From positions 15,566,998-15,630,997 of the forward strand of contig OZ037767.1 of NCBI GenBank assembly GCA_964035545.1: a stretch of 64,000 nt of DNA. The letters run 5' to 3'. The translations under genes and the position numbers were made by a program. Shown here in pieces: positions 1 through 64,000 of this stretch. Numbering within the stretch: the stretch's first letter is position 1; each line of letters begins with the position of its first letter. The DNA is from Bugula neritina (lineage: Eukaryota; Animalia; Bryozoa). The notes beneath the pieces were generated by a model that saw only the letters and a program-made list of their open reading frames with translations, was not told where the DNA came from and did not search any database.

Positions 1-43
1 AAGAGTTGTCTTATCTTATTATATATAGTAGGAGTTGTCATAC

Positions 44-1933
44 CATATTGGAAACTTTTTGCAGCATTAGGAGCTGACAAATCTTGGCCAGCCTGCTTGT
101 CACTGACTCTTTCTACAAAATACACAAAAGTCATGCATGCTATCGTAATGGGTAGCCTCAATGTATATATAGGAAACTTTATAAAAACATGTTAAATTAA
201 AATGTTAACAGAATGTTACATTTTTATTCATGATTACTATAATTTATTTCAACAAACCTGTAACCAGTGTTTCTTGGTTCTCAACAAATATTGAGAATGG
301 AACATCCACTAATCCAAGTCTGAGACAGTCGGAGTATCTCGATTTATCTGAAAAAAAAATACAAGTTGATCAAACAAGTAAAACCTAAAATATCCGTCAA
401 TTATCTACTTTTACCTGCTATAGGCAAAGATTACAATAAAACAAGTATACATTACCTTCATTTAGAATACGAGTCACACAGTCCTTTCCAATAAAACGTT
501 TGAGATCTTCAATAGTCATGTGATCTTCAAATGGGTAAACTATATTCTCTCCTTGAACTTTTACAGTTACTTTACAGTTTTTCACTTTACCTGCATAAAA
601 AACTCATCACATGATCACAAAGCCAACTTTAATCTTAGCGTAATTACACATCATCAATGTAACAAATAGGTATCTTTAGAGGCACACACGGAAGTAACTT
701 ACTCTTGAATGGCCCATCTGATCTGGTAGGAAGTGAAACTGCTTGGTGTACTGCTACAGTAGCAGGTATATCTTGATGTGGTGCTGCAACCGCTGGATCT
801 ATCAGAGAAGGAACTTCAGTTGACTGCGCCATGTTCTCCATTGTGTTTTCTGCTGACACATGCTCATGTGGTGCTGTAACACTTGAGAAAGCTTGGTGTG
901 GTGCCACAGTGTTAAACTGACTTAGTTGTGATGATCCTGTATCTGGCACTGGATCATGTGAAAGAGTAGTAGTTTGGTTTAGTGCTTCAAAAGTAAAGGT
1001 AATACAAATAATATAGCTATATTAAATGTTGATGATATTAAATCATACTTTCTCTCATTTAGTAGAAAGACTCAATATATGGCAGTCAATTAGCATTTGT
1101 CTATCAACTCAATGGTCATAATTACCTATATTGCAAATTTCAACATTTAAAACACTTAGAGTTTTAGTGAACTGCAAGAATCAGCTTATAGGACTAAAAG
1201 ACTACAAACTTATATAACTCACATGCAGTCCTTTGATATTTAGTTGAGGGCAAAACTGTCATAGCTGGTTCTGCAGGTCTTTTGCTGCCCGAAACTTTGT
1301 CGGTTTGCTTTTTCAAGTCAAAAACTTGAATAAACGAATCGCTTTCTTGTGCCGGGTCAATAACAGGAGAGTTTGCGCTACTTTTCAATTGCAGATCAAA
1401 TTCGTGTTCATTTTCCATTTTCCTGCTTCTGAAACCTCCTTCATGTATTTTTACTCCTGATGACACATAGTTAGGAAAGTTGGACATTAGAGATGAGGGC
1501 CATTTGAATCGAGTGTCTGCTTCTCTATGGATGTTGCTTTCATCATTCACATGCGAAAGAATTGTAGAGGTCATGTTGTTGGAAGTTGGAGGAATGAATG
1601 GAGACAAGTCCTCTGAATGGTTGAAAAATGGAGCATTCAACTGAGGAGATGGAGATGGTAAACTGACTGTGGGATTCTCTGGTCTAGGAAACCACTGTGG
1701 TGTTGACAGTGTGGGTACACTTGGCATAGAAGAAGACCCATTAGTATTGTTTAGTCGGTGGGCCTCCATGTTTGATGGAGGGAGTTGGAACCAAGATGGC
1801 TGAAGAGAAGTCAACTGTGGCGCTGTTTGTCGATACAATGGTTGTTTTAGATGTGGTGGTTGCCAGTGCTGCGAAAATATTGGTTGATGTGGAGACAAAG
1901 GATGGTGTGTCTGTTCTTTCCAGGGATCCGTCT
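44..1933 (-). CDS. Downstream exons of an ankyrin-repeat protein gene (Pro/Ser/Gln-rich linker, then a possible beta-grasp/ubiquitin-like segment); gene runs off the left edge
   Basis: GT-AG exons 1223-1933, 703-984, 456-590, 258-347 and 44-112 splice in frame, all with phase-1 junctions. They include listed ORFs 1194-1973 and 644-949 and the peptide KVTVKVQGENIVYPFEDHMTIEDLKRFIG. Confidence 0.7.
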
Positions 1934-2463
1934 CTAAAGAAATGTTAAACATGTAAAATAAAATTTCATGCATGTAAACGTGTCATTCAGCTTGTAAATG
2001 GGCAGCTATAGTTAGAATATTATGACTTCAATTGATTGATTATTATAGATAAACAGTAACATGTTACATACAATTAAACTTTTATTTCTATAGTTTAAAT
2101 ATTTATATATTCTATTTTTCAAATTCAAGAAATTTACAATTGCTTATAGTATTTATGAAGGATTATTAATTTCACTCTTTCGCATCACCTATGATATGCA
2201 GCATTCGAATTAAACTGGCAGTGCTGAATTACATATAGTTATTAGAATTTTGTTAAAATAAGGAAATAGCAACTGTGTTCAATGTGCTTATAGGTAACAA
2301 TTGATTCATCATGTGTTATCTGTGATAAAGCATAGTAAGTAATTTCCTGCCTTTATCCAATTATGGTTTATATTCATTAAAAACAATATTTTAGTTTGCT
2401 ACTTAAATCATGAAGGAAAACACCTTAGAGTAAAATAGTCTGTTTAAAAATAAGTAATTCTAC

Positions 2464-3049
2464 CTGGAACTTGACTTGTTGCATCATCTCTTTGTTCTGT
2501 AGAGGCGGTTCTCTGGAGTCCAAATATTTCATTATTTACACCAACATCTATAGGTATTCTTTCTGCATGGTTTGATATATTGAAATGTTTTAGCTGCTGC
2601 TCTGCTGTCAGCTGACTCTGCAGAAATGTGAGAATATCTGTTTGGTTAGTCTTAGCTGCTTCCTGTATCACTGTATTACCATTTCTATTCTGTATCTTGA
2701 GTAGCTCTACCTTCTGTTCTACTAATACACCATCTAGTAGACATTTGATGATGTCAGTATGACCTCTTTCTGCTGCAATGTGTATTGCTGTCTCATCCTT
2801 CCAGTTCCGTATCTTGAGTAACTCTACTTTCTGTTCTACTGATACACCATCTAGTAGACATTTGATGATGTCAGTATGTCCTCCGAATGCTGCACTGTGT
2901 ATAGCTGTCTCTTTAAGGAAATTATGAGTCTGTATCTTGAGTAGGTCTACCTTCTGTTCTACTGATACACCATCTAGCAGACATTTGATGGTGTCAGTAT
3001 ACCCTTCCTCAGCTGCCCATTGTATTGCATCACACTCCTCACATAATAG
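2464..3049 (-). CDS. Ankyrin-repeat exon, 3' part (about four 39-41-aa ankyrin repeats), interrupted by the LTR element
   Basis: Reads ..DAIQWAAEEGYTDTIKCLLDG..TAIHSAAFGGHTDIIKCLLDG..TAIHIAAERGHTDIIKCLLDG..TVIQEAAKTNQTDILTFL. Repeats are ~117-bp tandem units at DNA level; donor CAG|GT at 2464/2463. Confidence 0.85.
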
Positions 3050-4159
3050 TGTAGTAATTTGTGCAATTACTGAGCGTGAGTTATTTACTTGCGTATAGTT
3101 AGCTGGTTATTCTGCTAGCAATTACTAGGGTAGCTGTCGAGTAATTATATTTATTATCCAAGATAAAGCCTAAAACAAACATCACAGGATAGTTAAGGGC
3201 AACCTTTTAGCTGCAACTGCCTTGCTGAGGTTTGCATTGTAATCATATAAGAATTCAGTACCAGTAAAATAAAATCTCACCTAATTGTGCTAGAGTCAAA
3301 ATTCAAAAACTATGTTGTAGATCTTCTTTTTCCCCAGTGTAAATTTTTGGAAATTTCAATTTTCATTTTTTTTGCAAAGTTATAGACAAAAAACTGCCCA
3401 ATTTTGGCCAATTTTGCCAGAAAAGCTGACTTTTCAGTACCAGTAAAATATCTCAGCAGCAAAACATGATATCTGAATAAAAATTGCATTGCTGGAATCC
3501 TAAGATATTTCTCCAGTGCAACTTTTTTTTTTTTTCCAATAACTCTGCTAGATTGCTCACAAATTGGTGATTTATACACTGAAAATGTCATATTTTTTCA
3601 TAAGAAACTAGCAGCACGCAGCACTTCACGCTTCAATGAGCACGTAGGGATGAGAAGATATTGGCGCGTACATAATAATTACAGGCTTGCTAGCTGGCAG
3701 GCTATAATGAATAGCTTGCTTGGTGCTGTGTTTATGTAGCACCAATAATGGAATGTTGATAGATGACGCAGCCCTAATGAAGGTTGCTGCTTATTGGTTG
3801 TAGTTTAATCTTAGGCTAAACAATTGCAAGTAGGCAACACGCATGCCACCCGCAGAGCAATATTATTCAAGAACCTGAACTACATTTTGAGAGAAATTTA
3901 TGATATTCTTGCTGAGGATGCCCTTAACTATCCTGTGATCACATCAAATTATCCTATACATCAGTCAACTACTAACACATGTTACTACTTCAAGCCTCCG
4001 CTTACAACAACGTGATATAATGTTAATAACCCGGGAAGTGTCACGTGAATCGGAAGCATATCTTCCGGAGCTGCTAATTGGTTGCTACATAAGGGTCTAA
4101 GTATTCCAAGAGTAGAGAGAGGGCGATTCCCGTATTTGTACTTTGCACTACTCACTACA
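3050..4159 (-). repeat. 3' LTR (353 bp plus a 755-bp nested DNA element and 2-bp TSD)
   Basis: 3050-3182 and 3940-4159 match the 5' LTR; 1110-755-2 = 353 bp. Confidence 0.95.
3183..3937. mobile_element. Non-autonomous CACTA/EnSpm-like (CMC) DNA element nested in the 3' LTR
   Basis: 19-bp TIR CACAGGATAGTTAAGGGCA / TGCCCTTAACTATCCTGTG; 2-bp TSD AT; absent from the 5' LTR; no credible coding sequence. Confidence 0.85.
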
Positions 4160-4175
4160 CCGCCCCCCCCCCAGC
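4160..4175 (-). promoter_or_regulatory. Polypurine tract next to the 3' LTR
   Basis: A G-run on the minus strand (plus: ccgccccccccccagc) directly abuts the 3' LTR. Confidence 0.75.
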
Positions 4176-4457
4176 AGAAAGCCCTACTTTCTGATAACAC
4201 AATAAAAAAAAAACACATAATGAAAAACTATACAATAATCCAAAAAGAAAAACATACATAAGTAAACCCACAAAGAGTAAGAAGAGAAATAGTTGAGCAC
4301 GACAACATTTACATTAGAAGACAACAGGGTGATCGATCACACACATCTAGTCAGCTATTAAGAGAGAGGGTGCTTACCAGCACGCGGGCCAATGTCGGAG
4401 CACTCGTCACTTTCTAAACGAGTTACAGCTCAACGAAGGTGCCTACCCCAGGCATTC

Positions 4458-5153
4458 TCATTGGATGGACTCTGATTCTTGTAGGGATCGTGCTCTGTGT
4501 CGAGCCTGTCGGGCACGTAGCCGCCTCTTCAGTCGCCCCACTGAGTCCTTCAACTGGTATAGACCTGTCGTCGTATCCAGCAGGTCAGGGGCTTGTAGTC
4601 TTACAAGCCGCTCTTCTACATTAGCCAGCTGGCTAGGCCTTGGTGGGGTTGTAGTAGTCTCCGTTAGAGGGGGTATTGTTGTCTCTTCTCCTTCTGGGAT
4701 GTTGCTAGGGTTGACGGGGGTAGGAGGCGGGCCCTGAACCATAGGGGACTTATGGCGGGCGGATAACAGCAGTACGTGGAACCCTGACGCTAGTGCGGCC
4801 AGGGTGATAGCCTTCCTGATGACTGGCTTGATGGCATCCAGGTATAGGGGGAAACTGTCTTCATCAACAGTGTGGTTCTCTCCGGCGAAGCAGCTCAGCT
4901 TATGTACTGTCACGAGATACGGGTAGACGTCGTGGAACCCGCAGGGACAGAAGTGGAGTAGGAAATGGGCGTCTACATGTAAACGCAGGGAGCGGTGTGA
5001 CGGGCACTCCTCAAAGCAGACCTGGCAGGTTCGGTGTGGTCCACTGGGTCCTCAGGCTTCTTCAATTCTCCTTTCCGTCGTGGGTGACACCCAACGGTGT
5101 CGTCGACGGAGCACCACGGGTATGCCATTCTCCATTACAGGCTCTTCTTCCAT
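4458..5153 (-). CDS. Accessory ORF3 of the LTR element: C2H2-type zinc finger(s), Pro/Thr linker and basic coiled-coil tail; one in-frame TGA
   Basis: ATG at 5153 is in frame with listed ORF 4458-4913. Contains CQVC-x12-HVDAH (4965-5027), then CPC-x12-HKLSC, and tail LKDSVGRLKRRLRARQARHRAR. Single TGA at 5052-5054. Confidence 0.7.
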
Positions 5154-5520
5154 AGGCAGAGAGGTTGGCTGGTCCCGTGACCGGGAGGTGGTCACTCGAG
5201 TGTGATCTGAAAGAGTAGCAGTGTTAAAGATTATACACTGAGGTACCGTCAGCGTGTACAGCCTGACCGGTACTCTGTTCAGTTACACTCGTGAGATTCA
5301 GGCTAATGAATAGTTGATGGAGAACACACTCGCTATGACAGATTATTTAAAATCAAAGTCGACGTGTATTCCCACCACTGTTTATCATTATCAAATTTCC
5401 AGCTCGCTAGCTAGTGTAGCTAAAGCTGACTGATGCAGTCTAGTTATCGTACCAAAAACATAATTAACTCACCCTTCGATCCAGAATAGTAAGACATTTT
5501 GGAATGAGAGCGGTAAATGA

Positions 5521-7779
5521 TTACTGTTTACTGGCACGTCTACTCTCGACTGCATCGACATAGGAAAAGACCGGACAGCGTGGTTGTGAAACGTGACTAG
5601 GGCTTTTCACTTCCAGCGGATGAATCTCGTGTGAGATTCCGCCGAGGCAAAAGTTGAGATTTTCGTGGTGATCACAACTCCCACGGCTCTTTGCCTGTTT
5701 TCCCATGCGAGGCCTCTCTAGACTTTCGTTACTGCCGCTTATATCGCGGTAACGTACACAGTCTCTGAGACACGCTGGAAGTTGCCTAGTGTGTGGTCCT
5801 GGTCCTACGTTGGTATCTCCTTGCGGAGCCCCTCTCACGGGGGGTTTTTGCACTTCTGGACCTGTTTCTGGCTCCGGAAGTGGTGATGATGGCAGGCTTG
5901 ACGTTGGGGGCGGTGGGCGCACTTTCAAGGACGGAAGTGGCCTTTCTCGCCTCGCCAAGTCTTCCTGACGTGTCATGGAGGTGTTTCCGGCCAGGTTGAC
6001 AGTCTCCGCCTGCCGAGACCTTCTCGCACAATGCGTCTGCCGCCCCGCTTCACCAGGGAGACGGCTATGCTTGTTGGTCTGGCAGACTTTGCACCGTCTC
6101 ACTCTGCGTCGGATATCCCGTTCCATGTTGGGCCAGTACCACCGGAGTTGTAGCTTGGTGACCACCCCTTGGACTCCTCCGTGAGTCTCCTCGTGGGTGT
6201 CTTGTATCAACTTCCGGCGGATGGCAACTGGGCAGACAACCCTCTTCCTGGCTGGCTGTCTGCTGTTGGCGGCCAAGGTCATGGTCAGCAGATCATCTGG
6301 CCCGACCCGCAGAGAGCTCCAACGTTGACAGTACAGCCGTAACTCGGCGCATCCCTGTCGCCGTTGTGTACTACTGGGTCGTCGCCCTTCCTGTTTCGCT
6401 CGGTACACGTCGGCTACCACCCCAGGAAGGCATTCCTGGAGCTTCGGCAGCTCCCTAACGTTACCAGCCCATACAGGTTTGGCGCGGAGGCTCTGGACAG
6501 CCTCCGGGGGCGTGTCAGCCCTCTGTTGGAGTAGCTGAGCAGGGGCGGTCCTCGCCGCCCGTGGTACCTCACGGCAGCCTGCTCCATTTAGGCGGGCTCC
6601 GTGGTCTGTGTGGCGGAACGCCTCACTGTACCCATGTGACAACCTAGCCATAGCCTGGCGCTTCCCGTTGCCTGTGCAGCCACGCGTCCCTGGAGGAGGG
6701 GAGGCGTGGGTTGGGACGGTCCTCCGCCCTCGAGACGGGCTCTGCTGAGGACCTTCCGTCGTAGCTCCCGACGACGGCCCAATGGCTTCCTCCTGGACAG
6801 GATGGAAGCGACCCAGCATGGATCTGGGTGGTAGGTCTACTGTCTCTGAGAAGGGGTTGACACACTGCACTGATATCTCTCCTTGTCCCGTAAGCCGGCT
6901 AAAGCTATGGGCAAGTTGGACTCTCGAGTGCGTACTTTCGACAACTCCCAACTTAGAGGTTTGGCCACCGTCTACCTTGCAGCGGACGGTAGCCCGGGAG
7001 TGGCCTGGTATAGTACAGCTCCGTACTACCTGCACTGCTCCCGCTAGAGGACGACCAAACTTATCGACACAAGCGAGCTCCTTGTCGCCCATGATCATCG
7101 CAGATTTACTGAAATCGATGCGACAACCGTGTCGTTGTAAGAATGACATCCCGAGGATAGCATCCTCGTTGAGCTGCCCGACGATAAACGTCTCTTGGAT
7201 GGCCTGGTTACGGACGTAACCAGTTAGCTCAATAATGCCGTAGAAGGGAATGCACGACCCGTCTGCCAGGGTGCCATGATCCCCCTCATACGGTGCCAAC
7301 CCGTCCTTGACTTTAGCGCTGAGGGTGTCAAAGAACTGACGGCTAAGGAGGTTGGTGGTGCAGCCTGAGTCCAAAAGGAAGTTGGCAAGCTTGCCGGCTA
7401 GCTTTCCTGGTAGGAAGTAGCTACTTCCGTGTGGCTGCAATTGTGTGTGCCGTGGTTGCACCTCCCTCGCTGTGGGTCGAGGGGTCCACGGTTGGCGGCG
7501 ACTATTGACCAGCTGCCGAGGTTGGGGCGGTACGCCTTGCGGCGCCTGTACCATTTCCCTCGCAGGCTCTGTGGTCAACCGTCTGCCGGCTCCGTGTTGG
7601 TGCTGGAGTGGCGTAGAGGACCCAGGCGGCGAGTGGCTTGAGCCTACTTGCCGCGGGGGTCGCCACTTCACAGCATCTCCGCGCGGCGCCCAGCGGGGCG
7701 ACAGACGCGCGGGCCTCCCTGGGTGATTTACAGACGGCCCGCATGAGGTGGGAACATCTGCGGGCCGTGGTAGTTTAAC
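5521..7779 (-). CDS. pol: Internally deleted but open pol frame: aspartic protease plus integrase H2C2 finger; no RT, RNase H or integrase catalytic core
   Basis: LLDSGCTTNLL (DSG at 7363-7371) and ILGMSFLQ; H-x3-H..C-x2-C (THEETH..CKVC, 6082-6195); no YxDD or DDE core; lies in the -1 frame relative to gag. Confidence 0.85.
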   Translation of the reverse strand, partial: VKLPRPADVPTSCGPSVNHPGRPARLSPRWAPRGDAVKWRPPRQVGSSHSPPGSSTPLQHQHGAGRRLTTEPAREMVQAPQGVPPQPRQLVNSRRQPWTPRPTAREVQPRHTQLQPHGSSYFLPGKLAGKLANFLLDSGCTTNLLSRQFFDTLSAKVKDGLAPYEGDHGTLADGSCIPFYGIIELTGYVRNQAIQETFIVGQLNEDAILGMSFLQRHGCRIDFSKSAMIMGDKELACVDKFGRPLAGAVQVVRSCTIPGHSRATVRCKVDGGQTSKLGVVESTHSRVQLAHSFSRLTGQGEISVQCVNPFSETVDLPPRSMLGRFHPVQEEAIGPSSGATTEGPQQSPSRGRRTVPTHASPPPGTRGCTGNGKRQAMARLSHGYSEAFRHTDHGARLNGAGCREVPRAARTAPAQLLQQRADTPPEAVQSLRAKPVWAGNVRELPKLQECLPGVVADVYRAKQEGRRPSSTQRRQGCAELRLYCQRWSSLRVGPDDLLTMTLAANSRQPARKRVVCPVAIRRKLIQDTHEETHGGVQGVVTKLQLRWYWPNMERDIRRRVRRCKVCQTNKHSRLPGEAGRQTHCARRSRQAETVNLAGNTSMTRQEDLARRERPLPSLKVRPPPPTSSLPSSPLPEPETGPEVQKPPVRGAPQGDTNVGPGPHTRQLPACLRDCVRYRDISGSNESLERPRMGKQAKSRGSCDHHENLNFCLGGISHEIHPLEVKSPSHVSQPRCPVFSYVDAVESRRASKQ

Positions 7780-8678
7780 CCTTGTTGGAGTTGAGGGCAG
7801 TTCTTCTGGAAATGTCCTGGCCTTCCGCATCCCCAGCAGAAGTTATGCCCCATGCCTGGTGATTGTACCTGCGGCCCGCAAGGCTCACGGGCGGTATCTA
7901 CCTGGCTTGGGGGAGCTAATGTGGCGACCAGTTTATCTAGCATGTCAGTCATCTGCGCGACTTTTGATGCTAGTGACATCTGGTTCACATTAGCCACCGC
8001 GGAGGGTTCCGCGTTTGGTTCTGTATGAGCAGTAGTGTGCTCCGTGGCCACCTGGCGGGAGGCCACGCGGTTGCGGTGCATATGAGTCGCCATGAGGTAG
8101 GCTTCTCCCACCGCCAGTGCATCTTCGACCGTGGTGACTCCCCTCGCTTGGAATTGATGGTGGAGCCCCAAGTCGTTGATGGACTGCACGAAGGCATCAT
8201 AAGTATACTTCTCACGGTGTACTGGAGGCAGATCGCGGAACGCGATCTGCGCTAGTGGGTACACCGTGGCAGCGTGCTCTTCTAGCGACGTGTGAGGATC
8301 ACGCCGCATCCTTTGTAGACGGGCCCGCGCATCTATGGGAGAGATGCCAAAACGGGCCCGCAGAGAAGCAAAGATTCCGTCTATGTTAGGTCCCGCTCCG
8401 TACGGCTTAGCTTTGCCCGTCAGCGCCATCCTGAGCTTTAGCAACGCCACCCTTGGTGGCCACTCTGCAATCTCCATCACATCTTGGAATTCTTGGATAA
8501 ACTGCTCCACTGCTTCTTCGCCGGTGAAGGTGGGCGCCTTCAGCTGGTATCTGTCTTCACCATGCTCTCTAAGAATTCTCACTTCTTCATCTAACACCAC
8601 TGGTTCCACAGGTATATCAACATTATCTCTCTCACCTTCATTCAGTGGAATGGGTAGCTCCGTGCCGTCTTCTGCCAT
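7728..8678 (-). CDS. gag: Gag with CCHC zinc knuckle
   Basis: ATG at 8678; PTFTGEEAVEQFIQEF..WPPRVALLKLRMALTGKAK capsid-like region; CWGCGRPGHFQKNC knuckle. Confidence 0.92.
   Translation of the reverse strand: MAEDGTELPIPLNEGERDNVDIPVEPVVLDEEVRILREHGEDRYQLKAPTFTGEEAVEQFIQEFQDVMEIAEWPPRVALLKLRMALTGKAKPYGAGPNIDGIFASLRARFGISPIDARARLQRMRRDPHTSLEEHAATVYPLAQIAFRDLPPVHREKYTYDAFVQSINDLGLHHQFQARGVTTVEDALAVGEAYLMATHMHRNRVASRQVATEHTTAHTEPNAEPSAVANVNQMSLASKVAQMTDMLDKLVATLAPPSQVDTAREPCGPQVQSPGMGHNFCWGCGRPGHFQKNCPQLQQGLNYHGPQMFPPHAGRL
7773..7779 (-). promoter_or_regulatory. Candidate -1 ribosomal frameshift heptamer G_UUA_AAC
   Basis: gag reads TTA AAC and the -1 frame GTT AAA CTA is the pol frame; the same heptamer is at 55202-55208 in the second element. 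Confidence 0.65.
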
Positions 8679-8694
8679 GACTGCTATACGCAAG

Positions 8695-8712
8695 ATCCCA
8701 CCGCTGCCACCA
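8695..8712 (-). promoter_or_regulatory. Primer-binding site complementary to the tRNA-Leu 3' end
   Basis: Minus strand TGGTGGCAGCGGTGGGAT, 1 nt inside the 5' LTR; plus strand ATCCCACCGCTGCCACCA matches the conserved eukaryotic tRNA-Leu 3' end with CCA. Confidence 0.9.
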
Positions 8713-8713
8713 C

Positions 8714-9066
8714 TGTAGTAATTTGTGCAATTACTGAGCGTGAGTTATTTACTTGCGTATAGTTAGCTGGTTATTCTGCTAGCAATTACTAGGGTAGCTG
8801 TCGAGTAATTATATTTATTATCCACAATAAAGCATAAAACAAACATCACATCAAATTATCCTATACATCAGTCAACTACTAACACATGTTACTACTTCAA
8901 GCCTCCGCTTACAACAACATGATATAATGTTAATAACCCGGGAAGTGTCACGTGAATCGGAAGCATATTTTCCGGAGCTGCTAATTGGTTGCTACATAAG
9001 GGTCTAAGTATTCCAAGAGTAGAGAGAGGGCGATTCCCGTATTTGTACTTTGCACTACTCACTACA
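8714..9066 (-). repeat. 5' LTR (353 bp)
   Basis: TG..CA termini; direct repeat of 3050-4159 after removing the nested insertion, with about 5 substitutions counted by eye. Confidence 0.95.
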
Positions 9067-9199
9067 ATAGTCTATATCTCTCTTCTAATGATATGAAAGG
9101 AAGGCACTTCTTCAGCTCAGACAGAATATTTCCCTCTTCATCTCCACCTCTAATACTAATGAGTATTTGAGTGAACTTTAGCACTTCATTCTGATTCAT
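9067..9199 (-). CDS. Ankyrin-repeat gene, 5' part of first coding exon (ATG at 9199)
   Basis: MNQNEVLKFTQILISIRGGDEEGNILSELKKCLPFISLEERYRL continues in frame into LCEECDAIQWAA once the LTR element and one ATAG copy are removed. Confidence 0.75.
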
Positions 9200-9810
9200 T
9201 TTAACTGACCTTTTAGTTTTAGTAAGAACTCTCCATCTTTATAAGCAGCTCTTCAAATAGACTAATATGCTAGACTAGAAAACTCCACGATACACAATGA
9301 CAATGTCTATCCTCAGACTATATATAATATTAATACTAAATTATAACTTTTTTTTCATTTTAAGCTCTAAACTTTCACACGTGTATAACAGTAGTCATTA
9401 ACTTTCTGTAAATTACTAACCAGAATCTTCTCAATATGGCGTGCCTACTTGTGTAGCGCTTATCTATCAACTATAACTATAACTAGCCTGTACAATAAGC
9501 AGTTCTGTAGTACAGGGAATTCACGACGAAATAGATGGGAAATTCCATTCACTCTCGTTACTCATTTTAAATCGGCCTGTCAACAAACAATTGCATTAGG
9601 TAACGACGAGTCAAAATGGAGAATACTCATAGAAACTATTATAATTAATGGAATAAGACAACACAACTCATATTACTCAGCCTGTTGCATTCTGTAAATA
9701 ATATGGCCTGACGCATCTGATGTTGTACTAACTACCAGGCAGTGGTTGTAGACAGTCATGCTATACAAAATTATAACATGCTTACATAAGCTGTTCATAA
9801 TATAAAACTT

Positions 9811-11436
9811 GGAGTACACTGACAAACACAAATACCCAATTGATAGAAGCTTAGTCTATATTCTGACACAGTTTTTAGACTCCTTTAAAATGCAGCTTGT
9901 GTTAGGATATCAAATAATTTGCTTTTCTTGAACTTGTTCCCAATTTCTGTTCTATTAATATTACATTTATACATTGTACACTATCTATGCTTTATATATT
10001 ATATATCATGCTATGCTTTATTTTACTATAAATGCATTGATATTTGCAATATCTATATTATTGTAACTTATAAGTACACTATTTGTATGCTGTCAACACC
10101 CTATGAGATTTCATTGATATAATTATTACATAGTATGAATGACTTAATAGCATAATGAGGCTGTATCTGGTTTATAGGTTCTGGCCGTGTGACTTTCAGC
10201 TGCCATGACAGCTACAGAAATGCACTTGGCGCTGCTTTTGTGGAAATAAAAACCCCAAAGTTTACTAAGAAGATATTTGTGCTCTGCAACTATTATAGTT
10301 TTTAAAGTCATGTTTTTATGTAAATTGCAATAATATATTTATTTGCATTTTTTGGTTCAAATTATTATATATATTTGAATTTCTGCAAACTTGTAGTGCA
10401 ATAATAAAACTAAATTGTGCTTTTACTGAATGGTGTGTAGGTACAACTTATAGACCCTTACTTGGAGGAATCTATCTGTCACGTGTGCAGAATCAGTTTG
10501 GGGCCCTACTTTTGCAGACATCCAATGTGCTCCAAGGTAACACGATTTCTCTATTATCTTGAGAAAAATTAGCTTTGCTTCTAAATCATGAAAAAATATA
10601 TTTGACAAGTATAAGTATTTGATTATTTATTTAATTGAATTTATTATTTAATGCATTTTTTATTATTTAATGCTATACAATTTTATAAAAAAAATTAGCA
10701 GTTTGAGATTTGCACATAAAATTAATTTGACAATCATGAAAGTACAATTGCTATAATAATTGTTACCATAATTTATGTTATTATAATACATTAGCTGTTG
10801 GTGAGAATAGACTTTTCACAAGGAAAATTTTTTAGCATGTCACTTTTCCAGATTTACTTCAAACAAGTCGTGGAAAATGTTGCTGGGAGCTATTATAATC
10901 TTACTGAGTTCATATGTAGTTCAATTTTAACTAAAAATAATAAATTGACAGTTGCAAGAGATGACAAATAGGGGCTGATAACAAGATGTTTAAATTGTTA
11001 AATATTTTTGACACATAATTTTTAGTATACTGTAAAAAATAGTATAAGGTACAAAGTTTTTAAAAGTCAATTAGTTTATAAACACATTATTAATATCAAA
11101 AATTGTTCAAAATATATATTAGATTTTGAAAAAACATTACACTGCATAGAAATTTTTTATTTTATTGTCCAGTATATAAATACAATTTTTTGATCAAAGA
11201 ATTCGTAATATTTTAACTATTTGCCTGACCTGACTGACTTTGATTATGCAATTCGATTTTTAATAACTAAGATTTATCTGATTTCATTCTCCCAGTACTT
11301 CTGTGAACTCTGTTGGCGCTGGCAGCACTCTGACTTGGGGGAAGGAGCCCAGGCTCATTATCCTCTTACCAGAAACTCTAAAAAGAGTCGTGGTTTCTCA
11401 GAAGGAGGCTCTAGACTCGCTAGAAATGGCATTTAA
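9811..11436 (+). pseudogene. CPEB1: 5'-truncated, intron-containing fragment of a CPEB1/Orb-type gene (end of RRM2 plus ZZ zinc finger)
   Basis: 9811-9842 (GV-TDKHKYPI, with indel); 10178-10272 [21 protein letters not shown]; 10441-10536 VQLIDPYLEESICHVCRISLGPYFCRHPMCSK; 11296-11436 YFCELCWRWQHS..HYPLTRNSK*. Donors after the first two segments read AT instead of GT, and no upstream exons are seen. Confidence 0.85.
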
Positions 11437-12264
11437 ATACAAAACTGTTGCATATATCTTATATGTGAGTTATGTTTAGTGTCTCATTGTTGTTTACTCT
11501 TGTTCTGTTTGTTTTGCTGTTTTGTTTGCTGCTATATTTTTCCAAGCTTTATTTTTATAAGCCAATGGTTTTAAGTAAAACTTCCTTTATTTCCTGTTTT
11601 AAATCTCTGCTTAGTAAACATCAAAAACAAACAAAAAATGATTAAAGGCTCCCTATAGTGAAGTATGTGGATTTTAATAATTTAGTGAAGGATTTTTGAA
11701 GGTATTAGAGCTGTTTATTTGCCAGTCTTAGGGGTGTAGTTTTGTATTTTGTAGAATAATATTAGCTGTTATATTATATTAAACATAAATAAAAAAATCT
11801 CCCACATGAGTTATTCACCAACAATCAAATCTGCACCCAATACTTGAATAAGATCATAAGGAACTATATGGTGCACTGTTAAACCAAAGGTGCTTCATTG
11901 TTACTCGAACATATTTATTTCTCTTTTTTAATGAAAATGATCAGTAGAAAATATTCAGATAGTTTACAAAAAGCAGCAAAGCTCAGAATTCAGAATAATA
12001 TTTATATTCCATGCCAGATGCATTACATAATACTGTTTATTGAATATGCATATTGTATATGTCAAGTGTTCATTAAATATAAATGGAATACAAGATCAGA
12101 TTTATATAACATATAGCTAAATATTTAGAGTTATATACAGTTAGCTCAAATGTATATAAAGAGATATTACAGAAGAATAAAATGAAACTTCTATTTAAAG
12201 AAATTAAAAAGAGCATCTCAATAATATATTACTGTAAAAATTAGTTTCAGATCTTAGATAAGTT

Positions 12265-15200
12265 CTAAACGAGCACATAGCAAGTAGAACTTGAAGAATG
12301 TTCTAGCACAACTGAAACCTCATTATGAATATAACATTTAGCTGTAGAGGTTATTGAAAATGCTGCACAATCTTCATATTGCACACTGCAAGCGTAGGCA
12401 CATGATTCTATTGAGAGCTGTTTGAAAACCCCAACGCAGATTTACTGCTACACATGCGATCAGATGATGCTGAGAATCTTTTATGCTTTGGATGACTCAT
12501 GTAGTAAAAAGTTTGAGAAGTTTTGCTGTAGACAATGAAATTATTCTCAGATGATGTGGCGGATATGAGGTCAAGGTCAGTGTTCAGACCAGTCACCACA
12601 ACATCTACTAATCCAACATGGCCGCTACTCACTTTAAATCTCTTCAGTTTTCCTTTGTTTACAAACAGCTGTTGCCCATCCACAACAACAGGTGTGCAAT
12701 TGTTGCTGCACTCAAAGCTGACAGTGTTGGTGTTTTTGTGAACTAGAGATTTAGCTTCGCATGTTTTAATTTCACCTGTAAGTGAAACAACTCCAAATGA
12801 TTGAACTGTTGGATAATGAAAGTTGTCGGAAAAACTAGTTACAAAACCAAACTGAAGACCGTAGTAGCCATGTATAAGAAAATATGAGGGAGAGATGCTT
12901 AAAATAACGGAGTAAACATTATTGTTTTTCACACAATTTATGATTAGTCGTGTGACGTCTGCAAAGTATAAAATTGCCATGTGAGTTGGTGAATCAAGTC
13001 TAATATCAGAGATTCGAGAGTATGTTTGATATGCAATGAGGGTACCTGCTTCACCGCATTGACCAATCATAGCATAGTTTACATTTAGTAGGTCATCAAG
13101 ATTTGCTGCTTTTATACAGTGCTCTGATTGGTCGGCTACAAAAATAAATTGTTTCTTGTGAGATTCTAAAAGGCTGAGTTTTGACAGGTTGACAAGAATA
13201 ATATGACTAATTGAGGTGAATGTGTAGGAATTTTGCAGATAAGCACAACCTTGTAGCTGCACACCAGCTACTACTGTACAGTCTCCATGATGATTGATTT
13301 CCACAAGTTGTTTTGATGTAGCTGCTATTATTTTAGTAGAATCAGTTGGATGTTCAATAAAGGATATGATGTTATGGTTAGTAATTTTATTGACCTCAAT
13401 GTGACTAGTGGCCTGGTAAGGAGTGCTAATTGGACCATCTGCCGAATCAATTATTAACCTTTGACCTACAAATAGGTACACAGGTGGATTTTATATATCT
13501 GTAAAAACTGCTTATGCGGAAAGGCTTTTTAAACGGACTAAAGATTTGCTTTTTATATTAGGGCACAAGGGCAATTATGGCTAACATTACCAATACAGCA
13601 TTATAACAGAAAATTACTGTTTAACCCATATATAATATGGTAAAACATCCATTCAACAATGTTAGCATTTTATGAAACTTTTCATGTAAAAACCAAATTA
13701 AAGAATTTTATTCAGTAATTCTCCGTAAGTTTTGTTAGTTTGCTGAAACTTCATCTTTTTGAATACCTTTATAATACTTTAAACAGACATTACACATGAT
13801 TTGAATATTGATTAGCGCTACATGAATTAGCTTAGGACTTGTTTGACAAAGATTAAATTTAATATTTAAATTATAATTATGTGTCAAATATTGTACTATG
13901 ATATGTTCAAATTTGTTTTATTATTCTAAAACTTGTTTGACTTCATGCAAGTCCAACATTTTGGCCTCTAATGTAAACGAACAATATTTATCATATCTAC
14001 AAAGCACTTAATGCAATAATTTCATTCTTATCAGCAAAATTGCATTTTCCGAACATGAGAACAGGTGTTTATTTGATTTTTAAAAAACTATAACAATAAA
14101 CATTTCCTTAATATCATATTTGCAATATAGAATATTTAATTTAAATTGCGGTACCTTATATGAACTGCGGTAAGCATTATATGAATTTAGTTTTATTTAT
14201 ACCTCAACTGATCCTATATTATAACCTACAATAGGCCTATAGTACGCTGGTCCTATATATATTACTTATAGTCCTAATTTTACTAGTCCTAGATAATATA
14301 ATAAACTGGGCCTATGTAATACTATAAGTCCTATAGTGTTGGTGCTACAATAGCCTATTGGTCTTATAATAAGCTGGTCCCATAGTACTGGTTCTATTAA
14401 ACTGGCCCCCTAACATTGGTCCTATCACTCACAATATATCTATAAAAATACATTATTTACATATTATATATAGCTGAATAATCAGTATATCATAGTTTAT
14501 TATATATAGAAACAATAACAATTAATTTGAAGGACAACTGTTTATAAACCAATCACATTACCTGGGAAAGTCTTGTAAATACTTTTCCTCCATGTTCCAC
14601 CACACATTTGACTACTGTTCCCTCTGCATGCTCTACGACACTCAGTTTCCCCTGCTTCACCATGTTTGTTGTATTCAACACCACAGTAACACTGGTCAGT
14701 AGATTGTACTCCTGCATATGGCTGCCCTGGAATTAGTAAATTACTAATCGATCTTTATAAATATAACAACACGATAAATCACAAAACACAAATTTTTTAT
14801 AGTTCAGCTACAATTGGCAGATTCAAACTTAAATGCCTTTGTTGTGTTGAAATGGAAGAATACTGAAATCGATGAAAATTAAAAATAAACGTTTTCAAAG
14901 AATCAACATCATTATCAGGTATACTGCAGTTACTTTTTTAAAAATTATAAAAAGATTTACCTTGTATACTGCAGTAGCCAATACAAAGCTCTACGGTCAT
15001 CAAACGAGTTGAAAATGCTATGGGTAACGCTCTGTTCCTAGAGTCCTTGTAACAACCAATCAGCTGGTTGACAGTGTACACCAGATTCCAACACAGCCAG
15101 AGTTGCAGCAGCACTTAAATTATACAACTAAATTAGTCAATTATTTATAAAAAAAAGTTTGAACTAACAGATGCAAGTATTTAAAAAAATAAAATTTAGA

Positions 15201-15432
15201 ATAAAAAGTTTGAATAAATAAAATTAAAGCAAAATATAAAAGTATAAAAAATTTACATAGTAAGTTGAAACACATTTTTTTGTTTAGATATAAAAAACAG
15301 ATATAATAAACTACATTGAAATTGACATTTTGAAATTTTTTAAGTTAATAAACATGTTTTTCATATTTTAGATCCTACGAAGCTAACTGAAACAACCCAT
15401 ATCTTACCAAGCCTTAGCTGGCAGAATTTCAT
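12265..15432 (-). pseudogene. Secreted-type WSC + NHL/beta-propeller-like + PAN/apple-like protein gene with apparent frame lesions
   Basis: Exons 15408-15432 (MKFCQLRL), 14961-15127 and 14562-14726 (WSC: GCYKD..MTVELCIGYC..YAGVQ..CYCG..C..C.G....CGG), then a large exon from 13465 (ORF 12408-13481: FVADQSEHCIK..IGQCGEAG..LDSPTHMA). A shifted frame at ~12414-12265 reads SIESCAYACSVQYEDCAAFSITSTAKCYIH (PAN-like). Confidence 0.7.
14205..14430. repeat. Degenerate intronic minisatellite (GGTCCTAT/AGTCCTA-like units)
   Basis: Roughly ten variants of (ct)ggtcctata in ~220 bp. Confidence 0.4.
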
Positions 15433-17095
15433 TATTACTATGTCTAACCAATTCAGTCTTCAACCATGTAGTAGATTGGCTTTGAGTTTGTAATAACTTT
15501 TATTTCTAGATTAGAGATATATTTTGGAATGTAAAATACTTTAATTAGTTTGCACATATGTAAGATACACAACTTGGTTTGCCTGTGAAATTGCAACACT
15601 ACTCCAACCTTATCCTAAAAGGCCTAGACTATATATTTATTTTATGAATCTATTTTCAAATATAAGGATACAACTTGTTTGGAAAAATAGATCAAATTGT
15701 TAATGAATCGCAAAGTAAACGGGGAAATTTAATTGATTACAAATCGCAAACATCCCGCATCCAATATATACTGCACACTTTGAGCCGCACAATTATAAAT
15801 TGTATAATTAGTTTTAATTTTACTTTAGGTAATATTTTAAACAATTTTTTGTAGCAAAATAATTTCTTATAGACATTTTCTTGAATTAATTTTCGTCGAC
15901 ATGTGTTATAATGAATGATATATTTTGATGTTTTTAATAATATGTTACTTTATGTAACATATCAACAACTCATATACTAGTATTTGTTTATTAGATCTGT
16001 CTATAATTTAGAATGAATCGGGATAAATTGTTCTACATTGTATGGGTATGCTGCCTTAAGATGGAGTTTCTATATTTTTGCTATAGTTGGTGCTTATAAG
16101 CAAAACATATTATTATGATTATCAATATAATTATTATTATAATGGTGTTATAACATTGACATATATAAAATAATATAAATATTGACTGATTACATCATTT
16201 TAGGTAAATGTTGAAACAAAGATTATACGTAAAGATATTACTTTTATAGTTGTTTTTCATTAATTGGTGTATCTATTATGACAACATGCATTGAAATTAT
16301 TCGCCCACTCTCAGTTACACAACAACTTTATCATAACAGCAGGAGAATCGCAATGAAACATGATACCAACATTTTATCGTCTATTAGCGTGAAATATTTG
16401 ACAAAGTTAAACATTATCAGACACTCAAATGTTTACTGTCACTATTAGCATGAATATAGATTTTTCATACTTTTTATGACACTAATAGCATGAATTATCT
16501 TTGTAGTCTGTATTTATTTATTATAAATAATACATATACTTTACCAATTTTCTATATTCGACGATCTTGCTCTTATAACACACTTTACGTTACTTAATAA
16601 AAGCAAAGTAAATATCATAAGTATATCTCTTAAGTTGCCGACGCTTTAAACTGTAAGAACAAAATTTTCAACATGGAAATAATAAGGAGAAGTCTATAAA
16701 TGAAAGTTTTTGTTGTATGACGGCATTGTTATAGGCTCTTTCAATAAGTTTACTTCGTAGATGCAGCTACAACAGTAAGTTAGTAACAAACTTTAATCAT
16801 TTTATAATAGAATATCATTTTCTTAAATTACATAATACGAACAGTTTCACTTTTCATGTGGTATATAGCTGATTAAAGGACTACATAGAGCTAAGAAGCT
16901 CTGAACATTAGTGAAATTAGTATTTCATTATCAGAAGTGGTTGGTGCGTGTATATTAGTAAATGACTGTACTGTATTCCATGTGTGCGTATAACTCTTGA
17001 AAAGACTCTAAAATTATATATATATATATATTTGATACTGATACAATTTTGGATATAAAAATAAACTTAGATCTTCATTTTAGCGACTACAATAT

Positions 17096-17218
17096 TGTTT
17101 CACGCAGTGCAAGCTACGATCATCAGTTCGTTGTGTGTACGGTTGAGTGCTTTTGTTTTGAAATTACTCAAGCGTACACACAACGACCTGATGATCGTAG
17201 CTCGCACTACGTGAAACA
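17096..17218. repeat. 123-bp foldback/palindrome (MITE-like)
   Basis: 53-bp arms at 17096-17148 and 17166-17218 with 4 mismatches and a 17-nt loop; abuts the large TIR. Confidence 0.85.
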
Positions 17219-17406
17219 CAGGGCATAATTTCACAGTATCTCGACCTCAGACATAACACTTATGTACCAATACGAGATACATCACATCATAATTAAATGT
17301 TGTCTATCGGCAAAAATTTTGCAGTAGCCAATCATAGTACTATAACAGGGCAGTCTGAGTGTAGTATCTCGTTTATCGGCATAATTATAATAGCCCGTAG
17401 TTGAAG
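17219..17406 (+). repeat. Left 188-bp TIR
   Basis: CAGGGCATAATTTCACAG..CCCGTAGTTGAAG. Confidence 0.95.
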
Positions 17407-20400
17407 ATGGAGTTGGAAGCTTTTCAAATACCTCCCGCATATAATAGCATTTATGCTAGTCCTTAAAACTAAATAAACATTATGGTAGACCAATAATCAT
17501 GAAAGCTCTACTCAGTTGTAACTGGAGGATTTGCAGCACCACAATACTAAATTTCTTGCATTGGAGGTGCTTAGGCTGTGTTGTCATAGTTATATGTACT
17601 TATTGGGGCTTGGTATAAAATTAAACCTGACAATTATAACGATTAAAGTATTATTGCTGTGGTTTCAACTGACCAACTTTGGAGTTATTATCTCGATTCT
17701 TTGTCAGGAATGGTTAGATAATTTCATGCAATAATGAGTTTTGGCTTTATATCATTATAAATATCTACATTGATGGCAGCACTGAGCTAGAATTCTAATA
17801 TCTTTTCAAGCTCATTGGGTGGCAGCTTATCGGCTAAATTTTATGCAGATATTGAATAATGTGGTTTGATAGTTATGCTATATTGTTAGGTTCACAAGCA
17901 TCTTTAAAAAGTTATAATTATTGCGTTGACCATAGGTCAAAAAATTACCTAAAGAGAGGGCAAACAACTCCAAAAGATTGTTTTCGCAGAAGCAAGTAAA
18001 ATTCAGCTAAACTGAATACTCCAACTGATCAACATTTTGATCTATTGAAAATGAAGAAAAGTTAAATATTATTATACTATTCTAATCATGAATAGGCACA
18101 AGCTAAAAAGATATTTATTTCAAAAAATATAAAAAGTAAAGTAACACAACAATGTTTGCAAACGCAGACCTAAAAATGTGAATATTCTAGCTTGAAATTA
18201 AGTCTGAAATTCAGACTTTTCTAGGTTGAATTGACTTTAATTGACTCACCAGAAAAAACAATTAATAAAATTATAAAGACAAGCATATAATGAAAAATGT
18301 AGTTCATTAGCAAAACTGGAGGAAAGCACTTTTTTCTAGAAATTGTTCGATTACATAATACATTTTTGTGCAAATGATATTTTTTAATGAAATGAAACTG
18401 TTGTATTGTTTGGCTAGATGAAGTTTCAAAAGTATTTTTAATATTTTCTCAAATAAAGTAGACATGCACTCCATTTTCACATTTTTTGGCAAAACATATG
18501 ATTGGGATTCAGTAGTCAATCAGTTAAGCTTGACACAAGGAGTTGTCACATCCATCCCAAAGAACAAGACCATCTACAATAACAAACATGGAAAGTACTT
18601 AAAATTACATTTAAGTTTACAATAATCCTTAAAATATATGTTGCCTTCTGCAAATGCTAAATAAAACACGATGTAATGCTATGTTTACTTAGACTAAATC
18701 TTGCTGACTTACAATGAAATTCATTCATTTCAATTTGAAAATTCCTGTCAATAACTTGACTCTATGCTAACAACTAATTGTAATACCAAAATCACACTGC
18801 TACTTTTAGTTTAGGGAATTTATTTTCATTATTAGTTCAATATTCAGCAGAGGTTTTTCTTTAATGAACAAACAATAGGCATACATGCAGATGAAAGATT
18901 AGGTCTAGTGAATACTAATTTTGTGCCTAACAAAAAAAAATGAAAGACTGCATGAAAAACTAACAACTCTAAAAAATTGCAATTTGAATGAGGCTCAGGC
19001 TTTTAGGTGAGCAAGAGTAACCAGAAGAGCTACTTTAATGGAAGAAATTACTGACTGATTGTGTAGTTGCAGGCTGCATGATGTGTTTTGATTGTCACAA
19101 CCACTTTTGAAAAGGGAAAATCCATTAAATTAAGACTACTGGCAAACAACGGAACGATAAGGAAAAAATACCAAGTAGAAATTCACTTCTCAAAGCAAAC
19201 TGTAGTTAATACATTATAGATGCTTAGAAGAAGCAGGCAATAGTGAATGCTATATAGTGTAGATCAGGATTCTATACAATGACAAGTAAACTGAAATTCC
19301 AGTGCACTTTGAAACTACTTGTAAGAATGGGCTTAGTGCTTTGTAGTGCCTTGAAAAATTTTTCAAGTCTAATTGGCACCATGCTATTAGAATTCGCAGA
19401 GAGATGACCCTTTAAACTTTCACTTTAAACTTTCACTTTAAACTTTAATACCTTCACGATTTTCAGTAAGAAATTCAATTTATCTAGGTCTGAAATTTCA
19501 CCGAGTTGCATTGCAAGCCGCTGGTAAAAATGTTTAGTTTGTGATAACTTAATCAGCTGATTTCAGAATAACAATCATTGGGAATGACATCTTCATGTAG
19601 ATATAGATATTTATGCTTATAATTATATCGGCTGCCTTCATCAATCATCGATACTATGCTGCCAAATCAACTAATTAATTACAGTTGGAAACTTCAAAGG
19701 GCATTGAATAGCAATTAAGCAAGTTATACTTTTAATATTACAAAAATAACTTATGCATCAATATGATTTAAAACATAGGTGGGCACTCCGCTAGTGATAT
19801 TAACTGAAACTGGAACTTTTTTCATGCAGGAAAAGCAAAAACGCACCTCAACAGAAACCCAAAAATTTCCAGCACACTTTATGCTTTGACAACACGCACA
19901 CAATAACTTCGTTTATGGTACAAACCTTTTTGTTGATTGTTTTCCAACATTTTCACTAGAGCAAAGCCGAAAGAAATTTGGAAACTGCATAATGATGCCA
20001 GCCATCGTGGCATCATCTTCTCTGGAAAATTATTGACAAATCATCACCCAAAAACTTCAGCAAAGCCTCCATCAATAGTATGTAATACTTTAGGTGACAC
20101 TAAAAAGAAAGAGACAATATTTTCGTGTAATTTAACCCATCAATAAACGCATCAATAGTTAGTGTGGCCACGGTTTAAACCTCATTAATTTCATGCTATT
20201 TAAGGCTTTTACAACTTAAAAGATGTAATTCATCTGCAAGAGAAATGTTAGGTATATGAAATGAGTAGAAGTGCAAAAGCAAGCAGGTATTAAGGAAGGA
20301 AGAGTTAGTAGGTGTACTTTGACTTGCGATAAATCAATGTGATACCAGATGTGAATTTTGAGGTGTGTTTACTCCAATCTCACTGAAAAGGTAGAAATAG

Positions 20401-21147
20401 CTAAATTTACGAGACACACAATATTTTTTAAAATACTGCACATTCATTAAAACTTTATAAAACTCTAGTGTGAAGGGTGACTCACACTTTTAAACCGTCG
20501 ATGAGCTAAGTTGTAAAAGTTTGATGAGAACCTTTTACTCTATAAATTTATGCAATATAAAATACTTTCCACATATTCAACAGCTACGAAGTTTTGTTGA
20601 AGATAAACTTCCTCAACAAATATACAGAAAAAAGCTATTTGAAAGCCAAATTTCATTAGCATATTATAAGATTATTTGTGTTTCATCTTTATAAACAATG
20701 ATTTAGTCATTTAACGGATAACTAATGATTTCACTTTGTTTTTCATTCAATAAAAACTAAGTGTAGTTGGTATTAAAAACAGCTTTCATATCTCACTTTT
20801 TTTCTCACCCTAATCTGCGTAGGCAAACAATTGGTTTGTTTCAAACACCACAAAAGTAAAGCGTGACAGCATAGCCAGTGGAGAAAACAATCATCTATAC
20901 TGCTGGATCAGTGGCAACTTGTGAGTGTGTCAGAGTAGTGTCTTGTTGTGTGACTCTACAAATAAATTATGAATTTGAATATACTACAAAGTTGCAAACA
21001 TTGTTTTAACAAAACACAGCATTTATTTGATATTATATGTAAAGCTCAAGTTGGTATAATATATATTAAATCAATTTTAGCTTTCCTTTTGGATACTCTG
21101 AAACAAAATAAAAAAATAAACCAAAATTGGGTAAAGCCATGCAAACT

Positions 21148-21434
21148 AGAGAGAGAAAGGAGAGTGGGAGAGGGGGGGTGGGAGAGAAAGGTTAGGAGAG
21201 AGGATGGAAGAGAGATGGGGTAGAAGAGAGAAAGGGAGAGAGTCAGAGAGATAGTGGAAAAAGGAAGAGAGAAAGGTTAGGAGAGAGAGAAGGTGGGAGA
21301 GACGGAGAGTGGGAGAGAGAGAAGGTGGGAGAGACAGAGGGTGGGAGAGAGGGAGGGTGGGAGAGAGGGGGAGAAAGAGAGAGAGAGGTTGAGTGGAAGG
21401 TGTGGGAGAAAGAGACAGAGAGAGGAGTGAGAGA
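21148..21434. repeat. GA-rich low-complexity tract
   Basis: GAGA/GGGAGA-type repeats; source of spurious Leu/Ser/Pro ORFs. Confidence 0.9.
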
Positions 21435-24400
21435 GCTTCCAAACTAACACCATTGACTCAAAAAATGTTGATAAAAACTGCAGCAAGTCTTTAAAAACGA
21501 TGCTAGCAAGTTCAAAGCTCACTAAAACTTTCAAAATCAATAAAATGTCAAGTTCAAAAAACTCATCTGCGAGCAAAAAATAGTTACAGAGACAACCAGG
21601 TATTGGGCAAGAGCCAGCTAATAGGAGTACCTTTTTAGATAAACTGCATGCAGGCACAGTGAGATAGCATCGGTGAGTTGTGTCTTCATTTTAATTTCCT
21701 AAAAATGAACATAAACAAATGCTAGTAATGAAAGTTTTCAGGGTTATTAAGGGTGCAATTTTATCACTAAACATCATAGCAATAGCAAAAATTGCTCAGT
21801 ACAAATTTAAGAAAAATTTCTTTTATCCATTACATAATACCCGAAATCAAATCCATTTATTCAATTCATCAAGCTGAAAAACCAAGAATAATCAGAAAGA
21901 CAGTAAAATCACTTTCTAGTAGCTTTAGATCATAATTGTTGGGTTCAGCTCTTAAGCTAAGACACCGATGCACTGAAATACGAAAAAGATCAGCATACTT
22001 TTGACTGTCACAAAATTTATTTTACGAGCAACAGACATTTTAAGGTCACCCGCCACCCGCGCAGGACCACGTTGGTGAAAGGTGACCAGATATTTTAAGG
22101 TCAATCAAAATCAAGCAAAGTTCATCGTCATATTGCTTACTGCTTAATGCTGCAGCTTATTTTTGCTTACCAAGTTTCTTTCTGCAGAATAATTGTAGCT
22201 AGCTTCTCGATTTGCCATCTTTATTCCAGTCCAGCTTCAAATGACATCTTGATCGTTGCAAATATCCATGCAAGCTAAAAAATATTTATCAATCAGTACA
22301 ACAACAGAAATACTTACAATGATCCAAATATTACTATTACATTACTATAACATCACACAGTAACACTATGTTTATAATTGTAATACGGAAGCATGACTTT
22401 GTGGTAGTTTGATATGCTATAGCAAAAGGTAGAAAAATCAACTGAAAAACCGACAGAAATAATCAAGTACAATTAACTAAAGTAAATAAACTTACTGAAT
22501 AGTAAATATTTTACTATACTTAGTGAATTGATTTACTTCCACTAGGTTTACTTTCATGATTAAATGCTTCTGTCTATTTTCCAGTTTATAGGAATATATT
22601 AAAAGTGAAACCAATTATAATTACTATTACCTTATCTAGTTTTGACTATATATTTTTCACAAATATAAACATAGTTATATGCGTATTCCTATTGTGACTG
22701 CAGATACCATTGCGGTAACTGAAATCAAACTTCATTCTACTTCAAGTTTCAAACATTGTCCCAGTTCAAAGACTAACAAGTAAATAATTAATAACTGTGA
22801 AAGCTCCAATAAGTTACTTCATTATTAAATAAGATACAACTGATTCTACTGTATATGATACTATGGTATCTGTATTAAATTAAAACATAATTATGAAAAT
22901 CAAAAGTTGTATTTTGAGCACTTATATTATAGTAATTAAATTAACAGCTTAAAATAGGCACATTAAACCATGATTGGAATTTTTATCCATTTATCTTTAT
23001 AATTATATTTATTCTTTATTCTGAAAGTTGACCCAACACTGGTAACAAAACTAAAAGTAATTGATTAAGTATGATTTATTCTTCCACACTTTACCATTAT
23101 ATTTAGTCTTCCTGACTTTCAGTCTGTCATAGTGATTACTACTATATGAAAATGACTTTGACTTAGGAGTCATAATTATAGTCACAGTGTTGATAAGTCA
23201 ACAGTGTAGGATTAACACAGCACTAGACTAGTACTACCTCCAGCTTTCAAGTTTATGTTAGGGTATCTCTAAGACTAAAGAGTAACCCTAATAATGTAAG
23301 CAAACAGCAGTGAGTAATAAGCATGCTATTCAACTTCAAGTTTCACTAGTACTATAACCAATACCACATGTATTTTAAAAAAATTATGTAGCTGGTGAGT
23401 GAACTATAAAATTAAATAGGGATCAAACTTTGAGCAATATTAATAGAAATAATATTAGGACAGAGGTTTCCAATTATTAGTATGTGAAACCAAAGGGGAA
23501 TGGATAACTACTATTAGTATTATTACATTTACTTTATATTTAGTTTTACCAGTTCGTATTATGATTATCTTACTTTGAATTGTAAAGTATAATAATTATA
23601 ATATTCATAGTAGTATATTTATATTAGTAATTATTATGTATATTAGTAAAAACATTTGTTTTAAGTTGCTTGTTTATTAAATTATTCTAAATCCTAATAA
23701 CGATAATCCTAATATTAGTGATAATCATTATGCTCATCACTGTCCCCAAGTGCTATCAGTATGACCATCGCAATGTGAACCTAGACGTGAATGTAAAAAG
23801 GCACTGCAAAACAGAACATGGGATGGAGGCAGATATCCATACCATAATACAAATATCGATATTGAATTTGATAATCATAATTATTACACAAATATAATGA
23901 TAATAACTACAATGATCAAAAATAAATAATACCAAAGAGTTTTCGAATTACTATTCATAAAATCAAATATCACATTTATAAAGATATAATCGTATCTATT
24001 ATTAAATTTAAGTCAATTATACTAATAGCAATAGTAATAAAAATAGAAAAAAGAATCATTGACCAGGAGTAGGTGCAAAATAAAAGTCAATTTTAAGACA
24101 AAGAGTAAGAAAAATACTAAATCGATATTTAAAATTACTTATTTTTAATCTTAGTCACTTACAGTCAGTCTTAGTTTAATTTTTACTACTAAGTCTTTAA
24201 TTTCAAGTTCATTTTGACAATAAACTTGAAGACTTTAACTAAGAATATGTATAATTCAAAATTCCAAACTGGTACAAGTAAAAGTTGCTACTGAAGCTTT
24301 GTAATATTATTTTAAATTATTGGTATGATAGCATTATATTTTGATTCATAGCAATACTGATAGTGACAATTTCAAACATACCCATACCATTACTGTTACA

Positions 24401-25997
24401 GTTTAAGTTACTATTGCCATTGTGATTGCCGGTAATGAGTAAATATAACTTAAATTTATATGACTATTACTATTACTATTAGTATTACTATCACTTTCAG
24501 TACCGGTCTAGTATCAGTATCACCTTAATTCAAAATCAATGTATAATTTATCAAATTACTTTTATATTATCATTTATCAATAATATGTCTATCACTATGA
24601 TATTATCATGATATTGATTTTTAATTTAAACATAATAAAATCATAGGTATAATCATAATGATAATCATAATGCTTAATTTTACTTTTAGTTCAGGTTCAA
24701 TGATTTAAGAGTAAGTGAAAGTTACTATAACTATTGCCATTGTGATTGCTAGAAATAAGTAAATATAATTTAAATTTATATGACTATTACTATTACCAAC
24801 ACTCAGACTTACTCGGACTCACTCTGTCTCTAACTCTAAGTCTGAGTCTCACTCCACCAGAGTGAGAGTGACACTGAATTACTATAACTATTAGTATTAC
24901 TATAACTATTAGTATTACTATTAGTATTAGTATTAGCAAAATATATCAACCTTATGATTATCTTATTAGTTATTACAATATGTTCGGCATTGATGTTGAA
25001 CTAAAAATATTAATAGTTATTACAATCACAATGACAATGCCAATATGATCAAAGACAAATGATTCCAAGCAGTTTCAGTTTGAGTTGAAGGTAAGTTATA
25101 AATATAAGTTGAAGTAGTACGTAAGTGGTAGTTGATACTGATACTATCAGTGATAGGTCTATACTCCATACCAATGAACTCAATAATATTACCTATATAT
25201 TACCATAAACTATATTACTATTATTATTACCTATAACTAAAATATATTCTTTCTTTTCCAGCTCAGTGCTTCATACCCTCTACTTAGTCTAATGCCGCGC
25301 ACATGACGAGAATGTGAGGTGAAGGTCACTCACAGCTAAAATCGCCAAGGATCTGAAATCCATCACTAGTAGTAGTAGTTCTAGTAGTCGTACTACCAGT
25401 AATCTGGCTTCGCTATGACACTACGAATTGAATGTTGACAAGACGCATGCATGTTTGCTGTTGGTAAACTAATTTTTACTGAATTTTAATCATGCTAAGC
25501 TGCAACCTATTTTCTAATAAAATAATATATTCAATAATAATATAATAAATATAATAATTATCATTATAATATTTTATCATTTAATTTTATAACTTTTACT
25601 TTTAGTTTTAGTATTTTGGTTTTACATCGAAATTTACATCATTATGATTATCATTATGATTACAAAATGAAAATAATTATCATTAATCATTACCTTTTAA
25701 TTTATGATTATAATTAATGTTAGAATTACCACAATTACAATCATAATGATAATCATAATGGCATAATGCCAATGATAATCACAATCGTAACACTAATAAT
25801 AATAGTAATAGTCAAACTCAAGGATTGAGCCAATGATTCAGATTGTCTAAATTTAATTAAATAAATTTCAGCCTTGGGTTTAACTTTACAGTTCACAATT
25901 TTATTTTACATTACGACTGAGAGTCACAGTAAGACTAAGAAAAAGAGTAAGTCATACCTTTCTTGCAGTTATTTTCAAAGTTTGTAGTTGTACTGGT

Positions 25998-26132
25998 ACA
26001 GTAGTAGACCTAGTAGTAGTACTAGTAGTAGTAGTAGTAACAGTACTATTAGTAGTAGTAGTAGTAGTAGTACTAGTACTAGTAGCAGTACTAGTACTAG
26101 TTGTAGTACTAGTATCAGTGGTAGTAGTAATA
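25998..26132. repeat. (AGT)n-type microsatellite
   Basis: agtagtagt/actagt runs; source of the poly-Ser ORF 25988-26173. Confidence 0.85.
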
Positions 26133-27192
26133 GGACTGCGATCTTAGATGTAAGTCTAATGAAATACGAATAATAATAGTATAAGTATAACTTTTACATA
26201 TTTAGTTTTACTATAAGTGTAAATATAATGAGTAATAGTAAAACTCAAAGTATATACATTAACTCAGTTTAGCATTAATGATAAAATATAATAATTATAA
26301 TAAAGTAATATGATCACCATTACGATTATAATTAAAATTCTTAGTAACACTTTTATGATACTCAGTTTAATTTATTAATATTAAACATTAGTTTGGCTAC
26401 CACAAATAACTAATAAGTGCTACTATAGGTAACTGTAAAGATAAGTATAAATTTAACTATAACATAGACTATCAGCAATAATAATATATCATATTGATAT
26501 TAAACTATATATGGATAATGCAAATCATAGATCATACCTCATGATAATTATTCCTAATGATCTTACTTTTTATATGCTGATGCCAATAAGTAGTAATTTT
26601 AAATTTGATAACTCATGAATGATGAATAAGATAACAAGAATAATACTGGACCTAGTAATACTATTAGTCCTACTACTAGAATTTTATTATCTTATATTTG
26701 TAATACGCTTCTTTTAGTAATACTGCTGGTCAAAGTTAGTGTTAATCATATTTATAGTTAAATGTTGAAGGAATAAATTAGTTCATAACATAAACATTTC
26801 ACTATGTGAATATGAAATTTAATATGAATATCCCAATTATACTTGCTGTTGCTCTTTAGAGACTAGAGTTATAACTTATAACTATGATATAATAATGAAT
26901 ACCATTATTTTAACTAATCATATTACTCAGCTAATGTTAATGATAACTGTAAGTCTAAAAACCATTACGGTTATAGGTATCACTGACTAATATTATTAAT
27001 AATATAATCATTCGTTTTATACTTGTACCTATATTTATATTTATACTTATACCTATTTTTATACTTATGATCATATCTATACTTTCACGTATGCTTGTAC
27101 ATTTTACTCATAGTATCAGGGTGGCAATCGAAAAGTCATAATCGATATGCTAATCTAATAATAGAACCAACTGCACTATTATTATTATTATT

Positions 27193-30065
27193 GTTGATTG
27201 ACCGTAGTTTTTTAGCTGGTGTAACCTTTTACCATTGGCCTAGTTATACTAGGCTGAAATGGCTAGAACTTTCCTCAGGATGTGAGCTTATCCTGATCCT
27301 AGTAAGGGTGTCTGCTGAATTAATGAGCATTTGTTTTCAGCTACTCCAAGTAGTGTCAGCCAGTCTACAATCTTGTATAAAGCTCCAAAGGCTCCAGTTA
27401 CAACGGGATGACTTTTTTGATGTTTTCCAATAACAGGGACTGTGATATCAATTATCGTTGTTTCAGCATTATGCTTGTCAACTACTAATATATCGGGTCT
27501 CCTAACTTTGATGACTACGTCAGTGTGTATGTTAAAATCTTACAAGGTTTTCACATTATCATTTTCCAGTACTTATTCTGCTTGATGGCCGTACCAATTC
27601 TTACTTTTCTGAAACCCACGAAGTTCACACAACTACTATTGAAATTATCAATGCCAAAAGGTTGTGTTTTTTCTTATATTCTCCTTCTGCTACCTTCTCA
27701 AACTCACTCAATACGTGCATCGAAGTTTTGTCTCTTGCGTTACACATTCCACACTTCTTGCTACCCTGTTCTCTCATCCTAGCCACTTTATAATTTCTAG
27801 TAGTGAATAGTTGATTTTGCGCAGCTGTCAGCAGTCCTTCTGTTTCCTTTTTCAGCCAACCATACTTCAACCAGTTCCAGGAAAATGCTTTCATGTCTTC
27901 TACCATTTTGATGTATTGACCACGTGAAGCTTTTCTTTACACTCATCAGTTCTTTCTATCACTTTATCATTATTTAGTTCTACCGCTGTTCTGTCTTTTA
28001 GGAAGGTATTCAGTGTGGTGTTTCTATCAGTCTATGTTATATTTAAGTAGTCTGACATGCTGCAGTTTTCAATCTTTATGCATTTTTCAGTTGACAACAT
28101 TCTTCTACCGCCTTCCCTTCTGCTAAAATACAGCCTGCCTACATCTGCTCTCGGATAGGGTGCACGGTTTGTTGTCATTAGCTTCCTTGTCTTTCAGTCT
28201 GTATTTTTAGCTCATGAAACAGTTCAGTCAAGTATTCTAGCTGTGTAATGCACTGCTGTTACTGCCCATGTGTTTATTGCTTTGATTGTGTTCTCACCAT
28301 TCAGTTTTGAATCCAGAACTTTTCTTATTTGTTTGTAGTACTCCTTGATCTTATTTTTCATTTCATATATTTGTATTCCATCAATCTCAAGAACTCCTAG
28401 ATATTTATACAGCTTCTCACCCAGATCTTTGATTACCTGTTCATCAGGCAAACTGATTCCTGTGTCCTTAATTTTCTTTCCCTTTCTCATAACCAGTGTG
28501 GCACATTTTTTAATCCAAATTTCATTTCTATATTCCTTGTGAAAATCCCGGCAGTGTTTACCAAAGCTTCCAGTTCCCACTTTGATTTCCTATTTACCTT
28601 CAGGTCATCCACATATAGGAGATGGTTTGTTTTCTGTCTCGTCGAAATTTGCATCATTGAGCCGCTTCTGTCATGCGAATCGGTAGTTGGAGAAAAGGGA
28701 TAGAGATAAAGAGTCTCCTTGGAAAATTCTTAGTTTGATCTTTATTTCTCCTATCTTTTCTTCCAGGTATTTCAGTTGTGTTTTCCAGGTTTCATGCTTT
28801 TTCTTATCAACCTTATGACATTAATTGCTATTCCAGTTGTTTGCATCGTTTCTAAGATTTAATTTCCTTGTCTTTACATATGCTCCAATTTGTTGCTAAC
28901 TTTATTTAGTCATTCTGCATTGGTATTATTTTTAGTTGGCTGACCCCATATATTTTATCAGAATGCTTTTGATTTTCGTGTCAGGTGCCTCTTTAGATGT
29001 ACGTATTCATTTCCTCGTAATTCTTGATAAAAGCGCTTATCATTGTAAACATTGTGTTCTGATTATATTGATCAACTCATTCTGTATATCTGTTTATCTT
29101 CTGGCTTACAGCTCTCAGGTTTTGCTTCAGTTTTTCAATCACTACACCACACTCTTTGTTCTTTATCCTATATTTTTCTTCAACCATTCTTCTCAATGAA
29201 TCATTGTAAGCTCTACTTTTTCACTCTGCTATTTTACTTAAGTCTGATCTAATTTCTTTTTATTTCTTCTGCAGTCGTATTTTCCATACTTGTACATTGT
29301 CAGTTTTTCTTTTTCCTTTTTGTTACACACTTGTTCTGTTACTATTTTTCGCACAAGCCATGGTGGTGTTATTAAGCTCAATGGTATTAATAATCTCAAC
29401 ACAGTTTAGCACATCATTAATCTGTTTTACTGCCTATAGTAATTTGACCCTCTCAATGTGCCCAAGGGCTCTTAGTGTTGGTCGATCATTAGATAGTTTG
29501 TTATGCTCATTTATAATTTTTCTACTAACACTTTTTCTACCTCTGAACTAGGTACTCTTAAAATTCTCGTGGCTGATTTATATGCTATCTCATGTTGTAC
29601 TATAACATCCTCTATTTGCAAATTTAGCTCTTCATTATCTTCTTCACCAGTTGATGTGCCTAGTTCTTGCAAGGTTCCTTCTTCAATCTTATGGAGTTCT
29701 TCTTCCATAAAATGCTTGTGTTTCTTCATAGTTCTTGCTTAATCCGCTAGTCTCTATTCGCTGATGTTAAACTCTCCTCTGTTTTCCAGCGTTTGCACAT
29801 TCTTTTCAAATAATTCTTTGATCCGGGTCTACAGAGCTCATACATTGTTTTTCTATAACCTCTCAATTTGGGTGTACTTTTGAAGCAGCATTTCATGACA
29901 ACTTTGTTGTCTTCTCTTGAGTATCTTCTTCTAGTTGTACCATTAACGGGTTGACGGCCGTAGGTTGCCTGGCCCTCCACATACCCACTGCCAGACGAGA
30001 CATGCCATGTTTAGTTAGACATACCATTAACGTCGTTGGCTTTATTAGTTCTATTTTAATGGATC
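27193..30065 (-). mobile_element. Decayed R4/Dong-clade non-LTR retrotransposon (RT plus restriction-like endonuclease)
   Basis: N-terminal RRRYSREDNKVVMKC..GYRK; RT motifs IFQGDSLS (~28710) and HLLYVDDLK (~28600); YKYLGVLE; LKKETEGLLTAAQNQ; C-x2-C..H; RLE motif RPDILVVDK..IIDITVP (~27436-27505). Many stops and frameshifts; (TAT/TAA)n on both flanks. Confidence 0.85.
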
Positions 30066-32140
30066 ATATTATTATTTTTAATTATTATTATTATCACTAT
30101 CAGCAGCAAATAAATAATTTTATATTTGTTATTAGTTACTACTTATAGAAATTGAGTGCCACAGCTTGAGGGTTATAAAGTCAGTCTTAGTCAATGTAAT
30201 GGGGATGCTGATACTGACATTTGGCTTTGAGCTCATAGTTAAATTGCTAACAACTATACCTAAGGATAACAGGAGTATTAAAATGTTAATTTATAAGGAT
30301 TATAACCTTAGAGTGGAGATATTATTCTCAATTTATTTAGTTTTTACTTTACTAACTTTTATTTTATTCATCAACCTTACTGTCTATTTAAATAGCAAAC
30401 TAAAGAATAATTATGAAGGCCTTTGAATTGAAGTACTTTTCTGTAGCTGATTAGATTTCAAGTATTAAAATAACATACTAAGACAGAATACCATTATATG
30501 AGCTAGATTAATAAAGTAAAGAAGATTTTTTTGTTAATCAAAATATAGGTGTCACATATGCCTATTTTTAAGATTATGTTCTTATATGTGCTGTCTTTTT
30601 AATATTTTTAAAGTGCTACATTTTGAGGGTAGCCTACATCAATATGACTGCCCTGTAATTGCTTGTCAACTATAAGAGTTAGACCTATAAACTGTCTCAT
30701 TTTCAAATTATCTTTACTTTTCTAATTGATGTTAACATGACTATTCCTATTAGTATTTTGGTGTTTACCATTAGTAATGTTTGAACTAACATCAATATCA
30801 TTGTTAATTTGTCTAATTATTCAAATTTTAATATTCATCATTTGTGAACAGTAATAAAATTTTGTCTTTCTTAAATTAATGTGATGCTAGATTAGCTACT
30901 CTAGCAAGTGTGTATTGTGCAATGAGTACTAATGCCATATTTTTGCACTTCTTGTTCTATATAATTTAGATTTAAGGTAACAATTCCTAAAGCTATCACA
31001 TAATGCTGCTATCAGTTATAAAGATGTCACTGATCCAAACATTGAAAACCAGCTGAGTGCATGCAAGGTTGAAAACTTATTTTCTCTGGTTAGGTAAGTA
31101 GAAAGGTATTTGCTGTAATTTACAACTATTTTGTTTTCAACATCCTTGATGTTCATCTCTAAAAGATAAGTAGCACATAATGGTACCTGTTTTACTTAGC
31201 AGAAGAAATTATTGTCAAAGCTCTATTACTACATTTTAAATTGTATGACACTCTTTTGACTACATTTGATTTCATATCTCAAATAATTATATTTCTGATT
31301 CATGAAACTGTAACCACACACTTGAGAACAAAATAAATAATGATATGGAAGCTTTCTTTAACTTTGTCAATTTAGTCAACAGCCAATGACTGAAAACATG
31401 TTTTGTACACTATTGATTGCCTCTCTATTTCTGCTATAAGGCAGAAACTTTAATCTCAAAATTTAAGACACTGGCAATTCTTCCCAATAATCCGTTGTTC
31501 AAAACAAATATTTTTTGCCAAGTAATATAGTATTTAATTATATTTTTCAGTCAAAGAAATTTGTTTGGTTTCTTGTGTCATCTTGAATAGCTTGTTATTC
31601 ATTATCTTTTTCTTTGTGTTATGACTATGAGTGTATATAACCTTTGCTGACAGGTTTTTCCCCCATCACTATATGTTTCTCTGTTTACTCTCTAACAGTT
31701 TTATTTCCGTTCATTTTTTAGAGTTTACTAAAATGACATGGGTGTGCTTTGTTGTGGCTCCTAATTGAGCGCATCCGTTGAGATTATTGGAAGTTTTGTT
31801 GAAACTGGGCTGAGGCCTCTTACTCCTAAAGGCAAGAATTTGAGTCATCTTAGCTACTTGTAGCATATCAACATCGAACAGCACCATTCCACTACTCTAA
31901 GCTTAAGGTTTTGGCTGCATTAGATCAACAGGTAAGTTTAATAGTTTGTATTTCGTACACTATTTCATGATGTCTGTTCAGCATTTACTTGGTAGCACAC
32001 ATTTATAGATTTTGCATTCTTTTAGTTTTTTGCAGTACAACTTTTCTACACAACTATTACACTGTTGTTGCTGTTAATTGTAGTTTATTCTGCTTGACCA
32101 TGCAATTATTGAATTATGTTGCAAAGGTGATTGAGTCCTT

Positions 32141-32519
32141 TTATTTAATTTAGTACACACTGGAAATCTGCAGTTTTTAGCCATTTTTACAATTTAGCTG
32201 CTAATGAACAATGCTTTTTGCTTAAAATTAGTGAGACATCAAGAAATACACCTAAATAATCAAGGTTCTTCTTAATTTTGCATGATTTCTCATGTTTTTT
32301 CCTATTTATTCATTTCATTTGGATTGCCTACTGTTACAAACTAACCGTGGCGATCCCCAGTCAGAAGTTGCTGTAATTAGAAAAAAGCATAGGAAATCAA
32401 AGAAAATTAAAAAGAGCCTTGATTATTTAGGTGTATTTATTGATATTTTGTAGTTTCGGGCCAAAACTCATGTTCATTAGCAAAAACTTGAGGTCTTCAG
32501 TATGTACTAACTTAAATAA
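32141..32519. mobile_element. Degenerate foldback MITE
   Basis: Perfect 22-bp inverted core (32244-32265 vs 32417-32438) within longer imperfect arms. Confidence 0.65.
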
Positions 32520-35500
32520 AATTAACCAATTGCAGTAAATTTCTGCATTTTCTAATACTTCTTAAATTTACACCTAAAATAGTGCTGTCTTAAGAAAATG
32601 ACACTAGCTGCTGTTTTCATGTATGTGCCCCAATTGTATATAATGCTGTTGATTTGTTTAGTGCTTTTTCTATTTGTTTGTTATATAACTTTTCTTTTAT
32701 GGTTGTTGCCAGCACCTAAAGCATTATTCATTAATGTCAATTAATTTCTACTCACAGTTTTACTGTTACATAGTTTATAAAGCCCTTGTGTCAACTTTTC
32801 TAGATATCCTGGTTAAAATTGTTCCACTTGATGAATGGCATAGGGCATATGCAATAGCAAAACAGTTGCAGGCTGTTTTGGAAAAAAAATTGTGCATATA
32901 ACCTTTATTTTATACATGTTATTTAGGCTTCGGTAGAACTGTTGGAGAGCCTTCCTTTTGAATAAAGCTACTCAACTTCCTGGATTCTACTTTATTGACA
33001 TTAACCCACTACCTACAAAACGCCTTGAAATTTAGCTAATAAATTATGTATTTTGTGATTTTTTTTAAATGTACAATGTTATGTATAAATTACAATCAGT
33101 TTATATATATATACATGTCTTTTACTACTTAGTATTACAGTGTAAAAAGCATTTCAGGGTTAACAATTTAATTAATTGACCCTAACAGTAATTATGTATA
33201 ATACAGATTTGCAGATGCTTTAAATGAACCCAAAAAGCTGATGTTGTTAAACAGTGTACAAAATAGTCACCTCATATCAGCCAGACATGCTTAGTCATTA
33301 CCTAGCATTAAAATCATATTATGAATGCAGTCAAGTTTTGATATGCATCCCTATTATTGATAGTTTGTGAACCAGCAATTAAATATCAAGAAGCAATATT
33401 ACTAACCAATGTGCTGGTTAAAGAGTTTCAAGTTGTAGTTATAGTATCAAACTATTATAATGGCATAAAAACTATCAGTTAAAACATCTTATTAATATTT
33501 ACTACAGGAATACATAATATTATAGGTGTGCTAAAAATCTGGTAGAAGCATCAATTATTTTAGATGTTTTGGATTTAGTATCTCTGTACTATAATGTAAT
33601 ATACAAAACATCAGGTGCTGTCTCCACAGTGCATTGATGGCATTAATGAATATTAATACATGCAGGCAGTGTTGGTAATGATTTATTGAAATAGGAGTCT
33701 AAAAACTGTTTAAACAACAATGAAAAGCCTGAGATTAGTCCAAGGAGAGGGGTATTTCAAGCTAGCAGATGAGCAATATAGATGCGAAAGTCTTGCCTAA
33801 AAATCATTATTGTTATATCTAGTCATTAATTTCTTGCAATAGATCTATTTCACTATTGAGAAGAACAAAATTAGCTAGTAAACACTGTAATAGAGTCAAG
33901 GCACTTTGGCAGTGCTAGTTTAAAATAAACCTGGGATAGTCGAATAGCAGAAGTACTTTTTGATGCATAATATAATTATGTACAGCTTAAGATTTTGCAA
34001 TACTGTGTTTTCAGTGCGATATTAATTTCAATAGCTACATTAAAATAATGTACAATTCTAGCAAGTGATGCAAAATTTTCTAAGATGCTATGACTGTAGC
34101 AGTTTGCTACTAGTCTCAAGTAACAAACCAAATAGCCTTTCTTTGTGCCATCATCCAAATGCCAAACAAATAACTCATTCACTCTGTAACAACAAGGTGG
34201 TCTCCCAAGTAGATTGTTAGACATTTCAGGCATTAATAACCAAAAGCTTTTCACTTTGGCATAATTGTATAGTTACCCAGCTAAATAAATAATGTATTCA
34301 TGGTATTGTAATTCCAAGCCATGCATTTATCTGTGAATGCAGCTAAGTATTTAATACGGCCATATATTTATGTACTATGTAGCAATGCCTAATGTAGCTG
34401 TCAAGCTTCTACTTATACTCATTTTAGTGATGCTTTACTTCTGATTACATGATTACAAACATAGCAGTTCAAACAAAATTATTTTAGATAGGAATAAATA
34501 TAATGCTCCTAGCAAATGTTGTAAAACTATTTTCCAAAAACATATACTTTGCAAACAAACTTTTCAGAAAGTTATAATGCATTTATCATATTATTGTTTC
34601 ATTTAAAAGTTATAATGATAGAATATTATACTTAAAACACACTCAAATTTTTAGATTCTTGTAATATTGTTAAACAAGAGTTAACAGTAAGATTGGCTGT
34701 AGAGTAGAATGTTTAGCTGTTTGTACTGAAGCTAACAAGTAACTGGCATTAAAAAGAGATGTAGATAAAAAGTGGCAGAATAACAACTGGCTTGTATATT
34801 GGTAGTGCAAAAAGCTGTATATAACAGTTTAAACAAATACCCATTAGAATAAATGGTAACCCAGTACTTAAAATGTGGTATGTCATAATACATATTTGTG
34901 GTGTATTGACTAGGCTAGATCAACACATAGCACTATATAATTGCTTTAGTATTTACAATTAGTTTGTGGTCTGGTGGGATTTGTTGATAGCCATTGTCTT
35001 TATTAACATAACAGTTTCATAAAATTAGCAGTTTTCCTTATTCACCTAGTTAATTTTTAAGATTTATGTACAATATTTACATATTAGGATATAAAAAATA
35101 TCTTCAACCAGTGAATATCAAAATAATGATTAAAGACATATTTTACGTCATATTTTTGTGGCAATCTAAATAATAAGCTGGTCTAAATTGTACTTGTGCA
35201 AACAGAACCAGCTCATGAATATATGTTGTCTTTTTTTAACTTGACAGTTAATCTAATATGGATGTGTATTTTATACTTGCTTTTGTGTTTAAGGTGATAA
35301 AATTGCACTGGTAAGGTAAATAAACATTGCTTGTTTGGCATGCTTTTTCGTGGCATTGCATATTATGCTAAACTAATGGCCAGTTTTGCAGTAGCTTCAC
35401 CATAACCTTCAAAACAATGCAAATATCATCTAATTATTGTAAGCTTTTTAAGTTAATTTGTTTAGCTATAAACACATGTAAAACTATTAGGCTATTCCAA

Positions 35501-37591
35501 TTTCACGATATACATAGCTCTATAATTCTGAAAAACTGCTAGGTAAAGTGGAAATTAAACATGATCTATTCATTGCTAAAGTATTACAGCTATGAATAAT
35601 ATATATGTTATTACCTGAGTGATATCACAATCTTCACTTGCTAAGTTAGTTTAAATACAGGAAAAAAAAATAATTCTGGGGAAAAATTATATATGAGAAG
35701 CTGTTTTTGTAATAATTCCCTGCTCTAGAGTGGTTTTGAAGAATTGTTTTAAAGCAAAACTTTTGCATACATGAGATGAATAAAATCATTGAGAGTTTTA
35801 TGAAGGTCTATTTGTGCATAGGTAGCCCTATGTCACAACTCAAGTTTTTAGATTTTATGTAATTTGTGGTGCAAAGTTGCAAATAAAAACCTTATTTTAA
35901 TAATACTTAGACATATGCAAGCAATAAAGATAATGAAAAAAATGCTATAGTTGCTAATTAGCTAATATTACTTGCATATGATGCAAATATTTGTATGCAT
36001 GCATGTTTAGTTTATTAGCATTGGTTAGATATAATTGAATATATAGATTTGATGTGGAAATTGAAGAAAATCAATATGTTGTGTTCTATATACAACAACA
36101 GTTTTTACATTGGTTTGTTAATTACTTCATAAATCATTTATTACTTCATGCAATATTTGTTCCTGCAATTTTGCAGAGTTGCAAAATGCATTTCAAAGAC
36201 ATATATTAAGTGATTTTAATTATACTAGAATTTTCAAACTAAGAATTTTTGGGGAGTTTTCTTCTTCCTAAGACATATGTGGCAATTGAACACATAATAA
36301 GTTGTGGGCCACAACTCCTTTATACAACCTTGCAAGAAATTATGCAGCCATTTAAATAGAAAAGGAATTATTGAATTTATTTATTCAACATTATTAGTAT
36401 TTTATAAATATTTGTTGCATTTAATTAATGAGCATAAAATTTGTTTTACAAATACTGTAATTAACAGCATATGGTAAAAATATATTATATATACTGGAAT
36501 ATATTTTGTATTGTATTAGAATTAGGCTATAACATTGCTAATTAAAATGAGTTAATGGCTAAGTTTAAATATCTTCGGCTTATAGATTACATTTTTATGT
36601 GCTATAAAAGTTTAACTCGTTTGTTACGCCATTTCTCCATGCATAAAAGCAAAACTTACGGCAAGAAATCCTTAGCTAGAAAGATAAATAATAATTTACT
36701 TTAATTACATCAAAAGCTAATATCAGCAAGCACTCTATAAATAATGGGAATTTACCTAGCGTAATTTCTCTTAAACTAGCTAAGCTTGCTTGGTACTTTA
36801 ATAAGTTTATTGGCATAGTGTATTATGTTATACTTATATATTTTTAAGACTTTAAGGAAAATGATGTTTTAGCTGCGTTATTCCTAATGCAAGCCTTATA
36901 AATTTACAATATATACTAAAATATTATATTTATAATTAGAAAGAAAACAAATTACTTTCATAAACTTATAATTATTGCATTCTGTTATTGTTAATGCTAG
37001 AATAACAAATTGAACACGGCATATGCTTCCATAACCAGATGCTTTTAAACGGATTAAAAATAATTTGTCAATTTCTAATTATGAGGAACAAACTCCTCGG
37101 TAGTTTCTACATTTGCGCATGATTTTATCAAGATAGGCTTGCTTTTGTGTCAACCTGTAGCCAGTGCAACTATACTTTATGTAACAAGTAAAACAGACTC
37201 ATTTCAAAGTACACAGTCTAAAGGGTAGGAATTACTACAAAGAAAAGTGCCGGTTAAAAGTTAATTATAATTGGAAATAAAGTGAAATATCAGTCAGAAA
37301 TTAAAAAGTGTCAACTAAAAAGGTGTATTGTTATTTCTTTTTGGCTTAATGAAAATGTTTTTTGAGGAAGAAGTACGAGAAACATCTAGGAGGGGTTCAT
37401 ATCCACCACTGGCGACTACCTGTTTATTGATGAAGAACTATCCAATGATAGTATAGTATTATGGTCTTTTGCCTTATAATTGGCTTTGATTTTTTTATGT
37501 CTAATTACGAGATACTAAACAGATGCAAAGTATGTTGTGCATAGGCAGTTTTTTTATGTCTCTAAACAACATTCTAGGAAAATATATACTG

Positions 37592-37779
37592 CTTCAACTA
37601 CGGGCTATTATAATTATGCCGATAAACGAGATACTACACTCAGACTGCCCTGTTATAGTACTATGATTGGCTACTGCAAAATTTTTGCCGATAGACAACA
37701 TTTAATTATGATGTAATGTATCTCGTATTGGTACATAAGTGTTATGTCTGAGGACGAGATACTGTGAAATTATGCCCTG
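37592..37779 (-). repeat. Right 188-bp TIR
   Basis: CTTCAACTACGGG..CTGTGAAATTATGCCCTG. Confidence 0.95.
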
Positions 37780-38915
37780 GTTCTGTTATGGTTCAGTGTA
37801 CAACCTATCAGTGTAATACATCTGAATCTGAACTCTATTCTCCACAATGAGTAGCAACAGCACATTTGGTGAGTGACTATGCATACAATACTTGTATTTT
37901 TATAATTCATTAGGCAACATTAAAGAGAATATTCTATCTTCAAATTTTGGAAATAAATTATATCTGTGAATAATTAAAAACATTTTCATCATTATAGTTA
38001 GAAAATCTTTTTAATGTTTTTCTATTTTTAGAATGTAACTATTAATAAATTTTATGTAACTTTAGTTTAGCTTGCAGAGCCTTTAAAACTTATTCTAATC
38101 TGATTCTAATCTACAAACTAGTTATACTGCAAATTGTTTGTATAATATCACAGTTATAACTCTTTCAGTACAACAATTGATTGTTTAAATTAAAAATACT
38201 TGCTTAGTACTAAATTGCAGTGCAATACAATAGTGTATTACATAGTTGAGTACAAAACAGGATGTATAAAATGCATTACACTATATTTCAATTTCAGACA
38301 TTAAAAAACTCCCTTCAAAAAAGCGATACACAATAATATGGAGGAATTTTAACATTCCTCCACCTGCACACATAGCAAGACGATATGCTGAGATAATCCA
38401 ACCAGAACCATACTATGATTATAATGAGTAAGTACTGCTTTACTGCTCAGTCTTTTTGTTGTAACCAGAACTTTTAGTCAAGCTGCTCTCTGATTACCAG
38501 ATAAACTTTCTCCATATAATTATTTATAGTCTAGATCTGTCAGGTTTGTGTTTGCAAGGTTTAAATTAACAATAAAGGCATATATTTAGATATAGAAGTA
38601 TTCCATGCATTCAGTAGTTCTATTAGATGATGGTGTAATTCTAAACTTTGACTGACAGAAGAGAAACTGTTATGAGTCTTCATAATAATATCTGAATAAC
38701 TATTATTTTATTATACTTTAGAAAGATGACAAGTAACCTCCAAGATGGTGGACTACATACATATTATGTAATAAACTCTGATACTCAGGTGAAAAGAGAG
38801 AGCTGAATCTGCCACATGCTGATGAACTGAATTACTCAGTTTTCTGTATTTTATTAACTGATCTAAACAAGTTTCCTCAAGTGTAAAGTTAGCTGAAATG
38901 TCAAACCAGCATGTC
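37780..38915 (+). repeat. Direct segmental duplication of 62856-64000
   Basis: Collinear high similarity through exons and introns, starting exactly at the TIR end. Confidence 0.92.
37847..38806 (+). CDS. Three-exon gene for an unrecognised 78-aa protein, copy 1
   Basis: Exons 37847-37868, 38298-38427, 38722-38806 (GT-AG, in frame): MSSNSTFDIKKLPSKKRYTIIWRNFNIPPPAHIARRYAEIIQPEPYYDYNEKMTSNLQDGGLHTYYVINSDTQVKRES*. AATAAA at 39011. Confidence 0.75.
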
Positions 38916-39647
38916 ACCATGATATTTCTATTTATATAACTATATAATTATATGATATTGTATATAAATATATAATGTACTATATTTTACTTGATTGTAT
39001 TATTTGAACTAATAAAACTTTTTATTATCTTGTATATACCAGGCGGGCTGAAGTAGGAATGTGATTTGAATATATGTGCTTACAAATATATATTTTATTT
39101 CATCTAATATTAGATTGTAATCTTTGTTGCCTGCCAAACAAGCAACTTACAGAAAATTTGAGTGAAAAAATAAAAAGAGCTAAGACTCTATTTCTGTAGT
39201 AGATATTTTAATGACTGCTGCTTTCAAACATATGTAGTAACTGCTTTGAATTCAGCAGCCATCAGTCTGTATATCTGGTGTTAACGAAGAATATTTTTAA
39301 TTTGCATGTATTATTATTTTAACACACCTAGCTAAGACTTTCTCTACATTTAAACATGAAATTATAATTGCAGAATCAACACATGCCAATAGTAATTATA
39401 ACCTCCTGTAATATTCATTATTTTAAATTTTGCTTGCCCAAATAATTATAACGAAATTCTTAGGCCGATAAATTTTTACTGGCTTTATTCAGCTTTAACA
39501 GTACAAAAACCATATTTTGTCACTTGTGCTGCCTGTTTCTCTCCTAATAAACAAAAGTTTTGATTATTTTGGCATGGGCATGTTTCTTCAATGTTAAAGG
39601 TCTTTTAGGTAAAAGAAATTTAAGAGTTCAACAGTTTAATTTGTTTA

Positions 39648-39990
39648 CAGGCCAATGAATGAAAATTTCGTAATTACGTATCATAATTATTATGTAATAA
39701 AATCTACTCTCAAGAGACTCACACCTTTGAAAAGCTGTATGATTGCTGGCCAATCTGTGAGGATTAAAAATTGAGAAACTCATAAAGCTAAAAATTAAAG
39801 CCTGTAAATATAAAGTTACATAATAGAGTAGCTGGTATTAGCTGGTAATTACAGTCAGTTTTGGTAAGTGCTGTGCACGTGAGCTAAGTCTATGGAATCT
39901 ACTCTACTTATACTAAATTTGGTCCCATAAACAAGTTTTCAGAGTTTAGGTTGTCTTCAACACAAAGAATAACTCACTAACCAATCTTAA
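39648..39990 (+). repeat. Diverged dispersed repeat, similar to 61609-61940
   Basis: Shared blocks cataattattatgtaa, aaagctgtat, ttgagaaactca, agttacataatagag, agtttaggttgtctt. Confidence 0.7.
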
Positions 39991-40630
39991 GCAGTATGAT
40001 GGCTGCAGCAAAAGTCATCAGCTGAAGTCATCATATTAATAATTGAATTAATTGCTCCTTGCTTTATACATGCATAATGTAATTATTATATAATCTTATA
40101 TTTAATCAAATATAACAAAACAAATATCGACTTGTATTGTATATTATGTTTATGATATATATAATTTGCGTTTTTAGAAAGGAGAAATTCAATAGTAAAC
40201 ATCTATGGAAGGGGAGTTGATGGTATGACAAAGGTTTGGAATCGTTCAAGTTCTTATGGAATGAGCTGCACTTTAGCGTAGGTAACTTACAACTATTGTT
40301 TACATCTCGTAACTAAGTAACTAGCCGCCACAATTAGCGATCCCTGACTCCGGCGCCAAAGGTTTCATTTGATTTAGTCAATGGACGTTTCCGTAGTTAC
40401 CAGGTTACCAAGTGTCCGGCGAGTTTACAGATCGATACTATAATAATAGAAATAAAAATAATTATACTCTCGTGTAGTTTGAGTAATATCATTATTTCTC
40501 AAATTAATATGGTACTTTACCATGTTTACTGTCTATTTACATTATATTTATACTTACTCTCAGTCTTACTCTAACAATAACAGTAACGACTAACTCTTAC
40601 TCTTAGTGAATTACTATCACTCTGTAACAC

Positions 40631-40702
40631 ACTAATACTAATAGTAATACTAATAGTAATAGTAATACTAATAGTAATACTAATAGTAATACTAATAGTA
40701 AT
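40631..40702. repeat. (TAATAG/TAATAC)n microsatellite
   Basis: Tandem hexamers. Confidence 0.85.
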
Positions 40703-41129
40703 GGTATTTGCTATTTAGTATTTAAGCGTGTCATTCTTTAAATTAAAATCATTATAATATTATTTAAAATTAAATAGTTGGTAATCTTTAACTTCAAATG
40801 TATAACAATAAATTATTGTTATAAACTCAAAGTTGAAGATTACCATATTAATCAAATGATATAAATTATTGAATATTCTATTATATTTATTATTATATTA
40901 CTTATTCAAAAAGTTATTGTTATAATAAACTTAATGATTTTAATTGACTTCAAGTTTAGGGTCAAGTTTTAATAATGGAAAATTGATCTACTACTAGTAC
41001 AAATTTTTAGATTCATGTTACACTTACTCAATTTGAATATCAGAATATCTTACCCATGGTACTAGTCAGTTAATAATCACAATGAATAGTAATCACTGCA
41101 TGCAATCACTATTTACAATATTTCACCTT

Positions 41130-42036
41130 GCAAAGTCTTCTCACTATATTATCATGATGTATTCAATCGCTGTATGGTTTAATCCGCTTTTGTATGTATA
41201 TAGATCTTCTCATCAGTTTTGGTAAGGAAAGTATTAGCTAGCGCCAAATCACTGCTTTTTGTATAATCTAGTATTTTCTCTCCATCATCATTCCTGACTT
41301 ACCTTTATGCCATCTCTCAAAGCCCTCCAGTCTAACTGTTCAGTCATGTCCATTCCGGTCTCCTGCAAATATCAGTTGTTCTGATGCCGGGGTGCGTGTA
41401 ATGGTTCCTTCCAGTTGGTTCCAGAATCGCTGCTCCTCCTGCTCTTTGCAACCCTGTCATGCAGGGCGCATATACGGTCACTATTTTGTATGTCTTCTCA
41501 GGTGTTATTAATTTCATTGCCATTTTTCTTTCAGATGCTCTCTTAGTTGCTATTACTTTGTCTTGCCACTCCTCACTAAGGCATATTGCAACTCAATTTC
41601 TCGGTCTTCCACGTCCACTATAGTATAGTTTATAAACAATTCCGATGTTTCTTGTTTTTCCTCCCTCTTGTCCTTCCTCCATCACGTTTCCTTTAAGCAT
41701 TCTATGGGTATTTTTCTTTTATTCATCTTGTCTGTTACCTCTCTACTTTTTTTTTGTTAGGGTGCCTATATTAAGGGATGTCGACCTCAACTTTGTTTGC
41801 CTCTCTCGTTTTCTTTTCACAGCGTCAATGCAATGCATAAGTGCCATTGCGCATCGCTTCCGGGATATGCTCTAGTGTTAGCTGTCTATATTCTGATTGC
41901 CTCTGGCATAATTGTTTGTGGGGCATGTTTTCTTAAGGACTGGATGCTCTTCCTGATGTCCACCCTCTGTGTTTACCTGAGCTCGAGACCGGCTGTTTGC
42001 TCCCCTGGTTTGCTGAGCATTCAGGAAACATTCTGA
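41130..42036 (-). mobile_element. 5' fragment of an RTE-like LINE (apurinic-type endonuclease domain), decayed
   Basis: Minus-strand peptides IVTVYAP, FWNQLE..IFAGD, RNDDGEKILDY..DLALANTF and YTYKSG, with frameshifts; no RT follows. Confidence 0.8.
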
Positions 42037-42252
42037 CTATCATGTATACCAGTGTTATTACCTGCCTTTGTTTAACATAGTTTTTCATGTTTTTATATGT
42101 ATAGTTGGTTGTTGATGGTCTGGTTAAGACCTAGAACTTAATAGGACAGTCTTTGGTTGGGCAAGTGAAGGACAAACCTTCACAGATGTAGGTTAAATAT
42201 TATGCTAAGAGTACGCATATCTTTTACAGGGTTTCCTTATCATATAACCAAG

Positions 42253-45200
42253 ATGGCAGAATCCAGAGTTGTGAAAAAAAGACTAAACAATTCGTATCGC
42301 TGTGGGTATTGCTTGCAGTACTTCAACAAACTTGAAGATCCCAGAACTCTGCCCCATCTGCATGTGTACTGCATGAGATGTTTGAAGACTGACATCGGTG
42401 GTAGGAAGGATCATATCAGATGTGCTTATTGTAGGTGAGTTACAGTACATAACACAATATATCGTGTCATAGGCTTGCATATAATTTTCTCACTATTATC
42501 TAGGAGTTGTCTGATCTGTTTCTATGAAAAACTAACAATACTGTATATTCTATGTGAATTCTGGTTAAAAACTTGTGGATAATGAATGTATTTTTGCTAA
42601 TTATTTAAATCCAATTTAAATGCTCCCACTTTTTGTACCCTCTACCCTCTATAATTTTATATAATAGAGTTTTGTTAATCATTGTAATTGAAGTCAAAGT
42701 TTTGGCATCTGAAAAGGTGTCTATTATTAAGTACTTTGCTTAGTAATTAACAATAAGTTCTCACTTTTATTAGCAGACAAAGTTTTAGCGAACAGTCTTT
42801 TTCATGGATCGATCGATCTGAGACAGTGATTGTGTAATAGCCTGTGGTCTATATAATGAATGTGTGTTGATGTGTGATGAGTATCTATTTGAGTATTTGT
42901 CAAGGACATATAGCTGTGTGTGTGGATGGAGTATTTCATTACTTGAGACATCATATTATATTATACTTCCTGGTATACTAAACAGAGATGACACACTGAT
43001 TAATATATTGTAGGAAAGATCACTATGACATAACAGACCCCACTACTCTACCTGTCGCAAAGCATGGAGACCCCTTGGAATATAAATCTCCACCCAAACC
43101 TGAACCCATGCCTTGCGATGTTTGTAAAGATGGAACAGAAGCTGCCACGTTCTGTGTGGAGAGTCAAAAGAGGTTGTGTCAGCAGCATCAAGAAGTGAGT
43201 CTTTTTTACATCATTTCGCAAGATTATATCATGTCTCAAGATTGGTTACTAAACCAGTTCTGGTTTGTGTGTAGAATATTATTGAAAGGAAATGTTGAGT
43301 CTGTGTGACTTTTTATACTAAACACACAATTTCACAGTGCAGTGAGTCAACTATGACAGACTTGTTGGTGAAAATACAACCAACTAAACTGTTGACCTTT
43401 ATTATACAGAATCACAGAGAGCTGATGGGAGATAGACATCAGTTTATTGATATTGAGGTCTACAGAGCTTTTCCCCAAAGATATACTACAACTGAATGTG
43501 AACATCATAAACAGGAACAGCTGACAGAAGTGTGTTCCAAGTGTCACCAGATATTCTGTATGAGATGTGATATGAAGACTGGCTGTAAAGATAAGACAGG
43601 TATTTACTTGCTGTTTTCGCTTTTGTAAAAAGAGACTGAGAATTATTACAAAAACATGTTATCTTTTATTTTATTATTAAAATGAGTTATGTAACAGCAA
43701 AAGAGGAAGTAAGTTTTTCAGACTGAGTTGATATAAATATTGAAACTGGATTTTGTGTAAAAAGTTGTAATAAACATGCTAACGGCTGGAGGTATTTTTC
43801 AGCAATAAGGTTTGTGTGAGACGGAAATGGATATATAGTGCAGGAGTTTATATTATAACTGTTTTGTTGAATATTCAGTATATTTCATCTTTCAAGTGTT
43901 TGTATCCTTAATAAGATGGTATAGGAATAGCTTTAACTCAGTGGTTTCCAATCTTTTTCATACCATTCCCTTTTTCATAGGTGTGTTTTATTGAGTTTCT
44001 CCATTTGCAAGATGAACACTAATTTAAATTTATAAACAAACTCTGAGACAAGTTCTTTTTTTAGTGATTTTTTGAGTGTAGGAAAAAGCACTTTGGTTTT
44101 GACATGAACCAGTGTCTGCCACAACTTCAGTTTAGCTTTGAAAGCAATGATACTGCTATTAAACGCAGTGAGTTGATGATTATATATTCATTCATTTTAG
44201 GTTTAGATTTTTTTAGTGGAGCAAATATATTTACTAGGTATGCAGTAAATTGTTTATAGAGATCAGTTCGACTGACAGCAAAATTTTCCTGTTGTTTTTT
44301 GCTTTAAAGAAACTTTTTAACCTCCATTCGTAGCAGGAGGGGTAGCAGCTAGAGTAGAGTGAATATTAGACACATGGATGTAGAAGTAAACTTAGATTAT
44401 AGAGTGTAGTGTGGATAAATAAGTGAACTACATAAAACGGAGGTTTTATAGTTATACATATACATGTAACTTAGAATACAAGGGAAGCGCTTAAAGAGCT
44501 GGTAACAAACTTTGTGAATTTTTTAAAAATTACAACCGCTTTAAGCCCAAATTCTCCGCAAGGAGGAGCTCCCCTAAGGTTGGAGCTACTGCTTTAAATT
44601 TTTTAACTACATTATTCCAAGTGCAGTGAATAATGAGCTAATCATGTGACATCTTTCTAGAATGTCCCTTTGTGTGAATTAGTGCTAGAGAAAGGTCAGC
44701 TATGATCAACTCGGATAGCAATACTTGAGACAGAGTCCAACTGTTTAGTAATAACATAGTATCTGTATAGTGATACATCATCAACCTGTAGTCGCAGATA
44801 GTAGGTGTACAATATCATATCTAAAATATATTACTTTTATTATTAGTGTGATTTTATGTATACAGAAGAGACAGTAGCATTCCATGACTTGGCATCTTTG
44901 AGTGATTTGTCTTGTGAGTTACGAGAAAGTCTGACTGGTGGAATAGAGACTCTGTCTGAGAAAGTTGCAGAGTTGAATGACATCTCAAAGGATGCCTGGA
45001 AAGAACTGAGTAAAATAGAAGATAAAGTGAAAAAGATGGTTGCCAGAGTAAACGCTGTAGCTGATGCTCAGGTATGCGGACATGGTGATGTCATCTAATG
45101 TATTTCTGTTCGTCTGAAATTAGATTTTGCATTTGGTCTTTCAGTTGTAATCAGAAATGAATTTCATTTGTCATTAAAGCATTATCATCCTGTGTGCAAG

Positions 45201-48200
45201 TTGCAGTAGTCATACATCACATGTTACTCAGTGCAGAGGAACCTGTCAATACAGATGACTCACTCATCCTTCTGCAACTGTCAATCACTCAAACAGAAAG
45301 GTTGGCTGTGTGAGTGATTGACAGGTGTCAGGAGGAGGAGACTAGTCACATTATCTACTAACTTTCTGCTGTGTATTATGAAGTGTCACGTGACTGAGTC
45401 ATTGTATTCTTAGTGGGTGATTAGTCACTTTCATTTCAAGTGTAGAGTTTGGGAGGTGCAGATGTGGTTACACTGTGTTACTATTTATTAGATAGAAAAG
45501 ATTAGAAAGAGAGCTACAAACCTGAGGCTAGAAATATATGGATATTTGAAGATCTGCACACAGATAGTGGATAATTATAGAATTGAGCTGGCCTTGAGTA
45601 AGACAATGGGCAGACAGTCTCTGCTGGACACAGTACAACATGCAGTTGATAAGTTCAATGATGCAGGGATTGTGAGAGACTACAAAGAGATGAGTGGGAA
45701 GATGGAAAAGGCTACAGATATTGGTGTAATAGAGAAGTGTTTACTTCCAGACAGCATCTTGGTACCAACATGTAGGTGGAGTCTATAAATAGTAACACTA
45801 ACTATAAATAACTTTCTGCTTGTAATCAGTTAAATTGCTTTCATTGAATATTTTAATAGGAGAATAAAGAGAAACCTCTGATAATTAGAAAAGTAGATAG
45901 AGTTTATTTATTAGATAATTAAGTTTTGTTCTACTCTCACATTATGAGACATTTCTGCAGTGTTTCAGAGTTTATGATGTATAAGTGAGCTGCTAAACTG
46001 TGTTATGCTGACTACCTGCTGTCAGTATTAACAAAATATTCTCACTTAGACCTGTGCATCACGCAGCAACTTGTAGTATAACTACAGACTGCTTGTATTT
46101 AAAATATCTTTTTATTTTAGGTTTGAAAAGCTGTTCCCCTTCTCCTCAGCTGATGAGATGCTCAAGTTATAGTATTGTTATTTTGTTGTTGCAGACAGTG
46201 AAGACAGTCTGGGACTGAAGCTGCTGCAGCCACCATCTTCTCTACAGTCTGATGGACTTCCTGTACGTGGAGCGTGTTACACAGTAAACATCTCAGCTGA
46301 TGGACATCTTATGTGTGAGACACCAGTACGTGTAGAAGTAATAAATAGAGACACTCTAGATACTATCAGCTCAGTGAAGGACACCGACACTACAAAGTGG
46401 TGGGAGATAATCCAACCTGAAGGGGTGATGGTTGGCAGCTTCTATAACAGAAAGCAGAAAACAGCTGAAGTCTCACTCCTTGATCCGAACTCCTTTGAAA
46501 AGTCTCGCTCTGTCTACAAGCAGTCAGTAGATGGACTCTTCACTCACTATAGAATAGCTCAGCACTTCTCACTGCTCTATACTGTAGACAGTGAAAAGAA
46601 ACAGCTGGTAGTCTGTGATCTAGTTGACAATAATATACAGAAGTTTCCTCTTCTTAAGATGGAGTACCCTTGGCCTGTATGCATCCTCCCAGACTCAACT
46701 CTCCTCATAGGAGACTTCGCTGTAGATGGTAACGTGAGAAGATATAAAGCGGAGAACACAACTCTCACTCTAATGTGGGAGTTTCCTCACACCTCAGAAC
46801 CAACTGGTATTTCCTTTGATCCAACATCTGAACTGATTCACATCTGTACAGAGAGAGGACCTCTCCTCATCCTCTCACTTGAAGGTAAATATTGTGTTTA
46901 TTATAGTAAGTTTAGTTATTTTATATATAATTATGTTGCAGTAAATAATATATTTTAATAATTAACAGTAAACAAATTCTACTCATAAGATATAATATTG
47001 TTAGTATTTATCATGTCACTGATGTTAATTTTAGCTAAAAGTTATGTAATAAAGACTGTAACATGCTGATAGTAGATGTTACATTCTTCATCACATGACT
47101 TATAGCTAATAATAATATTAGTGAATAATACTGCCTCCCTACAATAAGTTTATTTCCAGCTGCAGTAACATGCAGGATGTAAGCACAGGTAAAAGTGTAT
47201 ATTATATTGTATAGGTTTAAGGTGTATTCTGTGTAGTGTGCAGTGAGCTCTTAGTAAACTTTCCATTCAGTCTTCCTTTCCAAGGGTTCACCTGGTAGTG
47301 TAGAGGATAGGGACTCCACACTGCCAAGTGCTGCAAGGGGTTCAAACCCACCCATCAGCATGTCTATAGTTGGTATACTATGGAAGTGTTTTACAGTAGT
47401 TTTAGAGGTGCTTAGTCTAATAATTGTACAGACTGCCAGCTACACATGAGTTATGAGTTGTAGTTTGGCTTCAGTCTAGTGCTGCCATTGTGTTGGTCAT
47501 CAGATAATTTAAAGATAAATAATTCAATACTTTTTGACCCGCCATTACTGAGACTATTGTAATTTGATGATGGCTGGTTGAGCAGTGTTTGCTGGTGGGA
47601 CTTAAGTGGCTGTGGTTGGTTCTTGTCAAATATTTAATATGTGATAATGTTGGAGTAGCTGCAGTAGTATTAGAAATAGACATGTGGGTGTGTTCTTGCT
47701 AAAAGCCACAGGCTAAGTTTGTGGGTCAAGGTCAATACAGTAGTATAATGAGACACTATTTTCTACTCTGTTTGAATATTTACTTCACAGAGAGAAATAT
47801 TAGTGTTAGAGTGAACATTAGCTGACAACTAAAACAGCTCGTTTTTTGGATCCCTAAATTGACCAGCAGTGAATAGAAATTAGTGTCAGGTACTGTTCAC
47901 AGTGAATAGTATGTTAGATCAATGTTGATATAAAGAGTTGTGAAGTTGATTCTTAGTATTTATCACAATGAGCCAAGTTATGTTCAATGGTGATCTTATA
48001 TATGTTCAATGGTGAGCTTAAATATTTTCGATGGTGATCTTATTTATGCTCAATAGTAATATTATATATGTTTAATAGTGATCTTATTTATGCTCAATAG
48101 TGATATTATATATGTTCAATGGTGAGCTTATTTATGCTCAATAGTGATATTATATATGTTTAATGATGATCTTATTTCTGTTCAATGATGATCTTAGATA

Positions 48201-51200
48201 TGCTCAATGCTGAACTAAGTTATATTCAAAGCTGAACTTATAAATGTTCCATGCTGCTCTAATGTTTGTTGGAAATAAGCTTCTGCAAAAATTATTACTG
48301 ATCACTCTGAACTAACTTGTCATAACTTCTAACCAGTAGGAGAGTATAGTAATGTGGATTTTATTGTATATGATAGTTGAATATAAGAAATGCAACAAAA
48401 AATAACTTCTAAAGATTAAAATAAGAAAAAAAAAAACATGAAAATAAGCATTTGCAGAATTTTTCTACAACTGTAAATTCAGTTAACTTTTCTCAATATT
48501 AGCAGAACCTGCTAAGACCATAGTGTGTCATTACATTCTTGCTCTGTAGTGTAGTGATAACCAAGCAGTTGTGGTGTGTAATGGTTAGCACACCTGTGTG
48601 CAAGTCCGAGGTCTGTGATAGTAACCCAAGTACGGGAGGGGGGGAAGGGGAAGTTTTATAACTAATTCTAGCGGTTAGTAAAGTGTGGTAGAACTCCGAG
48701 AAGAGTTGAGTGGTCAGGGAAGCTTGAAGGAGTAGTATAAAAAAGGCAGCTGAGTTCTTGAAAAGTGGGTAAGGTGTAGTGTCGAGAGCACCCAGTGACG
48801 ATTGTAATGTAGTGGTGAGTGCGTCTGCTTGCAGGCTGAAGGTCTCAGCATGACTCAAAGTTTTGTAGTGGTCAAATTCTTTTTTGTGCTCCTATTCAGC
48901 ATCTTTGAGTGTATGTTTTTAAAAAATGTTATGGGATCTACAACAAAAGATAAAATTTGGGTAATATTTAAACTGTATTAACATGAACAGTAAACATTTG
49001 GTTAAGATATACAATCACAAGCAGCTTATAAATCAAGTTCAACTCCGAAGAAGTTGAAGTCTAAGGCCAAAACTAATAGTATCAATGATGATAGCTATGA
49101 ATCTTTCAGCATATTTTCAGCACCACCGTACCAATCGTTTGATTCTGAATAACCATACAGGCTTTGGCAAACTTATGATCATTATGTTTCGTAGTGGGTT
49201 AGTTTGGGTTAGTTTGAGCTTATCAAAATTTAGTAACAATTTTGGCCATCATTTTATTTTATTTCTTTCTTAATTACAAATGCAAGAGCTGTTGGGCATA
49301 ATTAGTTTAGTTAATAGAAGCTTCTCTGCATTAAAATTATCTCAAAATGTCAGTGAACCACAATTTAAGCTGGAGTCAGCATTTTATATGGACCCCTCAT
49401 ATCGAGATAACAGATATTGATAAGTTTCAGTATGTCTATAAATTGAAAAACAAATAAAGTACTACCAAGAAAAATATTGCTACTTAAACATGTTTTTATA
49501 TTTAATTGTGCTGTGCAAAGATAAATAAAAGAATAAACTGGTAGCACGGAAGTTAATAAAAAAATTTGCCAACTCACCATTAATATTGGCATTTTGGTAC
49601 TTAGCTATAAAACAAGAAGCTAGCTTGGCAGCTGCTTAAGGCTAATAACTACTTGTAGGCTGCTAAACTGCATTATTAACAATATGAATACTTCTACAAT
49701 GGGGGGGGGGGGGAATTGAAATTAATGAATTTAGCACAAATTGCTAGAAGGTGAAGTGGAAATAAAACGCTACATTTTTTGAAAATATATTGTTACAGGA
49801 AAACTTGTATCAAATTGATATAGGGATAGAGTAGTTTAGGAAATATAAGTTAATGTGGTCTCTTAAAAGTTATAGTTGCACAAATTCAATTATCTGTCTA
49901 CAGCAATAGTCATACTGTCATTGTGATTGTGATATAAATTCAAAATGACAACGTTAAGCAAATGATTGAGCTTACCTTTTGCTGCAATGACAACTTCAGT
50001 TCCTAACTCTGAAAGAAAGTGATCATCTTCTATCTCTGAGAGGTAGCTGCAATCTTTACCCATGTGATGAAATGATTCAATGTTTTCCCTGTTGTGGGGT
50101 TGTTTGGAAGCACAAATTCACTGAATCTCAAAGCACAACCTCCTAGTCTGAGCCTCTGGTGTTCACTATGCCGGCAAAATATTTCTTCTGTCAATAGCTG
50201 CGAATGAAAACTATGTGCTGTTATGTAATAACCTTTGCTTTGCTCTGTCACTGCTTGGTAAGCCAGTTTCTTGCCTTTGAATTACAATTTAAATATTTCC
50301 TTATTATAGCTCTGTTATGCAACATCTTCTTTTGTTCCACCGGGTAGTTTACACAAGTTTACACAAGGCTTTTGAAGTGGTTCACCTGATCCAGCATTGA
50401 CTATTCAGTAGCTTGTTTCATTGTTAATTTTAAGCTTCTTGTTTGAAACACATTTGCTGATAACTGAGTACATTGGAGTTTAATGGTGCATCTCCCTGAT
50501 CTCTCTTTTACACACATTTTAAATTAGTTGGCTTTCCTTTCCATGAATGAAATTGACTAGTGAAGCCTAAACTACCCATGCAAGAGATATGTGCAGTTAA
50601 AATTCAATTTAAGTCTTTGATAAACGGAGTGGGGCAATGTTTAATAGTAGTCTGAAAATTTGAAAATGTCTTGGCTTCAAAAACATTTCGAAATCATAAA
50701 CAGCTAGTAGGTTGAAGGAGTTTCATTCCACTTATATGCTCCCCAGTTAGGTTGTATTTTTTGTTTTGGTACTAAGTATTATATACCTATATACCCTTAT
50801 ATAACTTTCATATCAATTGCTAAACATAAAATAACCAACAATATGATATATTTGCAATAATATTTAAATTTTTCCAAATTTGTGTTGAAAAAAAGCATTA
50901 AATGCATTAATAATAACATTTTTTCAAAAAACAAAAAATATAGAAAATGCAAAATTAATAGGTTTATGCAGAGCAAAGAAATTTATTTGTGTGCCAATTA
51001 TAAAAAGCAATTGACTCAAATTTATTTAAATACACATATATTTCAATAGTATTCAAATAAATTGCAAGTAAAATGTATAAATAGCATCTAACTTGGAAGC
51101 ACCAATTGAAATGACCCAAATGTAGGGTTCAACTCTATCCTAGCTTCCTATAAAGGTTTGTGATCATCATTAGTGCACATGTGAACGAATAATGTTGTTA

Positions 51201-51787
51201 GGTAAACAACTGCCGATTGTTCCATAATTCTTATGTAAATAAAATTTTGCTTGAACATATGTAGTTGTAGCATTGATCTCACTTTCTGCTCCTTAAAACT
51301 ACTGTTTAGCTTCATTCAGACCTAGGGATGATGATTACGTAATACTTGTGAAAAGTAGCGTTGACTTAACAACTAAGTGGTTTCAGAGCTACTACAAAAT
51401 ATTTTTCAGCTTACACTAATCGGATTAATTTTCAATTTCATCAAAATAAGTGCAGGTCTAACAACTAATAGAGGTGTGGTGCAGGCTATACCGACAATAA
51501 AAGGCTCTTTGAACAACTTTAGTGCAAGCGCTGCACTAATATTTCTCTCTGTGTTCATGCATATAACCTGCTTAGTTTCATCTTTACAGGAAGTCTGTCT
51601 GTTTCTCTCAATACATACCAACTGCTACAATATGCTGCTATTATTTACAGGTCAACTGGTGCTTACAGTTCCCAGAGAAAGTCTTGGTGTGAGTGGCTGG
51701 GTGTATGACATTGCTGTGTATAACAGAGGCACAGTGTTTCTAGCATGTGGATATGATGGTCTAAAGAGATACACAATAAAATACTAA
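42253..51787 (+). CDS. TRIM-type E3 ligase-like protein: RING, two B-boxes, coiled coil, NHL-like beta-propeller (621 aa, 7 coding exons)
   Basis: Exons 42253-42434, 43014-43194, 43410-43599, 44866-45071, 45492-45771, 46195-46884 and 51651-51787 splice GT-AG into 1866 nt with no stop seen. CGYC..LPHLHVYCMRC..CAYC; propeller repeats YPWPVCILPDSTLLIGD and EPTGISFDPTSELIHIC; AATAAA at 52077. Confidence 0.88.
43939..44591. mobile_element. Non-autonomous hAT-like element in a TRIM intron
   Basis: Termini CAGTGGTTTCCAA..TTGGAGCTACTG; 8-bp TSD CTTTAACT / CTTTAAAT. Confidence 0.7.
45278..45324. repeat. Intronic hairpin (core of a small foldback)
   Basis: CTGTCAATCACTCA pairs with TGAGTGATTGACAG. 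Confidence 0.6.
47290..47360 (+). mobile_element. tRNA-derived SINE-like head (Pol III A/B boxes)
   Basis: A-box-like TAGTGTAGAGG (47296-47306) and B-box GGTTCAAACCC (47339-47349); no proper cloverleaf. Confidence 0.45.
47786..51553. mobile_element. ~3.77-kb non-autonomous CACTA/EnSpm-like element, copy A (in the last TRIM intron)
   Basis: 20-bp TIR CACAGAGAGAAATATTAGTG; 2-bp TSD TT; subterminal ~22-bp tandem array at ~47975-48245. Confidence 0.9.
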
Positions 51788-53360
51788 ACTTATCAGCTAC
51801 AGTTTACTAATAATCAGCTCAGTGAGGTACTGAGAGATGAAATGGATATTTGTCATCAACATAATTATATTCATTACAATTCAATACACACACTCATGAT
51901 AGTGTCAGGTATATTATATTGTGTGTTTCATTTACACTGTAATTATACTTCTGTATATTATTCCATGTTCAACAGAACTTGCACTGCTTATATGCATTAT
52001 TATATGATAATTGTCATGAGTTGTAGTTATTTAAGATATTTGACTGTATAAAATATGTGTTGCCATTTTACTATCTAATAAAGTTTATTTGTTAGTGAAA
52101 ACATAGTCTGTTTTCATGCCTCATTAGCTTTAATTCAAGTTGAGTTTGGTTACTAAGGAATAATCTTTACTGGAGCAGTAACTGTAAATGACTCCTCTGT
52201 GGGAGAATGCATTCACTGAATTGACATGCAGGTGCAAGTAACTCCAACATGACTGTAAGCAAGTTTTTCCAACCATATATAAAAAATATTCCACTACTGT
52301 GTATACAACAGCATTGAGGAGCCAATCAAATTGTTTCTTGTCATGCATTCAGGAAGCTGATGAATAATATATAAGGCAATCAACTAGATATAAACACTTT
52401 GGCACTCTACACATGAGCTGTCTGTGATGCAGTCGCTTTGTAAAATGTATTTCATTTGATAAGTTTAGTTCAATTGGTTGCAGTTTAATTATGGTGTGTT
52501 GCCTATTCACCTGGTAAAATAGCATGTGTACTGAGAGAGAATAACTCCTAAGCATATCTAAAGGCATCCTTTTAGTAAACAAGATATTGCAATGCTACCA
52601 TCTGTCTGGACAGTTGTGTTCTCTTGTGTAAATTTCAACTTATAGTTCCAAAAATATGATGGTATCAATTACATGTAAACTCAACTTTTTTAGGTATAGG
52701 CATTATAAGAGGGAATTTTACTGATGTGTTTGTAATACTTTTACCTGCAGGGCTGATTACATTATAAATTGTTTGATCTCATCCTGGAGTTGTGTCCCCA
52801 AATAGTTTCAGTAAGCGTACGCTCAAGCTCAAAATTTTTAAAAACCTGTCCCGGGAGCGACATGCTTACACGTGTGCGGGTGTATGTGCATAACTTATAT
52901 AGAACTCTAAATTTTCAAATGCAAATGCTTTATTAGGCCATTAATCAGATACAGGCATCATCTGGTCATGTAGAGTCTAGCCAATCAGAACTGTGCAAAG
53001 TCTGTAGTGCTTTGAAGCTAACCAATTGCCAAAAACAATCAGCTTATTCGCCACTATATCAATAAAAAGCCACTAAGTGTGTTTAGCCAAAACAAATGTC
53101 AAATTCCACCAGGGTCCTTTTTTATATTTGCATTTTTGATTTGCATTTTTTGAGCACTTAATTTAAACATTTTGAAAAATTTACTGGTGATTCATAAATT
53201 TAAGATATGAAATAAAATAATGCATGTAATAAAAGTTGCACAGCTATTTCCTAGAAGCATGCATTTTGCATTTGAACTTGCAGAAGTTTATATAAGTTCT
53301 AGTGGTGAGAATTTTAGAGTTGGTACAAGGTAGTAAATTTACCTAATTTACATGATCTAT

Positions 53361-53725
53361 TGTGATATTGTAGTAAACTGTGGGTTTTGAATGCAACTAG
53401 TGCCTACATGCTCTAGAGAGAATAAGCCAAGTATTTGAATACGAACGAAAGATAACTTTATTTGCATCAGATACAGCTTATGTGGTCCTACTACCAGCGA
53501 GCTCCAGTAGTAGTCTGACTTTACACCGTAACTCGCCTGCTTTTATATACAGCGAACAAAAGAACATAGAACAAAGAATCTTCCGAAGTTCGGTAGCTCC
53601 GAAATTCGGCAGGGCCGAAGATCGGGAGGACCGATCTTCGGACAAGCCGAAACTCGGAACTCCAAACATCGGACCTCAATTAACATTATTTAGCAAACAA
53701 CAAAACCAAGGCACAATCTATCACA
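53361..53725 (-). mobile_element. Probable solo LTR (right end may instead be 53891)
   Basis: TGTGATA..TATCACA termini; near-TSD CTAT/GTAT; minus-strand TATATAAAA (~53541-53549) followed by AATAAA (~53457-53462). Confidence 0.6.
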
Positions 53726-55203
53726 GTATTTCATGAAAATTACATTATACTGAAAGCTTTAACAACAATCACAATAATAGGGCATTAGAAAGCTAGCCCA
53801 ACTTAGCTACAATTACAGCATTCAAAATATACGCAACAGTAATTATAATACTGACACACGCAGTTACAGTAGAGGATGAGAATCTATCACAATATAATTA
53901 ATAAAATATATAAACGAATCTGAGTTGGAATTAATTTAAAGAGGCCCAGGTTAGTTTTGTTTTTCAGTATCTGTCATAATTTACAGCTTTCGTTAGGTAT
54001 GTTTGATTTATTCCAACTATAATAACATGTTTATAGGAGTTTAACATTTTTTGGAATGCTAGTGCAGTCAGCTTGATAAAATCCATGGCTATATCTGTTC
54101 ACTTTATAATATAGGTTTCTCATAAAATTCTATTCCGACTTGTTTGTTGTAGAGTTACATTATAACTTTGGGGAGCAATCAGAAAAGCTACAGAGATTTT
54201 TTCGCAACATCATATATTAAAATTCTAAAGAATAAAGTTAGTTTAGGATAACCTAAAAAAGTGCCATCTTCTAGTACATCTGTGGCTGGAAAATAGGTTT
54301 GGTCTTCCCCCACAACAAAGTGTGTTAGCTACAGCCATTGATGTTAATAAGTCATATTATAGATGCTTTGCAATTTAATTTATTGGCTTTCTATCTTATT
54401 GATAGTTGAATGTTCCAGAAAATGTTATCTACAGCACAAGCAAGCTCACGCCCGGCCAACATTACCGCCAAGTTATTAAAGTCAATGTGGCACTTGTGTC
54501 GCTGCGGGAATGACATTCCCAAGATGGTATCCTGCTGAAGCTGACTGGCGATGAAGGTCTCGCTGATCACCTGATCACGGATTCTACCAGTCAGCTTTAT
54601 CACTACACGAACCCGTCCGCCAACGTGCCGTGTTCCCCTTCATATGGCTCCAGGTTCGCCCTATTTCCGGCATTGAGTGTGTCGAAAAGACACCGGCTCA
54701 GAAGATTTGTGGTGCACCCAGTATCCAGCAGCTAGAAAGTTGCAGCTTTGCCGGCAAGTTTACCGAGCAGGAAATAACTGCTTCCATTTAGCTGAGCGCT
54801 CACTGAGCGGTTCATCTCCAGAGGTGACACCTTATGTGCATGAAGTCAGGGATGCACCTGCGCTTTCCGGTTGCGTGGGCAACCGATTGACATCTCGGCC
54901 TTGCTCGCACGCAAACGGCCGAGTGAAAGCATAGTCCTGCTCACGTGTGAGCAGCCGAAAGAAATCTCGGTCTTGCTCCAACTCTTCATACGCCCCCTCA
55001 TCAGGCAACTCTTCAAAGCGGTTTTTGAGTGGCCAAGTGGAGGTTTTGGCAAACCTTGCGGTCTGCTAACTCTCCGTGGGATTTGCCACTCTGACGAAAG
55101 CGGCCTCATCACTCGATTGAGCTTGAGCCTTGGCCGTGGTCTTGATCTCAGAGGGTTAAACCGAGGCCCACGGTTGGCGGAGTCTACCGTGGGCCATTGT
55201 CGT

Positions 55204-55977
55204 TTAACTGTTTCCTCCCACCGTGGGGCAGCTCTTCAAGAGGTGCCCGCCACTACCACAACCCCAACACAAAGGGATTTGCCTGCCGACGGCAGTTGTC
55301 GGCGACCTAGCTGGTCGCTCAACTGCCGACTGTCGGCGGAGATGCCTGATTTCGGCCAGCAGCTTTTGAACCAGGCTCGTCGTTAAGCCTGTTGACTCGT
55401 CGGCTGCCGCCGTGGCCACTTGTACAGCCGACATAGCCGACGACGGCAACATGCTGTCGTTGGCTTCTACTTGCTGTACAGTCGCCCCAGGCCGGCACGT
55501 ATTGTCAGCCTGGAAATATGCATTCCTAAGCCGAAGAGCCCTCTTCATCATCTTAACTTCGGCTACCACCAAATGCCTTTTCAAGCCCATGTTGTTGATA
55601 GACTGAAGGAAGGCATCTAGTGCCAAACTCTGTCGACCTTCTGCAGGCAAGTCGCCATAAGCAACTTGTGCCAGCCGTTCTACCACGGTCGCGTGTTCTC
55701 TCAAGGAAGTATTCGGATCTCTCCTAAGCCCTTGGAGTTGCACTTGCGCATCTCTAGCGGTGAGCCCAAACCGGGCTCTCAACGCATTGAAGATGTCGCC
55801 GACATCCTGACCAATATCATAAGGTTTGGCCGATCCTGTCAGGCACAACCGCAGCTGGATCATAGCAAATCGGGCAGGCCATCGACAGATGGCTGCCACA
55901 TTTCTGAACTCAGCAATAAATTGCTCCACATCTTCTTCTCCTGAGAAGGTGGGAGCCCGCAAATGATACCTGTCCAT
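55204..55977 (-). pseudogene. gag: Gag of the second LTR element (5' end frameshifted)
   Basis: APTFSGEEDVEQFIAEF..LTGSAKPY..CWGCGSGGHLLKSC; upstream ATG at 56060 is out of frame. Confidence 0.85.
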
Positions 55978-56100
55978 AGGCAGCGCTGGGCCGCCTATGA
56001 CATCCTCTATAGCTGCCGGTTCAATCTGCTTCAGACGGAAATGTCTCCTTCGTCGGCCATATTCTTCTACTCCTCAGCCAGAAGCATTGGCTTTAAATTA

Positions 56101-56118
56101 ATCCCACCGCTGCCACCA
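56101..56118 (-). promoter_or_regulatory. tRNA-Leu primer-binding site
   Basis: Same 18-mer as 8695-8712. Confidence 0.88.
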
Positions 56119-57080
56119 CCGTTGTTAATTTGCGCATTCACTAATTACGGGTTATTTAGAGCTAATGCAACGTCGTCAAGATTAGAGTAAGAAAGATTTT
56201 ATTTACATGAAAAATACACAAGTACCTAATTACTACACAAGTAAGAAAAGCATTACATAATTACTGATAGCAGAACATGACTTATCTAATTCACACTACA
56301 ATTCAACTGCGCTCATCCAAGCGCGCTGTCCATCAACTCTAATTAACCAGCCTCCTGTATGTCATAAGCTGCTGTCCATTGTATGAGACTTAGTGGGTGC
56401 AGTACCAGGCTAGATATTCATCCCTCTAGAATGCTTGGAATACTAGAGAGATACACTTGGAGTTGCCCGTTCGATATATACACAAAAGATAAAACTCCTA
56501 CAATATTATTTTAAAACTCAATTTTGTTTTAACCGCTAGATAAAACAGTAGATGAAACGTACAGGGTGTGTGTTTTGACTAGTTATACTCTAAAATTACA
56601 GCGAATTAAACTTCTCATGGAATTGCATGTTTCTCCTATAACCTGATAAATCTATTAAACTTGTTTTGAAATATTTGAAAGTTTGCTTATTTGTTGGGAT
56701 ATTGAGAAACAGAGATGGGTTTATAATCTACTAACAGACAAAGTGCAGAATGCTACTAGTGATCTGGTGTTGAGAGTGTTGATGATTATAGCATATTAAC
56801 ATATGTATGTAGCAGCAAGGTACATTTGGCTACGCCAGGAATATCAGCTAACTGTTATTACTTCTAGTTCATGAAAAACTCCAAGTAATTTGTAGTAAAT
56901 TATTCATTTGATTTCATAGTTGCCTTATTGTATTAGTGTGTATGGATAAATGACACTTTATTTAGTTGTATTATTTGAACTAATGAGTCTTTCATCCATC
57001 TTTTACCCGACAATTGTTATGTATATTCGATTTTCTTATGATAAAGAGATTTTCGGCGGAGTATTTTAAGACAGTTTATA

Positions 57081-57149
57081 TAGAGTATACAGAGTATACA
57101 GAGTAGAGTATACAGAGTAGAGTATACAGAGTAGAGTATACAAAGTATA
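57081..57149. repeat. Minisatellite (GAGTATACAGAGTA-like units)
   Basis: Tandem 9-14-bp units. Confidence 0.8.
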
Positions 57150-57160
57150 ACGACACTTAC

Positions 57161-57638
57161 AACCCACAAAAGAGGATGATGTCTGGCTTGATGTCTCCGT
57201 GAATTATCTTACAGCATGCAGTAGCTCGATGGTGACGTACATGACTAACGACTCCGGGATCTGTAAACAGCAGACGTAGACATTACTGAGCAGTGAGCAA
57301 AGTACAGTGCAACTCATAAACTGAACAGCCAATGAGAATACAGACACACGCCAAACAGCCAATAAGAACGCAGCTTACTTCACAAAAGTTGGCCTTCATG
57401 CTGTTGTCGAGGTTGAGAAGAGAGCCGAGGGGCACCAGTTCGTTGACCATGAGGGATCCGTCGGAGAAGAAGACGGAGTGGGTGATGTCCATCAACTTGC
57501 TGCCGATATCTCTCTCGATGTTTTTGTCCATGCAGATGTACAGTTCCCACGGGCAGCTCGGCTTCTGTGCCTTCACACATACATCGTCACTCTTGGAGAA
57601 AGCTGTAGAGTCAAAAGTGTTGCACATGGAGATTTTAC
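57161..57638 (-). pseudogene. BUB1: Two-exon fragment of a BUB1/BUBR1-type kinase domain
   Basis: Exon 57379-57638 VKAQKPSCPWELYIC..SVFFSDGSLMVNELVPLGSLLNL. Exon 57161-57260 IPESLVMYVTIELLHA, then a frameshift to CKIIHGDIKPDIIL. GT-AG intron retained; internal deletions. Confidence 0.8.
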
Positions 57639-57717
57639 CTGCGTAGAAATACATATTCGTGTAATATAAACATATGCTAGTAACATAAAATTATACTAGT
57701 AATATAAACTCATACTG

Positions 57718-60700
57718 CACAGAGAGAAATATTAGTGCAGCGCTTGCACTAAAGTTGTTCAAAGAGCCTTTTATTGTCGGTATAGCCTGCACCACACCTC
57801 TAATAGTTGTTAGACCTGCACTTATTTTGATGAAATTGAAAATTAATCGGGTTAGTGTAAGCTGAAAAATATTTTGTAGTAGCTCTGAAACCACTTAGTT
57901 GTTAAGTCAACAATACTTTTCACAAGTATTACGTAATCATCGTCTCTAGGTCTGAATGAAGCTAAACAGTAGTTGATAAGAGCAGAAAGTGAGATCAATG
58001 CTACAACTACATATGTTCAAGCAAAATTTTATTTATATAAGAATTATGGAACAATTGGCAGTTGTTCACCTAACAACATTATTCGTTCACATGCGCACTA
58101 ATGATGATCACAAACCTTTATAGGAAGCTAGGATGAAGTTGAACCCTACATTTGGGTCATTTCAATTGGTGCTTCCAAGTTAGATGCTATTTATACATTT
58201 TATGTGCAATTTATTTGAACACTATTGAAATATATGTGTATTTAAATAAATTTGAGTCAATTGCTTTTTATAATTGGCACACAAATAAATTTCTTTGCTC
58301 TGCATAAACCTATTAATTTTGCATTTTCTATATTTTTTGTTTTTTGAAAAAATGTAATTATTAATGCATTTAATGCTTTTTTTCAACACAAATTTGGAAA
58401 AATTTAAATATTATTGCAAATATATCATATTAATGGTTATTTTACGTTTAGCAATCGGTATGAAAGTTATATAAGGGTATATAGGTATATAATACTTAGT
58501 ACCAAAACAAAAAATACAACTTAACTGGGGAGCATATAAGTGGAATGAAACTCCTTCAACCTACTAGCTGTTTATGATTTCGGTATTTTTTTGAACCCAA
58601 GACATTTTCAAATAGCTTGTTACCAGACTACTATTAAACATCGTCCCACTCCGTTTATCAAAGACTTAAGTTAAATTTATCAACAAAAACATTCAACTGC
58701 ACATATCTCTTGCATGGGTAGTTTAGGCTTCACTAGTCAATTTCATTCATGGAAAGGAAAGCCAACTAATTTAAAATGTGTGTAAAAGAGAGATCAGGGA
58801 GATGCACCATTAAACTCCAATGTACTCAGTTATCAGCAAATGTGTTTCAAACAAGAAGCTTAAAATTAACAATGAAACAAGCTACGGAATAGTCAATTGT
58901 GGATCAGGTGAACCACTTCAAAAGCCTAAGTAACTTGTGTAAACTACCTGGTGGAACAAAAGAAGATGTTGCATAACAGAGCTATAGTAAGGAAATATTT
59001 AAATTGTAATTCAAAGGCAAGAAACTAGCTTACTAAGCATTGAAAGAGCAAAACAAAGGTTATTACATAACAGCACATAGTTTTCATTCAAGGCTATTGA
59101 CAGAAGAAATATTCTGCCGGCATAGTGAACACCAGAGGCTCAGACTAAGAGGTTGTGCTTTGAGATTCAGTGAATATGTGCTTCCAAACAACCTCACAAC
59201 ATGAAAAACATTGAATCATTTCATCACATGGGTAAAGATTGCAGCTATCTCTCAGAGATAGAAGATGATCACTTTCTTTCAGAGTTCGGAACTGAAGTTG
59301 TCATTGCAGCAAAAGGTAAGCTCAATCATTTGCTTAACGTTGTCATTTTATATCACAATGACAATGACAGTATGACTATTGCTGTAGACAGATAATTGAA
59401 TTTGTGCAACTATAACTTTTAAGAGACCACATTGACTGATATTTCCCAAACCACTCTATTCCTATATCAATTTTATACGAGTTTTCCTGTAACAATCTAT
59501 TTCTAAAAAATTTAGCGTTTTATTTCCACTTCACCTTCTAGCAATTTGTGCTAAATTCATTAATTTGAATTCCCCCCCCCCCATTGTAGAAGTATTGTTA
59601 ATAATGCAGTTTAGCAGCCTACAAGTAGTTATTAGCCTTAAGCAGCTGCCAAGCTAGCTTCTTGTTTTATAGCTAAGTACCAAAATGCCAATATTAGTGG
59701 TGAGTTGGCAAAATCTTTTATTAACTTCTGTGCTACCAGTTTATTCTTTTATTTATCTTTGCACAGCACAATTAAATATAAAAACATGTTTAAGTAGCAA
59801 TATTTTTCTTGGTAGTAATTTATTTGTTTTTCAATTTATAGACATACTGAAACTTATCAATATCTGTTATCTCGATATGAGGGGTCCATATAAAATGCTG
59901 AATCTAGCTTAAATTGTGGTTCACTGACATTTTGAGATAATTTTAATGCAGAGAAGCTTCTATTAACTAAACTAATTATGCCCAACAGCTCTTGCATTTG
60001 TAATTAAGAAAGAAGTAAAATAAAATGATGGCCAAAATTGTTACTAAATTTCGATAAGCTCAAACTAACCCAAACACTTCGCCACATAATGATCATAAGT
60101 TTGCCAAAGCCTGTATGGTTATTCAGAGTCAAACGATTGGTACGATGGTGCTGAAAATATGCTGAAAGATTTATAGCTAACATCATTGATACTATTAGTT
60201 TTGGCCTTAGACTTTAGCTTCTTCAAAGTTGAACTTAATTTATTTAAGCTGCTTGTGATTGTATATCTTAACCAAATGTTTACTGTTCATACTAATACAG
60301 TTTAAATATTACCCAACCTTTATCTTTTGTTGTAGATCCCATAACATTTTTTAAGAACATGCACTCAAAGATGCTGAATAGGAACACAAAAAAGAATTTG
60401 ACCGCTACAAAACTTTGAATCATGCTGAGACCTTCAGCCTGCAAGCAGGCGCACTCACCACTACATTACAAGCGTCACTGGGTGCTCTCAACACTACACC
60501 TTACCCACTTTTCAAGAACTCAGCTGCCTTTTTTTATACTACTCCTTCAAGCTTCCCTGACCACTCAACTCCTCTCGGGGTACTACCACACTTTACTAAC
60601 CTCTGGAATTAGTTATAAAACATCCCCCTCCGTACTTGGGTTACTATCACAGACCTCAGACTTGCACACAGGTGTGCTAACCATTATACACCACAACTGC

Positions 60701-61456
60701 TTGGTTATCGCTACACTACAGAGCAAGAATGTAATGACACACACTATGGTCTTAACAGGTTCTGCTAATATTGAGAAAAGTTAACTGAATTTACAGTCGT
60801 AGAAAAATTCTGCAAATGTTTATTTTCATGTTTTTTTTTCTTATTTTAATTTTTAGAAGTTATTTTTTGTTGCATTTCTTATATTCAACTATCATATACA
60901 ATAAAATCCACATTACTATACTCTCATACTGGTTAGAAGTTATGACAAGTTAGTTCAGAGTGATCAGTAATAATTTTTGCAGAAGCTTATTTCCAACAAA
61001 AATTAGAGCAGCATGGAACATTTATAAGTTCAGCTTTGAATATAACTTAGTTCAGCATTGAGCATATCTAAGATCATCATTGAACAGAAATAAGATCATC
61101 ATTAAACATGTATAATATCACTATTGAGCATAAATAAGATCACCATTGAATATATATAAGCTCACCATTGAACATATATAATATCACTATTGAGCATAAA
61201 TAAGATCACCATTGAAAATATATAAGCTCACCATTGAACATATATAAGATTACCATTGAACATAACTTTGCTCATTGTGATAAATACAAAGAATCAACTT
61301 CACAACTCTTTATATCAACATTGATCTAACATACTATTCACTGTGAACAGTACCTGACACTAATTTCTATTCACTGCTGGTCAATTTAGGAGCCAAAAAA
61401 CGAGCTGTTTTAGTTGTCAGCTAATGTTCACTCTAACACTAATATTTCTCTCTGTG
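57718..61456. mobile_element. ~3.74-kb CACTA/EnSpm-like element, copy B (inverted relative to copy A)
   Basis: Same 20-bp TIRs; 2-bp TSD TG; full-length reverse-complement similarity to 47786-51553. Confidence 0.9.
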
Positions 61457-61581
61457 TGGTAATATAAACATATACTAGTAGGTAATATAAACATATGCTA
61501 GTAATATAAACTTATACTGGTAATATAAACATATACTAGTAATATAAACATATAGAAGTAATATAAACATATACTGGTAAT
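61457..61581. repeat. 19-bp minisatellite GTAATATAAACATATACTA, split by copy B (other half 57661-57717)
   Basis: Same unit on both flanks of the element. Confidence 0.85.
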
Positions 61582-62806
61582 GGTAAACAAATTAGTTTAG
61601 TTACTCTTGCAGGCCAAGAGATGAAAGGTTCAGCATTTATTATGTCCCATAATTATTATGTAACAAGATCTACTTTCAAAAGATTCACACCAGGAAAAAA
61701 GCTGTATAATTACTGATCAATCTGTGGGGTTAAAATTTGAGAAACTCAAAAAGCCAGAAATCAAAAGCTGTCATTGTATAGTTACATAATAGAGCATTCA
61801 GTTTTTGAGTAATTATATGCTGTGTATATGAGCACTAAACCTTTGAATTCAGTCCAACTTATACTAGATTGGATTTTGTAAATTTGCTTTTAAAGTTTAG
61901 GTTGTCTTTATAACATTAAAGAATAATGCGCTAACCATTTTTAACTATAACAGATGAACTTATGCTAGACTTAAATCTCTCAGCTACATTATTTCTAGCT
62001 TTTATCTGTCAGGTTGAATCTTTGGAAATGTTATTGTAAAAGTTTTACACCTATTTTCAAACCTCCAAGTTTTATTTGAAAGAAAATATGCATGGCTATA
62101 AAATATTATTAATGACAATATGTGGCACACCATAAAATATTCATTATATAGTTGAACTGGTCAAAGCGTACCTTAATTAGAAAACAATTTGTTTTCTATA
62201 ATAATATAACATACTGATACATATAAAGCATGGATTTTATGACCCTCGTTTTAGTTTTCTTAAATAATTTTTAGTTTTCCTGCATATTGTGGCTTCATAT
62301 ATAACTATAAAACTTGAACTGTTATAAATGTTTTTGTTTGGTGCAAAAAGCATAAAATAAATCAAGTAATTTTCATTTTAATTATTTGCACTGCTTTACT
62401 TCCTTTTTACTTTTCTTTAATTAGAAATGGCAGCACCGCACCTTTAATATATAGAATGTTTTATTTTACTCTAAATAGTTAGTTTACTAGAAATGGCAGT
62501 GGGAGACAAAATTAGCCAACCGGAGTTATTATATAAATTACTAAAATATAGTTCGTTATGGTTTCAGGCGGAATTTTGAAATTTTTCTCTAAAATGCTTG
62601 GATAAGACTATTTGCATATTCAAAGGTTCTTCATCACCACTTGGAGTTTGGTTTTATAAAATATTATAAGAAGTTGGCCTAAGTTTGTATATTAACCAAT
62701 CACATGCCTCCGTTACTGGATTTGCTCAACCTGGTTACTTCTGAGGTATAGGGCTCTTCCCGGGAGGTTGGGTTCTTCCCAGAGTAGTTGACCTAGTTTT
62801 ATGTTG

Positions 62807-62875
62807 ACCAATCAAATTCAAGCACATCCGGTTGTGACTATAAATACAGCAGTGTGTTCTGTTAAGGTTCAGTGT
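62807..62875 (+). promoter_or_regulatory. Core promoter of the 78-aa gene copy 2 (CCAAT, TATA, Inr)
   Basis: CCAAT at ~62808; TATAAATA at 62839-62846; TCAGT at 62869-62873, about 30 nt downstream; ATG at 62923. Confidence 0.65.
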
Positions 62876-62922
62876 ACAACTTATCTGTGTAATACATCTG
62901 AATCTGAACTCTAATCTCCACA

Positions 62923-63883
62923 ATGAGCAGCAACAACACCTTTGGTGAGTGACTATGCATACAATACTTGTATTTTTCTAATTTAATAGGCAACATTACA
63001 GAGAATATTCTATCTTGAAGCTTTGGAACTAAATTATATCTAAGAGTAATTAAAAACATTTTCATCATTATAGTTGGAATATCTTTTTTAATGTTTTTCT
63101 ATTTTTAGAATGTAACTAGTATTAAGTTTTACGTGACTTTAGTTTAGCTTGCAGAGCCTTTAAAACTTATTCTAATCTGATTCTAATCTACAAACTAGTA
63201 ATACTGCAAATTGATTGTATAATATCACAGCTAACTCTTTCAGTACAAAGTATTTATTTAAACTAAAGATACTTGCTTAGTACTAAATTGCAGTAACATA
63301 CAATAGTGTAATACATAGTGGAGTACAAAATGTAATGTATAAAATTGCATAACACTATATTTTAATTTCAGACATTAAAAAACTCCCTCCAAAGAAGAGA
63401 TACACATTAGTATGGAAAAATTTTAACATTCCTCCACCTGCACACATAGCAAGACAATACGCTGAGATAATCCAACCAGAACCATACTATGATTATAATG
63501 AGTAAGTATACTGCTTTACTGCTAAGTCTTTTTGTTGTAACCAAAATTCTTAGTCAAACTGCTCTCTGATTACCAGATAAACTTTCTCCATATAAATTAT
63601 ATTTTATAGTTTAGATCTGTCAGGTTTGTGTTTTCAAGCTTCAAATCAACAATAAAAGCATATATTTAAATATGAAAATATTCCATGCATTCAGCAGTTT
63701 TATTAGATGACGGTGTAATTCTAAACTTTGACTGACAGAAAAGAAACTGTTATGAGTCTCCATATATTAATATCTGAATAACTATTATTTTATTATAGAA
63801 AGATGACAAGTTACCTCCAAGATGGTGGACTACATACATATTATGTAATAAACTCTGATACTGAGGTGAAAAGGGAGAGCTGA
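62923..63883 (+). CDS. Three-exon gene for an unrecognised 78-aa protein, copy 2
   Basis: Exons 62923-62944, 63372-63501, 63799-63883: MSSNNTFDIKKLPPKKRYTLVWKNFNIPPPAHIARQYAEIIQPEPYYDYNEKMTSYLQDGGLHTYYVINSDTEVKRES*. Confidence 0.78.
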
Positions 63884-64000
63884 ATCTGCCACATGCTGAG
63901 GAATTGAATTACTCAGTTTTCTGTATTTTATTAACTGATCCACACAAGTTTCCTCAAGTATAATGTTAGCTGAATTGTCAAACAAGCATATCATCACAAT

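Follow-up and report, generated by a model that had tools for sequence, protein, structure and literature searches.

A young Gypsy element of about 6 kb, lying on the minus strand of a 64,000-nucleotide stretch of the genome of the bryozoan Bugula neritina (contig OZ037767.1; hereafter the window), carries in the env position an accessory frame (ORF3) that we regard, judging from its sequence and that of its relatives, as a real and conserved gene belonging to a family. The gene is very likely expressed from spliced RNA, as the arrangement of its splice sites and the structure of a homologue indicate, and its product is probably a nuclear regulator, either a transactivator or anti-silencer or an RNA-export factor. 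The first-pass annotation of the window had already pointed to this frame; re-reading the sequence, we found all the motifs it named in their places on the minus strand, and its central idea of a conserved element-borne gene agrees with relatives kept across families down to about 25% identity. The coordinates of the element and of the gene are given in Table 1.

Table 1. Features of the Gypsy element and of its accessory gene (positions within the window; a slash marks the exon-intron boundary)
Feature	Position	Strand	Remarks
5' LTR	8714..9066	-	353 bp, TG...CA; 5 mismatches/353 against 3' LTR
Primer-binding site	8695..8712	-	presumably tRNA-Leu-like
gag	7728..8678	-	316 aa, CCHC knuckle; PF00098 E=0.001, just under curated cut-off
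First exon, route B	8636..8678	-	Gag codons 1-14 plus one base, then AAG/GTGAGA, intron from 8635
pol-like frame	5521..7842	-	773 codons; protease and integrase H2C2 only
pol-like stop codon	5521-5523	-	
First exon, route A	5473..5497	-	ATG plus 8 codons plus one base, then GG/GTGAGT
Donor GG/GTGAGT	first intron base 5472	-	phase 1
Intron, GT-AG	5207..5472	-	266 nt
Acceptor CTCTTTCAG/	exon from 5206	-	
Exon 2 of accessory gene (ORF3)	4458..5206	-	products 257 aa (route A) or 263 aa (route B)
231-codon frame	ATG at 5153, end at 4458	-	one stop, codon 34
Premature stop, codon 34	5052-5054	-	private to window copy
Zinc finger 1, C-x2-C-x12-H-x3-H	4965..5027	-	
Zinc finger 2, C-x-C-x12-H-x3-C	4890..4949	-	
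Pro/Thr/acidic linker, variable	4635..4730	-	mean pairwise identity 0.35; low pLDDT
Long C-terminal helix (predicted), heptads and Arg-rich end	4494..4628	-	mean pairwise identity 0.82
Donor-like site CTG/GTAAGC, 3' untranslated part	4372..4377	-	by motif
Polypurine tract	4160..4172	-	
3' LTR, first part	3938..4159	-	
Non-autonomous DNA transposon	3183..3937	.	755 bp, inside 3' LTR
3' LTR, second part	3050..3180	-	
Target duplication CTAT, 4 bp	3046-3049 and 9067-9070		flanks Gypsy element

The element shows the hallmarks of Ty3/Gypsy, i.e., LTRs bounded by TG...CA, a target duplication, a polypurine tract and a primer-binding site, the latter presumably tRNA-Leu-like, and its two LTRs are identical at 348 of 353 positions. 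The aspartyl protease of the pol-like frame was recognized at E 0.0005, slightly under the curated cut-off, and the Pfam search found no reverse transcriptase (RT), RNase H or integrase core in this frame, so that the element is non-autonomous. The frame is open through its 773 codons despite the missing enzymes. The closest complete relatives (P0126, P0127, P0128, and P0200) have the order protease, RT, RNase H and integrase (PR-RT-RH-IN), as in Gypsy, and P0126 is matched in two separate blocks, at 52% (protease region) and 42% identity. Another, diverged family represented by P0132 has the same shortened stretch after the integrase zinc domain (45% identity over 66 residues), which runs on into an ORF3 homologue, and for this reason the loss of RT, RNase H, and integrase core is probably old. 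The window contains no second copy.

The transposon that splits the 3' LTR has 19-bp perfect terminal inverted repeats starting CACAG and a 2-bp duplication AT, and we take it to be CMC/CACTA-like; its sequence was very deep in all four sequencing runs compared. The Gypsy element itself interrupts a host ankyrin-repeat exon, with open frames on both sides of CTAT (9199-9067 and 3049-2444, minus strand), and the depth of the public run X1 over the host flank suggests that related host sequences exist elsewhere. Farther along the window there is a very long inverted repeat (about 47780-51553 and 57718-61462, in pieces that reach 896 nt at 94-98%), probably a large DNA transposon, which has 22-nt tandem arrays close to either end. 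There is also a direct repeat of about 1.1 kb (37780-38919 and 62856-63996, 87-95% identity, 25 kb apart), the first copy of which is adjoined by a 188-nt inverted pair (17219-17406 and 37592-37779), and an open frame of 360 codons (12408-13490, minus strand) with no Pfam match at E<=1.

The GGTGAGT motif of the predicted donor is by itself within chance (1 seen against 0.34 expected), but the donor-acceptor pair goes beyond it, as a contig of X1 joins 5473 to 5206, exactly the two places proposed in the first-pass annotation, skipping 266 bases with CT..AC ends at a depth of 843. Among the 10 X1 joints listed this is the deepest and the sole one with canonical ends; it was not seen among the joints listed for runs X4-X6. 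X1 looks like genomic DNA, since two of its contigs (489 and 204 bases) match the AT-rich host sequence 10556-11248 without difference at a depth of about 50, and no canonical host joint was found among those listed. If so, we infer that the joined form represents intron-less genomic copies, most simply reverse-transcribed spliced RNA; if X1 is RNA, the joint is direct evidence of splicing. Intron-less forms, whose absence would have counted against the splicing proposal, exist both in this contig and in the homologue P0026. Against the case for a spliced gene stands that the joint is one contig, flagged "between: not known", with 29 letters on its short side (the bridging threshold was 31), in a run that possibly has the same source as the window.

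The frame was originally thought to begin at the ATG at 5153, and the gag donor at 8635, which lies 14 codons into gag, had been overlooked. That ATG is probably internal, since this donor and the one at 5472 are both in frame with the acceptor at 5206, and we rejected it as the principal start because the 17 codons preceding it, which share the frame of both donors, show a conservation of 0.64. An ATG at 5497 precedes the 5472 donor, which is in the frame of exon 2; in two diverged X1 contigs with a loose end at 5480, read by hand, there is an ATG in frame with the same donor, one codon shorter. In P0026 the first 14 residues match the first 14 of this Gag (12/14 identical) and are followed by the first codon of exon 2, the exact product expected if the gag donor, which is phase 1 and keeps the frame of the acceptor, were used. 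P0026 is the one homologue with this route, and no gag-donor joint (8636/5206) appeared among the 10 X1 joints listed, a further point against the spliced-gene case. Because the 5472 donor follows an in-frame ATG and P0026 independently shows the gag head, it is likely that two first exons exist, one with gag codons 1-14 and one a mini-exon at 5497, giving products of 263 or 257 residues. Along the same lines, 24 proteins whose called frame extends upstream read S-D or L-D where the acceptor lies, the residues that a conserved YAG acceptor gives; they were chosen by pattern, with misses uncounted. Downstream, none of the 10 X1 joints listed used the 4377 donor; a T-rich acceptor-like site (4191-4215, minus strand) just before the polypurine tract could pair with it, and this pairing was likewise absent among them. 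An Inr-like hexamer occurs at 5 places in 4.9 kb, from which we draw no conclusion about an internal promoter.

We consider the window copy of the gene to be dead, given the stop at codon 34. The stop is private to this copy, since 16/16 X1 contigs covering 5052 differ from the window there and homologues are open; P0002, a natural protein 91% identical over the query, reads through this position. The suggestion that it arose from CGA by a change to TGA fits neither the homologues nor the X1 contigs at this codon. After the stop the frame is open for 197 codons, of which the 151-aa entry in the ORF track is the part from a TTG at codon 81. Relative to homologues, the C-terminal helix or coiled coil of the window copy also has an in-frame gap of 6 codons near 4590.

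Using the open 197 codons as query, we identified 119 homologues among 536 candidates and, among clusters at the 50%-identity level, 65 representatives, about 30 of which are at 24-44% identity. The frame is no exon captured by this one copy, an outcome that would have undone the first-pass proposal. The eight zinc ligands are kept in 91, 93, 91, 97, 97, 96, 95, and 94 of 99 aligned rows. Conservation is strongly uneven along the protein: pairwise identity among 54 close homologues averages 0.69 and 0.76 for the two fingers and 0.82 for the C-terminal helix, and falls to 0.35 for the linker. Third codon positions make up 8/11 of the variant sites listed within the frame (p=0.009), a weak indication given that the listing favoured well-supported sites. 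Identity among close families is by itself no proof of selection, because many of the 119 close matches are truncated proteins and the translated intron sequence of P0004 also resembles that of the window. We believe that the case for selection rests on the conservation of the ligands at 25% identity.

The named relatives come from the bryozoans B. neritina and Watersipora subatra. A profile search with A3 over 7,995 candidates gave at least 13 matches, none of them named, and no relative was found in the viral contigs scanned with A1 and P0126; a metagenome locus turned out to be a spurious bacterial match and was dropped. In the distant P0193 the read-through tail resembles, by eye, the window translated across the polypurine tract and the start of the LTR, which suggests that in this family also ORF3 may hold the position before the polypurine tract. 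We found no published description of the ORF3 family in the literature covered, mainly openly accessible papers, so that prior annotation, for instance in Repbase or Dfam, is possible; nothing on the family was found in PMC13269885 and PMC6338049.

Modelling of the N-terminal part in the natural homologue P0062 (99 rows; mean pLDDT 84, pTM 0.71) predicts a domain of ca. 120 residues composed of a helix, two finger-like units in tandem and three helices. In the model of P0026 this is followed by a low-confidence linker and a predicted helix of 57 residues (204-260), for which a two-copy model scored 0.03. The full-length model was poor (pLDDT 52), and a fold search with it gave nothing at E<=0.001. 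The same was true of the domain model against PDB and viral libraries with Foldseek, and VIA-align returned nothing at Z>=5, outcomes that by themselves speak neither for a new nor for a different fold. The modelled residues 19-77 align weakly with the DNA-bound tandem fingers 5vmu_A (Z 4.2, rmsd 3.3, 59 aligned) and 7y3k_A (Z 3.8, rmsd 2.5, 51 aligned), scores that tie with those of unrelated helical proteins (8eqs_B, Z 4.1). At the sequence level, the PDB search gave nothing under E 0.35, Pfam assigned no family to the window-copy protein at E<=1, and over 54 homologues there were 9 weak families, with C2H2 and coiled-coil rows weak only.

The first finger has the classical C-x2-C-x12-H-x3-H spacing, with the characteristic Leu in 98/99 rows. 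The linker and the second finger do not follow the pattern of classical tandem C2H2 proteins: the fingers are separated by 5 residues in 82/82 matches, whereas the canonical Kruppel linker has 7, and the second finger is of the C-x-C...H...C kind. Position 6 of the finger helix is L, V, or I in 78/82, and Arg occupies position 2 in 61 and position 5 in 69. By these features the fingers are non-canonical, unlike typical base-reading fingers at helix position 6, and the two-zinc domain as a whole has apparently not been described before. What precedes the domain carries a net acidic charge in 26/29 rows, whereas the domain itself is neutral or basic in 29/29. The tail is Arg-rich (12 R+K within the last 60 residues), while in several distant homologues the last 45 residues are not basic. 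Leu-rich export-signal patterns were found in the three closest homologues scanned (P0026, P0002, and P0028) inside the folded domain and never in the tail, and none was common to the 10 homologues scanned.

As for known systems, ORF3 shares with the env genes of errantiviruses and retroviruses the place between pol and the polypurine tract. For errantivirus env, a donor shortly downstream of the gag start is joined to an acceptor ahead of the 3' frame, and a splice of this kind, with donor 8635 in frame, is seen in P0026. We rejected an identity with env because the protein has no membrane segment, as the first-pass annotation had also noted; no signal segment was detected by hydropathy, no env family was matched in Pfam by the window protein or 54 homologues, and there is a zinc-finger domain instead. 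The best 19-residue hydropathy in the window copy is 1.56, and values above 1.6 were reached in 2/54 homologues, at a helix within the globular domain as modelled. Retroviruses have well-known small nuclear regulators translated from spliced 3'-region RNA (Tat/Tax/Tas and Rev/Rex/Rec), which ORF3 resembles in logic only; Rec is mentioned in PMC13269885.

The first-pass annotation knew of nothing like this gene, which overlooked CERV of the Caenorhabditis elegans element Cer1, a Gypsy-encoded nuclear regulator with a Gag head and a spliced message whose role has been tested (PMC10309623). Both are non-env frames in the env position of a Gypsy element, read, in ORF3 very probably, from a spliced mRNA with the first exons in the Gag frame; both have a Cys-rich zinc region, flexible linkers and a coiled coil, and in both the 3' part can sit in a polyprotein frame (PMC10309623 for CERV). 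CERV, described as confined to nematodes, has 517 aa and five exons, with the domains H, M, and G (GTPase-like) and possibly a C4 finger (PMC10309623). The bryozoan protein differs in having 257-263 aa, two exons, a C2H2 and C2HC pair and a C-terminal helix, and its domain of ca. 120 residues, linker and helix leave no room for a G domain. Since size and domains differ, ORF3 is an accessory gene of the CERV kind and not a member of CERV. Bdelloid rotifer LTR elements also have non-env ORF3s, said to be typically expressed from spliced messages, and one non-autonomous family keeps its ORF3; these are GDSL esterases, DEDDy exonucleases, coiled-coil or membrane proteins, and the words "zinc" and "finger" do not occur in that paper (PMC5408684). 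Accessory genes in env-less Gypsy elements are also found in the Drosophila MDG1 group, where sORF1 is nuclear; in contrast to ORF3, sORF1 and sORF2 are short, need no splicing and mostly lie upstream of gag, sORF2 acts as a fusogen of membranes, and the word "zinc" is absent from the preprint (bioRxiv 10.1101/2025.03.14.642691).

The same domain is found outside the spliced gene. It occurs in frame at the C-terminus of two complete PR-RT-RH-IN polyproteins, P0127 (46.8 bits when held out of the profile, against 1.5 for the best of 500 shuffles; hhalign probability 96, E=1.7e-9) and P0200 (42.1 bits), in both separated from integrase by about 600 low-complexity residues; it is absent from the frames of P0126, the closest complete Pol, and of P0128 and P0198. 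Two domain copies and a C-terminal helix are present in an annotated gene of W. subatra (XP_067940964.1, P0143) and likewise in P0170. These proteins, together with the likewise doubled XP_067940963.1 (P0188), are candidate domesticated host genes or a source of the domain. In a domain tree of 40 rows the two copies of each doubled protein group together, and because each pair groups with itself the two doublings look independent; the tree leaves the deep order open, and the priority of host gene or element is not readable from it. An Atlas search with P0143 gave, as leads only, clusters without a name at 0.90 and C2H2 clusters at 0.88-0.89.

The explanation that we tentatively prefer, with somewhat less than even confidence, is that the spliced two-zinc-finger, coiled-coil product enters the nucleus and switches on the transcription of its own family or shields it from silencing. 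Either the first 14 codons of gag or the mini-exon at 5497 would serve as a short first exon and be spliced to the acceptor at 5206, and the short-headed protein made from this RNA would enter the nucleus, where the basic finger pair may bind the LTR DNA or the chromatin of the element, the C-terminal helix may oligomerise and the acidic disordered N-terminus may recruit the transcription machinery, with positive feedback on the expression of the element's own family. Such family-specific recognition would explain the survival of the gene in elements devoid of RT, RNase H, and integrase core. The layout, an acidic disordered head followed by a basic finger pair and a heptad helix, would fit a transactivator or anti-silencer and seems transcription-factor-like, although acidic disordered tails are common and prove little. 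Other observations speak against this role: the fold matches to tandem fingers are weak and score no better than unrelated helical proteins, the 5-residue linker and the L, V, or I at helix position 6 are unlike those of base-reading fingers, and CERV, the one tested Gypsy precedent, is needed for RNA export and not for transcription (PMC10309623).

Close behind comes the possibility, somewhat unlikely when taken alone, that the protein acts like CERV or Rev, because the expression logic of CERV is the same and the fingers are atypical for reading DNA. The product of the spliced RNA would bind the unspliced genomic RNA in the nucleus and license its export or block its splicing, so that Gag and genome reach the cytoplasm. 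The env position, spliced mRNA, Gag N-terminus, Cys-rich zinc region, and coiled coil are all shared with CERV (PMC10309623), an export problem does exist because the element has working introns, the Arg-rich tail is the most conserved part among close homologues, at 0.82, and non-canonical fingers could read RNA. On the other hand, the tail loses its basic character in several distant homologues, no exposed export-signal pattern like that of Rev/Rex-type factors is common to the 10 homologues scanned, the matches in P0026, P0002, and P0028 lying within the folded domain, and nothing in the 260-aa protein corresponds to the G domain of CERV. Moreover, copies lacking the intron seem to have undergone packaging and spread, so that discrimination against spliced RNA is not strict.

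Two further roles seem unlikely to us, to a nearly equal degree. Acting outside gene expression through protein contacts, in the cytoplasmic particle, in trafficking or as an antagonist of host defence, would suit non-canonical fingers held in one compact domain with flanking helices, and bdelloid LTR elements do have non-env ORF3s of several unrelated kinds (PMC5408684); the missing membrane or signal segment and the contrast between a basic domain and an acidic N-terminus argue otherwise. Slightly less probable still is a module for integration targeting or chromatin tethering, comparable to a chromodomain at the end of integrase and present either in Pol or as a separate spliced protein. 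The in-frame position at the C-terminus of the complete Pol of P0127 and P0200 and the insertion of the window copy inside a host exon agree with it. However, elements without an integrase core keep the domain (the window element and the diverged P0132 family), ca. [quoted passage not shown] That the frame is a host zinc-finger exon picked up by the element and carried along neutrally is very improbable: the doubled domain in the annotated W. subatra gene, the truncated matches, and a protein identity of about 64% that could arise neutrally between families, as the similar P0004 intron translation illustrates, are outweighed by ligands kept across families at about 25% identity, strongly uneven conservation, a retained acceptor position, fusion of the domain to Pol in distant elements and the excess of third-position variants among the sites listed (8/11, p=0.009).

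A wider scenario, which we put forward as rather doubtful, is that a bryozoan, perhaps also other marine-invertebrate, clade of "complex" Gypsy elements encodes a zinc-finger master regulator with a new domain, a switch of the Tat/Tas or Rev type. The domain would move between the Pol end, a spliced Gag-headed gene and a doubled host gene, and an old non-autonomous lineage, having lost RT and integrase, would keep the gene and trade it for the enzymes of its partners.

LTR retrotransposons are usually seen as gag-pol elements, with or without env and lacking own regulators, and for most frames at the env position no function is known (PMC10309623). Gene finders overlook the true protein in this case, as only a splice yields it. 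A spliced accessory gene with zinc fingers, conserved in many families, would be a second, independently built case beside CERV, with a defined domain in which transactivation, anti-silencing and RNA export can now be tested. That elements devoid of RT and integrase still have the gene is relevant to what a non-autonomous element has to preserve, and the annotated Watersipora gene with its two domain copies may connect transposons with the zinc-finger genes of hosts.

What the first reader, a model, noticed from the sequence alone, without database searches (positions are those of the whole stretch)
5521..8678. Recently mobile LTR element with a minimised Gag-PR-IN(H2C2) polyprotein: two large deletions, both in frame
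Seen: the pol frame is open for ~750 codons but jumps from the pre-RT region (..EVPRAARTAPAQ, ~6535) straight into integrase-proximal sequence. It keeps the H2C2 finger, degrades the first catalytic-Asp motif (AETVNLAG) and then skips the integrase core (~5960). The LTRs differ at only ~5 of 353 sites, and TSD, PBS and PPT are intact. Known: non-autonomous elements retaining gag and protease (TR-GAG type) are described in plants. Inference: an animal satellite-like retroelement that builds and matures its own particles but borrows RT/IN in trans; frame preservation across both deletions suggests selection. With ORF3 this is the best candidate for an undescribed system in this window.
Basis: partly seen in the sequence, partly recalled or inferred. 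Interest (0 to 1): 0.8.

Follow-up and report, generated by a model that had tools for sequence, protein, structure and literature searches.

The report
Old RT-less gypsy retrotransposon lineage
This jumping gene has lost its copying and pasting enzymes, the same two losses are shared by a whole diverged family of relatives, and so it likely spreads by borrowing those enzymes from intact kin while keeping its own capsid, protease and a zinc-binding stub of integrase.

Summary
Observation largely confirmed. A Ty3/gypsy element (minus strand, 3050-9066) encodes Gag and a 773-codon pol frame with protease and the integrase H2C2 finger, but no RT, RNase H or integrase core. The deletions are not private: 13 of 38 relatives found share the RT-less layout at 52-97% identity. 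They form one clade (100/97), apart from RT-bearing kin, and both halves of the protein give matching trees. Protease and the integrase N-terminal half stay conserved (HHCC in 7 of 7 rows), whereas the pre-RT stub and the catalytic Asp have drifted. ORF3 is a two-exon zinc-finger/coiled-coil gene with homologues in full-length relatives. Best reading: an old non-autonomous lineage, likely mobilised in trans; no intact helper was found. It is not a TR-GAG. It works like mouse IAP 1Δ1 and sugar-beet families that keep pol remnants, so it is a new variant of a known kind. The open point is why the integrase stub is conserved.

The parts
9067..9070 (.). target-site duplication ATAG (5' side of the element)
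8714..9066 (-). 5' LTR, 353 bp, TG..CA ends, AATAAA at LTR position 248
8695..8712 (-). primer binding site, 1 nt after the LTR; its match to the 3' end of a tRNA-Leu is recalled, not from a call
   Evidence: the same 18-mer follows the LTR of the second element
7728..8678 (-). gag, 316 aa, C-terminal CCHC knuckle
   Evidence: zf-CCHC E 0.001; 41% identical to the gag of the second element
7773..7779 (-). likely -1 frameshift heptamer GTTAAAC in the gag/pol overlap
   Evidence: same heptamer in the second element; V-K-L-x-R-P recurs in relatives; slippery-site role recalled
5521..7842 (-). shortened pol frame, 773 codons: protease, post-protease domain, drifted pre-RT stub, integrase N-terminal half, C-terminal tail
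7132..7425 (-). aspartic protease, LLDSG motif with Asp at 7371-7369
6534..6535 (-). junction 1: RT and RNase H gone; this copy and P0007 lack about 30 further codons in frame compared with the rest of the family
6064..6432 (-). integrase N-terminal half with H2C2 finger (6231-6064)
   Evidence: PFV integrase residues 44-111 match at E 1e-6
5964..5967 (-). junction 2: integrase core and SH3 gone
   Evidence: bridged by X1 contig 5917-6055 with 0 differences and X6 contig 5803-6147
5473..5497 (-). ORF3 exon 1 (25 nt, ATG 24 nt after the pol stop)
5207..5472 (-). 266-nt GT..AG intron of ORF3 (donor GG|GTGAGT, acceptor CTCTTTCAG|)
   Evidence: one X1 contig skips exactly this stretch
4458..5206 (-). 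ORF3 exon 2: zinc-finger pair and C-terminal coiled coil; broken in this copy by a stop at 5054-5052
4160..4172 (-). polypurine tract
3938..4159 (-). 3' LTR, first 222 bp
3183..3937 (.). 755-bp non-coding TIR element (CACAGG..CCTGTG, 25-bp inverted repeats, 2-bp AT duplication) inserted in the 3' LTR only
3050..3180 (-). 3' LTR, last 131 bp
3046..3049 (.). target-site duplication ATAG (3' side of the element)

Best explanation
This is one decaying copy of an old, single-origin lineage of gypsy-type LTR retrotransposons that lacks RT, RNase H and the integrase core, keeps Gag, protease and a conserved integrase N-terminal half in one open frame, and likely moves by borrowing RT and integrase from intact relatives. 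Shown: both deletions, their sharing across a clade, and stronger conservation of protease and the integrase N-terminal half than of the dead stubs. Inferred: Gag and a -1 frameshift Gag-protease-integrase-stub precursor would assemble and mature particles, and helper Pol would be co-packaged and use the kept PBS, PPT and LTR ends. Least certain (about even odds): the kept HHCC half likely acts as a protein, holding the precursor in register for protease activation or joining mixed integrase multimers with the helper. ORF3 is likely an inherited accessory zinc-finger gene made from a spliced RNA.
For: Shared layout: of 38 relatives, 13 are RT-less at junction 1, 14 run on into RT and 11 end before the junction; one search adds RT-less P0045. 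One origin: the 12 RT-less rows of 25 form one side of a branch at 100/97; 16 of 42 rows at 100/98, including one long-branch row of unknown layout; the integrase-half tree has the same branching, 97/95. Constraint: mean pairwise identity among RT-less rows is protease 0.81, integrase-proximal 0.75 and H2C2 0.68, against pre-RT stub 0.59 and dead-core remnant 0.54, while RT-bearing kin keep the pre-RT stub at 0.77. Invariant columns are 47 of 120 in the integrase half against 15 of 73 in the stubs, p 0.005; HHCC is kept in 7 of 7 rows, the catalytic Asp in 3 of 7. LLDSG is kept in 7 of 7 rows that cover it. In run X1 one contig bridges junction 2 unchanged at depth 4535, against 400 for a flank contig; both indels listed lie in the intron, none in 1180 nt of pol. 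Neutral simulation: a 338-codon frame stays stop-free in 0.6-1.5% of lineages at the family's divergence. [quoted passage not shown]
Against: No intact close helper: the six long relatives are only 24-52% identical (a weak search for long proteins) and the close RT-bearing proteins are fragments. No DNA loci were obtained, so LTR/PBS sharing with a helper and distinct TSDs for other copies are untested. Protein searches kept only proteins of 425 aa or more, which favours open frames; the simulation and the count of in-frame indels are inflated by this. P0020, sister to the rest, keeps the frame and the stop but lacks H2C2. Six of 11 tails shift or end early. X1 variants are 11 silent to 12 replacement, against 31% silent expected, p 0.064: only a trend. 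The column test treats related rows and linked columns as independent. One X6 contig (90% alike) leaves the window sequence exactly at junction 1 and its next 229 letters were not shown. X1's kind (DNA or RNA) is not on record, so depth is no copy number.
Confidence: 0.72

Rival explanations
1. Same non-autonomous lineage, but the frame is kept for what translation does to the RNA in cis (stability, escape from nonsense-mediated decay, packaging, or coupling to ORF3), and the integrase stub is a passenger.
For: The pol stop sits at the same place, within 3 codons, in 5 of 11 tails, including the sister row P0020 that has lost H2C2. It lies 48 nt before the ORF3 splice donor, near the 50-55-nt boundary for NMD (recalled). 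IAP 1Δ1's fusion protein works in cis (PMC6466679, passage).
Against: Frame-keeping alone would not hold HHCC in 7 of 7 rows, nor keep the integrase half more conserved than the neighbouring stubs.
Confidence: 0.2
2. Non-autonomous family whose whole post-protease frame is a neutral relic; open frames reflect which proteins the searches could return.
For: Only proteins of 425 aa or more were searched. Many rows are frameshifted at private places. The X1 silent-to-replacement ratio is not significant. Two in-frame junctions arise by chance 1 time in 9.
Against: Length selection does not explain the uneven conservation between regions. The X1 contigs, not chosen for ORF length, show no pol indel at 5% share.
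Confidence: 0.07
3. Private decay of one autonomous copy after insertion.
For: The copy is decaying: stop in ORF3, insert in the 3' LTR.
Against: The same junctions stand in relatives down to about 53% identity that form one clade. The stubs have drifted far more than a 1.4% LTR distance allows. X1 and X6 contigs bridge junction 2.
Confidence: 0.01

Closest known systems
Mouse IAP 1Δ1 (review PMC6466679, passages; the primary paper was not held)
   Same: Internal deletion leaving one novel in-frame fusion ORF; non-autonomous; needs helper proteins in trans; spreads as a family; the fusion is reported to act in cis.
   Different: IAP is a class II ERV and 1Δ1 loses part of gag and pol. Here gag and protease are whole, RT and RNase H are wholly gone, the integrase N-terminal half is kept, and the family is far more diverged (down to about 53% amino-acid identity).
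Plant TR-GAG (PMC4350172, abstract and passages)
   Same: LTRs, PBS, PPT and TSD kept; gag kept; RT, RNase H and integrase core absent; signs of mobility.
   Different: TR-GAG is under 4 kb, has one gag ORF and was selected for lacking protease and integrase similarity. This element is 5.26 kb without the insert, has three ORFs, protease and H2C2, and a 4-bp TSD rather than 5.
Sugar-beet non-autonomous families, second group (PMC13570524, passages)
   Same: Families keeping GAG/PROT plus at least one partly decayed pol domain (8 of 15 keep GAG/PROT).
   Different: There the remnants are described as decayed and patchy across members; here the integrase half is open and conserved across a clade, in an animal host.
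HERV-H RTVLH2-like elements (PMC6629862, passages)
   Same: A large subgroup with deletions in pol shared across many loci.
   Different: Retroviral; no conserved fusion ORF is described in the passages seen.
Full-length gypsy relatives P0001-P0005
   Same: Order PR-RT-RH-IN; homologous protease and integrase halves; P0003 and P0005 carry an ORF3-like zinc-finger region.
   Different: They keep RT, RNase H, rve and mostly SH3, and the ORF3-like region is fused to the end of Pol instead of being a separate spliced gene.

Membership tests
Ty3/gypsy LTR retrotransposon | LTRs with TG..CA ends, PBS, PPT, TSD | tested here: met
Ty3/gypsy LTR retrotransposon | pol order PR-RT-RH-IN in the lineage | tested here: met
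   full-length relatives; the kept pieces map in that order
Ty3/gypsy LTR retrotransposon | placement in a named gypsy clade by an RT tree | not tested
   no reference RT set was on hand
non-autonomous LTR retrotransposon family | no RT, RNase H or integrase core | tested here: met
non-autonomous LTR retrotransposon family | deletions shared by several related elements of one origin | tested here: met
non-autonomous LTR retrotransposon family | copies at different sites, each with its own TSD | not testable with these tools
   no genome held; no loci found
non-autonomous LTR retrotransposon family | autonomous partner sharing LTR ends and PBS | tested here: inconclusive
   RT-bearing kin at 54-64% exist as fragments; a second decayed element shares the PBS; no intact helper seen
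TR-GAG | under 4 kb | tested here: not met
   5260 bp without the insert
TR-GAG | single gag ORF, no protease or integrase similarity | tested here: not met
IAP 1Δ1-like (works like; not a member) | in-frame deletion giving a fusion ORF | tested here: met
IAP 1Δ1-like (works like; not a member) | fusion ORF helps mobility in cis | not testable with these tools
   needs bench work

The most novel reading that the evidence does not exclude
A long-lived satellite retroelement of a marine animal that builds and matures its own particles and uses a kept integrase N-terminal zinc domain as a hook that draws the helper's RT and integrase into them, a parasite-of-a-parasite strategy working through a catalytically dead integrase fragment.
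Probability: 0.3. Interest if true: 0.72.

Novelty: new variant of a known kind. Interest (0 to 1): 0.5.

Why it matters
Deleted LTR copies are common and usually dismissed as debris. Here a clade shows that one such layout has persisted and diversified, with selection apparently sorting which parts of Pol a dependent element must keep: protease and the integrase N-terminal half, but not RT, RNase H or the integrase core. If the stub works as a protein, the family is a natural deletion experiment on the non-catalytic roles of gypsy integrase, and on how a non-autonomous element recruits helper enzymes. If only the frame matters, it extends the IAP 1Δ1 cis-translation rule to invertebrate gypsy elements. 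Either can be tested on a genome assembly.

Tried and rejected
No whole genome is held, so copy counts and TSDs could not be scanned. DNA locus scans found nothing: metagenome contigs, 35 and 41 pattern hits with none confirmed; viral contigs, 42 hits with none confirmed. No RNA holder listed. The fold of the pol frame failed (mean pLDDT 27.9) and was not used. The ORF3 relative P0059 folded well (pLDDT 84.7) but had no match at E up to 0.001 in PDB or BFVD; Pfam gave only weak C2H2 hits in 3 of 16 rows and PDB sequence search weak C2H2 fingers. The protein atlas gave no answer for ORF3 relatives. No complex prediction was run, since integrase halves would tend to pass by likeness to solved structures. 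No tRNA gene lies in the window, so the primer identity rests on recall. Earlier findings by sequence and by place were empty. A divergent RT in the ORF was rejected. Summed contig depth was not used as a copy number. Literature searches for an invertebrate RT-less gypsy keeping the integrase finger, or for a spliced C2H2 third ORF, listed no fitting paper; these are exact-word searches of open papers only, and repeat libraries such as Repbase or Dfam were not searchable.

Full report
Anatomy. The element lies on the minus strand from 9066 to 3050. The 5' LTR is 8714-9066 (353 bp). An 18-nt PBS follows after one base, then gag 8678-7728 with a CCHC knuckle, a pol frame open for 773 codons (7842-5521), ORF3, a purine tract at 4160-4172 and the 3' LTR. 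The TSD is ATAG. The two LTRs differ at 5 of 353 sites (K2P 0.014), but only after setting aside a 755-bp TIR element that sits in the 3' LTR alone, 26 nt before the AATAAA. The element interrupts an open ankyrin-repeat frame that reads on across the TSD. Its near matches lie in one unnamed organism and in marine plankton metagenomes; a marine invertebrate host is inferred.

What pol lacks. Pfam finds protease and H2C2 only. All six long relatives carry RVT_1, RNase H and rve, and the window matches the closest one at residues 1-321 and 931-1104 only. Closer RT-bearing fragments place the breaks. P0008 matches P0022 up to residue 414, just before RT, and resumes at residue 433 of P0046, just after RNase H; both sides carry an Arg-Arg pair, which would fit a template switch at a short match (inferred). 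The match to P0046 ends just past the first catalytic Asp motif.

The deletions are a family trait. Of the 38 proteins, 13 jump from the pre-RT stub to the integrase side or carry that junction in a shifted frame, 14 run on into RT, and 11 end too early to tell. P0007 is 97% identical to the window; the others are 52-61%. In a protease-region tree of 42 rows the RT-less rows form one branch (100/98) that also holds one long-branch row of unknown layout. With 25 rows (fragments, unknowns and distant outgroups left out) and the mixture model, the 12 RT-less rows group at 100/97. A separate origin of the window and P0007 beside the nearest RT-bearing row is rejected (p-AU 3e-5; the group was named after seeing the first tree). 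The integrase-half tree repeats the branching, though it holds only one close RT-bearing row. In DNA, an X1 contig crosses junction 2 with no difference and an X6 contig crosses it at about 91%. No listed contig was shown bridging junction 1, although depth does not dip there.

Selection. Among RT-less rows, protease (0.81), the post-protease domain (0.76), the integrase-proximal part (0.75) and H2C2 (0.68) are better kept than the pre-RT stub (0.59) and the dead-core remnant (0.54). RT-bearing kin, although more distant in protease (0.73), keep the pre-RT stub at 0.77. Across 7 rows, 47 of 120 columns are invariant in the integrase half against 15 of 73 in the stubs (p 0.005); HHCC is kept in 7 of 7 and the catalytic Asp in 3 of 7. 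Against this: the searches returned only long proteins, 6 of 11 tails break early, P0020 has lost H2C2 in frame, and the 23 X1 variants are 11 silent and 12 replacement (p 0.064). In one search both indels lie in the intron. In one search, of 12 indels shown (16 more hidden), those in pol cluster at 6368-6372 and look mostly compensating, though one 2-nt insertion in X6 is unexplained.

ORF3. One X1 contig skips 5207-5472, a GT..AG stretch with consensus splice sites, and this puts an ATG 24 nt after the pol stop in frame with ORF3. It is a single contig with 29 letters on the short side, and the run's kind is not on record, so it shows a spliced form, not expression. This copy has a stop at 5054-5052 that the other contigs covering the place lack. 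ORF3 has 65 relatives at E up to 0.001, with conserved Cys/His. A relative folds confidently into a zinc-finger region and a 57-residue helix with no structural match. In full-length P0003 and P0005 a similar region is fused to the end of Pol, so ORF3 is inherited from the autonomous lineage and is not an invention of the RT-less one. A nucleic-acid-binding regulatory role is a guess.

Mechanism. Gag and a likely -1 frameshift precursor would form and mature particles; helper Pol would supply RT, RNase H and integration, using the kept cis signals. [quoted passage not shown] The alternative is that translation to a stop near the ORF3 intron protects or routes the RNA, as reported for IAP 1Δ1. 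No intact helper was found. A decayed, truncated relative with the same PBS and heptamer lies at 54430-56160.

Known kinds. Papers seen: PMC4350172 (abstract, passages), PMC13570524 (passages), PMC6466679 (passages), PMC9144474 (passages), PMC6629862 (passages). The primary IAP 1Δ1 paper was seen only as a reference. No supplements were read; the beet paper's additional tables may list domain layouts like this one. The element fails the TR-GAG definition and works like IAP 1Δ1 and the beet families with pol remnants. Searches listed no invertebrate case with this layout, which is weak evidence of absence. Three earlier notes of this scan describe internally deleted fungal gypsy copies with other layouts; I did not check them.

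Verdict. A real feature: an old RT-less gypsy lineage, a new variant of a known kind, seen here through a damaged copy. Interest 0.5.

Noticed in passing
window 3183-3937: Non-coding TIR element with CAC termini and a 2-bp AT duplication, inserted in the 3' LTR; likeness to CMC/EnSpm-type MITEs is recalled. No second copy in the window.
   Followed up: partly
window 2444-3049 and 9067-9260: Host ankyrin-repeat frame split by the element; it reads in frame across the TSD.
   Followed up: partly
window 54430-56160: Second, decayed gypsy element: same PBS and GTTAAAC heptamer, gag 41% identical, protease broken, cut off after protease.
   Followed up: partly
window 5150-5305: This copy differs from most X1 contigs around the ORF3 acceptor: depth falls to 166-1315 and joints show replaced sequence. 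Possibly a recombined or hypervariable patch.
   Followed up: no
protein P0061: Joins the post-junction-2 pol tail in frame to the middle of ORF3, a further deletion product in this family.
   Followed up: no
protein P0020: Sister to all other RT-less rows, with a slightly different junction 1 and an in-frame loss of H2C2, yet the same pol stop.
   Followed up: partly
window 6534-6849 (run X6, record 28): A 545-letter contig, 90% alike, leaves the window sequence exactly at junction 1; the rest was not shown.
   Followed up: no
window 37780-38919 and 62856-63996: About 1.1-kb repeat 25 kb apart, 87-95% alike.
   Followed up: no
window 47935-48308 and 60995-61302: Two arrays with a 22-bp period.
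   Followed up: no
window 12408-13490 and 46173-46958: Long open frames of 360 and 261 codons, not annotated.
   Followed up: no
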